A stretch of DNA of 41,827 bases from Candidatus Marinamargulisbacteria bacterium (lineage in GTDB: Bacteria > Margulisbacteria > Marinamargulisbacteria > SXXA01 > JAHFDB01): assembly GCA_964202165.1 (NCBI GenBank), contig CAXNHA010000001.1, forward strand, positions 1 to 41,827, given 5' to 3'. Under the pieces are notes generated by a model. The model was not told the DNA's origin, made no database searches, and saw only the letters and a program-made list of their open reading frames with translations. The position numbers and the translations under genes were made by a program. Below are positions 1 through 41,827 of the stretch, piece after piece (the stretch's first letter is position 1; the number at the start of each line of letters is the position of its first letter).

Positions 1-1273
1 ACCCTTGCCGCGCATGATCTGGATTATCTGATCGTTTGATCATCTCAATGACCTCATCTATATGATGAAGGGCAATCCGAAGGCCTTCCAAAATATGCTG
101 CCGGTCCTGAGCTTGTTTGAGATCATATTGGGTTCTTCTGCCAATGACGTCTCGGCGATGTTCAAGATAATGAGACAAGATTTGCTTAAGGTTAAGCGTG
201 CGAGGAACACCATGCACCAAGGCCACCATATTGATCCCAAACGTGTTTTGAAGAGAGGTATGTTTGTATAGCTGGTTTAAGACCACATCAGGATTGGCAT
301 CTCGCTTAAGCTCGATATAGATTCGCATCCCCCGTCTGTCCGATTCATCACGCAAATCTGTAATATCTGTGATCTTCTTTTCCTGTACCAATTCAGCAAT
401 TTTGATAATCAGGTTGGCTTTGTTTACTTGATACGGCAACTCATGCACAATAATCGCCTGTTTGCCTTTTTTCTTAGACTCTTCGTATGACGTTTTGCTA
501 CGAATGGTAATACTACCTCGCCCAGTATGATAGGCTTGTCGGATACCTTGGTTGCCACAGATGGTTGCCCCTGTTGGAAAATCGGGGCCCGTAATAAACG
601 TCATGAGCTCGTCAATAGACATCTCCGGGTTATCAATCAGTGCCGAAAGCCCATCAATGAGCTCTGGAAGATTATGAGGAGGAATGTTGGTGGCCATACC
701 CACCGCAATCCCAGAGGTCCCATTGAGTAACAACGTAGGCAATCGAGACGGCAACACCGTCGGTTCTTGTAACGATTCATCAAAATTGGGGGTAAAATCA
801 ACCGTATTTTTTTCAATATCTTCCAATAGCGCCATACTAATACGAGACATACGTGCCTCTGTGTACCGCATCGCCGCTGCATTATCCCCATCCACAGATC
901 CGTAGTTGCCTTGGCCATCAATGAGGGTATATCGCAACGAAAAATTCTGAGCCATTCTTACCAAAGAATCATAAACAGCCGTATCGCCATGGGGGTGATA
1001 CCGCCCCAAAACATCCCCCACAATTCTGGCACATTTTTTATAGGCCCGACCCGCTGTAAAACCAGCGTCATACATAGCATACAAAATACGCCGGTGAACG
1101 GGCTTAAGCCCATCACGCACATCAGGCAACGCTCTGTTGACAATAACAGACATGGCGTATTCCAAAAAAGAGGTCTTCATTTCCTGGTCAATGGTAATTT
1201 GAGGTCGAGTAGAGATGGCCGTATCTTGGGCTTGTTCTGGTTCTGGTTCAAACAAAGAGGGTTGCTCTTCCAT
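1..1273 (-). CDS. gyrA: DNA gyrase subunit A, N-terminal ~424 codons (3' end runs off the left edge of the window)
   Basis: Missing from the supplied ORF track because the frame has no stop inside the window. Reverse complement from the ATG at 1273-1271 reads [14 protein letters not shown]...[27 protein letters not shown]...[26 protein letters not shown]...[14 protein letters not shown]...[19 protein letters not shown] and stays open to position 1. These are canonical GyrA motifs, including the catalytic Tyr in AAMRYTE. The gene starts 11 nt after the gyrB stop. Confidence 0.93.
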
Positions 1274-1284
1274 AAATCGCTCCT

Positions 1285-3273
<1,989 letters not shown>

Positions 3274-3321
3274 CTAAAATAAAACCCAAGACAGTGTAGC
3301 AAAACTCAACCATAAAAGGAA

Positions 3322-4014
3322 CTAAAATCGCAAGGACATCGCCACCTTAAAGATACAAAACACCTGTGTTTGGGGATGACAAAAACCCAATGAGTATGCC
3401 TGAAGCAATTGCGAGGTTTCGTGAATCCCTTTTTTTTTACCATAAACGCTATCCCCTACCAAAGGATGTCCAATATGAGACAAATGAACTCGGATTTGGT
3501 GCATCCTACCCGTTATGGGTTGTACATCAAGCAATGTTTTTGTTCCCCATCTTTGCAACACGTGAATGTAGGTACAAGAGGCTTTTGTGTTTTCATGATG
3601 AGAAGGCGCTACCGCCATCTTTTTTACCCCATTGCGACGTACCAGTGCATACTCCAAGCACCTATCATCTTCCAAAACATTCCCCCTAACCATGGCATAG
3701 TATTTTTTCTTGACAGTGCGATTTTTAAAGGCCTCTCTCAATCTCAGATAACTCTCTTGTGTTTTTGCAACAACCATTAACCCTTCTGTATGCTTGTCCA
3801 ATCGATGGACCAAGCCAGGTCGAGAGGCTTCTCCCACGTCTTTTAATGGAGGAAAATATCCAACCAACTGATCACAAAGCGTTTGTTGCTCCCTCACACT
3901 TTCTCCCCCATGTACCACAAGCCCAGTGGGTTTATCCAGCACCATCAACCATGCATCTTCATACAAGATATTCACGACTTTACCCGTTTGGAGAGGATAT
4001 CTAGTAAAAAACAA
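3322..4014 (-). CDS. RluA/RluD-family pseudouridine synthase, catalytic domain only (no N-terminal S4 domain)
   Basis: 230-aa ORF with ILYEDAWLMVLDKPTGLVVH and the catalytic-Asp motif HRLDKHTEGLMVVAKT, followed by HQIRVHL. lspA followed by rluD is classic synteny. The first 43 nt overlap the 3' end of lspA. Confidence 0.8.
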   Translation of the reverse strand: MFFTRYPLQTGKVVNILYEDAWLMVLDKPTGLVVHGGESVREQQTLCDQLVGYFPPLKDVGEASRPGLVHRLDKHTEGLMVVAKTQESYLRLREAFKNRTVKKKYYAMVRGNVLEDDRCLEYALVRRNGVKKMAVAPSHHENTKASCTYIHVLQRWGTKTLLDVQPITGRMHQIRVHLSHIGHPLVGDSVYGKKKGIHETSQLLQAYSLGFCHPQTQVFCIFKVAMSLRF

Positions 4015-4433
4015 GCGATTCCTATATCAATCATCACATCGGCAACATTAAAAACTGGAAAAATATGAATGTAGATAAAATCTATCACGTATCCATGTGC
4101 AACACGGTCAATCAAATTTCCAAGTGTGCCACTCACCAGCCAAGACACACCGTATGCCGACCATTTGGACTCCACCCAGAATGACCTAAACCCCAGCAAT
4201 ATCCCCAAAATGAGAATACTGCTAGCAATCAAAATCACACGTTGGTGTTGAAATAACCCATAAGCAGCTCCATGGTTGTAAACCAATTGCAACCACAAAA
4301 CAGGATCAAGCACAACAAGAGGCCTCACAAAAGACAAGGATCCATTTGCCCACCATTTGCTGACTTGATCAACCAAGACCCCGCCTACAACAAGTCCTAC
4401 ATACCCAAACCGCTTCACTACCTTCCCAAACAC
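3972..4433 (-). CDS. lspA: Lipoprotein signal peptidase (signal peptidase II)
   Basis: 153-aa polytopic ORF with LspA motifs NHGAAYGLF, GNLIDR and FPVFNVADVMI. Confidence 0.9.
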   Translation of the reverse strand: MFGKVVKRFGYVGLVVGGVLVDQVSKWWANGSLSFVRPLVVLDPVLWLQLVYNHGAAYGLFQHQRVILIASSILILGILLGFRSFWVESKWSAYGVSWLVSGTLGNLIDRVAHGYVIDFIYIHIFPVFNVADVMIDIGIACFLLDILSKRVKS

Positions 4434-4846
4434 TGCATGATAGTTGTTACAAACAGCCCTATATCCATATCTTTACCCTGAAAAAAAAAGAATGTAATTG
4501 CAACCACAACCAACAAAATTCCAATCGAAAATCCAATACCTCGCAAAATCCCTACCAAAAAATTTAAGATCAATACCCGAGATGGATTGGACACCAACAT
4601 CACAAGCTCATCAAATTGAGATTTTTGAAAAATAGAAACCAAGAGCCTTACACTGTGATTAAACTCTTCAACAATAGCCAATTGCTTTGGAGATTTTCGA
4701 CTGTCCTCTGCCAGTTGTTGCTTTCGAGTATCAAATTCTTCTTTGGCTTTGAGGGCCTCTTCCGATACCACTTGTTTTTTTCTAGACAATTGCTGAATAG
4801 CCGACAACAACATATCTTCTTGAGGAAGCTCCTCTTTTTTATCCAT
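4418..4846 (-). CDS. Small membrane protein, DUF5665-like (charged coiled N-terminal half, C-terminal TM hairpin)
   Basis: 142-aa ORF. The C-terminal part, LVSNPSRVLILNFLVGILRGIGFSIGILLVVVAITFFFF, resembles from memory the conserved core of DUF5665 proteins. It overlaps pgk by 8 nt and lspA by 16 nt, so it is very likely translated. Confidence 0.5.
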   Translation of the reverse strand: MDKKEELPQEDMLLSAIQQLSRKKQVVSEEALKAKEEFDTRKQQLAEDSRKSPKQLAIVEEFNHSVRLLVSIFQKSQFDELVMLVSNPSRVLILNFLVGILRGIGFSIGILLVVVAITFFFFQGKDMDIGLFVTTIMQCLGR

Positions 4847-6034
4847 TATCCTGCTCCAACGCTACCAATCCTGGCAGTTCTTTTCCTTCTAAAAATGCCA
4901 AAGACGCTCCTCCTCCTGTGGATATATGGGTCACACGTGCAGAAAGCCCTGCTTGATTGAGAGCCGCTACAGAATCTCCACCACCTACAACCGTGGTGGC
5001 ATCCAATCCGGCCATAACTTGTGCAACGGCAAGCGTCCCTTTCGCAAAAAATGGGTTTTCAAAAATCCCCAATGGCCCATTCCAGATCACAGTCTTAGCC
5101 AAGGACAATACATTGGCAATACAAGCCACTGTATGTGGCCCTATATCCACCCCAATATCTTGGGGCCCAATAGCATCTGTTGCAACAACACGAAACCCTT
5201 CTTTTGCCTCTACTGAATCCGCAACCACATGGTCAGAGGGAAACAGTACTTTTGTTGCACAATGAGCGGCTTCTTCCAAAAATTTTTTGGCTTCATCCAC
5301 TTTATCCACTTCACACAACGAGCATCCGATTTCATATCCTTGCGCCTTAAAAAAAGTAAAGGCCATACCGCCCCCAATAACCAACGTATCTACCTTGCCC
5401 AATAAATGACGCAAAATGCCTATTTTTGATGATATTTTTGATCCGCCAATGATCCCCACAAACGGTCGTTTTGGCTGTTCACATATATGCTTTAAAGCCT
5501 GAATTTCTTTCTGAACCAAAAATCCAACTGCAGCGGGTAAAAAATGGGGAATACCCACTGTGGACGCATGGGCTCGGTGCAAGGTACCAAAGGCATCCTG
5601 AACAAAAAATTGACCATACTGAGATAATTGTTCTGAAAAGCCTAGATCATTGTTAACTTCATGGGAATAAAACCGAAGATTTTCCAACAAAATAACCTCT
5701 CCTGCTTGGAGGGCCTCAACTTTATTTTTGGTCTCTACCCCAAGACAATCTGAAGCAAACACCACTTTTTTTTTCAACAAAACAGAAAGCCTCTCAGCGA
5801 CAGGTGCCAAGCTCAATGCATGATCCACACCTTTTGGTTGCCCAAGATGGGATATCACAACCACCCGACACGCCCGATCTATAAGATATTGAATAGTGGG
5901 AATAGCCGCTAAAATTCGTGTATCATCCGTGATCCGGACACAATCCATAGGGACATTGAGATCCAAGCGAACCAAGACAAACGCACCTTGATATGTCGCC
6001 GCCGGAATATCCTGAACAAAACGAAAGCCCTTCA

Positions 6035-6035
<1 letters not shown>
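4839..6035 (-). CDS. pgk: Phosphoglycerate kinase
   Basis: 398-aa ORF with typical Pgk sequence (VLVRLDLNVPM, HRAHAST, GGGMAFTF, STGGGASLEFLEG-like end). Its start overlaps the gap stop by 1 nt. Confidence 0.95.
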
Positions 6036-7148
<1,113 letters not shown>

Positions 7149-7157
7149 GATAACATC

Positions 7158-7697
7158 TTAATCTGACTTGGTTTTTATCTGGATGGTTGCCATCAAATCC
7201 AAAAAAGCCTTGTTGCGAATAACAGGCCTCAAGTCTTTGAGGGCCACATAATAACCGCAACCGTCATACACATGACCGTGTTGGATAAAAGCACTCAAGG
7301 GATATTGCCGACAAAACAAGGGACGATCTTGGTAGTGACGACATCGGTTGTTTTTTGTCAGCCATTGGCATGAGAATGAAACGATTTTTTCAGGATTTGT
7401 GCGATGATAGTGTGGAAGAAAAGAATCATATTTTGAATACGGTTGCATGAGGCGTTGGTAGTCTTTTTGTGTTCCCACCACCTGTCCTTGGCATACCAAT
7501 TCAATACGACGACAACACATACCCGAATGCTGGCATGCGCCTGCAATATAAAAAAGCTCGCACTTCATCCATTGCCACAAAATAGCTCTATAACGTTCTT
7601 TTTTTAGCACAACCTCATTGAGTAAAAACAACGTATACAGCCCATAGAATATCCATGGATTTGATTTTGGAGAATGCAGGTACGCATCAAAATGCAT
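7158..7697 (-). CDS. YkgJ-family (UPF0153, CxxCxxCC-type) cysteine-cluster protein with a hydrophobic N-terminus
   Basis: 179-aa ORF with cysteine clusters CELFYIAGACQHSGMCC and FSCQWLTKNNRCRHYQDRPLFCRQYP. The second matches the C-x-F-L...C-x-I-Y-x-x-RP-x-x-CR-x-[FY]P signature of PF03692. Its ATG (7697-7695) overlaps the TAA of the giant ORF (7699-7697) by 1 nt. Confidence 0.65.
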   Translation of the reverse strand: MHFDAYLHSPKSNPWIFYGLYTLFLLNEVVLKKERYRAILWQWMKCELFYIAGACQHSGMCCRRIELVCQGQVVGTQKDYQRLMQPYSKYDSFLPHYHRTNPEKIVSFSCQWLTKNNRCRHYQDRPLFCRQYPLSAFIQHGHVYDGCGYYVALKDLRPVIRNKAFLDLMATIQIKTKSD

Positions 7698-8290
7698 TAT
7701 TTTTTCAAAGCGTCTAATCGACCTAGAATAGCCTGTATTTCTGCTTGCTGTTCTTTGTAGGTGTGTTGAAAGTCTGTTTGCATCTTAGTCCGTTGAGCCT
7801 GCAGGTCTTTTAAGGCATTCTCGGTTTGCCTGACTTGATCCAAATGCGGTACCAAATCTGGCGTGCTAAACGCAAACCCAACTGCTGTCAGCACGTGGGC
7901 CACGTCTTGGCTACCAGCGGAAGACTCTTCCCACGCTGTACCAACAATAAAGGGTATTTGCTCCATCTGAATGGCTTTTGGCGACACAGCAACCCCTGTA
8001 CCATCCTCACGCCCTGATGGGACAATATAGTCCCCTTGGTGCACAATCCCTCGTACAGCCACGGGAACTTGCCCAAAAAATGCAATCAATTCATAGTCTT
8101 TTTCTTTGGCAGACCCTGGCCAATTACCCACCACACCAGGTGCCGTACTTTTGACCATAATATGCTGGGCAAACCGGGTAGACTTTGAGACTTTTCCATT
8201 GTATACCCCCACCAGATCTCCTTTTTGGATAACCTCGGATGCAACCTGTCTTTGTAGATACTCTGCGTAGTCTTTGGCACTGGTTGTATA
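7697..8290 (-). other. C-terminal non-repeat domain (starts SAKDYAEYLQ) plus a terminal ~55-aa coiled coil of the giant protein
   Basis: The sequence is SAKDYAEYLQRQVASEVIQKGDLVGVYNGKVSK...GVVGNWPG...YELIAFFGQVPVAVRGIVHQGDYIVPSGREDGTGVAVSP...IVGTAWEES. It is followed by the heptad-like LDQVRQTENALKDLQAQRTKMQTDFQHTYKEQQAEIQAILGRLDALKK. It is clearly distinct from the repeat body. Confidence 0.5.
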
Positions 8291-11200
8291 GCTCACCCCA
8301 TACCTAGAGGTACCAACCGTGCTATCCGTCCCCACAATAGCACCCGCCTTGTTTTGCGGTGAAGGGCCATAATAAAAAGACATATACGTCGTATTGCCAG
8401 GAGTCCCATTCAGATTATACAAAGCAAGCGCATCAGCCCCCTGGCCTTGGGTTTGGATGATCATGGCATGAGAGGAGAGCCGATCTGATTTGTCTACCGT
8501 ATCTCCTCGCACATGAAGTCTAGCCAATGGAACAAAGGCTGTATCTATTCCATTGGATATCCCAACATTTCCCGTTGTATTGACCTGAAAAACAGGTTTG
8601 AAGTCACTTCCAACAGACCCATCTCCAGTATACCCTACCGCAAATCGACTTGGTTGGGATGCAGAAGACAAGTTTTTTCCAATACCTACCCTCAATTCGG
8701 ACTGCATATCCTTCGAATTGTAACGTGTCATCCATAAAGGCACCCCATTGTCCGAATTATAACTAGAACTCATATCTGGACCGCCTGAAAAATACAAGAC
8801 ACTACCATATGCGACAGGCGACTGTGGGGAAGTAGCAGCAAAAACCCTTCCCAATCTCATATCCCCATTGATGTGCAAGGTCTCAGAAGGATCGGTCAAT
8901 CCAATCCCAACACGGCCAGAGGCTCCCGCTGCTTGCACCACCAATCCAACCGCACTTGTTTGGGAAGAATCTTGCACCGAAAAGCCCATCTTCCCATTTC
9001 CATAACCCTTCAAGAAGATCCCACTCCCATCTGTCAACCCAAACCGTGCAATGTCGGTCGGGGTACTATTACCCAAATCCCTTGCTACCACATGCAAGGG
9101 TGCCAGCGGATTAGAGATCCCAATTCCCACATACCCCCCTATAAAATCTGCTGCAACTCTAGATCCGTCATAGCCATTGAGCACCGTAGCTCCTACGCCC
9201 GTCACATCTACTCTTAACCCTGTACTGGTCGCTCCGTTGTACACAGAGTACGGTCGTCCATATTTGGTATACGTATCTGCTGCAAGGGTTATGCCAACAC
9301 CCGTCACATCACTTGTCATATCATTTGCAACTGTCACTGCAACAACTTGACCCGTTACCGCTTTTGTATCTGTATTGACTGTTAAAAAAGATTTTAATGT
9401 GCCTGTTAAATTGAGGGTTGAAATAGAAATATCCCCAGAGGTAACTTGGATGGACGTTGCCATCAATGCCCCCTTAACGTGTAGATTGGTAGAAGGCAGA
9501 CTTGTCCCTACTCCCACATATCCGTCTTTAGCAGATACAACAAAAGCATCTTTTGGAAGACTCCCGTTGAGGCCAACCGACTGAATCTTAAATATAGTCC
9601 CTGTGGACTCTGTTGATTTGATATGCAGGTTAGCTGAAGGATACATATCTGCCTTCGAAATACCCACACGCCCATCCGGGCTAAAACTCATGACATTTGT
9701 CACTTGATTCGAAGCGCTGAGAAATTGAAACGTCATATTTCTTGTAGAACTTGACCATAGAGTAGGCATCGACCCTCCGGAGAGTGTATTGATTCCGAAG
9801 AAAAGAGAGCTGTTACCACCTTTGGATGCAACCAAAAACCCTTTGGAATCTTGTCCAATCGACGTAACTGAAGCATCAGAAAACCCTTGTGAGATAAAGC
9901 TACCAGAAAAAACCACACCCTCAACACTCAAAGGATAGATCGGACTAGAGGTGCCAATGCCAACCATCCCATCAGAACCCACAAAAAAGACATTTTTTTT
10001 AGCAACACTATCGACTTGAAAAAGAGGAACAGTACCAGAGCCTACCACATGCAAAGATGCCGAAGGTGTCATCGTGCCAACCCCCAAAAACCCTTTTTTA
10101 TCAAAGACAAATGCACTGTTATTGGCTCCATAAATACGGAAAGGATCTATGCTACTATCCGAAGCAATTGTCAGCTGGGCATTGGGAACATTAGAGGTGG
10201 TAATACCGATATGCCCATCGTTTCGGGCAAATAAAATTGTTTTTTTTGCCGAAGTTAAGACATGCAATACAGAGTCCCCAGCAATACTGGACTTTGCTTT
10301 AATCGTGAGTTTTGCATCTGGAGAAGGCGTGCCAATCCCCACATACCCTCTATTGGTCACTGTCAGCGCGTATGGGAGAATAGCCCCAGTTGTATCTTTG
10401 GCATCTACTCTAAATGGTGAGTCCGTGAGAGATTCGTTGATCACATGAAGACTAGCTCTTGGTTGAGTCGTCCCCATCCCAACATGGCCCCCCATAAACA
10501 AGGCTGCATATTTGTATCCTGTTTTATTTTGATCACTTGGAAGGGTCTCCGTCGTAGATTGCTTTGCCCTCACTGTGGTCATATCTACCTCAAGTCCTAT
10601 GGCTGTTTCGTTTTCTCCCAACCGTCCAAATTGAAAAGGGTCAGAGGGATTACTCCCTGAAAACTGAATAGCCATCCCTTTAAAAATACCTGTGGATGCT
10701 AGATTACCCGCTCTATCCGTAAAATTCATTTGAATACGCTGTCCATAAATATCGCCAACAGCAGCAGTATTAGGCGTAGAGGCAATGTTCAGTTGCACCA
10801 ATTGATTGGCTGTCCCTACAGAAAACGTCTGTGCATCTGGGTCCCAAGAAAGATTAGCAGAAGAACTGAGATTGCCATCTTTCCCATAAAATGGGATTTT
10901 CTTGGGCATTCCCGCCAGGGATTGTGTGATCTTAGCCACTCCTTTTGGGCCTGATCCACCGCTTGGATACATATAATTCAATTGACCCACGGGATCCACA
11001 TACAAAATACCAGCCCTTGCATCGGGTACCGGTGGAGAGGCCATTTTTGTCAACAACAACCCCGAATTGAGTCTCACCGATCCCGTAACCGACACATCTC
11101 CTTTTACCGCAAGCGTATTATCCATGGTGATAGACATCCCCTTAGTGGTTAACCCTGTTATACGGGAGACCGTCAACTGGTCATCGATAGTCATCGCACC

Positions 11201-14200
11201 TTGGACATACACATTACCAACAACTTCCATAGCATAAGGCTTAACGGGAGGTGAGGTTTTTCCCACAGACAAGGTAGAAAAAGACGCCAAACTAGTCGCA
11301 TTAATCGTCGAAAAAGAACCTGTGGCAACGGTCAATACCCCCCGAATACGCATCGCATTAACCGAAACAGTTTTGGCATACAAGGTATTGACTGTCACTC
11401 CCCCATCAAAATTGACCCGATTGGATACCGTTAATGTATTAAATGTTGCCGAAGTTACCTCTATCCCTCCCGAAAGAAAGAGTTTTGAAGCTCGAACATC
11501 CCCATTCACATGCAGCATACTTTGTGGCTGGATCACCCCAATTCCCACGCTACCGCCAAGAAAAATGGCAGCCCGACGTGTCCCTGTTGTGCCAGAAACA
11601 TCCACATAAAGACCTGTAGCACTTGCGGACGAACCCAAGACCATATCGCTTAAATTAATACTCACGCCAGTTGCCCGCACAACCTGACCAGCCTGACCAA
11701 ACACACTTCCTGGCACTGTTTTTATTGCAAGATCGAGCCCCGTTATGTTCTGATCAAAAAAGAACTGCGTATTTGGTCGGGTCTCTCCAAGAGTGACCTC
11801 AAATTTTTGAGCCGTATACCCCTGACTTTGGCTGTTTGAATCCAACTTTTTAACCAAATGGACATTGACATTGTCACTTGGTAGCGCGGTTCCAATCCCG
11901 ATATTACCAGAAGATGTCACCACAAATTTACCATCTCCTATATCTAATTTTCTAGCAGCCATGGTATCAAATATCCCTACGTTAGCACTCACCGTCCCAT
12001 TCACATCTAGTTCGGAAGAAGGAGAGGCTTTGCCTATACCGACATAGCCATCATTGCGGACAACCATAATGGGATTAAGCGCGCTATTGAGAATGGTGAA
12101 CGCAGATTTTGACGCATCACTGGTTTCTCCCAAAACAGTCAATTTGGCCACAGGGTTAGACACCCCAATCCCAACATGCCCGGATTGAGGAATAGACAGT
12201 GCATAGGCAAGCCCAGGCCCAGTGCCATCCACGCGAAAAGGAGCCATGCCCGGATTGCTCACAACATGCAACGCAGCTTCTGGCGAAGAGGTGCCCATAC
12301 CAACGGACCCTCCCGAAAATAAGGCTGCATATTTTTTACCTTTTTCCAATTTTCCTGAGCTCGTGTACTGCTGGGCACTCAGACGTGTCATGTCCACATA
12401 CAGTCCAATAGCGGTTTCTCCATCTGCCAATCGACCAAACCCAGTGGGATCAGCCGGATTGATACCAGCAAATTGTACAGAAAGCCCTGTGTATACCCGG
12501 CCACTTGAGTTGGATACATTGGATCTGTCTTGAAACCCCAGATAAATTGTTTGTGCCGACAGATTGTCCACAACACTCGCATTCAGGGTAACCCCCACCT
12601 CAAAACGGGTTAATCGATTGGCTGTTCCAATGGTAAATTTGGACATATTAGAATCCCAGAACAAGGGCGCATCATCACTCAAACTTCCCGACGCACCAAA
12701 ATAAGGAATACTCATAGCCCTGCCAAAAAAAGCTGAGGACACATTAATCGGAAAGCCCTGGCCAGGCCGTTGATAATACAAATGATTGTCCACAGCACTC
12801 ACATACAACCCACCATAACCAGATAAAGCAGGCGGAGGAGTCGCCATTCTCTTAAGATAAAGCCCTTTTGAAAACACCATCTCTCGGTTGGAAGAAACAT
12901 TGCCATCAATCTTAACCAGTCCATTGGCAGAAATCACCAAGCCCACACCAGAGCCCACCAGTTTTGGCACTTGCAAATTGCCCAAAACCACTAGATTGCC
13001 ACTCACCCTCATGGTGCCATTCACATCTAATTTGGAAGTGGGATTCACCACACCAATCCCCACGTTGCCATCGTGGGCAATCCTCATGCTTTCTTTAGAC
13101 GGTCCATTGACAGGATCTGTCACAAACACAAGATGTGAACTCGGCAATCCAGAAAAAGAAGAGGCTCTAACAGCAAGGATACCGGACCCTACGGAAGCCG
13201 AAGGGACAGTATCATCTGGGATCAGCAAAATCCCTGTCCCCACCTTCTCCACATTGCTCTTGGTCTGAATACGCAATGCATTCCAGCTATCTGTATTGGC
13301 AGGATCAAACGGAAGCACCTGTGCACCCCCGTATTCTAGATGCAACTTGGACAAGGGCTTATCAGTACCAATGCCAACTCGACCCGAACTCCCGCCTACC
13401 ACGAGATACGAGGTGCCAACCAAAGGATCTCTAATATTAAATGTGGCCGACTCTAATACCAAGGCATCTGTCACCACCAATGATGTGGTTGAAAAATTCC
13501 CAGAAACTCTCAATCCTGAAGCTGGACTTGTGGTCCCAATCCCAACCCCTTGTGAAAAAACTGCCTTGTTTGCCAAAAGAAGATTTTGCACCTCTAGCTG
13601 ACCTGCTATCACATCGCCTGAAAATCTTGCCACCGTTGCATTGATTGTAGAAAAAGTAGCCACAGGGGCACTCAATCCAGATAAAATACGCAACGAATCA
13701 GCGGTAATCTCCTTTAAAACAACCAGTTGATTAACCGTAACCGTCCCATTAAATGTAGCCGCTTGATTGACCACCAAGCGATCAAAAATAGCCTTTGAAC
13801 TCTCAAAATTACCCCTCAACCGCAGATTGGTTACGTTTAAGGTACCTACAACATCCAATGCATATTGAGGACGTGTGGTGCCAATCCCCACAAACCCGCC
13901 ATTAAAGATAGCTGCCACACGTTTTCCAGTTGTTCCAGAAACATCAATATCCAAGCCAGTCACTTTGCTATTGGCTTGAACATTCAGGCTACTCACATTA
14001 ATACGAATACCTGTGGCATTTGCAGCCAAAATATTGGACTGGTCAAACGACTGAAATAGAATATCCAATCCTCGGATATTGTTATTCAGATAAAACACAT
14101 TTCCTGGACGAGCTGCATCAATGGACAAGTCTATTTTTTGAGAGATGACATCCCCCGTCTTAACATCATTAATTTCTGTTTTGATATCCAGCTGTCCTTG

Positions 14201-17200
14201 TGGATGAGCTGTACCTACCCCTATTCTACCGGACTCATCTACCACCAACGTATTCCGATGCACATTTAATGTGGTCGTCATCAATCCACCGGTCACAACC
14301 ACTCTATTTGCTGACACCGTCCCTCTCACATTCAACTCATAATCAAGGACATCTGGATTGGTGATCCCAATGCCAATCCTAGGCCTGTTGACATTGTTGA
14401 CTAGCTTGGACATGGCAACAAGAGACCCCTTATCCACATCCAGCCGAGGAACCGTGAGCCCACCTGTTAGGTTAAAATAATTGGCAGAGACCGTTCCATT
14501 GACTTCCAGCTCTGCTTTTGGTGTCAGCGTACCGATACCCACGTTGCCACCCTTAAAAATTGCCGCATATTTGGCACCTGTTTCTTTGACATTCACAGAG
14601 GCCACATCCACAAACAAACCAATGGCCTGTGCATTGTTCAACAATTGTGTGCCAGGTTTTGACTTTATGACAATATCCATCCCTTTTACTTGGATAGGGG
14701 TTGTGATGTTTCCCCAATTGTTGTTGATATTGACCAAGAGGTTTTCAGCAGAAAAACCATTGATTTCCCTCAAGTTACCATCATGTGTCAGCATTGCCTC
14801 CAAAGCCAAGGCAGCATTATCCGCACTGATAGACGTCGTAACCTGCACGGATCCTTGGGGCAAATTGATACGCCGTGCCACAACACTTCCTGATACAAGC
14901 AGCTGTTTTTGATCTTTTTTCCATTGGATAGAGGTTTCTCCCAAGCTCGAACTATCGACCCAAAATGCAAGGTTGCCCGTTGCCCCAGAACCCCGTTGAA
15001 GGGGAGAAGAAATCACTTTAACATGGGCAAGGTCTGTCGAATTAACATACTTCAACTCCCCGTCTTCCACATACAGTCTGCCTTCATTATTTTGAGCATT
15101 TACTTTTTGATCAGCCAATTTGAGCATATTAGTCCGCAGATTACCTTCCAAGTTTAGAGAAAGAGGCCCATCTGTTTGAAACGTATCAACAACAATCCCA
15201 CCTTTAACTTCTAGTTTTTGAGATGGATTGGATATGCCAATACCCACATTGCCAGATGTATAGTAGATATTTGTACCCGATGTTTTCCAAGGATTTGGCT
15301 TTTCTATAAATTCTTGCCCCCCAATAAACAACCGATCCGTATTCACTGCACCCCCTACCAACACCCGATAGATACTAGAGGTATTGGATGTCCCAATCGC
15401 CAAATTGCCAGACACAATGACATTGCCACTCACATGCAACAACGCTTTGGGTGGCATCAGTCCTGTGCCAATACCTACAGAAGCATCAGAAATCGCAAGA
15501 GCCGGATTTTTGACCAATCCTCCCCCCGAATTAATGGTAAACAGATGCCCCGTCTTCGTAGAATTTGAAGTCACCCCAAGCGTATATAAATCCACATTGT
15601 TGAGATCAAAGGTAATCACAGGAATATTTTTGCTAGGATTCATGTTGGACAACGTCAACAAATTACTCGGCGTGGTTGTCCCAATTCCTACCTTGCCATT
15701 GGACCGAAACGTATTGCCCCCATTTTTGTCTGGATCAGCCCACGGAGACCCTGGATTGGGTTGTAAGGTAATCGTCGCCTGAGGGTTGTTTTTATCCACC
15801 AATTTAAATTCGGTCCCTTGAATACCTCCTTTTACAACCAACACACTGTTTGGAGGAAATTGGTAGCCAGTTGTGACCCCAATCCCCACATTGCCAGAAG
15901 CTGTTACAAGGATCGCTGCTGTCGGACTAGCGTACGGCAACACTGCAAAAATATTACCCGTTGTCTTGTTATGTTTGATGGTCACAAATCCAGATTGTGC
16001 CGTTGTACCAAACCCAATAGGGCCTCCTACTACAGCAAGCTTCATAGCACCAGGCCTCGTTGTTCCGATCCCCACACCGCCCGCTACGTTGACAGCCAAT
16101 GCCTCATTATTGTTGTTGCCCACCATGCGCATGATCAAATCCGAAGAAGATCCTGTTTTAGAAACCGTCAATGCAACACCCTGGGTTTGAGTTGTATTAA
16201 TACCCACCCCATTCTGTGCTCGGATCAGAAATTGATTGGGTCCGGTTGACTCAAAAGGCGTAGAAGGAACCGTATAATCCGACCACACAAAACTACCCGC
16301 GTGCTTTGCCTTTGCCCGATTGCCAGCCGCAAAGCTATAGTCTCCAGCAGCACTGTTTTCTAGCCCGCCTGGCACTGTCGCATATTTGCCAGTTGCTTCG
16401 TTTTTAAACCCTCCCGCAACCGTGGCGCCTTCCCCCGTCACAAGAGGAGAATAGCCCATTCCTACAGAATACTTGCCAAGCTTAGATTGGTCCCACTGAT
16501 CAAATAAGACATATCCTGCCCGAAATGCCGACTTACCAGGATACCAAATCAACTTAGAACCAGCGCCTGTTTCAAGCAAGGGTTCGGCACTATCCAATTG
16601 CCCGCTAAATACCACACCCGAGTTGCCACTCACCTGCAAGGTAGCACTTGGAGATCCAATTCCGATACCCAATTTTCCTCCATTAAAGGAAAATACTGGC
16701 GTTTTGAGATCGCTTCCTTTTGAGATAACAAAGGCATCTTGGTTTTTAGCATCCACCCCCAAGGTAAACAAACTTGTCCCTCCGATGCTAAATCCAATCG
16801 CCGCATTTTGACTCACACTGGCCAATTCCAATAAGTTGCGGGGTTCAGCAGTACCGATACCCACATTCCCCAAGTCATAAAACAACCGAGGCCTCGCCGC
16901 ATTGCTTTCAAGATACCAAAAACTTCCTGTAGAAAATGCCTTGTTCAAGGGCTGCCCATTCACTCTAAAATCTTGAGCATCCACAATACCTTTGACTTGC
17001 AAAGCCTGAGAAGGCAGAGATGTCCCAATTCCAACATGGGTATCGTCAACATACAACATGGAGCCACCTTTTACGTCTCTTACCGAAAGCAAGGTGCGTC
17101 CTGAAGCATCTCCTCGAATATCGAGATGGGCCTGAGGATCTGATGTGCCAATACCAAGAGAGGCTACATCTGTTTTCCAAACCAATTTTTCTGCTCCTAA

Positions 17201-18241
17201 CAGCTGTTTGTCCCCAGTCCAAATCGCAATCTGGCTATTGCGACCACTACCGCCAACCCCTATCAACGACCGCCAACCTTGAGATGTATACCCCTGAAAA
17301 TCTCCATTTATATATTGAATGGTTCCCAATTGAGGCGTTTGTGCAACTGCTTTTGAGATGCGAATCGCACCGTTGACATCCAATTTTTCCACTGGATCAG
17401 ACACCCCTATCCCGATAAATCCTGCATTTGGCAAAGAGCCATCATCAAAATAAATATGTTTGCCAATACCCGATTTCCAAGCCAGTTCTGCCTTTAGTTG
17501 ATCGGATAAATTAACCCCATTAATGCGATATTCTCTGGCATTAACTGTTCCTACAATCTCAAAGGCATATTGTGGTGTTGCAGTTCCAATGCCTACTTTC
17601 CCTGCATTGTAGTAGATCGTGGTGCCTAGCTTTTTCCAAGACAACGCCGACTCCACATCTTCTCCGTTTATCCGAAATCCTTGCGCATTAATAACACCTA
17701 CAACATCCAAGGGATACTGCGGAGATGCTGTACCAATCCCAACCCGCCCCTGCTCCGCTTTCACCACAAACGCATTGGCATTGACATAGACATTAGATTT
17801 AATATCAACAGTAGGAAAAGTCCCCACAACCTTGGCGGCATCCACAAGCATGACGGACTCTGCAATACGAGACTGAATAGCATATGGCGTAGAAGGGATA
17901 GGAAATGATGCAACCCCATTCATATTGGTAACAGACACAATAAACCGAGGATTGGTACAATTAAACATCTCTTCGTCGATCAGTTTTTTGGGATCTGTAC
18001 CCAAAATAATGCTAAAAGCCCCGCCCACAAACAACACTTGTTTAGGTCCTGATGTCCATTTTTGTTGCACCCCATCATAGAGGCTGATAACAATTTCTCT
18101 ACGTCCTTCCAAAGGGGTTCCTGTTTTACTCCCCAGTGTTGCTTGAAACGCCACCATCATAGGGGTGGTGCCGGCCAACAACAGGGTGGTGCCGGAAAGA
18201 ATACTTACAACCAATACCATCATCCATTTTTTAAATTTCAC
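7697..18241 (-). CDS. Giant secreted repeat protein (3,514 aa), tail-fibre-like surface fibre or adhesin
   Basis: One uninterrupted 10,545-nt ORF. The GTG start has GAGGA 6 nt upstream. The N-terminus MKFKKWMMVLVVSILSGTTLLLAG looks like a signal peptide. About 35 copies of G-x-[VI]-G-[IVM]-G-[TVI]-x-x-P-x-x-x-L-x-[VI]-x-G are present. The composition is Gly/Ser/Thr/Asn/Val-rich, and the protein ends in a DYAEY domain plus coiled coil. Confidence 0.85.
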   Translation of the reverse strand: MKFKKWMMVLVVSILSGTTLLLAGTTPMMVAFQATLGSKTGTPLEGRREIVISLYDGVQQKWTSGPKQVLFVGGAFSIILGTDPKKLIDEEMFNCTNPRFIVSVTNMNGVASFPIPSTPYAIQSRIAESVMLVDAAKVVGTFPTVDIKSNVYVNANAFVVKAEQGRVGIGTASPQYPLDVVGVINAQGFRINGEDVESALSWKKLGTTIYYNAGKVGIGTATPQYAFEIVGTVNAREYRINGVNLSDQLKAELAWKSGIGKHIYFDDGSLPNAGFIGIGVSDPVEKLDVNGAIRISKAVAQTPQLGTIQYINGDFQGYTSQGWRSLIGVGGSGRNSQIAIWTGDKQLLGAEKLVWKTDVASLGIGTSDPQAHLDIRGDASGRTLLSVRDVKGGSMLYVDDTHVGIGTSLPSQALQVKGIVDAQDFRVNGQPLNKAFSTGSFWYLESNAARPRLFYDLGNVGIGTAEPRNLLELASVSQNAAIGFSIGGTSLFTLGVDAKNQDAFVISKGSDLKTPVFSFNGGKLGIGIGSPSATLQVSGNSGVVFSGQLDSAEPLLETGAGSKLIWYPGKSAFRAGYVLFDQWDQSKLGKYSVGMGYSPLVTGEGATVAGGFKNEATGKYATVPGGLENSAAGDYSFAAGNRAKAKHAGSFVWSDYTVPSTPFESTGPNQFLIRAQNGVGINTTQTQGVALTVSKTGSSSDLIMRMVGNNNNEALAVNVAGGVGIGTTRPGAMKLAVVGGPIGFGTTAQSGFVTIKHNKTTGNIFAVLPYASPTAAILVTASGNVGIGVTTGYQFPPNSVLVVKGGIQGTEFKLVDKNNPQATITLQPNPGSPWADPDKNGGNTFRSNGKVGIGTTTPSNLLTLSNMNPSKNIPVITFDLNNVDLYTLGVTSNSTKTGHLFTINSGGGLVKNPALAISDASVGIGTGLMPPKALLHVSGNVIVSGNLAIGTSNTSSIYRVLVGGAVNTDRLFIGGQEFIEKPNPWKTSGTNIYYTSGNVGIGISNPSQKLEVKGGIVVDTFQTDGPLSLNLEGNLRTNMLKLADQKVNAQNNEGRLYVEDGELKYVNSTDLAHVKVISSPLQRGSGATGNLAFWVDSSSLGETSIQWKKDQKQLLVSGSVVARRINLPQGSVQVTTSISADNAALALEAMLTHDGNLREINGFSAENLLVNINNNWGNITTPIQVKGMDIVIKSKPGTQLLNNAQAIGLFVDVASVNVKETGAKYAAIFKGGNVGIGTLTPKAELEVNGTVSANYFNLTGGLTVPRLDVDKGSLVAMSKLVNNVNRPRIGIGITNPDVLDYELNVRGTVSANRVVVTGGLMTTTLNVHRNTLVVDESGRIGVGTAHPQGQLDIKTEINDVKTGDVISQKIDLSIDAARPGNVFYLNNNIRGLDILFQSFDQSNILAANATGIRINVSSLNVQANSKVTGLDIDVSGTTGKRVAAIFNGGFVGIGTTRPQYALDVVGTLNVTNLRLRGNFESSKAIFDRLVVNQAATFNGTVTVNQLVVLKEITADSLRILSGLSAPVATFSTINATVARFSGDVIAGQLEVQNLLLANKAVFSQGVGIGTTSPASGLRVSGNFSTTSLVVTDALVLESATFNIRDPLVGTSYLVVGGSSGRVGIGTDKPLSKLHLEYGGAQVLPFDPANTDSWNALRIQTKSNVEKVGTGILLIPDDTVPSASVGSGILAVRASSFSGLPSSHLVFVTDPVNGPSKESMRIAHDGNVGIGVVNPTSKLDVNGTMRVSGNLVVLGNLQVPKLVGSGVGLVISANGLVKIDGNVSSNREMVFSKGLYLKRMATPPPALSGYGGLYVSAVDNHLYYQRPGQGFPINVSSAFFGRAMSIPYFGASGSLSDDAPLFWDSNMSKFTIGTANRLTRFEVGVTLNASVVDNLSAQTIYLGFQDRSNVSNSSGRVYTGLSVQFAGINPADPTGFGRLADGETAIGLYVDMTRLSAQQYTSSGKLEKGKKYAALFSGGSVGMGTSSPEAALHVVSNPGMAPFRVDGTGPGLAYALSIPQSGHVGIGVSNPVAKLTVLGETSDASKSAFTILNSALNPIMVVRNDGYVGIGKASPSSELDVNGTVSANVGIFDTMAARKLDIGDGKFVVTSSGNIGIGTALPSDNVNVHLVKKLDSNSQSQGYTAQKFEVTLGETRPNTQFFFDQNITGLDLAIKTVPGSVFGQAGQVVRATGVSINLSDMVLGSSASATGLYVDVSGTTGTRRAAIFLGGSVGIGVIQPQSMLHVNGDVRASKLFLSGGIEVTSATFNTLTVSNRVNFDGGVTVNTLYAKTVSVNAMRIRGVLTVATGSFSTINATSLASFSTLSVGKTSPPVKPYAMEVVGNVYVQGAMTIDDQLTVSRITGLTTKGMSITMDNTLAVKGDVSVTGSVRLNSGLLLTKMASPPVPDARAGILYVDPVGQLNYMYPSGGSGPKGVAKITQSLAGMPKKIPFYGKDGNLSSSANLSWDPDAQTFSVGTANQLVQLNIASTPNTAAVGDIYGQRIQMNFTDRAGNLASTGIFKGMAIQFSGSNPSDPFQFGRLGENETAIGLEVDMTTVRAKQSTTETLPSDQNKTGYKYAALFMGGHVGMGTTQPRASLHVINESLTDSPFRVDAKDTTGAILPYALTVTNRGYVGIGTPSPDAKLTIKAKSSIAGDSVLHVLTSAKKTILFARNDGHIGITTSNVPNAQLTIASDSSIDPFRIYGANNSAFVFDKKGFLGVGTMTPSASLHVVGSGTVPLFQVDSVAKKNVFFVGSDGMVGIGTSSPIYPLSVEGVVFSGSFISQGFSDASVTSIGQDSKGFLVASKGGNSSLFFGINTLSGGSMPTLWSSSTRNMTFQFLSASNQVTNVMSFSPDGRVGISKADMYPSANLHIKSTESTGTIFKIQSVGLNGSLPKDAFVVSAKDGYVGVGTSLPSTNLHVKGALMATSIQVTSGDISISTLNLTGTLKSFLTVNTDTKAVTGQVVAVTVANDMTSDVTGVGITLAADTYTKYGRPYSVYNGATSTGLRVDVTGVGATVLNGYDGSRVAADFIGGYVGIGISNPLAPLHVVARDLGNSTPTDIARFGLTDGSGIFLKGYGNGKMGFSVQDSSQTSAVGLVVQAAGASGRVGIGLTDPSETLHINGDMRLGRVFAATSPQSPVAYGSVLYFSGGPDMSSSYNSDNGVPLWMTRYNSKDMQSELRVGIGKNLSSASQPSRFAVGYTGDGSVGSDFKPVFQVNTTGNVGISNGIDTAFVPLARLHVRGDTVDKSDRLSSHAMIIQTQGQGADALALYNLNGTPGNTTYMSFYYGPSPQNKAGAIVGTDSTVGTSRYGVSYTTSAKDYAEYLQRQVASEVIQKGDLVGVYNGKVSKSTRFAQHIMVKSTAPGVVGNWPGSAKEKDYELIAFFGQVPVAVRGIVHQGDYIVPSGREDGTGVAVSPKAIQMEQIPFIVGTAWEESSAGSQDVAHVLTAVGFAFSTPDLVPHLDQVRQTENALKDLQAQRTKMQTDFQHTYKEQQAEIQAILGRLDALKK
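10460..15130 (-). repeat. Protein-level super-repeats inside the giant ORF: alternating modules B0-A1-B1-A2-B2 (boundaries approximate)
   Basis: A modules lie at about 14230-13600 and 11900-11260. Both contain ...TGL[DY][IV]DVSGTTG[KT]R[VR]AAIF.GG.VGIG... followed by ...ATFN..TV.....F[ND]G.VTVN.L........S.... B modules lie at about 15130-14500, 12865-12290 and 11065-10460. They run from ...G.LYV.....L.Y... to ...GRL..GETAIGL.VDM.......KYAA[LI]F.GG.VG[MI]GT. Confidence 0.6.
18146..18241 (-). other. Predicted Sec signal peptide of the giant protein (about the first 32 codons)
   Basis: There is a positively charged n-region (MKFKK), a hydrophobic core (WMMVLVVSILSGTTLLLAG), and small residues (TTPMMVAFQA). 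I cannot determine the cleavage site by eye. Confidence 0.55.
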
Positions 18242-18315
18242 GGTTTTTCCTCAAAAAATGACCTATCTTTAATAGGCTCTATCGTTTGTTTCAAGCCAAA
18301 ACTTGCACACATGTT

Positions 18316-18918
18316 TTACAAAATACCCATCAATCCAGATAGAATAGGGGCCAAAATCCATTGCATAACCAACGAAAAAAAACCAAAATAAGCCAAAGCA
18401 AAAATGATTAAAAAGCCATATGGCTCTATGCGATCCAAGGCATGTCGCAGAGCATCTGTGCCAAAATAAGCCAGGATACGAGAGCCATCCAATGGTGGTA
18501 TAGGAAACAAATTAAACAACCCCAACAACAAATTAATTTGAATAAAATAAGGCATCCATATCCACATCCAGGTTTGATCCACTACCTTCAAGAGCATCAC
18601 CCCTACAATAGCCATAAAAAAATTGGCAATCGGACCTGCAAGAGCCACCCACATCAAGGCTTGGCGGGGCCTGTGAAAATACCGACTCTGCACCGGCACA
18701 GGTTTGGCCCACCCAAAGAAAACTTGAGACCCTGATACAAGGGCCAACAAAGGCAATAACACAGACCCCACCGGATCAAGATGAACAATGGGATTTAAAG
18801 ACAACCGACCCGCTTGTTTAGCCGTAGGATCACCCAACCAATAGGCCATCCATCCATGGGATAGTTCATGAACAATGATACAAACCAACAACACCACAAA
18901 CTGTAAAAAAATAATCAT
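18316..18918 (-). CDS. Site-2 protease family (peptidase M50) intramembrane metalloprotease, small form
   Basis: An HExxH motif sits in a TM helix (IIVHELSHGWMAYWLGDPTA), followed by NPIVHLDPVGS and LFNLFPIPPLDGSRIL. The ORF track begins at 19023. The start MIIFLQF at 18918 gives an ATGA overlap with the xer stop and removes a 35-aa extension lying inside xer. Confidence 0.8.
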   Translation of the reverse strand: MIIFLQFVVLLVCIIVHELSHGWMAYWLGDPTAKQAGRLSLNPIVHLDPVGSVLLPLLALVSGSQVFFGWAKPVPVQSRYFHRPRQALMWVALAGPIANFFMAIVGVMLLKVVDQTWMWIWMPYFIQINLLLGLFNLFPIPPLDGSRILAYFGTDALRHALDRIEPYGFLIIFALAYFGFFSLVMQWILAPILSGLMGIL

Positions 18919-19799
18919 CGCCGAACAGCCCTCGGATGTGCTCTCTGATACATAGTTTTGACCTTTTCTCTTGTCAAATGGGTATACAGCTGTGTTGTGG
19001 TAATATCTGCATGACCAAGCCATGATTGCACTTCTCTCAGGTTGACTTCTTTTTCCAAAAGATGTGACGCAAAACTATGCCGAAACAAATGCGGATAGAC
19101 TTCCATGGACAATCCCATTTTTTTTCCATGCGACCGCAACATTCTAAAGACAGATTGCCTAGACAATCCCCTCCCAGCTCTGTTTAAAAACACCTTTTCC
19201 TCATGAGAAGACCGACAAAGCACGCCTCTTTCCCGATCAAGATACCGACGGATCGCCATGATCGCACAAGATCCTACTGGCACCTGGCGTTGTTTGCCCC
19301 GTTTTCCCCATACCGTTACCACCGAGGCCTCTATATCCAGTTGAGAGAGCAACAACGCACAGCACTCTGACACCCGAAGCCCGCAAGCATACAACAATTC
19401 TGCAATAGCGCGGTCTCTGTCTGGGAAAGCCGACTCAAACCTCTGATCAAGAAACAAAGCAATATCGTGGATAGACAATATTTTTGGCAATGTTTGGGAC
19501 ATTTTTGGAATAGCAACCCACTCTTCGACAGAAGAAGTCGTCAGCCCTTCATTCCTGCAAAAAACCAAAAAAGACCGTATCGCTGAGAGTTTTCGTCGAA
19601 CCGTTGCAGGTGCATAGCGCCGTGCATCCATCCACATCACATAAGCATCCATCTGCGCCTGATTAACAGGATTTTTGCCAAGAAACTGACGCCACTGTTC
19701 GAGATCAGACCCATACGCTCCAATCGTATGAGAGGAGGCCCCTCGCTCTACTTGAAGTCCCCACAAATACTCTTGGACAACCTCTTTTGCAACTATCAT
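18915..19799 (-). CDS. XerC/XerD-family tyrosine site-specific recombinase
   Basis: 294-aa ORF with the C-terminal catalytic region HLFRHSFASHLLEKEVNLREVQSWLGHADITTTQLYTH and the upstream ARG motif (YACGLRVSE). I see no flanking repeats or phage genes, so it is probably the chromosome-dimer-resolution enzyme. Confidence 0.88.
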   Translation of the reverse strand: MIVAKEVVQEYLWGLQVERGASSHTIGAYGSDLEQWRQFLGKNPVNQAQMDAYVMWMDARRYAPATVRRKLSAIRSFLVFCRNEGLTTSSVEEWVAIPKMSQTLPKILSIHDIALFLDQRFESAFPDRDRAIAELLYACGLRVSECCALLLSQLDIEASVVTVWGKRGKQRQVPVGSCAIMAIRRYLDRERGVLCRSSHEEKVFLNRAGRGLSRQSVFRMLRSHGKKMGLSMEVYPHLFRHSFASHLLEKEVNLREVQSWLGHADITTTQLYTHLTREKVKTMYQRAHPRAVRR

Positions 19800-20338
19800 G
19801 CCAAACGAGCTTTAAGCAACTGAATCCCCAACAGGGTTTTTAAGTCTTCAACAAGTCCATCAGCCACCCATGTTTCTAAAACCTCCAAGAAGAGAGACTG
19901 CACAACAATCTCTTCATCCGGACCATCGGTATGAGGCTGACCTTGTGTAAGATCAGTTGCTAAGAAAAAATGGAGGTATTCATTGGTAAATCCAGGTGCA
20001 GAATATCCGCCCCCTAACGGGTACCAACACGTCGCACTCAACCCCGTTTCTTCATGAAGTTCACGCTTGGCCCCTTCCAGGGGATCTTCTTGTTTATTCA
20101 AGAGCCCTGCGGGAAATTCCCATAGCAATTTTTTGATCGGAAATCTGTATTGCTGGACAAGATAGACAGTGGGATTGGATATAGCGAGACTATCGATAGG
20201 AATAATAACAACAGCAGGATCGTGAAGAATCATATCCCGTTTTATCCGAAATCCAGACTCCAGTTGAATATCCTCTTGATAAGCCTTAAAAATTGGCCCG
20301 TCATATAAAGTGGTAGATTGGATACAGTGGCTATTCAT
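19796..20338 (-). CDS. NUDIX hydrolase (ADP-ribose pyrophosphatase-like)
   Basis: 180-aa ORF with the Nudix box GLLNKQEDPLEGAKRELHEETG. It has a 4-nt ATGA overlap with xer. Confidence 0.85.
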   Translation of the reverse strand: MNSHCIQSTTLYDGPIFKAYQEDIQLESGFRIKRDMILHDPAVVIIPIDSLAISNPTVYLVQQYRFPIKKLLWEFPAGLLNKQEDPLEGAKRELHEETGLSATCWYPLGGGYSAPGFTNEYLHFFLATDLTQGQPHTDGPDEEIVVQSLFLEVLETWVADGLVEDLKTLLGIQLLKARLA

Positions 20339-20423
20339 AATTACTGTGATGGCTATTGTACAGGGTACGCCTGTAAAATAAAGCCCCCTACACGAAAAAC
20401 TGTGGACAAGATAAAATGACCGT

Positions 20424-20651
20424 ATGGCAAACCCACTTTTTCAAGTCAAAGAAAATGCGCCTGGTTTGTTTTTTGTAGATGAGACCTGTATCGCCTGCGA
20501 TACGTGTGGCGGGATTTCACCGCAGCATTTTTGCCTCACAAATTCTTGTAGCCATGCTTATGTACAGATTCAACCCACAACCCCCGACCAGATTGCTGCA
20601 TGCAATCAAGCCATGAAAAAATGCCCTGTCCAGGCAATAGGGACCCAATAA
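20424..20651 (+). CDS. Small single-cluster ferredoxin
   Basis: 75-aa ORF with CIACDTC plus the distal CPVQAI (C-x2-C-x2-C...CP pattern). Its TAA overlaps the nadA ATG by 1 nt. Confidence 0.7.
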   Translation: MANPLFQVKENAPGLFFVDETCIACDTCGGISPQHFCLTNSCSHAYVQIQPTTPDQIAACNQAMKKCPVQAIGTQ

Positions 20652-21667
20652 TGGACATCTTTACACCGCAAAGCGTGTACGACGCACTTCAATACGTGAC
20701 TTTAGGGGGATCTACCTGTGCATTTACCTTCGAAAAATGCGAAGAAATCGCACCACTCCTCTGCACAATCGCAGACCTTAAAAAATCAAAAAACGCCGTA
20801 TTATTGGCCCATTCTTATGTAAGTCCAGAAATTTTATTGGTAGCCGATTTTGTGGGAGATTCTTTTGAATTAAGCAAACACGCCCAATCTACAACTGCCC
20901 AAACCATTGTGTTTAGTGCTGTCAAATTTATGGCGGAAACCGCAAAAATTTTAAATCCAACCAAAACCGTGTTAATTCCAAATGCCAATAACGGCTGTTC
21001 TTTGGCCGATTCTATTACAGAAGCCCAGGTGCGTGACCTAAGAGAGGCTTATCCAGGCCACACATTTGTGTGTTATATCAACACCTCTGCGGGCGTAAAA
21101 TCTCTCTGCGATGTGTGTGTCACCTCTTCCAACGTAAGTCGCATTATTGAAGCGATTCCCAACGAAAACATTTATTTTTTACCCGACAAACTCATGGCGC
21201 AAAATGTTGCCAACGACCTGGCAAAAAAAGGCATCCAAAAATCACTACGCTGGTGGGATGGCACCTGTTATGTGCACGAAGAGCTCGATCCAGACCTCAT
21301 CGATTATATGCGCCTCCAACATCCCCACTTGGAAGTTGTCAGTCATCCAGAATGTTCCCCTGCAATCTTGGCAAAATCAGACTATGTCGGAAGCACATCT
21401 CAGATGATCGCTCATGTCAACAACACCCATTCCCCAGCTTACTTTTTGCTCACAGAATGTGGTTTGTCGAGCCGCTTACAGCTCGAAAGCCCCCACAAAA
21501 AATTTGTAGGGAGTTGTAGCATCTGCAAATATATGAAATCCAACACCCTCCAAGACATTGTTCGTGTGCTTCAATCTCCTCAAGATAAGGACATCATCAC
21601 ATTAGAAACCGCTGTTATAGAGGGGGCTCTGGCCTGTCTTGAAAAGATGTTTGAGTATGCAACATGA
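20651..21667 (+). CDS. nadA: Quinolinate synthase A
   Basis: NadA-type sequence (LLAHSYVSPEI, VKFMAETAKILNP, NNGCSLAD, YINTSA, HPECSP, GSTSQMI). The ORF track starts at 20600 inside the ferredoxin gene. MDIFTPQS at 20651 is the likely start. Confidence 0.9.
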   Translation: MDIFTPQSVYDALQYVTLGGSTCAFTFEKCEEIAPLLCTIADLKKSKNAVLLAHSYVSPEILLVADFVGDSFELSKHAQSTTAQTIVFSAVKFMAETAKILNPTKTVLIPNANNGCSLADSITEAQVRDLREAYPGHTFVCYINTSAGVKSLCDVCVTSSNVSRIIEAIPNENIYFLPDKLMAQNVANDLAKKGIQKSLRWWDGTCYVHEELDPDLIDYMRLQHPHLEVVSHPECSPAILAKSDYVGSTSQMIAHVNNTHSPAYFLLTECGLSSRLQLESPHKKFVGSCSICKYMKSNTLQDIVRVLQSPQDKDIITLETAVIEGALACLEKMFEYAT

Positions 21668-22143
21668 AACCTGCTGAATCCAATGAAGCTGGCTTCCAAT
21701 CCATCGAATCCAATAAAAAAGCCTATTTCAACTACGAAATTTTGGAAAAACTTGAAGTGGGCATTGTGCTCACAGGATGTGAAGTAAAGTCCATTCGAGC
21801 AGGCCACATCACCATCCGAGACAGTTTTGCCCGTGTTGTCACAAAAGAATTGTGGCTATTCAATTGCACCATCCAACCCTATACCTATGGCAATAGGCAC
21901 AACCCCGATCCTGTACGCAATCGAAAGCTGCTGATTCACCGTGCACAACTCGCCAAGTGGGAGGCCAAAGTCTCGCAAAAAGGATTGGTCTTAGTCCCTG
22001 TCTCTATTTATTTTAAACATGGGAAAGTAAAACTCAGCATAGGCCTTGGAAAACCCAAAAAATTGCATGATAAACGACAAAGCCTCAAAGAAAAATCAAC
22101 AAAACGAGAACTGGATCGTGCCATCCGAAACTATCAAAAATAG
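21664..22143 (+). CDS. smpB: SsrA-binding protein
   Basis: 159-aa ORF with NKKAYFNYEILEKLEVGIVLTGCEVKSIR and a basic C-terminal tail. It has an ATGA overlap with nadA. Confidence 0.93.
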   Translation: MKPAESNEAGFQSIESNKKAYFNYEILEKLEVGIVLTGCEVKSIRAGHITIRDSFARVVTKELWLFNCTIQPYTYGNRHNPDPVRNRKLLIHRAQLAKWEAKVSQKGLVLVPVSIYFKHGKVKLSIGLGKPKKLHDKRQSLKEKSTKRELDRAIRNYQK

Positions 22144-22223
22144 CTCAAAAAAATACTTGACGGAATAGATACACTCCCGGTTAACTACTCAAAAATAAAC
22201 TTAGAAACTAATGGAGAATATAT

Positions 22224-22751
22224 ATGCTAAAAAAAATAGGCTTAGGATTGGGAGTGGTTATTATTGTGTTGGCGGGGGTCATTGCGTTACAACCGGACAC
22301 GTTCACATTGTCAAGGTCCATCACCATCAACGCACCCGCTGAAAAAGCATTTGTATTGGTCAACGATTTTCACAATTGGAAGCAATGGTCACCATGGGCA
22401 AAACTTGACCTTGCTGAAAAAGAAACTTTTTCCGGATCAACTCAAGGCGAAGGTGCTATGTTTGCGTGGGATGGAAATTCAAAAGTAGGTGCAGGAAAAA
22501 TGACCATCACCAAGGCTTCCCCTTTTACATCAATCGATATCACCACTGATTTTATACGTCCTATGAAAGCAACCCATTCTGTCCAATTTTCTTTTGTCCC
22601 AGAAGGAAACAATACCCGTGTCACATGGACCATGAGTGGCAAAAAATGTGTCCTGGCAAAAGCATGTTGCCTAGTAAGAAGTATGGAAAAAATGGTAGGC
22701 CCAGATTTTGAAAAAGGCCTAGCTCAACTCAAAGTAGCTGCAGAAAAATAA
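22224..22751 (+). CDS. SRPBCC (START/polyketide-cyclase-like) family protein with an N-terminal membrane anchor
   Basis: 175-aa ORF with an N-terminal hydrophobic helix (IGLGLGVVIIVLAGVIAL). A typical SRPBCC opening follows: FTLSRSITINAPAEKAFVLVNDFHNWKQWSPW. A GGAGA Shine-Dalgarno is present. Confidence 0.6.
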   Translation: MLKKIGLGLGVVIIVLAGVIALQPDTFTLSRSITINAPAEKAFVLVNDFHNWKQWSPWAKLDLAEKETFSGSTQGEGAMFAWDGNSKVGAGKMTITKASPFTSIDITTDFIRPMKATHSVQFSFVPEGNNTRVTWTMSGKKCVLAKACCLVRSMEKMVGPDFEKGLAQLKVAAEK

Positions 22752-22763
22752 CTATCGCATATC

Positions 22764-23855
22764 TTATGGCAAGCTTAGCGTAACTTGGAGGTCTGTCCCC
22801 AATCGCTTTACAGCTACAATGGTCATACGATAGGCATGAGATAGCGTGGTAATACAGGGGCCAGCGAAAACGGATTTTCCATCCTGGCCCAAAAACTGAG
22901 GAGAAAATATCAAATCCAGCCGGTCTACAATTGTTGCTTCTAGAGCCGAGCTAATGATAGCCTGTCCTCCTTCGATCATCATATACCACCAACCAGCTTC
23001 TTTTGTTTTTTTGAGAATAGAGTCCCAATCCAAGCGTCCTTGCTTATCAAGAGGTACTCGCCAAATAGTGGCTTTTTGATGCAATTCTGATGACACAACA
23101 GCCTCTTGCGAGCACACGATCACTGTTTTTCCAGAATCAAAAATACGTGCATTCAACGGTGTTTTTGCCCTAGAATCTAGCACCATTTTCACAGGGGAGG
23201 TCCCGCCATCTTTTAGCAACCCATATCGCACACCAAGGTTTGGATCATCTGCCAATACGGTGCCAATGCCAACCACAATCACATCTGCCAATCCTCTTAG
23301 TTTGTGGACATCTTTGAGCGATTTTTGTCCACTGAGATACTTGCTAACCCCATTTTTTAGGGCAATTTTCCCATCCAAACTCAAAGCCACCTTAATATGG
23401 ACATACACCGTGTTTGCCTTGACGCTTTTGAAAAATGGGGCATTCAACTGTCGTGCCTGAGCTTCGCAAAGACCTGTTCTTACCCGAATACCTGCCGACT
23501 CTAAAATAGAAGCAGAGCTACCTTGCATCCTAGGACTAGGATCCGCTACTGCATAAACAACTTCCTTGATACCCGCTTGGATAATGGCTTGGGTGCAAGG
23601 AGGGGTCTTTCCAAAGTGGTTACAAGGCTCAAGCGTCGCATACAAGGTACTCCCGTATGCAAGAGTCCCCGCTGAGGATATTGCCTCTATTTCTGCATGC
23701 TCCCCGCCAAATATGCGGTGAACACCTCGGGACACAACCTGACCTTCTTTGACAATCGCAGCAGCCACAGCCGGATTTGGAGATACAGATTTGATGTACT
23801 GAGACGCCAATTGGATCAACTGACGCATCAAACGGTTTTCGTTAAGGGGAGGCAT
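22764..23855 (-). CDS. ribD: Bifunctional riboflavin biosynthesis protein RibD (pyrimidine deaminase / uracil reductase)
   Basis: Deaminase zinc motifs are present (HAEIEA, LEPCNHFGKTPPC), followed by the reductase domain. The ORF track starts at 23960. Alignment to the usual RibD N-terminus favours MPPLNENRLMRQLIQLA at 23855, which overlaps the upstream gene by 14 nt. Confidence 0.9.
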   Translation of the reverse strand: MPPLNENRLMRQLIQLASQYIKSVSPNPAVAAAIVKEGQVVSRGVHRIFGGEHAEIEAISSAGTLAYGSTLYATLEPCNHFGKTPPCTQAIIQAGIKEVVYAVADPSPRMQGSSASILESAGIRVRTGLCEAQARQLNAPFFKSVKANTVYVHIKVALSLDGKIALKNGVSKYLSGQKSLKDVHKLRGLADVIVVGIGTVLADDPNLGVRYGLLKDGGTSPVKMVLDSRAKTPLNARIFDSGKTVIVCSQEAVVSSELHQKATIWRVPLDKQGRLDWDSILKKTKEAGWWYMMIEGGQAIISSALEATIVDRLDLIFSPQFLGQDGKSVFAGPCITTLSHAYRMTIVAVKRLGTDLQVTLSLP

Positions 23856-25485
23856 GATTGCGCAGAGACGGTTGATCAAAAACCAACTTTTGATCAATAT
23901 AAATGCTGAGGTGCCCTCCTGGAAGAACAGGGTACTCTTGCCTAAAATTTTCTGCGGCATTCAACATACGATGTAGCAAGACAATGCGATTATCAGGTGT
24001 TTCGTAGATAATATCCAACATATAAGGATCCCAGTGTTCCAATACGGAGGCCGTTATAGACAAAATAATATAGGGATGAGGCCCTGGCTTTACCAAAATA
24101 TCCAACGGGTATCCTTGACTAATAACCACGTCGATACGTTGGTGAGGGTCGAGTAGGACGTTTGGAGATGGAAACTGGCTTAAGATAAGCCCTTTTGGGT
24201 GCAGGGGCGAGTACAGTTGTTTTACAATATTAAGTGTGACCGATTCCGGCAAAAAATAAGACACTTGAGACAAAAATTTTCCTACCAAATTGGGGGCTCT
24301 CTTTTGCCCTTCACCTTTGGACAAAAAAAGCTCAACCATCCGATTTTCTTTGACTTCTCTTCCTGCTTCAGGACGAACACCTATCACAATCCCCTCAGGA
24401 AAACGGGCATGAAATCGATATCCCACGACTTTGCCATACAAATGGTTCTGTAGAAGGACAGCTTGAGCTTGTTGGAGGGACAAGCCTTCCAATTGAGGAA
24501 CTATTTGATTTTTAGTAGGAGATGTTATGTGTCGATATACCTCTTGTATGCCAAATAGACAAAGACAAACAAGGATGATTGCAGCAATAAGTCGAAAATA
24601 GCCCATTTGTTTTTTCTTGCGGGTTTTTCGAATGGTTTTTTTTAGCTCTTGTTCGATGGGTGAATATTTTTTAATGGGAATAGGTACTATTTTTTGGCGA
24701 CTGTAGGTATAAATCATATCTTCAAAAGAGGCAAAACGCATGGAGGGATCGCTGGACAGACAAATCGTTGCCAATGCCTTGATTTTTTCTGGAATAGCTG
24801 AAAATCGTTTAACAAATGGCTGGGGGGGACTCAGTAAAGCCGTGTGGTGTTTTTCAATAACATGAGTGGGTGGATAGGGCCAATCTTTTCCAAATAATCC
24901 ATACAGCAAGACGCCAAAGGCGTAGACATCTGATTGAATGGTGTATTCCCCCCGCTGAAAAAACTCTGGAGGATAAAAAATAGCATCATCTAAAGCAGAT
25001 AACTGGTTCCATCTTGATTTTAAAATAACAAGAGGGATTGAAACTCGGGATAAAAGAATATTGCCATCACCGTTAACCCATATATAAGAGGGTGACAATG
25101 TCCCACAGACAAGCCCTATCTGCTCCAATTGCTTGACCCCTTCCAAGAGGCGTGAAGAAAACTGCCATAATTGTCCTGCGGAAGGTTTTTGTTGCAAAAA
25201 TATATCCAACGTAACCCACTCTTTGGGTGCAGGAGAGATAACAAACCAAGCCCCATTATAGACCACTGTTTCAAGGACAGGTAAAAACCCATCATAGTTT
25301 AGAGAAGCTATTTTGGATAAAGTATTGCGGAGTTCTTCTATCAAAGAAGGGGTTAAGAATTCTTTTTTATATTCCCATATTAAGACTGATTCTTGTGTGA
25401 GATGATGGATACCCTGATACAAAAAAGAAATTAAATCTTCATATACCAAGTGGTTGATATGATAGGCCTCATGTTTAAATGTCAT
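23842..25485 (-). CDS. PASTA-domain membrane protein with a degenerate Hanks-type kinase domain (predicted pseudokinase)
   Basis: 547-aa ORF with a PknB/PrkC-like layout: kinase-like fold (aa 1-265), TM helix (FRLIAAIILVCLCLFGI) and two PASTA-like repeats (VPQLEGLSLQQAQAVL..., APNLVGKFLSQVS...). The catalytic motifs are replaced: the Gly-loop reads YEDLIS, VAIK reads VLIW, HRDxKxxN reads CGTLSPSY, and DFG reads SRV. Confidence 0.8.
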   Translation of the reverse strand: MTFKHEAYHINHLVYEDLISFLYQGIHHLTQESVLIWEYKKEFLTPSLIEELRNTLSKIASLNYDGFLPVLETVVYNGAWFVISPAPKEWVTLDIFLQQKPSAGQLWQFSSRLLEGVKQLEQIGLVCGTLSPSYIWVNGDGNILLSRVSIPLVILKSRWNQLSALDDAIFYPPEFFQRGEYTIQSDVYAFGVLLYGLFGKDWPYPPTHVIEKHHTALLSPPQPFVKRFSAIPEKIKALATICLSSDPSMRFASFEDMIYTYSRQKIVPIPIKKYSPIEQELKKTIRKTRKKKQMGYFRLIAAIILVCLCLFGIQEVYRHITSPTKNQIVPQLEGLSLQQAQAVLLQNHLYGKVVGYRFHARFPEGIVIGVRPEAGREVKENRMVELFLSKGEGQKRAPNLVGKFLSQVSYFLPESVTLNIVKQLYSPLHPKGLILSQFPSPNVLLDPHQRIDVVISQGYPLDILVKPGPHPYIILSITASVLEHWDPYMLDIIYETPDNRIVLLHRMLNAAENFRQEYPVLPGGHLSIYIDQKLVFDQPSLRNHASP

Positions 25486-25516
25486 ATGGTTTTGATTTTA
25501 GGCTAATTCTTCTTTT

Positions 25517-27099
<1,583 letters not shown>

Positions 27100-27167
27100 T
27101 CAAAATATGTTTTTTTACCCCATTTTATCCAAAACAAGATATACCTGATTCTTGGGAGAAGCACAAC

Positions 27168-27785
27168 TTATTTTTTGTACAAAACCACTGTCATATCGTT
27201 TGGCAAATAATGGTGCCTTACTTCTACATTTTTGGAAAAATCAAGGGCCCAAGATAGGATATCCGGAGGAGAATAATAGGTAAACGCGTGGGTGTCTTTT
27301 TCTGTTTCTGGTATTTTTGCTGATAGGACATTGAAGGCGACGATATCGTTGGATTTATCCAACATAGATTGGATCGCCATTTTTACATAGGCCTCTGGGT
27401 CGTCCCATTTGTGGCTTAATATGCCGGATGACAAAACAATGTCCGCTCTTTCCTGACAAGAAAAATCCAAGCCATCCCCTATCACAAACCGTGCTTGCGG
27501 ATACTTTTTTTTTGCAATACGAATCATTTCTGAGCTCAAGTCGATGCCAGTATAGGTGCTCTTGTATCCCTGTTGGGACATAAGTCCGACGAGATCACCT
27601 TGCCCACATCCGATATCCAAAACAGATTGTCCATCCCAATGAATGGAGTAGGTAAGGGCCCAAAACCGTTGGATTTGGGTAAACCGAGAATACCAACCCA
27701 GAGCAGAAGGAGAGTCCCCGTATGTCAGGCTTAGCTGATCGTACATATCTCGAATCCAAGCAGCTGTCCTGCTGCCATTGTCCAT
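27168..27785 (-). CDS. Class I SAM-dependent methyltransferase (substrate unknown)
   Basis: SAM-binding motif I is VLDIGCGQGDL. The ORF track starts at 27875 inside asd. MDNGSRTAAW at 27785 lies 2 nt after the asd stop. Confidence 0.7.
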   Translation of the reverse strand: MDNGSRTAAWIRDMYDQLSLTYGDSPSALGWYSRFTQIQRFWALTYSIHWDGQSVLDIGCGQGDLVGLMSQQGYKSTYTGIDLSSEMIRIAKKKYPQARFVIGDGLDFSCQERADIVLSSGILSHKWDDPEAYVKMAIQSMLDKSNDIVAFNVLSAKIPETEKDTHAFTYYSPPDILSWALDFSKNVEVRHHYLPNDMTVVLYKK

Positions 27786-27787
27786 GC

Positions 27788-28798
27788 TTAGACCAACGAT
27801 AAGTCGATGAGCGCTTCTGCGATTTGCACTGCATTTAGAGCAGCCCCTTTTCGTAAATTGTCCGCCACACACCACAACTCAATGCCATTGCGGATGGAGA
27901 GATCTTCACGAATTCTACCCACAAAAACAGGATCTTGTCCGGCTGTTTCTCTTGGAGTTGGATATACCAAGTGAGCAGGGTCATCCATCACGACAACACC
28001 AGGCGATGCCCCCAACAAAGAACAAACCTGTGAGGCTGTTAGTTTGTCTTTGGTTTGGATATTGACAGTCTCGCTATGCCCAATAAATACAGGGACCCTC
28101 ACTGTGGTTGCGGTAACAGCAATAGAAGGATCTAGCATTTTTTGGGTTTCTTGGATCATTTTCATCTCTTCTTCTGTATACCCATTGTCACAAAAACCCC
28201 CAATTTGGGGTATCAAGTTAAACGCAATAGGATGAGGAAATTTTTTGGGAACAATATCGCCCCCATTGAGGCTGAGTCGAGATTGGGCTTCAAGTTCAGA
28301 CATCCCTTCTTTTCCAGCACCTGATACAGATTGATACGTAGACACAACAACACGCAAAATAGTGGCAGCCTCATGAATAGGCTTTAAGGCCACAACCAGT
28401 TGGGCTGTAGAACAGTTTGGATTGGCAATAATCCCTTTGTGATACTTTAACGCTTCTTTGTTGACCTCTGGCACAACCAAAGGCACATCAGGATACAGTC
28501 TAAAATGGGACGTATTGTCAATGACAATAGCACCTGCTTTTGCTGCAATAGGTGCAAACTGTGCAGAGACGTTACCTCCTGCAGAGAACAGGGCAATGTC
28601 CACACCTTCAAACGACTTTTCATCTAAGGCCTGTACATCCACATGCTCACCTGCAAAAGATACTATAGCACCTGCCGAACGAGCCGAAGCCAGAGGAATG
28701 AGTTGTTGAATCGGAAACTGTCGAGACTGTAAAATCTGAATGATTTCTCGCCCCACAACACCTGTGGCGCCTACCACTGCTACTACATATGATTTCAT
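27788..28798 (-). CDS. asd: Aspartate-semialdehyde dehydrogenase
   Basis: 336-aa ORF with VAVVGATGVVG, the active-site NPNCST, and the SGAGK motif. Confidence 0.93.
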   Translation of the reverse strand: MKSYVVAVVGATGVVGREIIQILQSRQFPIQQLIPLASARSAGAIVSFAGEHVDVQALDEKSFEGVDIALFSAGGNVSAQFAPIAAKAGAIVIDNTSHFRLYPDVPLVVPEVNKEALKYHKGIIANPNCSTAQLVVALKPIHEAATILRVVVSTYQSVSGAGKEGMSELEAQSRLSLNGGDIVPKKFPHPIAFNLIPQIGGFCDNGYTEEEMKMIQETQKMLDPSIAVTATTVRVPVFIGHSETVNIQTKDKLTASQVCSLLGASPGVVVMDDPAHLVYPTPRETAGQDPVFVGRIREDLSIRNGIELWCVADNLRKGAALNAVQIAEALIDLSLV

Positions 28799-28805
28799 TT
28801 TGTTT

Positions 28806-28835
28806 TTTATAACACGAATCTGTTATTGAGCACAA
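28806..28835 (-). promoter_or_regulatory. Putative asd promoter: TTGTGC, 18 nt spacer, TATAAA, with the -10 only 7 nt from the ATG
   Basis: The minus strand reads TTGTGCtcaataacagattcgtgtTATAAAaaacaaaATG. There is no purine-rich Shine-Dalgarno. This is a motif match only. Confidence 0.3.
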
Positions 28836-28928
28836 ATTGCATTTTTTCAAAAAGTTTCGATAACCAAGTGGAGATTCAAAAACGGTAATGCCAAATAAGG
28901 ATCGGAGAGGAAAACGACTAAAGTAAGG

Positions 28929-28952
28929 GAGGGCACCTAAATAGGCACCCTC
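28929..28952 (-). terminator. Putative intrinsic terminator hairpin after sodA
   Basis: The minus-strand RNA GAGGGUGCC-UAUUUA-GGUGCCCUC forms a 9-bp stem containing two G-U pairs. The same positions are C-A mismatches on the plus strand, so the hairpin is strand-specific. It starts 5 nt after the sodA stop. The downstream U-tract is imperfect (CCUUACUUUAGUCGUUUU). Confidence 0.4.
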
Positions 28953-28956
28953 TTAT

Positions 28957-29565
28957 TTATTTTTTCGCCAATAACCGCCGTTCTACTTCCTCCCAGTTGA
29001 CCACATGCCAGAATGCAGCCACATAATCCGGGCGTCTGTTTTGATAATGAAGGTAATAGGCATGCTCCCATACATCTAACCCTAAAATAGGGGTTTTACC
29101 TTCCATCAATGGGCTATCTTGATTGGCGGTAGAGCTGACCTCTAATGAGCCGTTTTGACAAACAGTGAGCCAAGCCCATCCACTACCAAATCTTGTTTTG
29201 GCAGCTGTTTCAAATTTTTCCTTAAACACGTCCCAACTTCCAAAATTTTCCAAGATCGCTTGTGATATTTTAGGGGTCGGTTGCTGAGGTGCACCAGGAT
29301 TTAGAATTGTCCAAAACAAGCTGTGATTGGCATGTCCTCCCCCATTGTTCTTAACCACTTGTTTAATGGCATCTGGCACACTGTTGATATCTCGAAGAAG
29401 ACTTTCTACCGTTTTCTCTAAGAAGGGGGTGCCCTCTAGAGCCACATTAACGTTTGTAATATACGCTTGATGGTGTTTTGTATGGTGGATTTCCATTGTT
29501 TTTGCATCAATGTAAGGCTCAAGATCTGCGTACGCGTAAGATAACTTGGGTAATTCAAAAGCCAT
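28957..29565 (-). CDS. sodA: Superoxide dismutase, Mn type
   Basis: 202-aa ORF with [30 protein letters not shown] and DVWEHAYYL. The ANQDSPL and [10 protein letters not shown] strings match the Mn-SOD rather than the Fe-SOD pattern. Confidence 0.92.
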
Positions 29566-29577
29566 GTCTAAACTCCT

Positions 29578-30177
29578 TTATTTTGAAACCGTTTCTTGTA
29601 GATAGGTAGCAATGCCCGCTTGGTTTGCTTTTAAGGCTTTTTCGCCTTTTTTCCAATTGGCTGGGCAGACTTCCCCATTTTGTTCAAAATATTGCAAGGC
29701 ATCTACCATCCGAAGAACCTCTTCTACGTTACGACCCAAAGGAAGATCGTTAACGACTTGATGTCTCACAATCCCAGCCTTGTCGATTAAGAATAGACCT
29801 CTGTAAGCTGCACCCACTGCCTCTGCAACCACATCGTATGCCTGAGATATTTGTTTTTTGAAGTCCGAAATAATGGGATAGGTGACACCTTGTATTCCGC
29901 CTTTTTCTGGGGGAGTGTTCAGCCATGCCAGATGGGAGTACCAAGAGTCAACACTTGCGGCAATAAGCTGCACATTTTTGGATTCAAATTCGGATAGCTT
30001 GTCTTGAAAAGCATGCAATTCTGTTGGACATACAAAGGTAAAATCAAGCGGATAAAAAAACAAAACAACGTATTTTCCTCGAAAGTTAGACAACGAAAAC
30101 TTATCCACAATCTCGTTGCCGTTGATGACTGCTTTTACACTAAAATCAGGAGCTTCTTTGCCAACCAATACAGCCAT
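29578..30177 (-). CDS. ahpC: Typical 2-Cys peroxiredoxin (AhpC/Prx1 subfamily)
   Basis: The peroxidatic Cys is in DFTFVCPTEL and the resolving Cys in GEVCPANW. The ORF track starts at 30231. MAVLVGKEAPDF at 30177, preceded by GGAAGGA, is the likely start. No ahpF is adjacent. Confidence 0.9.
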   Translation of the reverse strand: MAVLVGKEAPDFSVKAVINGNEIVDKFSLSNFRGKYVVLFFYPLDFTFVCPTELHAFQDKLSEFESKNVQLIAASVDSWYSHLAWLNTPPEKGGIQGVTYPIISDFKKQISQAYDVVAEAVGAAYRGLFLIDKAGIVRHQVVNDLPLGRNVEEVLRMVDALQYFEQNGEVCPANWKKGEKALKANQAGIATYLQETVSK

Positions 30178-30213
30178 ATCTACAAATCCTTCCGTAAACA
30201 AAATTTCTTCGAA

Positions 30214-30243
30214 ATGATACCATAGACACACTTTTCAAAACAA
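30214..30243 (-). promoter_or_regulatory. Putative ahpC-sodA promoter: TTGTTT, 18 nt spacer, TATCAT with an extended -10 TG
   Basis: The minus strand reads TTGTTTtgaaaagtgtgtctaTGgTATCAT, about 36 nt upstream of the ahpC ATG. A second candidate further upstream has TTGACA followed by TAGCAT. Both are motif matches only. Confidence 0.35.
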
Positions 30244-30417
30244 GTAGTAGATATGCTAGTTTTGGACATTTCTTTGTCAAACGAGGAGAGATTGTGTCGG
30301 ATCTTGTTTTTTTTGGGATTATGTTGCTGGGGATTACAGTCAGTCCCTGGGCATTGGTGCGTACCGTGCAATGGGTCGTTTCTAAGACACAAGACGCTAC
30401 AAAACAGAAATAAAAAA

Positions 30418-31293
30418 CTATGTGATGATGTAGCCTCTTAGCTTTGCAGGCTTGCTTCGTGGATTGTTTTTAAATTCTTTCTGGGTAATGGTAATGGGTT
30501 TTTTTGAAAGGGGGGTCATGTTTTTCAAAGAAGCAAATTGCTGTTTTACCAATCGGTCTTCCACAGAATGAAAGCTGATAATAGCAACCCTACCGTTGGG
30601 TTTTATGAGATGTGGAATGTCTTCCAAAAGGGTTTTGAGAGAGGCTATTTCTTGATTGACTTCTATACGGAGGGCTTGAAAAACTTGAGCACACGTTTTG
30701 AGATAAACGGAACGAGAATTACGAAAGAAAAAGCTTTTTTTGATGGCATAAATCAGCTGACCCGTATGGGTATATGGGGACACTGTCCGGTTGTCTAGAA
30801 TATGTTGAGCCAACTTTTCTGGTTGACGAATGTCTCCATATACTTTCCACATCTCAACGAGCTGATGAGAAGGGTAGGTATTGAGAATATGCCCGGCTGT
30901 TGTACCCTGTTCAGAATTCATCCTCATGTCCAACGGCCCTTCTTTGAGGTAGCTAAATCCTCGAGATGCATCATCAAGCTGAACAGATGACATCCCCAAA
31001 TCCACCAACAGTTTATCGACTCCAACAAGACCCATTTCTCTTAGTAGGGTAGCCAGGGTAGAAAAATTTTTATGGACAAGCGTCACCCGAGCATCCTGTG
31101 AAAAAATGGTCTTACAAGCAGCAAGAGAGGCCGGATCTTGATCACACCCTATCAAACGTCCTTCTGGGCCAAGTTTTTTCAAAATACCCTGACTATGCCC
31201 CCCGTAGCCTATTGTTCCATCTACAACAACATCAGAAGGCTGGATGTCTAGCATATCCAATGTGTCTTGGTATAAAACAGGTATATGTAACAT
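30418..31293 (-). CDS. rsmH: 16S rRNA (cytosine1402-N4)-methyltransferase
   Basis: 291-aa ORF with HIPVL, DGTIGYGGHS, DLGMSSVQLD and ISFHSVEDRLVK. An AAGAGGA Shine-Dalgarno is present. Confidence 0.92.
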   Translation of the reverse strand: MLHIPVLYQDTLDMLDIQPSDVVVDGTIGYGGHSQGILKKLGPEGRLIGCDQDPASLAACKTIFSQDARVTLVHKNFSTLATLLREMGLVGVDKLLVDLGMSSVQLDDASRGFSYLKEGPLDMRMNSEQGTTAGHILNTYPSHQLVEMWKVYGDIRQPEKLAQHILDNRTVSPYTHTGQLIYAIKKSFFFRNSRSVYLKTCAQVFQALRIEVNQEIASLKTLLEDIPHLIKPNGRVAIISFHSVEDRLVKQQFASLKNMTPLSKKPITITQKEFKNNPRSKPAKLRGYIIT

Positions 31294-31425
31294 GGTTAAA
31301 AAGTCCTCTTTATCGGTATTATTGAAGCTTGCTATTCAAAAGACGCCCATGATAGGATAACCGTCCGTTTTATGCTAAAAGTCAATTTTTAAGAAAATCA
31401 GAAGTAGAAAGCTAAAGGAGTTTGC

Positions 31426-31797
31426 ATGCGAGAGTACGAGATTTTATACATTATAAAACCCCATTTGCCCGACGAAGACTATACCAAGATTGTCGCAGCT
31501 TTTGAAGGCTGGATTACCAGCAATGGGGGCGAAATCATACTATCCAATGTGATGGGACTAAAAGAGTTGGCAACGGTATTTGACAAAAAAACACATGGAT
31601 ATTACGTCCAATGTCAGTTTAAGTCAGGCAACGAAGCATTGTTGGAGATTCAATCCAAACTTGCTGTTAACGAAATCATTTTCCGCCATCTTCTGGTTAC
31701 ATTGGATTCCATTCACCCAAAACCTGGGTCTGAGCTGAAAAAAAGAAATAAAAAATCAAAGTCTTCTTTGTCTGTCCCTGAAAAAAAAGAGGTCTAA
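31426..31797 (+). CDS. rpsF: 30S ribosomal protein S6 (with a Lys/Ser-rich C-terminal extension)
   Basis: MREYEILYIIKP opening, an AAGGAG Shine-Dalgarno, and the rpsF-ssb-rpsR-rplI gene order. Confidence 0.92.
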   Translation: MREYEILYIIKPHLPDEDYTKIVAAFEGWITSNGGEIILSNVMGLKELATVFDKKTHGYYVQCQFKSGNEALLEIQSKLAVNEIIFRHLLVTLDSIHPKPGSELKKRNKKSKSSLSVPEKKEV

Positions 31798-31801
31798 TTA
31801 G

Positions 31802-32293
31802 GTGTCAAGTTTGAATAGGATTTTACTGATTGGTCATCTGGAAACACAACCAGATGTTAAGGCTACAACCAATGGGGACTTGGTAGCTCGCTTCTCTTTG
31901 AGTGTTCCTCGCCCAGATAGAGGCGAAGGGTATCAGGCAGATACCGACAGTTTTCCGTCCGTGGCATGGCGACAGGTTGCGGAAAAGCTCCAATCTTTTC
32001 AAAAAGGGGATTGGGTTTTAGTAGAAGGAAAGATTTTGACCCGTACATACGAAGAGGACCCTGCAAAGGGTCGTCAGTACATTACAGAGATCGATGTCAG
32101 AGATGTGAAGCCCCTTATGCAAGGGGCAGAGACGTCACAAAGCAACACATTTGCACAGAGCTCTTCTATGGTGAGCAAGGAAACAGCCGTAGATGACAAG
32201 GATTTTAATTTTGAAGAGGACCCTTTTGCTCAGAAAGCGAGTTGGGATCCAGGCAAATTGAGTCCAGGTGAAGAAGAGGAGATCCCTTTTTAA
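31802..32293 (+). CDS. ssb: Single-stranded DNA-binding protein, divergent OB fold, with the canonical acidic C-terminal tip (EEEIPF)
   Basis: 163-aa ORF with a GTG start and an AAGAGG Shine-Dalgarno. The OB fold reads LNRILLIGHLETQPDVKATTNGDLVARFSLSV...VAWRQVAEKL..KGDWVLVEGKILTRTYE. A low-complexity linker and a terminal EEEIPF follow. Confidence 0.85.
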   Translation: MSSLNRILLIGHLETQPDVKATTNGDLVARFSLSVPRPDRGEGYQADTDSFPSVAWRQVAEKLQSFQKGDWVLVEGKILTRTYEEDPAKGRQYITEIDVRDVKPLMQGAETSQSNTFAQSSSMVSKETAVDDKDFNFEEDPFAQKASWDPGKLSPGEEEEIPF

Positions 32294-32640
32294 TGTTAAA
32301 CAAAGCATTTTTGATTGGGCGACTGGTACGAGATCCAGAAACACGAATGACTTCTTCTGGGATTACCGTCACACGGTTTACAATTGCAGTGGACCGTACG
32401 TACAAAAATGAGAACGGTGAAAAAACAACAGATTTTTTGCGTGTGGTTGCTTGGAGACGGTTGGCTGAGATTTGTGCCCAGTATTTGAAAAAAGGGAAAC
32501 TTGTAGCCGTTGAAGGGCGTCTCCAGTTGAGTTTTTATGAAAAAGATGGTCAGAGACGACAATCTGCGGAGGTCATGGCTGATAATGTGCAGATGCTAGA
32601 CAAAGTTGGAAGCAATGCACCAGAAGGCTTTTCAGAATAA
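32293..32640 (+). CDS. Second SSB paralogue: canonical OB fold, no acidic C-terminal tip
   Basis: 115-aa ORF, MLNKAFLIGRLVRDPETRMTSSGITVTRFTIAVDRTYKNENGEKTTDFLRVVAWRRLAEICAQYLKKGKLVAVEGRLQLSFYEKDGQRRQSAEVMADNVQML. It ends ...APEGFSE without a D/E-IPF tail. A TAATG 1-nt overlap links it to the first ssb. Confidence 0.85.
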   Translation: MLNKAFLIGRLVRDPETRMTSSGITVTRFTIAVDRTYKNENGEKTTDFLRVVAWRRLAEICAQYLKKGKLVAVEGRLQLSFYEKDGQRRQSAEVMADNVQMLDKVGSNAPEGFSE

Positions 32641-32689
32641 GGACTTTTCTGATCTGTCTACGTGTTGAAAATTTGAAAGGAGTTTTGTT

Positions 32690-32929
32690 TTGGAAAAAAA
32701 AGTTTTGATTAAAAGGCGTACAAAAAGAAGACGGATCTGTGCATTTTGTGTGGATAAACTGGACGTATTGGACTACAAAGACATTGCAAGATTAAAGCGC
32801 TTTATCACAGAAAGAGGAAAAATCTATCCTCGTCGAAATTCCGGTGCCTGTGCCAAACATCAACGCATGCTCGCTACTGCTATTAAACGGGCTCGCTATA
32901 TCGGTCTTGTTTCGTATGTATTGTCATAA
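32690..32929 (+). CDS. rpsR: 30S ribosomal protein S18
   Basis: 79-aa ORF with a TTG start and an AAAGGAG Shine-Dalgarno 7 nt upstream. Motifs: [48 protein letters not shown]. Confidence 0.93.
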
Positions 32930-32946
32930 TTTTAGGAGAATATGAG

Positions 32947-33414
32947 ATGGCCACTATTGTTGAGATTTTGTTATTGGAAGATGTAAAAGGATTGGGACGT
33001 TTTGGTCAAAAAAAGAAAGTCAAAATGGGGTATGCAAGAAATTATTTACTACCTCAAGAATTGGCTTTGTTGTGTACAAAGGCAAATGAAGCTCGCTTTG
33101 AGTCTGTGAGAAAACAAGAAGAAGCACGGCGCGTGACTGTGTTGAAAGAAGCACAACTCTTGGCTCAAAAGATAGAAAATATTGAACTTATTTTTTCAGA
33201 AAAAACACATAACAGTGGCCGATTGTATGGATCGGTTGGTATAGGTGAGATCCTATTGGCATTAAAACAATCTCACGATATTGATATTGAAAAACGAGCT
33301 GTCGTATTACCAGAACCTCTGAAAGAGGTGGGAACCTTTTCTGTTGGGATTGCCTTGCATCAAGATGTAGAGGTTACGTTAAAGGTTTGTCTTGTCTCGG
33401 CTGAAGATAAATAA
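32947..33414 (+). CDS. rplI: 50S ribosomal protein L9
   Basis: 155-aa ORF with ILLEDVKGLGRFGQKKKVKMGYARNYLLPQ at the N-terminus. Position after rpsR fits the usual gene order. Confidence 0.92.
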   Translation: MATIVEILLLEDVKGLGRFGQKKKVKMGYARNYLLPQELALLCTKANEARFESVRKQEEARRVTVLKEAQLLAQKIENIELIFSEKTHNSGRLYGSVGIGEILLALKQSHDIDIEKRAVVLPEPLKEVGTFSVGIALHQDVEVTLKVCLVSAEDK

Positions 33415-35071
33415 ATTTGATCACACATCGTTTTTGCAGACAGTTGAACCAGAGTCTGGAATATATAAAATGTTTTCAGAATCAGGAACGATTCTCTATG
33501 TTGGAAAAGCAAAGAATCTAAAAAAACGGTTGGCCAGTTATTTTGTAAACCTCAGTCACAGAGATATCAAAACCTCTGTGCTGGTTTCTCAGATTTCTTC
33601 TATTCAACTTATTGTGACACGAACAGAAGATGAGGCTCTGATCTTAGAGCGACAGCTCATTCAAGCCTTTCAGCCACGGTATAATATTGCCCTAAAAGAT
33701 GATAAGAATTACCCCTATCTTAAGGTCACGGTTCAAGATTTTTTTCCTATGGTTTTGGTGGTTAGACAACGCATTGCAGATGGAGCAAAATATTTTGGAC
33801 CGTACCCATCGATGGGCTCTAGTCGGTTTATGCAACGGTTGCTAGGAGATCTGTTTCCACTCAGAGACTGTTCCCAAAAGATTGACTTGCTACACAAACA
33901 ACCCAAGTGTATGCAATTGGACCTGGGGCGATGTTTAGGGCCTTGCGTTTATAAGCAGGTCAAGCCGGACTACGATGCATGGGTACACGATTTAATCCTC
34001 CTATTAAGTGGTAAGAGTCGCCAATTGATTGCAGACATGCGCAGTCGCATGGGCCATTTTGCAGAGGCACTAAAATTTGAGCAAGCTGCGGTCATGAGAG
34101 ATCGTGTCTTAAAATTAGAACAATTATTGGATAGGCAATTGGTTGAACTTGACCGCAATCAACATGTACAGGTTTGGGTCTATGCTCACGATACACATAC
34201 CCATTATGCATTGGTCCAAACCATTATTGATGGCAAGTTTTTGTACCAAAACGGGTTTTATTTGGAAAAAAAAGAAGCCTCTTTGGACTTGTTTTTGGAT
34301 GAGTCTATTATGCATTTTTTAGATCAAAAAAGAGACGATGTTGGCAAAATCGTTTGGTCACAATGGCTGGTAGATGATGCGTTTTATGCTGTTTTTCACA
34401 AACAAGAATGGGCCTCTTGGCTACCAACATCTAAAATCATAGTTCCCAAACGTGGCATCAAACGAACCGTATTAGAATCGGCACAAAAAAATGCCCACCT
34501 AGCACTGATGAAGCTGGGAATAGATGCCCTCAAGGGCACATCTCCTGTAGAACCTACAGATATTCAAGATGCCTTGGCATTGGCAGTGCAGCCAAAAAGA
34601 ATGGTCTGTATCGACATCTCCCACTTCCAAGGGGTCGATATTGTGGGCTCTGCTGTTGTGTTTCAAGATGCCAAGCCCTTGCGCACTGCTTATCGGCGCT
34701 TTCAGATACGAACGGTTGCTGGAAAAAGTGATGACCCTCGATCTATTCAAGAAGTGGTTACCCGATATATAGAGCTTGTGATAAGACAATCTCAACCCTT
34801 GCCAGATTTGTTGGTCATTGATGGAGGAAAGCCACAATTGGCTTTTGCAATAAAAGCCTTGGAAGGCTTACAATTGGCCTCCAAAATACCCTGTGTAGCG
34901 TTAGCAAAACAAGATGAAGAGCTCTTTTTTCCAGACAGACCCACCTCCTTAAAACTTGAAAAACATCATCCTGTTTTACACCTTCTCCAACGGTTGCGCG
35001 ATGAAGCGCATCGATTTGCCATTACCTACCAAAAATACAAACGCAGGAGGCGTTTTTTAGGAAAAAAATGA
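33392..35071 (+). CDS. uvrC: Excinuclease ABC subunit C, lacking the C-terminal (HhH)2 domain
   Basis: The GIY-YIG domain is present (SGIYKMFSESGTILYVGKAKNLKKRLASYF...YNIALKDDKNYPYL), as are the UVR domain (FEQAAVMRDRVLKLEQL) and the endonuclease domain ending RDEAHRFAITY. The protein stops 16 aa later. The TTG start at 33392 is needed to include the conserved N-terminus and overlaps rplI by 23 nt. Confidence 0.88.
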   Translation: MSRLKINKFDHTSFLQTVEPESGIYKMFSESGTILYVGKAKNLKKRLASYFVNLSHRDIKTSVLVSQISSIQLIVTRTEDEALILERQLIQAFQPRYNIALKDDKNYPYLKVTVQDFFPMVLVVRQRIADGAKYFGPYPSMGSSRFMQRLLGDLFPLRDCSQKIDLLHKQPKCMQLDLGRCLGPCVYKQVKPDYDAWVHDLILLLSGKSRQLIADMRSRMGHFAEALKFEQAAVMRDRVLKLEQLLDRQLVELDRNQHVQVWVYAHDTHTHYALVQTIIDGKFLYQNGFYLEKKEASLDLFLDESIMHFLDQKRDDVGKIVWSQWLVDDAFYAVFHKQEWASWLPTSKIIVPKRGIKRTVLESAQKNAHLALMKLGIDALKGTSPVEPTDIQDALALAVQPKRMVCIDISHFQGVDIVGSAVVFQDAKPLRTAYRRFQIRTVAGKSDDPRSIQEVVTRYIELVIRQSQPLPDLLVIDGGKPQLAFAIKALEGLQLASKIPCVALAKQDEELFFPDRPTSLKLEKHHPVLHLLQRLRDEAHRFAITYQKYKRRRRFLGKK

Positions 35072-36222
35072 GGCTAAAAATTGGTAAAATAAACTGGATC
35101 GTCTTCGCACTACTCTTAACAGAAATGGTGGGGCATGGGCTTGTGTTCTCTCAAGAATCCTATCAAGAAGATGAATTAAATCAGATCAAGTCTAGAATAG
35201 AGCACAACAAGTCCGTAATCAAAGAAAAACGGCAAGCCAAAAAGGCAGCTGAACACCAGTTGGGCCAGTTGGCAAAAGAGCTTAAATTTACAGAGTTTCA
35301 CTTGCAAAAAACAAGACAGTCTTTGCAAGTAACTGAACAAAAAGTAAAGCAAACTGAGTCCCAATTGGGTCAAACGAAACAAGCCTATACGATAAAAAGC
35401 CAACTTTTTGCTCGACGCATTCTCGATATTTTTAAAAACAAACATTTTGGATCTTTAGAATTTATTTTTTCACCCAAAAATGCATTGTCTGCATTGGATG
35501 CTTCTTATTATTTTGAACGGATTATTCACTCAGATGTATCGTTGATTTCGGATATCAAATCTCAGTACGGGCAACTTGTTCAACAAAATGTCAACCTCAA
35601 AACACAGACCCAAACATTGGCTGAAATCAAACAAGATATTCAAAAAAAAGAAGTATTGCTATTCCAAAAAAAAGTCGAGCAAAATCGGGTTGTACAATCT
35701 TTAAAAGATCAAATCCAAGATATGGAACGCATGAATCGCGAGTTGGAAAAATCATCTCAAGAAATCACCTCTAAAATTATGAGGATGGCCAGGGGTATGA
35801 CATTTTTGGGGACGGGACGTTTTTTGAGGCCTGTTCAGGCCTATGTGTCTTCTTTGTTTGGATATCGGAGGCATCCTATTTTTAAACGCCGTATTTTTCA
35901 TAATGGAATGGACTTTGCCGCAAAAATAGGACAACGCATCCGCGCTTCTGACTCAGGAGTCGTCATTGTAGCCGGAGAACATCCTCAATATTATGGGTAT
36001 GGTAAAATCACCATCATTGACCATGGGGTGAAAAATGGCAGGCGTTTGGCTACTGTTTATGCCCATCAATCTCAAATCTTTGTTCATGAAGGACAATCGG
36101 TCAGACAAGGTGAAGACATTGGATGTGTAGGAAGCACGGGGTATTCCACAGGGCCTCATTTGCATTTTGAAGTGCGGTTGGATGGGGTGCCGGTCAATCC
36201 TGCTGGGTATCTCAATCTATGA
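35068..36222 (+). CDS. M23 family metallopeptidase with an N-terminal coiled coil (EnvC/murein hydrolase activator-like)
   Basis: There is a signal/anchor (INWIVFALLLTEMVG) and a long Gln/Lys-rich coiled coil. The LytM domain reads HNGMDFAA...IDHG...YAH...GSTGYSTGPHLHFEV, with the metal ligands apparently intact. Confidence 0.85.
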   Translation: MRLKIGKINWIVFALLLTEMVGHGLVFSQESYQEDELNQIKSRIEHNKSVIKEKRQAKKAAEHQLGQLAKELKFTEFHLQKTRQSLQVTEQKVKQTESQLGQTKQAYTIKSQLFARRILDIFKNKHFGSLEFIFSPKNALSALDASYYFERIIHSDVSLISDIKSQYGQLVQQNVNLKTQTQTLAEIKQDIQKKEVLLFQKKVEQNRVVQSLKDQIQDMERMNRELEKSSQEITSKIMRMARGMTFLGTGRFLRPVQAYVSSLFGYRRHPIFKRRIFHNGMDFAAKIGQRIRASDSGVVIVAGEHPQYYGYGKITIIDHGVKNGRRLATVYAHQSQIFVHEGQSVRQGEDIGCVGSTGYSTGPHLHFEVRLDGVPVNPAGYLNL

Positions 36223-37403
36223 AGCCTTTTTTTCGTCGAAAATTAATCAAACGCTTGGTGATACTGGCGTTGGCTTTTGGATCACTTTGGATGACACTCT
36301 ATTCTCACACCACGGTGTCCACCCATGTGACGTTTCCCTTGTTACAAACGGTGTATGCACATGCTTCCACAGAGTTTTTTAAAGATACAGAAGGCTTATC
36401 CAAAGCATTGGAATACGGGGCCATTCGAGGTCTTCTAGAATCGCTGGAAGATCCCTATACACGGTTTTTGGATCCAAAACGGTATACAGAAATGCGCAGC
36501 AGGATGAATGGCCAATTTACGGGCGTAGGGGTTGGCATTGGTATTAAAAAGGGACAAGTGGTGGTTATTGCGCCATTGGCAGGATCTCCGGCAGAAAAAG
36601 CGGGGTTACGTGCCATGGATATGATTATGAGCATTGATGGACATTCAACATATGGGTTAACGCTAGAAGAGGCTTCCTCGTATATTCGAGGGAAAAAAGG
36701 CACCGTAGTCTCTTTAAAAATCATGAGAGGTGTGTCAGGCAATATCCTAGACATGAAGCTTGTTCGTTCAAAAATCAAGATGCACGCGGTGAGCAAGGTC
36801 ATGGTTTTTGGAAAAATAGGGTATATCCGGTTGACAACATTTGAAAATTACCGTGCAACTCAAGAAATGGAAGCAGCAATCCGACAGTTGAAAAAACAGT
36901 CTATTGAAGGGTTGTTACTTGATGTGAGAAACAACGGAGGTGGGCTACTCAACAATGCAGTGAGTATCTCGGGTATGTTTATTGCAAAGGGAAACATCGT
37001 ACACAAAGTAGACCGATATCAGCATCTCCAAACTGAGAGAGTCTCTGGAACACCCCTCTACACAGGACCTCTCATGGTATTGGTCAATCAGGGATCTGCT
37101 TCTGCATCAGAGATATTGGCAGGGGCATTAAAAGACCATCATCGGGCTATAATTGTGGGACAGCGTTCTTTTGGAAAAGCATCGGTTCAAAAAGTCATAG
37201 AACTTGAAGATGGATCTGCCGTTTTGTTGACAGTCGCACAATATCTTACCCCTCTTGGAATTGATATTTCTAAAAAAGGACTTGGTGTAGACCATATGAT
37301 CCCTGATTCAGCTCCTCTGAATGAGGATTTGTATACAGTACAGACCGATCGTCAATTGCAAGATGCTTTAGCCCTGGCCAAAAAAGAATGGCATCTTTGG
37401 TAA
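36219..37403 (+). CDS. ctpA: S41 family carboxy-terminal processing peptidase with a PDZ domain
   Basis: There is an N-terminal anchor and a PDZ domain (GVGIGIKKGQVVVIAPLAGSPAEKAGLRAMDMIMSIDG). The catalytic Ser motif is NQGSASASEILAGAL and the Lys motif is SFGKASVQ. An ATGA overlap links it to the M23 gene. Confidence 0.88.
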   Translation: MKPFFRRKLIKRLVILALAFGSLWMTLYSHTTVSTHVTFPLLQTVYAHASTEFFKDTEGLSKALEYGAIRGLLESLEDPYTRFLDPKRYTEMRSRMNGQFTGVGVGIGIKKGQVVVIAPLAGSPAEKAGLRAMDMIMSIDGHSTYGLTLEEASSYIRGKKGTVVSLKIMRGVSGNILDMKLVRSKIKMHAVSKVMVFGKIGYIRLTTFENYRATQEMEAAIRQLKKQSIEGLLLDVRNNGGGLLNNAVSISGMFIAKGNIVHKVDRYQHLQTERVSGTPLYTGPLMVLVNQGSASASEILAGALKDHHRAIIVGQRSFGKASVQKVIELEDGSAVLLTVAQYLTPLGIDISKKGLGVDHMIPDSAPLNEDLYTVQTDRQLQDALALAKKEWHLW

Positions 37404-37408
37404 GATGC

Positions 37409-37438
37409 GTTGTCAACTGTCATTGGTCTAGGCTAGAA
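37409..37438 (+). promoter_or_regulatory. Putative hemA-operon promoter: TTGTCA, 18 nt spacer, TAGAAT, with the -10 ending 10 nt before the ATG
   Basis: The sequence reads TTGTCAactgtcattggtctaggcTAGAATcgctcaatcATG. No Shine-Dalgarno lies between the -10 and the ATG. This is a motif match only. Confidence 0.35.
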
Positions 37439-37448
37439 TCGCTCAATC

Positions 37449-38480
37449 ATGATAGCAGGATTTGGATGTTGGGGTATTGATTGTAGCTATGCAGAGCTAT
37501 CTGTGATGGAGAAGATTTGTTTTAACCCAGAGGCTATTGGATTGTTCTGGGATCACTATATGGCCACATCTCCTATCCAAGAACTTGTTGTTTTATCGAC
37601 ATGTAACCGGGTAGAATTTTATTTTTATGCTCAAGATCCTGATATGGCTTCGGATTGGTTGCTTCGGTCTTTGGCACAATTTCGACAAATACAGCCAGAT
37701 TTTTTGAAGGGAATCCTTCATTATCGACAAAATCGAGAGGCTATTGCCCATTTGTTTAGAGTTGTCTGTGGCATTGAGTCCATGGTTTTTGGAGAAAACG
37801 AAATTTTAGCACAAGTAAAAGAGTCGCTCTCTACCTGTCATCGTCTGCACACAACAGGTGCCTTTTTGAACAAACTATTTCAATCCGCAGTGACAACCGG
37901 TAAGAGGGTGCGAAAAGAAACCCTGATCAGCAGAGGCGCCTATTCTATTAGCTCCATCGCTGTAGAAGCTCTAAGGGAACAGCTACCAGCTTTTGAAGAT
38001 GCGTCACTCTTGGTCATTGGGGCTGGCACCATGTCGTTGCGTGCGATCAAAAAACTAAAAGCTTTGGACCATCCCAATCTAACAATTTGCAACAGAAGCG
38101 AGGATAAATTGGTGCGACTCGCCGAAAAATATACATTAAAAATACTCCCCTATAGCCAGCTTGCCACAAAAGCCGAACAGTATCATGGCATTTTATTGGT
38201 TACAAGTTCGGACACCTACGTGCTGACTCCCGAGTTTTTTTCATCTAATGCAGTTACAAAAGTGATTGTGGATGTCAGCGTGCCAAGAAATGCAAATCCT
38301 GCTATCCAGTCGAATAAACTATGTGTCTTAAGTGTTCAAGATCTCAAGGCGATTGTGGACCGTACCATTCAAACCCGACGCAATGAGTTGGTCCATATCC
38401 AATCTATTCTTGATGAAGAGCAACGTGATTTTGAGAGGTGGCTTCAGTTTAAGCAAGGGTTATGCGCAACCGTCTCTTAG
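37449..38480 (+). CDS. hemA: Glutamyl-tRNA reductase (short form, 343 aa)
   Basis: The catalytic Cys motif is LSTCNRVEFYF. Also present are GENEILAQVK and the NADPH-binding LLVIGAGTMSLRAIKKL. The C-terminal region after the NADPH domain is only about 50 aa. Confidence 0.88.
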   Translation: MIAGFGCWGIDCSYAELSVMEKICFNPEAIGLFWDHYMATSPIQELVVLSTCNRVEFYFYAQDPDMASDWLLRSLAQFRQIQPDFLKGILHYRQNREAIAHLFRVVCGIESMVFGENEILAQVKESLSTCHRLHTTGAFLNKLFQSAVTTGKRVRKETLISRGAYSISSIAVEALREQLPAFEDASLLVIGAGTMSLRAIKKLKALDHPNLTICNRSEDKLVRLAEKYTLKILPYSQLATKAEQYHGILLVTSSDTYVLTPEFFSSNAVTKVIVDVSVPRNANPAIQSNKLCVLSVQDLKAIVDRTIQTRRNELVHIQSILDEEQRDFERWLQFKQGLCATVS

Positions 38481-39388
38481 TGGGCTCTAGAGGATCTCAG
38501 CTTGCACGCAAACAAGCAGAAGCCGTGATCTCGTTGTTACAAGATCAGGGTATGGATTATGAAATTGAGTCTGTGATTATCCAAACAACGGGAGATACCA
38601 ATCAGGCCGCTTCTTTGTCAGAAATAGGGGGGAAATCTGTTTTTGTAAAAGAATTGGAAGTGGCGTTGACAGACCATCACATCGATCTTGCTGTGCACAG
38701 TCTCAAAGATGTGACCTCGGCATGGATGCCAGGACTCGCGATCACAGGATTTTTAACACCAGAATCTATTTGTGATACGTTGATTTGTCGCTATCCTCTG
38801 ACAGTGGAAACATTGCCACCCCAAGCCAAAATTGGGACCGGAAGCATGCGACGAAAAGCCTTGCTTTCAACGGCAAGATCCGATTTGTGTTATCACGATA
38901 TTCGAGGAAATGTTGAGACACGGTTGAGAAAACTATTGCAAGCTCCCTTGGATGCTGTTGTGCTATCGGAGGCAGGCATGATTCGACTGGGATTTTTGCC
39001 AAACTCTTTTCCTGGGTTGCGTTCTTTTGAATTTGAAGGACAGCAGTATTGGACCTATCGATTGGAAAAAGAGTGGTTTTTTCCAGCTCCCGGGCAAGGT
39101 GTTGTGGCTATTGAGCACCGCGTGGATGACGAAGATCTCATGGGCTATATTAAAAAAATATCAGATCCTCATCAAACCCGTATATCTCAATTGGAATTGG
39201 GGCTATTGTCCGTGCTTGGGTTTGATTGCCGTATCCCGTTCGGATCGTATGTTGAGCTGCAAGGAGATCAGTTTGCTGTGCACGTTTTTCATCCAAATGG
39301 ACAAGAATCCATACGGGTGGGCAATGACCTAGATGCTCTTAACACCATCCAGAAATGGGCTCAGCTACTCAAAGAGCGGCTTGTCTAA
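38462..39388 (+). CDS. hemC: Hydroxymethylbilane synthase (porphobilinogen deaminase)
   Basis: 308-aa ORF with VGSRGSQLARKQAE, TTGD, AVHSLKDV, GTGSMRR, RGNVETRLRKL and a Cys-containing C-terminal domain. It overlaps hemA by 19 nt. Confidence 0.92.
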   Translation: MRNRLLVGSRGSQLARKQAEAVISLLQDQGMDYEIESVIIQTTGDTNQAASLSEIGGKSVFVKELEVALTDHHIDLAVHSLKDVTSAWMPGLAITGFLTPESICDTLICRYPLTVETLPPQAKIGTGSMRRKALLSTARSDLCYHDIRGNVETRLRKLLQAPLDAVVLSEAGMIRLGFLPNSFPGLRSFEFEGQQYWTYRLEKEWFFPAPGQGVVAIEHRVDDEDLMGYIKKISDPHQTRISQLELGLLSVLGFDCRIPFGSYVELQGDQFAVHVFHPNGQESIRVGNDLDALNTIQKWAQLLKERLV

Positions 39389-40050
39389 TGGATTATTATC
39401 CGGTTTTTGTAGACATTAGAAACAAACCTGTCTTGGTGATAGGGGCAGGCAACATTGCGTATGAAAAAATTCTTAACTTGCTAAAAGCAGGTCCTCAGCT
39501 AACCGTGATTGCTCCTGAGATTGCACCATCTGTGGCTAGATTTAGCCATCGAATTCGATTTGTTAAACGCATGGTAAACCTGGAGTCAGACATCACCCAA
39601 GACTATGCTCTCGTGTTTGTGGCAACAGGAGATTCTCATTTAAATGCTCAGGTGTCTCAGATCTGTCTTCAAAAGCGTATTTGGTGCAATGCCGTGGATG
39701 ACCCTAGGTATTGTCATTTTATCGTGCCGTCAATTCTGAGACGTGGCAAAGTGACGGTGGCAATTTCTACCGCAGGTGTCAGCCCATCTTTGGCAAAAGC
39801 CATTAAAACAAAACTGAGACAGTGTTTGGGAATAGAATATACGATTTTGTCTCGATGGCTGGCTGTTTTTCGGCAAGAAGTTATCCAACGCATTCCTACC
39901 CTATCTGGACGGATGCTTTTTTGGAAAGCATTTTATGGGCAAGACCCCTTGTGGCAGATCCGAGTTGGAAAACGATCCTCACTCACCACCTCTACACAAT
40001 CCTTGTTGACCCAACATGAGCAACTCTACCGTAACCAAGATGGTGTATAA
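39388..40050 (+). CDS. sirC: Precorrin-2 dehydrogenase / sirohydrochlorin ferrochelatase (SirC / CysG N-terminal type)
   Basis: YPVFVDIRNKPVLVIGAGNIAYEKI Rossmann opening, and ISTAGVSPSLAKAIK. The ORF track starts at 39355 inside hemC. The ATG at 39388 gives a TAATG overlap with the hemC stop. Confidence 0.8.
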   Translation: MDYYPVFVDIRNKPVLVIGAGNIAYEKILNLLKAGPQLTVIAPEIAPSVARFSHRIRFVKRMVNLESDITQDYALVFVATGDSHLNAQVSQICLQKRIWCNAVDDPRYCHFIVPSILRRGKVTVAISTAGVSPSLAKAIKTKLRQCLGIEYTILSRWLAVFRQEVIQRIPTLSGRMLFWKAFYGQDPLWQIRVGKRSSLTTSTQSLLTQHEQLYRNQDGV

Positions 40051-41515
40051 ACAAACACAAGTCTATTTGGTAGGTGCAGGACCCGGAGATCCTGAGCTGA
40101 TTACCGTAAAAGGCCGCAGAATCCTATCGTGTGCGGATGTGGTGTTGTATGATTTTTTGGCACATCCCTCACTGTTGGCCTATTGCAAACCAGAGGCTGT
40201 ATTGATTGGGGTTGGGAAGAAAAAAGGATACCACCTAAAAACTCAAGCTCAGATCCATCGGCTTATCAAAAAATGGGTTAAAAAAGGAAAAACTGTGGTG
40301 AGGCTCAAGGGAGGAGACCCCCTGATGTTTGGTCGGGGTGGAGAAGAAATGGCCTATTTGCAAAAACAAGGGATTTTGTTTGAGGTTGTTCCAGGTGTCA
40401 CTTCTGCCAATGGCATTGCGGCCTATGTGGGCATTCCGCTAACCCATCGGACATTGTCTCGATCGGTTGCTTTTGTCACTGGCAGTCCCAGCCAAGGAGA
40501 TGTTATGGACAGCATTTGTATCCCTGAAGCAGACACCCTTGTTTTTTTTATGGGATTGTCTCATCTGCCCTATCTCGTTCAACGGTTATTGGCTTTCTCT
40601 TCTTTTGATACAACAACACCTGTGGCCTTTGTTTGCAAAGGCACTTTGGCTCACCAAAAGGTGATCATGAGTACACTGGGTACGATAGAAGAAGATGCAA
40701 AACGTATACAGGAAACCCCCGTATTGTGGATTGTTGGCTCTGTTGTCACCTTGGCGTCTCAACTGGGCTGGAGAAACCGATTGCTTCTTTTGGACAGAAG
40801 AATTGTGATTGCTCGTTCTTCCACTCACAATGAGCAATGGGCAAATCGTCTATCGGATTTGGGTGCTGAGGTTGTTGTCTTTCCGTTGATAAGACCCACG
40901 CTTTTTATGCAAGGGGTACGTCAATTAACCTTGTCAAAATGTCGTTCGGCCACAACACTTATTTTTACAAGTGCCAACGGGGTGCGGTTTTTCTTTGAGA
41001 TATTGGCTCAAAAAAAGATAGGGGTTGAGTGGGTTTCCCAGCTCAAAATAATCGCTGTAGGCCCCCAAACTGCACACGCGATCTCTGAATACGGTTTGAG
41101 TGCATATGAGGCTCCTACCTCTCAACAAGAGGGAGTGATGGCCTTGTTGGATACGTGGCCATCGCTACAATGCGAGACGATAATGATACCTGGTGCCAAA
41201 GACAGTCGCCCTGATCTGGCAAATTGGCTACAGGCAAAAGAGGTGACCACCCATATAATTCCCGTATATAAAACAGAAAAATTGACACCGCCCTATTGGC
41301 CTATTCAAACAGGGGACTATGTGTGGTTTACCAGCTCGTCCACAGCAGAAGCTTTTTTTTCGCATCCGGATTTTTTGGACACCCTACACATCAACGCTTG
41401 TTGCCTAGGACCTATCACAGCTGCCACTGTCAAAAGCCATTACAAGGGTCCCTGCCTTGTGGCAAAAAAAGCCACATTTGAGGCCATGGTAGAGGCTATG
41501 ATGGCTTCGTCGTAA
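40040..41515 (+). CDS. cobA: Fused uroporphyrinogen-III C-methyltransferase / uroporphyrinogen-III synthase
   Basis: The SUMT motifs VYLVGAGPGDPELITVKG, LKGGDPLMFGRGGEE and VPGVTSA lie in the first ~250 aa. A HemD-like half follows (RIVIARSS...LIFTSANGV...WFTSSSTAEAF). The start is at either 40016 or 40040 (MVYKQTQVYLVGAG). I favour 40040. Confidence 0.87.
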   Translation: MVYKQTQVYLVGAGPGDPELITVKGRRILSCADVVLYDFLAHPSLLAYCKPEAVLIGVGKKKGYHLKTQAQIHRLIKKWVKKGKTVVRLKGGDPLMFGRGGEEMAYLQKQGILFEVVPGVTSANGIAAYVGIPLTHRTLSRSVAFVTGSPSQGDVMDSICIPEADTLVFFMGLSHLPYLVQRLLAFSSFDTTTPVAFVCKGTLAHQKVIMSTLGTIEEDAKRIQETPVLWIVGSVVTLASQLGWRNRLLLLDRRIVIARSSTHNEQWANRLSDLGAEVVVFPLIRPTLFMQGVRQLTLSKCRSATTLIFTSANGVRFFFEILAQKKIGVEWVSQLKIIAVGPQTAHAISEYGLSAYEAPTSQQEGVMALLDTWPSLQCETIMIPGAKDSRPDLANWLQAKEVTTHIIPVYKTEKLTPPYWPIQTGDYVWFTSSSTAEAFFSHPDFLDTLHINACCLGPITAATVKSHYKGPCLVAKKATFEAMVEAMMASS

Positions 41516-41533
41516 GGCGATCTATATCAGGCA

Positions 41534-41827
41534 TCACGAAACTATTTCCTCTTCGCTCAATCCTGTTATGCCCATCACCTGATCCAATGCTATACCAGAG
41601 GCCAGCATCTTTTTGGCGATGGTGAGTTGGGCTTTTTTCTCGCCCTCAGCCAGACCTTCTTTTTTCCCTTTTTCCATGCCTTTTTCCATGCCTTTTATTT
41701 CTGCGGTGTATAGTATAGAAGCCTCGTCTCGTAGCCATTTGAGCCGGGCTTCATAGAGAATAAAGTCAGAGTCATCCATTCTAGTGGTCTCAAAAATATC
41801 CATGGCTTTTTGCAACAGAGGTTCTTG
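41534..41827 (-). CDS. C-terminal part of an Rpn/YhgA-like (PD-(D/E)XK) putative recombination-promoting nuclease/transposase; 5' end lies beyond the window
   Basis: The frame is open to the right edge (...QEPLLQKAMDIFETT...). The tail YEARLKWLRDEASILYTAEIKGMEKGMEKGKKEGLAEGEKKAQLTIAKKMLASGIALDQVMGITGLSEEEI matches from memory the characteristic C-terminus of this family. The nuclease core itself is outside the window. Confidence 0.5.
   Translation of the reverse strand, partial: QEPLLQKAMDIFETTRMDDSDFILYEARLKWLRDEASILYTAEIKGMEKGMEKGKKEGLAEGEKKAQLTIAKKMLASGIALDQVMGITGLSEEEIVS
41669..41692. repeat. Perfect 12-nt tandem duplication (tttttccatgcc x2) inside the Rpn-like gene
   Basis: Positions 41669-41680 equal 41681-41692. 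The duplication is in frame and encodes the repeated MEKG-MEKG. Confidence 0.8.

What the first reader, a model, noticed from the sequence alone, without database searches (positions are those of the whole stretch)
7697..18241. 3,514-aa tail-fibre-like giant surface protein embedded in a housekeeping operon string
One uninterrupted minus-strand ORF of 10,545 nt takes up a quarter of an otherwise housekeeping window.

Seen directly:
- The GTG start has GAGGA 6 nt upstream.
- The N-terminus looks like a Sec signal peptide.
- Residues ~35-90 (QATLGSKTGTPLEGRREIVISLYDG..W......V.GGAFSIILG) resemble the head segment that opens many bacterial tail-fibre-like proteins.
- I counted about 35 copies of G-x-[VI]-G-[IVM]-G-[TVI]-x-x-P-x-x-x-L-x-[VI]-x-G, for example GRVGIGTASPQYPLDVVG, GNVGIGISNPSQKLEVKG and GYVGVGTSLPSTNLHVKG.
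- The copies are separated by 20-150-aa Gly/Ser/Thr/Asn/Val-rich spacers.
- I recognise no enzymatic motif, LPXTG signal, lipobox, autotransporter barrel or T9SS tail.

From established knowledge, this short motif is typical of the stalks of phage tail-fibre and endosialidase-like trimeric fibres.

Inference: this is a very long, probably trimeric, cell-surface fibre or adhesin of phage-fibre ancestry. It has been domesticated in the chromosome, with no phage genes nearby. The genome is compact enough that most neighbouring genes overlap, so a 10.5-kb gene suggests a central role in attachment to a host, prey or substrate. How it is exported and anchored is not explained by anything in the window.
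Basis: partly seen in the sequence, partly recalled or inferred. Interest (0 to 1): 0.8.

Follow-up and report, generated by a model that had tools for sequence, protein, structure and literature searches.

The report
Giant conserved surface fibre of Margulisbacteria
The 10.5-kb gene is real and encodes a very long, secreted, probably three-stranded fibre, built like the prey-grabbing fibres of Bdellovibrio and the tail spikes of phages; an entire little-known bacterial phylum keeps it nearly unchanged at the same chromosomal spot, but its function has never been studied.

Summary
Window 7697..18241 (-) is one 3,514-aa ORF with a GTG start, a GAGGA ribosome-binding site and a Sec-type leader. 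A motif HMM finds 34 copies of the xGxVGIGTxxPxxxLxVxG motif.

It is not an orphan. About 65 clusters of 2,900-5,650-aa homologues exist, and those with organism names are Candidatus Margulisbacteria. Twenty-two full-length orthologues align collinearly (44% mean column identity). Four related genomes keep the gene in the same housekeeping neighbourhood. It diverges no faster than its housekeeping neighbours.

- **Leader and N-terminus:** a signal peptide, then a ~100-140-aa beta-sandwich domain that opens 18,895 other protein clusters.
- **Stalk:** about 3,150 aa. Its profile best matches, in the PDB, four Bdellovibrio MAT fibre structures and the UspA1 head.
a phi29-gp12-type (Peptidase_G2) self-cleaving auto-chaperone with an invariant DYAEY motif, then a coiled coil.

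Best reading: a MAT-like homotrimeric surface fibre about 0.2 µm long. It folds from its C-terminus and is cleaved before D3324. An adhesive role is inferred only.

Not shown: trimer state, surface location, outer-membrane route, ligand. Recent "domestication" of a phage gene is not supported.

This is a new variant of a known kind, of moderate to high interest.

The parts
7697..18241 (-). Complete gene for the 3,514-aa fibre protein (GTG start, TAA stop)
   Evidence: The identical protein is on record on ENA contig ERZ27280245 k141_35613. Full-length orthologues share 33-49% identity over their aligned length.
18248..18252 (-). GAGGA ribosome-binding site, 6 nt upstream of the GTG
   Evidence: Read directly from the sequence.
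18170..18241 (-). Residues 1-24: predicted Sec signal peptide (K/R-rich n-region, hydrophobic core, cleavage near A23/G24)
   Evidence: Sequence. All orthologues carry an equivalent leader that ends just before the conserved 'TTPM.ITFQA' block. SignalP was not available.
17753..18169 (-). Residues 25-163: N-terminal beta-sandwich domain plus conserved neck (PSTPYAIQSRIAE...GTF). This is the presumed cell-proximal anchoring end.
   Evidence: AlphaFold model: mean pLDDT 85, and >90 over model residues 11-90, i.e. about protein residues 34-113. No significant relative in the PDB or BFVD. The profile matches 18,895 clusters, nearly always at the N-terminus. Some of those proteins end in Peptidase_S74, LamG/TLDc or collagen.
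8273..17752 (-). Residues 164-3323: fibre stalk with 34 copies of the xGxVGIGTxxPxxxLxVxG 'capping-loop' module
   Evidence: counts; the copies are kept in register in 17-22 of 22 orthologues. (PHROG tail-fibre families). (matches to Bdellovibrio MAT fibre structures).
16172..16489 (-). Residues 585-690: YadA/UspA1-like head repeats (GxxSxVxGGxxNxAxG). This is the most conserved part of the stalk.
   Evidence: UspA1 head 3PR7 at 1.3e-15 with the orthologue profile, and 1.8e-4 (3NTN) and 2.9e-4 (3PR7) with the single sequence. Weak Pfam UspA1_rep hit. 57% mean identity among orthologues.
10046..13183 (-). Residues 1687-2732: two tandem copies of a ~440-600-aa super-module (1687-2127 resembles 2301-2732). 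A further duplicate pair is 1206-1541 and 1944-2322.
   Evidence: Tile-against-self BLASTP: 31-41% identity, E down to 6e-60.
8270..8272 (-). Codon of D3324: predicted autoproteolytic cleavage site K3323|D3324, at the start of the invariant DYAEY
   Evidence: Residue 1 of the cleaved phi29 gp12 C-terminal fragment (3GQH, 'DFAEYFE') aligns to this Asp. D-Y-A-E-Y is invariant in 25 of 25 and 22 of 22 family members.
7862..8272 (-). Residues 3324-3460: Peptidase_G2 / phi29 gp12-type intramolecular (auto-)chaperone domain
   Evidence: Profile against PDB: 3GQH at 1.6e-4, and the Dpo31 chaperone domain D4 at 3.2e-4. Pfam PF11962 matches 23 of 25 members, best E 2.9e-8; the window protein itself scores 20.4 bits against a cut-off of 25. 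Model pLDDT is 87-97 here, and the top Foldseek PDB hits are 3SUC and 3GQH, probability 1.0.
7700..7861 (-). Residues 3461-3514: C-terminal linker and long amphipathic helix (predicted coiled coil)
   Evidence: Model helix 270-320, i.e. protein residues 3463-3513, with pLDDT about 90. Present in all orthologues, but only 24% identical.
7158..7697 (-). Downstream CxxCxxCC (PF03692) gene whose ATG overlaps the fibre gene's stop codon (TAATG)
   Evidence: A CxxCxxCC gene also follows the orthologue in L085. A functional link is not shown.
18316..20338 (-). Upstream NUDIX - Xer-type recombinase - Peptidase_M50 cluster, a conserved neighbour of the fibre gene
   Evidence: The same cluster lies next to the orthologue in L084, L085 and L086. 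Its proteins are 33-54% identical to the window's.

Best explanation
The gene encodes a giant secreted fibre protein of the same construction as the mosaic adhesive trimer (MAT) fibres of Bdellovibrio and as phage tail spikes. It is a vertically inherited core gene of Candidatus Margulisbacteria.

**Proposed mechanism**
1. The Sec leader (residues 1-24) takes the chain across the inner membrane. This step is inferred from sequence.
2. The C-terminal 191 aa form a phi29-gp12-type (MEROPS G2) auto-chaperone plus a coiled coil. They bring three chains together and nucleate folding of the intertwined beta-helical stalk from the C-terminus towards the N-terminus. This step is inferred from homology.
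3. The chaperone then cuts itself off before D3324 and exposes the mature distal end. This step is also inferred from homology.
4. The mature fibre spans about residues 25-3323. It contains 34 VGIG-loop modules, one YadA/UspA1-like head segment and tandemly duplicated ~600-aa super-modules. By scaling from the ~550-Å model of the 922-aa Bd3182, it would be about 0.2 µm long.
5. The N-terminal beta-sandwich holds the fibre at the cell surface, and the C-terminal two-thirds project outwards. This step is inferred by analogy with MAT proteins.

**Most likely role:** attachment to another cell, a host or a substrate.

**Confidence by step:** the fibre identity is well supported (about 0.85). The adhesive role is the weakest step (about 0.5).
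For: **The gene is real and under selection**
- About 65 homologue clusters, including 22 collinear full-length orthologues with 44% mean column identity.
- The motif copies are kept in register.
- Its divergence (39-48% identity) equals that of neighbouring NUDIX, XerC, M50 and PGK (33-55%).
- It sits next to NUDIX-xer-M50 and/or gap-pgk in four other genomes.

**Stalk homology**
- PHROG tail-fibre families at 4.6e-38 and 1.2e-37.
- The orthologue profile's best PDB matches are the UspA1 head (1.3e-15), Bd2133 (3.5e-14), Bd1334 (4.9e-9), Bd2439 (2.9e-6) and Bd3182 (2.5e-5).
- All five are parts of experimentally trimeric fibres. This is stated for the Bd proteins in PMC10769870. For the UspA1 head it is established knowledge.
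- The repeated motif corresponds to the MAT 'capping loop' consensus.

**C-terminal chaperone**
- Matches to 3GQH and to Dpo31 D4, with the invariant DYAEY aligned to the first residue of the cleaved gp12 fragment.
- PF11962 matches 23 of 25 members.
- The confident model's top structural matches are gp12 3SUC and 3GQH.
- The gp12 and Dpo31 D4 domains are described as trimeric auto-chaperones that are cleaved off (PMC13317679).

**N-terminus**
- A conserved leader followed by a beta-sandwich of MAT-like size and position, with no PDB relative. The same absence of PDB homologues is reported for the MAT N-terminal domain.
- The same domain heads proteins that end in Peptidase_S74, LamG or collagen, the mosaic pattern described for MATs.

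**Viral counterpart**
- A 905-aa viral protein has the same repeats and the same C-terminal domain.
Against: - Trimerisation was not modelled; only monomer predictions were possible.
- The window protein's own PF11962 score (20.4 bits) is below Pfam's gathering cut-off of 25.
- The Foldseek E-values for gp12 are modest (about 8e-4; TM 0.53 on the target).
- Homology of the N-terminal domain to that of the Bdellovibrio MATs could not be tested, because no Bd N-terminal sequence could be retrieved.
- No expression or localisation data exist.
- The route across the outer membrane is unknown. Margulisbacteria are reported to have OmpM-type outer membranes.
- Adhesins usually have fast-evolving tips. 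Here even the region before the cleavage site is 37% identical, and the length is almost fixed. That fits a conserved structural role or a conserved ligand better than variable target recognition.
Confidence: 0.62

Rival explanations
1. The molecule is the same trimeric MAT-like fibre, but its job is structural rather than adhesive. It would be a fixed-length envelope component, such as a surface coat, a spacer or 'ruler', a cell-cell connector or a sheath element that every Margulisbacterium needs.
For: - It diverges like a housekeeping gene, and its length and module number are almost invariant (gap fraction mostly below 0.1).
- It keeps a fixed chromosomal neighbourhood among housekeeping genes.
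- The most conserved parts are internal (residues 585-690), not only the two ends.
Against: - All characterised relatives are binding or recognition devices: Bd MATs, phage spikes and UspA1.
- Residues 2401-3100 are the most variable stretch of the stalk (34% identity, up to 19% gaps), as expected for a target-facing part.
- No S-layer, SLH or lattice-forming domain was found.
Confidence: 0.25
2. It is a phage, tailocin or contractile-injection-system fibre that belongs to a resident mobile element. This would be a recently captured or still phage-borne gene.
For: - PHROG tail-fibre hits.
- A G2-type chaperone, as in podovirus spikes.
- A viral contig protein of the same design.
- A 'Phage_integrase' Pfam hit two genes upstream.
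Against: - The 42-kb window contains no capsid, portal, terminase, baseplate or sheath genes.
- The recombinase is Xer-type (SAM_1 plus integrase domains), and related genomes have it in the same cluster.
- G+C content and skew do not change across the gene.
- tblastn of both end domains against 50,697 phage genomes gives no match.
- Genomes with only 33-55% identical housekeeping proteins keep collinear orthologues at the same locus.
Confidence: 0.03
3. It is a trimeric autotransporter adhesin (type Vc secretion) of the YadA/UspA1 class.
For: YadA/UspA1-like head repeats at residues 585-690 (1.3e-15 with the profile). Some orthologues carry a precomputed PF05658 YadA_head hit.
Against: - There is no C-terminal YadA beta-barrel anchor. 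The C-terminus is a G2-type chaperone plus a helix.
- The head-like segment covers only about 100 of 3,514 residues.
Confidence: 0.02
4. It is an assembly or annotation artefact, or a decaying pseudogene.
For: None, beyond the unusual length and the repetitive content.
Against: - The identical protein is recorded on two contigs.
- Intact 3,450-4,113-aa orthologues come from many independent assemblies (JGI, ENA, NCBI, Logan).
- The frame is open for 3,515 codons, with a good ribosome-binding site.
Confidence: 0.01

Closest known systems
Mosaic adhesive trimer (MAT) fibre superfamily of Bdellovibrio bacteriovorus (Caulton et al. 2024, PMC10769870), e.g. Bd2133, Bd1334, Bd2439, Bd3182
   Same: - A signal peptide, then a ~130-aa beta-rich N-terminal domain with no PDB homologue, then a long stalk, then a separate C-terminal tip or chaperone.
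- The stalk modules ('ERMRIT..GNVGIGT..P...L.V.G') align to four Bd fibre structures at 3.5e-14 to 2.5e-5.
- The repeated loop equals the MAT 'capping loop' consensus.
- The N-terminal domain is shared with proteins that end in S74 or lectin-like tips, the mosaic principle of MATs.
   Different: - It is 3.5 times longer than typical MATs (about 1,000 aa). The longest listed in that paper's Table S3 is 1,915 aa.
- Its C-terminus is a phi29-gp12/G2-type chaperone, not S74. There is no PF13884 hit and no C-terminal SDxxxK motif.
- It carries an internal YadA-like head.
- It is one, or in some genomes two, highly conserved syntenic gene copies per genome, not a diversified repertoire of 21.
- The host phylum is not known to be predatory.
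- Direct homology of the N-terminal domains was not tested.
Phage phi29 gp12 pre-neck appendage (tail spike) and related depolymerase spikes with a C-terminal auto-chaperone (Pfam PF11962 Peptidase_G2; PDB 3GQH, 3SUC; Dpo31 domain D4)
   Same: The C-terminal domain is homologous in sequence and in predicted fold. The invariant DYAEY aligns with the first residue of the released gp12 fragment. The expected function is trimer nucleation followed by self-cleavage.
   Different: - The rest of the protein is unrelated to the gp12 pectate-lyase-like spike.
- There is no enzyme domain.
- An extra C-terminal coiled coil is present.
- The context is cellular and housekeeping.
- It is about four times longer.
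S74-type phage fibres and spikes (K1F endosialidase, T5 pb1 L-shaped fibre) and 'tail fiber domain-containing proteins' of bacteria
   Same: The same VGIG-type stalk loop, PHROG tail-fibre hits, and the C-terminal intramolecular-chaperone logic. More distant homologues of this protein do end in PF13884.
   Different: The chaperone belongs to a different family (G2, not S74).
Trimeric autotransporter adhesins (UspA1, YadA)
   Same: Head-repeat segment at residues 585-690.
   Different: No beta-barrel translocator or anchor; the export logic is different.
Viral fibre protein on IMG/VR contig IMGVR_UViG_3300008117_007925 (L087 801..3518, 905 aa)
   Same: About 30 'IGV.T..P.Y.LDV.G' repeats followed by a GADYAEYL-type C-terminal domain that is 40% identical to the window's.
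   Different: No signal peptide or N-terminal beta-sandwich is evident. It is four times shorter and lies in a viral context.

Membership tests
MAT (mosaic adhesive trimer) superfamily | N-terminal Sec signal peptide | tested here: met
   The K/R-rich n-region, hydrophobic core and small residues at A23/G24 are conserved in all aligned orthologues. This was judged by eye and by alignment; SignalP was not available.
MAT (mosaic adhesive trimer) superfamily | [quoted passage not shown] | tested here: inconclusive
   - A beta-sandwich of the right size and position is predicted (pLDDT 85).
- It has no PDB relative, as reported for MATs.
- It is shared with S74-terminated fibre proteins.
- No Bdellovibrio N-terminal sequence could be obtained for a direct comparison.
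MAT (mosaic adhesive trimer) superfamily | Fibre stalk homologous to MAT stalks, with the capping-loop motif | tested here: met
   34 motif copies. Profile matches to the Bd2133, Bd1334, Bd2439 and Bd3182 chains.
MAT (mosaic adhesive trimer) superfamily | Homotrimeric, intertwined assembly | not testable with these tools
   Only monomer structure prediction was available. The trimer state is inferred from homology to trimeric structures and from the trimerising chaperone.
MAT (mosaic adhesive trimer) superfamily | C-terminal S74 chaperone-protease (SDxxxK) or an alternative independent tip domain | tested here: met
   S74 itself is absent: there is no PF13884 hit, and the only SDxxxK is at residue 281. 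An alternative independent C-terminal domain, the G2-type chaperone, is present. This places the protein with the paper's 'non-S74' type, but with a tip class not described there.
MAT (mosaic adhesive trimer) superfamily | Display on the cell surface | not testable with these tools
   Needs proteomics, microscopy or labelling.
Peptidase_G2 / phi29 gp12-type intramolecular chaperone (PF11962) | Match to the family model at the curated threshold | tested here: inconclusive
   The window protein scores 20.4 bits against a cut-off of 25. However, 23 of 25 family members match at E<=0.1, with a best E of 2.9e-8, and several orthologues carry a precomputed PF11962 hit.
Peptidase_G2 / phi29 gp12-type intramolecular chaperone (PF11962) | Conserved Asp at the cleavage site, with an acidic residue three positions later (D-x-x-E) | tested here: met
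   DYAEY is invariant in 25 of 25 and 22 of 22 sequences. The Asp aligns with residue 1 of the released gp12 fragment 3GQH, and with 'SDYAEYFE' of Dpo31 D4. The catalytic roles of the Asp and Glu are recalled from MEROPS and were not tested here.
Peptidase_G2 / phi29 gp12-type intramolecular chaperone (PF11962) | Fold of the gp12 C-terminal domain | tested here: met
   Foldseek against the PDB: 3SUC at 7.6e-4 and 3GQH at 9.5e-4, probability 1.0, TM 0.53 normalised to 3GQH. The model region has pLDDT 87-97.
Peptidase_G2 / phi29 gp12-type intramolecular chaperone (PF11962) | Autoproteolytic release after trimer assembly | not testable with these tools
   Needs expression of the C-terminal fragment and of D3324/E3327 mutants.
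Trimeric autotransporter adhesin (type Vc) | C-terminal YadA-type beta-barrel anchor | tested here: not met
   No Pfam hit. The C-terminus is the chaperone domain plus a helix.
Prophage or tailocin tail fibre | Location within a cluster of phage structural or lysis genes | tested here: not met
   All 42 kb are housekeeping genes. The neighbourhood is conserved in four related genomes.

The most novel reading that the evidence does not exclude
The protein may be a hallmark organelle of the whole phylum Margulisbacteria: a roughly 0.2-µm, vertically inherited surface fibre that evolves as slowly as glycolytic and cell-division genes.

It would be the physical basis of the cell-to-cell or host-attached lifestyles seen in the few members that have been observed. 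One lead is the thin 'fimbriae-like' tubes that connect the Trichoplax symbiont Ruthmannia to its vacuole membrane (bioRxiv 10.1101/568287). That study attributed the tubes to a chaperone-usher system.

The family would also show that MAT-type fibres are not a predator speciality. They would instead be an ancient, bacteria-wide class with a common N-terminal anchor domain (18,895 clusters) that still has no Pfam model, here combined for the first time with a G2-type self-cleaving chaperone.
Probability: 0.3. Interest if true: 0.75.

Novelty: new variant of a known kind. Interest (0 to 1): 0.58.

Why it matters
- **Margulisbacteria biology.** They are an uncultured sister lineage of Cyanobacteria with small genomes. 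Two surveys note that the phylum is enriched in very large genes, and one of them adds that none could be assigned a function. This work gives one such gene family a concrete, testable molecular identity: a MAT-like trimeric fibre with a predicted self-cleavage site.
- **Conservation.** The fibre is conserved in length, module order and chromosomal position across the phylum. That suggests surface attachment, or a fixed envelope fibre, is central to the biology of these organisms.
- **Reach of the fibre architecture.** The architecture described in 2024 for Bdellovibrio extends to a different phylum, a 3.5-fold greater length and a second chaperone type.
- **An unmodelled domain.** The N-terminal domain is very widespread but has no Pfam model, and it would merit one.

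Tried and rejected
1. The Pfam, NCBIfam and PDB sequence scans of the single protein gave only weak hits. Orthologue profiles were needed to get clear matches.
2. The search for related loci in genome contigs with the neighbouring CxxCxxCC protein found nothing. PGK gave the taxonomic and synteny lead instead.
3. The search for homologous proteins with the N-terminal alignment A1 returned nothing, and a 136-aa single-domain query returned one hit. No Bdellovibrio MAT N-terminus could therefore be fetched, and that membership feature stays untested.
4. Two cluster-member runs on 20 distant N-terminal-domain hits gave organism names only for three Margulisbacteria or unnamed-bacterium records.
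5. tblastn of the N-terminal and C-terminal parts against INPHARED phages gave no match.
6. Foldseek of the N-terminal model against the PDB and BFVD gave only generic beta-sandwiches (E>=0.007).
8. Promoter and terminator scans around the gene found nothing above shuffle expectation.
9. No tRNA genes or Rfam families are present in the window.
10. P0030 (Marinamargulisbacteria) could not be located on a contig.
11. These readings were considered and rejected: trimeric autotransporter (no barrel), prophage fibre (context), RTX/T1SS adhesin (it has a Sec leader and no RTX repeats), LPXTG or T9SS cargo (no signal), and lipoprotein (no lipobox; the single Cys is at residue 94).

Full report
**1. 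The observation**

The minus-strand ORF 7697..18241 exists as described. It is 3,514 aa long, starts with GTG, and has GAGGA 6 nt upstream. At the window's ~45% G+C, an open frame of 3,515 codons cannot arise by chance.

The protein is rich in G, V, S, T and N and has a single Cys.

The repeated motif is real:
- The core [VIL]G[IVM]G.xxPxxx[LVIMF] matches 27 times, against 0.005 expected in shuffles.
- An HMM built from those copies finds 34.

Tile-against-self BLAST shows that the protein also grew by tandem duplication of large modules. Residues 1687-2127 resemble 2301-2732, and 1206-1541 resemble 1944-2322, at 31-41% identity.

**2. Where it comes from, and whether it is a real gene**

The identical protein is recorded on ENA contig ERZ27280245 k141_35613.

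A search of 5.8 billion proteins returned about 65 clusters of giant homologues.
- Some 40 clusters are orthologue-like: 2,900-4,113 aa when complete, 31-48% identical, with 60-100% of the query covered.
- About 20 belong to a second paralogue group (P0046-P0067).
- Most records that name a taxon name Candidatus Margulisbacteria, Margulisiibacteriota or Marinamargulisbacteria. Two (P0024, P0054) are labelled 'Thermoproteota archaeon', probably from a mis-binned contig.

PGK from the window is only 55% identical to its best match among 185,579 species genomes. That match is a groundwater MAG called only 'bacterium nzgw233'. A Margulisiibacteriota MAG is third, at 51%. The window therefore represents a poorly sampled lineage. 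I assign it to Margulisbacteria on the strength of the fibre family and synteny, not on a marker-gene tree.

Twenty-two full-length orthologues align collinearly, with 44% mean column identity and few gaps. Each strong motif copy is kept in register in 17-22 of the 22.

The chromosomal position is conserved:
- The nzgw233 contig has the orthologue directly upstream of gap-pgk-DUF5665.
- L084 has NUDIX-xer-M50-(PMT_2)-fibre-...-gap-pgk-DUF5665-lspA-rluD.
- L085 and L086 have the NUDIX-xer-M50 cluster next to the orthologue, and a second giant paralogue on the other side of that cluster.

Identity of the fibre to these orthologues (39-48%) is the same as for neighbouring NUDIX (40-44%), XerC (33-40%), M50 (47-54%) and PGK (55%).

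This is a vertically inherited gene under purifying selection along its whole length. It is neither an artefact nor a recent acquisition.

**3. Anatomy**

*(a) Residues 1-24: Sec-type leader.* The orthologue alignment places the mature N-terminus at the conserved 'TTPM.ITFQA' block.

*(b) Residues 25-163: N-terminal domain.*
- The model is a confident beta-sandwich (pLDDT 85), followed by a conserved 'PSTPYAIQSRIAE' neck.
- It has no significant structural relative in the PDB or in BFVD.
- No Pfam model covers it.
- Its profile matches 18,895 clusters at E<=1e-3 and 1,041 at E<=1e-10. In all but a few of the 150 listed hits the match lies just after a leader, in proteins of 130 to 4,800 aa.
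- Sampled partners end in Peptidase_S74, in LamG plus TLDc, or contain collagen repeats.
- One annotated example is a 'tail fiber domain-containing protein' of Flammeovirga.

*(c) Residues 164-3323: stalk.*
- PHROG tail-fibre families match at 4.6e-38 and 1.2e-37.
- With the orthologue profile, the only PDB matches are the UspA1 head (1.3e-15, residues 584-681) and four Bdellovibrio fibre structures: Bd2133 (3.5e-14), Bd1334 (4.9e-9), Bd2439 (2.9e-6) and Bd3182 (2.5e-5).
- The aligned unit is '...ERMRIT..GNVGIGT..P...L.V.G'. This is the 'capping loop' that Caulton et al. defined in the trimeric beta-helix of Bd3182.

*(d) Residues 3324-3460: C-terminal domain.*
- A profile of the family's C-termini matches the released C-terminal fragment of phi29 gp12 (3GQH, 1.6e-4). 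It also matches the 'chaperone domain D4' of the depolymerase spike Dpo31 (3.2e-4).
- The family's invariant DYAEY lies on the first residue of the 3GQH chain.
- PF11962 (Peptidase_G2, IMC autoproteolytic cleavage domain) matches 23 of 25 members, with a best E of 2.9e-8. The window protein itself scores 20.4 bits, below the 25-bit cut-off.
- The AlphaFold model is confident here (pLDDT 87-97), and its top PDB matches are gp12 3SUC and 3GQH.
- Both reference domains are described as trimeric auto-chaperones that are removed after assembly.

*(e) Residues 3461-3514:* a short linker and a long helix, probably a coiled coil.

There is no S74 domain, no beta-barrel, and no LPXTG or T9SS signal.

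**4. How it most likely works**

The chain is exported by Sec. Three chains are then registered by the C-terminal chaperone and coiled coil. The stalk folds from the C-terminus, and the chaperone cleaves itself off before D3324. The mature fibre stays attached through the N-terminal beta-sandwich and projects its C-terminal part.

*Shown here:*
- the domain homologies;
- the invariant cleavage-site motif;
- the conserved leader;
- the conservation and synteny.

*Inferred:*
- trimer state;
- cleavage;
- orientation;
- surface display;
- fibre length. It would be about 0.2 µm, scaling from the ~550-Å model of the 922-aa Bd3182.

The outer-membrane route is unknown. Margulisbacteria are reported to have OmpM-type outer membranes.

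Function is the weakest step.
- All characterised relatives bind surfaces, which favours adhesion.
- The near-fixed length and slow divergence favour a conserved ligand or a structural role. I keep that as the main rival, at 0.25.
- The most variable stretch of the stalk is residues 2401-3100 (34% identity), a candidate target-facing region.

**5. Comparison with what is known**

The closest described family is the MAT superfamily (PMC10769870).

*Met here:* leader, stalk homology and motif, and an independent C-terminal module.

*Inconclusive:* homology of the N-terminal domain to the Bdellovibrio one. The size, position, beta-rich fold, lack of PDB relatives and mosaic partners all fit, but no Bdellovibrio N-terminal sequence could be retrieved.

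*Not testable:* trimer state and surface display.

*Differences from described MATs:*
- It is 3,514 aa long, against about 1,000 aa for typical MATs. The longest example in the paper's table is 1,915 aa.
- It has a G2-type chaperone instead of an S74-type one. The paper's main text mentions neither phi29 nor an auto-chaperone of that type.
- It contains an internal YadA-like head.
- It is present as one or two slowly evolving copies, not a diversified repertoire.
- Its host phylum is not known to be predatory.

It is not a trimeric autotransporter, because it has no barrel. It is not a prophage fibre, because it has no phage context.

A viral protein with about 30 of the same repeats and the same C-terminal domain exists (L087). 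The ancestry is therefore shared with viral fibres, but the direction of transfer is unknown.

**6. Novelty and verdict**

Two surveys report that Margulisbacteria are enriched in very large genes, and neither assigns them a function. I found no paper that describes this family.

I rate it a new variant of a known kind: a MAT-like or tail-spike-like fibre. Interest is about 0.58. A specialist would not be surprised by the fold. The surprise lies in a 10.5-kb fibre gene kept collinear and syntenic across a phylum with small genomes, and in the G2-type chaperone on a cellular fibre.

Noticed in passing
window 31802..32293 and 32293..32640 (+): Two SSB genes in tandem (163 and 115 aa) lie between rpsF and rpsR. 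The usual arrangement is rpsF-ssb-rpsR with a single ssb.
   Followed up: no
window 7158..7697 (-): The ATG of a CxxCxxCC (PF03692, YkgJ-type) gene overlaps the fibre gene's stop codon (TAATG), which suggests translational coupling. A CxxCxxCC gene also follows the orthologue in L085 (18450..19004), but not in L084 or L086.
   Followed up: partly
L085 1..4808 and L086 1..7991: In two Margulisbacteria genomes the NUDIX-xer-M50 cluster is flanked by two giant paralogues. One is the orthologue of the window gene; the other is a group-B protein of 3,457-3,718 aa with the same N-terminal and C-terminal domains. The 42-kb window has only one, and whether its genome has a second is unknown.
   Followed up: partly
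L087 801..3518 (IMGVR_UViG_3300008117_007925): A viral-contig protein of 905 aa consists almost entirely of about 30 'IGV.T..P.Y.LDV.G' repeats. It ends in a GADYAEYL-type domain that is 40% identical to the window's C-terminal chaperone. Another hit (L088) is on a contig labelled as a giant-virus MAG.
   Followed up: partly
window 17753..18169 (-), residues 25-163: The N-terminal beta-sandwich domain has no Pfam model and no solved structure, yet it matches 18,895 protein clusters. It is a very common unmodelled domain that opens fibre-like proteins.
   Followed up: partly
P0024 and P0054: Two giant Margulisbacteria-type fibre proteins on one 107-kb contig are labelled 'Thermoproteota archaeon' at NCBI. 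The contig is probably mis-binned or the MAG mislabelled.
   Followed up: no
L084 6239..7882 and 18519..19424: In the closest orthologous locus a PMT_2-family glycosyltransferase and an LPG_synthase_C protein are inserted on either side of the fibre gene. A sugar epimerase lies nearby there and in L085. This hints at glycosylation or envelope modification in some lineages. The window has no such genes.
   Followed up: no
window 23842..25485 (-) and the 93-aa gene between it and the enolase gene (25795..27078): A PknB-type Ser/Thr kinase with a PASTA domain sits next to a small DivIC/FtsB-like gene (weak Pfam hit) and enolase. The window also carries Fe/Mn superoxide dismutase, a peroxiredoxin and haem-synthesis genes (hemA, hemC, a hemD-cobA fusion), which suggests an oxygen-exposed lifestyle.
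   Followed up: no

Follow-up and report, generated by a model that had tools for sequence, protein, structure and literature searches.

PASTA-domain receptor kinases such as PknB, PrkC and StkP are central regulators of cell wall synthesis, division, dormancy exit and beta-lactam tolerance. The relative share of catalysis and scaffolding in their function is debated, and the usual probe has been the engineered kinase-dead allele. A recent kinase atlas describes the KAPD family, to which these receptors belong, as canonical and specific to Gram-positive bacteria (10.1101/2025.01.12.632604). Membrane-associated pseudokinases have been described elsewhere: the MviN pseudokinase of M. tuberculosis is phosphorylated by PknB, upon which FhaA is recruited (PMC12599244), and EssB/YukC, for which ATP binding is impossible, scaffolds a membrane machine through dimerisation (PMC9600267). 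Here we analyze a gene in a 41,827-nt stretch of contig CAXNHA010000001.1 (the window) from a Candidatus Marinamargulisbacteria bacterium. Alignments, a high-confidence structural model, a fold search and family-wide conservation strongly support the reading of its product as a catalytically dead, structurally intact PASTA receptor of the PknB/PrkC type.

The reading frame at 23842-25485 on the minus strand encodes a bitopic membrane protein of 547 aa. Its limits, first proposed in a sequence-only reading of this DNA, were exact on re-checking, and its parts are as follows.

23842..25485, minus strand: whole gene, PASTA-domain receptor pseudokinase (PrkC/PknB ortholog, 547 aa), from Pfam, NCBIfam, AlphaFold and Foldseek.
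24700..25485, minus strand: cytoplasmic pseudokinase domain with a complete bilobal fold, aa 1-262 (PF07714 at 40 bits, pLDDT >93 throughout, Foldseek).
24538..24606, minus strand: single transmembrane (TM) helix, aa ~294-316, with a polybasic stretch on its cytoplasmic side (hydropathy maximum 2.4, continuous model helix 276-320).
24310..24510, minus strand: PASTA repeat 1, aa 326-392 (Pfam PASTA, genome profile match 24316-24504, aligned to the S. aureus PrkC ectodomain 3py9/3m9g).
24106..24309, minus strand: PASTA repeat 2, aa 393-460 (Pfam PASTA, genome profile match 24115-24297, S. aureus PrkC ectodomain alignment).
23845..24105, minus strand: C-terminal all-beta sandwich, aa 461-547 (seven strands, pLDDT >90).

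The domain order of PknB/PrkC that had been read from the letters (kinase fold, then a single TM helix, a pair of PASTA repeats and a C-terminal beta domain) was recovered by Pfam, AlphaFold and Foldseek taken together. Residues 4-255 match PK_Tyr_Ser-Thr (PF07714) at 40 bits, above the cutoff of 23.1, while Pkinase (PF00069) scores 29.9 bits, slightly under its cutoff of 31.7, and the two PASTA (PF03793) matches reach 55.1 bits, above the gathering score. The NCBIfam model PknB_PASTA_kin (NF033483) gives 97.4 bits against a curated cutoff of 450, mostly from the TM-PASTA part. The AlphaFold model (pLDDT 94.4) shows both kinase lobes, the N-lobe being complete and alphaC spanning 46-60, followed by the two PASTA units and by a beta-sandwich at 461-538; KKTIRKTRKKKQ precedes the TM helix. 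A Pfam search with the C-terminal sandwich (aa 461-547) returned no family, and the sandwich is kept in full-length homologs from other classes. The closest structures to the kinase domain are those of M. tuberculosis PknA/PknB and S. aureus PknB/Stk1, with PknA 4ow8, PknB 4eqm and Stk1 9ymt as top Foldseek matches (TM score ~0.78) and 3f69 and 3py9 as further structural matches. The hallmarks of a kinase-like fold are present, namely two lobes, alphaC, the salt bridge between the APE Glu and the subdomain-XI Arg, and the alphaF Asp.

Within this fold the catalytic positions read as follows.

25426..25443, minus strand: remnant of the Gly-rich loop, Y15-E-D-L-I-S20 in place of GxGxxG, from alignments.
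25375..25377, minus strand: Trp37 at the position of the beta3 (VAIK) lysine, from alignments.
25084..25107, minus strand: remnant of the catalytic loop, C127-G-T-L-S-P-S-Y134 in place of HRDxKxxN, from alignments to B-Raf and StkP.
25039..25047, minus strand: R147-V-S in place of DFG, from alignments.
24961..24978, minus strand: retained P+1/APE segment, F170-Y-P-P-E-F175, which pairs with the retained subdomain-XI Arg250 and alphaF Asp186, from alignments and column counts.

The earlier claim that every catalytic element is replaced holds in all four motifs. YEDLIS at the Gly loop, Trp37 at the beta3 lysine and CGTLSPSY at HRDxKxxN (aa 127-134, nt 25107-25084) were correct in residues and positions; the replacement of DFG was also correct, but the triplet named for it, S146-R-V, was one residue off, and the correct one is R147-V148-S149. 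FYPPEF and SDVYAFG are both retained.

The same substitutions recur in orthologs, which places them far beyond chance. Among 1.84 billion proteins we found ~85 full-length representatives of the family, which share the replacement motifs, and matches within Marinamargulisbacteria (the class as defined by database labels) cover the full length and score 280-640 bits. As a single-copy core gene, it occurs in nearly every genome of the class. Column statistics were taken from 66 representatives at 50% identity, and the catalytic columns were also read in the window protein and in a set of 34 class orthologs displayed in full. The Gly-loop consensus is x-E-D-L-x-S (E in 55, D in 53 and S in 49 of the 66 sequences). 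The beta3 Lys position is W in 36/66, and its six commonest residues (W, Y, V, T, C, R) do not include Lys, which occurs there in a single class ortholog (L029). The Arg of HRD is replaced by Gly in 63 of the 66 representatives, Asp is missing from the six commonest residues at the HRD Asp position (covering 53/66), and the DFG Asp position holds a basic or amide residue (K15, R13, N13, H7). E174, R250 and D186 are nearly invariant, and around the former active site most members conserve polar residues (E16, D17, K40, N131). Dozens of independent assemblies, a single-cell genome (RAP32949.1) among them, show the identical architecture and motifs. The core claim of a pseudokinase therefore stands, but its treatment as a single oddity does not, since this is the PrkC ortholog of a whole class, with a milder form across the phylum. 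Proteins of the family are labeled "serine/threonine-protein kinase" in databases, which amounts to a systematic mis-annotation.

A homolog is found in 137 of 146 genomes of the phylum, including all 72 high-quality ones (72/72). In the 29 out-of-class homologs that could be read, HRD is replaced by H-G-x or H-A-G in every case (29/29), while the beta3 Lys is retained in 24, the loop Asn in 27 and the DFG Asp in 24. A kinase-domain tree divides canonical kinases from all Margulis forms by a branch with 100/100 support. The absence of an adjacent PP2C phosphatase, already apparent from the letters, was confirmed, and none occurs in the recovered portion of the window's genome (a MAG, 65% complete, in 79 contigs); PP2C_2 is present in 10/55 class genomes and 36/146 phylum genomes and is never adjacent. 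In some homologs from other classes the kinase and PASTA parts are split over two genes. Stop-codon recoding was considered for these split forms and rejected, as the stop of ORF1 is TAA or TAG; ORF2 opens with an ATG immediately or within ~15 nt in four of the five cases, and the first start of the fifth is TTG. One protein (L047, from the 99%-complete genome G058) consists of TM and PASTA parts only, with no kinase part found, and another (L046) has a truncated kinase stub, so that the cytoplasmic domain appears dispensable in places. On balance we favor a scenario in which the whole phylum (Margulisbacteria including Saganbacteria/WOR-1) turned a single PrkC/PknB-type PASTA kinase into a noncatalytic receptor stepwise. 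In a first step the Arg-Asp of HRD would have gone, together with the Gly loop, the Glu of alphaC and the PP2C partner. A second step, in Marinamargulisbacteria, would have taken away the Lys, the Asn of the catalytic loop and the Asp of DFG as well; side branches would have split the protein into pseudokinase-TM and TM-PASTA polypeptides or kept the PASTA part alone. If this is correct, PASTA-receptor signaling can run without any phosphotransfer, and these proteins, as naturally occurring separation-of-function variants, would reveal what PASTA kinases contribute as scaffolds to wall growth and division.

WNK and CASK were long called pseudokinases and later found to be catalytic, and an atypical active enzyme has to be weighed here as well, either a kinase with relocated residues or an AMPylating or glutamylating enzyme, that would use a noncanonical site made up of E16/D17, K40, N131 and basic residue 147. 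The replacement residues are conserved rather than random, K40 in W-x-Y-K is nearly invariant, and the supposed pseudokinases SelO and SidJ proved to catalyze through relocated or different residues (PMC12599244, Table 1). Yet out-of-class homologs with an intact canonical beta3 Lys (V-I-K-I-Y-K) conserve K40 just as strongly, and since the two coexist there, K40 is not a relocated catalytic Lys. The catalytic and metal positions also carry no acidic residue in the 34 class orthologs, nor is one among the residues seen there most often in the 66 representatives, and the acidic phosphate-binding loop and the Trp at the Lys position speak against nucleotide binding, an argument that has also been made for MviN and the GLW family (PMC12599244). 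We consider an active enzyme of this kind unlikely.

The truncated, kinase-less and split forms would also fit a cytoplasmic domain that is a relic drifting to loss, leaving only the TM-PASTA-beta-sandwich part functional, for example as a peptidoglycan anchor or a partner of wall enzymes. Within the class, however, the kinase domain is intact in full-length orthologs, apart from one truncated stub (f24) and five loci in which the match runs across one stop codon. Mean pairwise identity is 0.30 in the N-lobe, 0.29 in the C-lobe, 0.33-0.38 in PASTA and 0.12-0.14 in the juxtamembrane and TM regions, so that kinase domain conservation equals that of PASTA2 and is 2-2.5 times that of linker and TM; by this sequence measure the pseudokinase domain evolves about as slowly as the PASTA repeats. 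The E174-R250 salt bridge and D186 are kept, the predicted fold has pLDDT >93, and drift would not fix E-D, W and G motifs at ~30% sequence identity. The shared replacement motifs, near-universal presence in the class and PASTA-like conservation thus argue that the domain is not a decaying relic, a reading to which we give little credence.

Slightly less credible still is a phospho-acceptor scaffold serving other active Hanks kinases, as MviN does in M. tuberculosis (PMC12599244). Many class genomes do encode other Hanks kinases, with up to 27 Pkinase matches per genome, and the window's own genome carries three atypical kinases plus one FHA match. FHA is nonetheless missing from 53/55 class genomes (present in 2/55), and several fairly complete genomes have one Pkinase match, at an E-value typical of the pseudokinase family (e.g., G051, 94% complete), which is most likely the pseudokinase itself. 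Furthermore, the juxtamembrane segment, the phosphosite region of PknB and MviN, is the least conserved part here, and the activation segment has no conserved Ser/Thr. An annotation or assembly artefact, in which an incorrect start, a frameshift or chimerism in a contig of the incomplete, fragmented MAG hides the motifs, is ruled out by the agreement of independent orthologs, by a model N-lobe complete from beta1 on and by the 31 nt between the upstream stop and the start, and we regard its probability as negligible.

The pseudokinase gene is flanked by the following genes.

25517..25798, minus strand: FtsB/DivIC-like gene, upstream, 31 nt from the pseudokinase start (PF04977 E 3.4e-6; syntenic divIC in orthologous loci).
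25795..27078, minus strand: enolase, first gene of a conserved eno-divIC-(S1)-(beta-propeller)-pseudokinase-ribD string, from orthologous loci.
22764..23855, minus strand: ribD, with probable start ATG 23855 (TIGR00326 at 285 bits, from aa 45 of the long ORF).

This arrangement, including the 31-nt gap to the ftsB-like stop and an overlap with ribD, agrees with what had been read from the letters. The overlap between ribD and the 3' end of the pseudokinase gene is probably 14 nt, as the ATG at 23855 gives a length like that of orthologs; a figure of 119 nt stems from the longest ORF. The order eno-divIC-S1-(PQQ)-pseudokinase-ribD is syntenic across the class, with ribD immediately downstream in nearly all orthologous loci. 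Many relatives have S1 and PQQ beta-propeller genes between divIC and the pseudokinase; a search for both in the recovered 65% of the window's genome yielded no propeller and, for S1, only unrelated proteins. No promoter or terminator signal above chance emerged from a scan of the cluster. In Bacillus and other Firmicutes the operon order is prkC-cpgA(rsgA)-rpe, and in other classes of the phylum the homolog stands in a similar cluster, pseudokinase-(rsgA)-rpe-ribD, without the PP2C of the Firmicutes operon (pseudokinase-RsgA-Rpe-RibD in L040, pseudokinase-Rpe in L041, L043, L044 and L048); in the window only ribD, of these neighbors, adjoins the pseudokinase. A role in division had been proposed from the eno-ftsB arrangement. 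The eno-divIC neighborhood is indeed class-wide, but elsewhere the neighbors are rsgA-rpe-ribD and not divIC, and because the divIC linkage is confined to Marinamargulisbacteria, gene order provides a weak link to division.

We conclude that the gene is probably the Margulisbacteria ortholog of PrkC/PknB-type PASTA receptors turned true pseudokinase, a noncatalytic protein through which peptidoglycan sensing would be coupled to a cytoplasmic scaffold. The presence of a PBP transpeptidase indicates that peptidoglycan is made. The two periplasmic PASTA repeats and the beta-sandwich would bind peptidoglycan or lipid-II-type ligands, which may localize or oligomerize the protein at sites of wall synthesis, where the rigid pseudokinase domain, instead of acting as an enzyme, could offer cytoplasmic partners a docking or allosteric platform. 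Trp37 probably fills the nucleotide pocket, and the acidic residues of the Gly loop, opposite basic residue 147, probably close it. PASTA domains do not universally bind muropeptides, and we infer muropeptide sensing and phosphotransfer-free signaling, as the sequence-only reading had suggested, from the architecture and the lost motifs; the protein may plausibly take part in envelope growth or division. The family belongs to the core genes of a Cyanobacteria-related phylum. It offers material for structural and interaction work on the noncatalytic role of PASTA receptors, and it presents a natural, deep and conserved series of one receptor in HRD-less, fully dead, split and kinase-less forms.

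Among known systems, PrkC, PknB, StkP and Stk1 (bSTK family KAPD; NF033483) are the best structural matches (4ow8, 4eqm, 9ymt, 3f69, 3py9) and share the cytoplasmic kinase fold, the single TM helix and the extracellular PASTA repeats; PrkC and Stk1 also have a C-terminal beta domain, and Bacillus prkC precedes rsgA and rpe, as do the out-of-class homologs. The window protein differs from them in the replacement of all catalytic residues, the lack of an adjacent PP2C and its two PASTA repeats only, and its host belongs to a candidate phylum related to Cyanobacteria, not to Gram-positive bacteria. The MviN/MurJ-linked pseudokinase (ActPs3; PDB 3UQC) is likewise membrane-linked and tied to peptidoglycan, with three degraded catalytic motifs, bulky aromatics in the ATP site and a scaffold role (PMC12599244), pocket filling being predicted in our case; in contrast, it is actinobacterial, fused to the MurJ flippase, lacks the activation loop and PASTA, and relies on PknB phosphorylation and FhaA, whereas Marinamargulisbacteria largely lack both kinds of partner. 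The proteobacterial GLW family resembles ours in the Leu/Trp at the beta3 Lys, the Gly-containing HRD replacement and a TM segment C-terminal to the domain (PMC12599244), but its Gly stands at the His position, while that of x-G-[NST] in the window family stands at the Arg position, and GLW is PTCK-derived by description with no PASTA reported. EssB/YukC of Firmicutes T7SSb is also a bitopic membrane pseudokinase, with an unrelated extracellular part, other partners (T7SSb), a far more eroded kinase fold and no PASTA. The literature searched contained no PASTA pseudokinase family, individual PknB-like cases being possible in a 2019 cross-kingdom survey. Judged by published descriptions, the seven described families (ActPs1-3, GLW, CP1, DYD, DLHK) differ in motifs and taxa and include no PASTA-linked member, and the present family thus extends the catalogue of bacterial pseudokinases.

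The gene occupies one feature of the window:

23842-25485, minus strand, PASTA pseudokinase ORF (547 aa)

Pfam alignment recovered the architecture proposed from sequence alone, with a kinase fold at aa 4 to 255 (PF07714, 40 bits, above the cut-off; PF00069, 29.9 bits, slightly below its 31.7 cut-off) and two PASTA repeats (55 bits). The score against NF033483, the NCBIfam PASTA-kinase equivalog, is below the cut-off (97 versus 450 bits). A single strongly hydrophobic segment (aa ~294 to 316) follows the polybasic KKTIRKTRKKKQ, an arrangement that indicates a cytoplasmic kinase fold with the PASTA repeats outside. An AlphaFold2 model built from an alignment of 66 family members (mean pLDDT 94.4) has a complete N-lobe (beta1 to beta5, alphaC at 46 to 60), a C-lobe, and a long helix (276 to 320) that enters the membrane, followed by a pair of PASTA units and a beta-sandwich of seven strands (461 to 538). 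Its top Foldseek matches are kinase domains from M. tuberculosis (PknA and PknB) and S. aureus (PknB/Stk1), at TM ~0.78 on target, and the S. aureus PrkC ectodomain 3py9 is also among the matches.

The sequence-only reading held that every catalytic element is substituted, and alignments with B-Raf and with three canonical PASTA kinases (P0006, P0007, and P0009, the references for the Gly-loop and Lys columns) show this to be right, with two small corrections. DFG is indeed replaced, the equivalent triplet lying one residue beyond where it had been placed. The alphaC Glu is also substituted in the alignment with the canonical PASTA kinases; the P+1/APE segment FYPPEF, the alphaF motif SDVYAFG, and the subdomain-XI Arg250 are kept.

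Catalytic columns: canonical motif; window protein (source of alignment); residues among 66 family representatives.
Gly-rich loop: GxGxxG; Y15-E-D-L-I-S20 (P0006, P0007, P0009); E 55, D 53, S 49
beta3 lysine: VAIK; V-L-I-W37 (P0006, P0007, P0009); at Lys, W 36, then Y, V, T, C, R
Catalytic loop: HRDxKxxN; C127-G-T-L-S-P-S-Y134 (phmmer, B-Raf); at Arg, Gly 63; at Asp, N 19, S 12, T 7, G 7, A 4, Q 4, with no Asp among these
Metal-binding triplet: DFG; R147-V-S (phmmer, B-Raf); at Asp, K 15, R 13, N 13, H 7

This is a conserved family and no one-off. A word-indexed search returned only four close relatives (30 to 53% identity), one of them RAP32949.1, labelled Candidatus Marinamargulisbacteria; the class name follows one named member and database labels, and NCBI taxonomy places the class within Candidatus Margulisiibacteriota, in the Cyanobacteriota/Melainabacteria group. 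An exhaustive HMMER search of 1.84 billion representatives found about 85 full-length, single-stretch members at the 50%-identity level, the remaining high scorers being unrelated giant PASTA-repeat proteins. A profile search of the phylum with one genome per species detected homologs in 137 of the 146 genomes, including 72/72 high-quality ones; six of the nine genomes without a match belong to the window's class (completeness 55 to 76%). Matches occur in 46 of 55 class genomes, 42 at 280 to 640 bits and four weak or truncated (G009 and three genomes of family f24). Neither the HRD Asp nor the DFG Asp is found in 34 class orthologs or among the commonest residues of the 66 representatives, and the replacement residues are themselves conserved across the family. 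Mean pairwise identity is 0.30 in the N-lobe, 0.29 in the C-lobe, 0.38 and 0.33 in the PASTA repeats, and only 0.12 to 0.14 in the juxtamembrane segment and transmembrane (TM) helix. Judged by its sequence conservation, the pseudokinase domain is under purifying selection for a noncatalytic role.

Homologs from other classes of the phylum are less degenerate. Among 29 of these from ~22 other families (25 genome derived and four database proteins labelled Saganbacteria, WOR-1, or Omnitrophota), H-G-x replaces HRD in every case (once as H-A-G), an E-[NDS]-x-F-S-type loop stands in for GxGxxG, and the alphaC Glu is absent; the beta3 Lys (V-I-K-I-Y-K-R) is kept in 24, the catalytic-loop Asn in 27, and the DFG Asp (D-F-[VIG]) in 24. 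With Lys, Asn, and Asp retained, these HG-type homologs might act as a nucleotide-binding conformational switch. The next-best database match beyond the Margulis group, P0280, is a fully canonical PASTA kinase of 587 aa. In a maximum-likelihood tree of 51 kinase domains, a 100/100 branch parts the seven canonical kinases from all Margulis forms, and the fully degenerate class falls into a core clade supported at 100/99, with a few intermediate forms beside it. This topology is compatible with the catalytic Arg-Asp having been lost once, early on, and with degeneration later becoming complete in Marinamargulisbacteria. Given the sparse outgroup and a number of long branches, a single origin is only consistent with the tree, short of proof.

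At five loci in other classes (L043:1968-3851, L044:1998-3653, L048:1917-3650, L045:1986-3697, and L049) two neighboring genes together encode the homolog: an HG-type pseudokinase with one TM helix (~340 to 375 aa, stop TAA or TAG) and a ~200- to 275-aa protein with two TM helices and two or three PASTA repeats. The second ATG directly follows the first stop, in frame, at L044 and L048, and lies about 10 to 15 nt past it in another frame at L045 and L049; L043 has a TTG as its earliest start, in frame and six bases past the stop. These loci represent a natural fission that separates the sensor half of the receptor (pseudo)kinase from its cytoplasmic half. Some families have a kinase-less form (TM, two PASTA repeats, and beta-sandwich, ~285 aa; L047:1989-2843), and the kinase part was found nowhere in that genome (G058, 99% complete). 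Within the window's class, L046:1563-2735 (G045) encodes a 391-aa version with the kinase domain reduced to a ~150-aa stub. Of the parts of the receptor, the ectodomain is the one that persists most.

The window order is eno, ftsB/divIC-like, pseudokinase, ribD, with a 4-nt overlap, a 31-nt gap (the spacer after the ftsB-like stop, correctly read from sequence), and a 14-nt overlap; a scan of the window found no terminator above chance between these genes. The second correction concerns the overlap with ribD, which is most likely 14 nt, against the 119 nt implied by the longest ORF. That ORF starts at 23960 with homology from aa ~45, the ATG at 23855 yields 363 aa, an ortholog-like length, and the first 35 codons are probably untranslated. 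The class-wide string is eno, divIC, S1 (YabR-like), a PQQ_2/BamB-like secreted beta-propeller, pseudokinase, ribD, with the S1 and propeller genes variable in presence. In most relatives compared (L007, L009, and L011-L039), S1 separates divIC from the pseudokinase, frequently along with the propeller gene, whose end overlaps the pseudokinase start. Neither gene is present in the window at 25486-25516 or in G033, a same-family genome with an equally compact arrangement, and a search of the rest of the window's 65% complete genome did not recover the propeller. Downstream of the homologs in other classes, the conserved neighbors are rsgA (one locus), rpe, and ribD. This rsgA-rpe context is like that of the Bacillus subtilis operon prpC-prkC-cpgA(rsgA)-rpe and supports orthology with PrkC; by this comparison, the missing piece is the PP2C gene.

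The absence of an adjacent phosphatase, noted in the sequence-only reading, extends across the phylum: PP2C_2 occurs in only 10/55 class and 36/146 phylum genomes, never adjacent to the pseudokinase gene, and FHA domains occur in 2/55 class genomes. PP2C_2 was likewise not found in the window's recovered genome, but at 65% completeness its own absences are weak, and the class- and phylum-wide tallies carry the argument. Other Hanks kinases range from none to 26 per genome, and several fairly complete genomes (e.g., G051, 94% complete) have a single Pkinase match with an E value typical of the pseudokinase family. The receptor has no obligate kinase, phosphatase, or FHA partners. The proposed search of the rest of the genome yielded three other kinase-like genes (HMD...DFG, HRD...DLD, and HGD...DTD), none with PASTA domains.

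The latter two, in the G000:C20:879-2078 region (L002) and on G000:C6 (L003:652-2274), encode paralogous soluble kinase-like proteins that have in common an unusual N-terminal region, SHLSY..GLPFTLIKD.EG..Y..LKI, and are not PASTA linked. At L001:2-1213 and 1210-2931 (G000:C3), the gene for the atypical HMD...DFG kinase (573 aa, hydrophobic C terminus) shares 4 nt with the stop end of a gene whose product resembles a radical-SAM protein, its C-terminal half rich in Cys and bearing a CNLKCTFCY motif; the two could be a peptide-modification pair. The genome's only FHA match, G000:C30:1153-1329, falls within a 448-aa frame that the search carried across a single TAA stop.

The receptor combines an intact fold without catalytic residues, conserved replacements, and a conserved ectodomain in a core gene. 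A PBP transpeptidase gene is present, so the organism makes peptidoglycan. We hypothesize that the PASTA and beta-sandwich ectodomain binds peptidoglycan-derived ligands or wall enzymes, that this would position or oligomerize the receptor in the manner of the PASTA domains of PknB and StkP, and that the cytoplasmic pseudokinase would serve as a rigid docking or allosteric module. An acidic E-D pair at the phosphate loop, Trp at the Lys position, and a basic residue at the DFG Asp suggest an ATP pocket that is filled and locked rather than nucleotide binding, and this predicted pocket would resemble those of MviN and the GLW family, which are filled by aromatic residues (PMC12599244). A division role is suggested only by the class-specific divIC neighborhood and by PASTA kinase roles elsewhere.

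Public databases (NCBI, JGI) name HG-type proteins "serine/threonine-protein kinase" (e.g., P0164, P0201, P0211, P0219, P0225, and P0242), and UniRef gives an EC-style "non-specific serine/threonine protein kinase." Kinase names on proteins without the catalytic Asp amount to systematic over-annotation across Margulisiibacteriota, Saganbacteria, and WOR-1. An atlas of >300,000 bacterial STKs describes seven pseudokinase families (ActPs1-3, GLW, CP1, DYD, and DLHK), none with PASTA domains as described, and a PASTA family (KAPD) that is canonical and Gram-positive specific (10.1101/2025.01.12.632604; PMC12599244). A full-text literature search for PASTA with pseudokinase found no PASTA-linked pseudokinase family. 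On sequence grounds, the PASTA-receptor pseudokinase family is the PrkC ortholog of a phylum, set apart from the described families by their descriptions. The closest analogies are the MviN pseudokinase, a wall-linked scaffold with an aromatic-filled pocket, and GLW, with Trp or Leu at the Lys position, a Gly-containing HRD replacement, and a C-terminal TM helix, although both differ from the window family in motifs, partners, and taxa.
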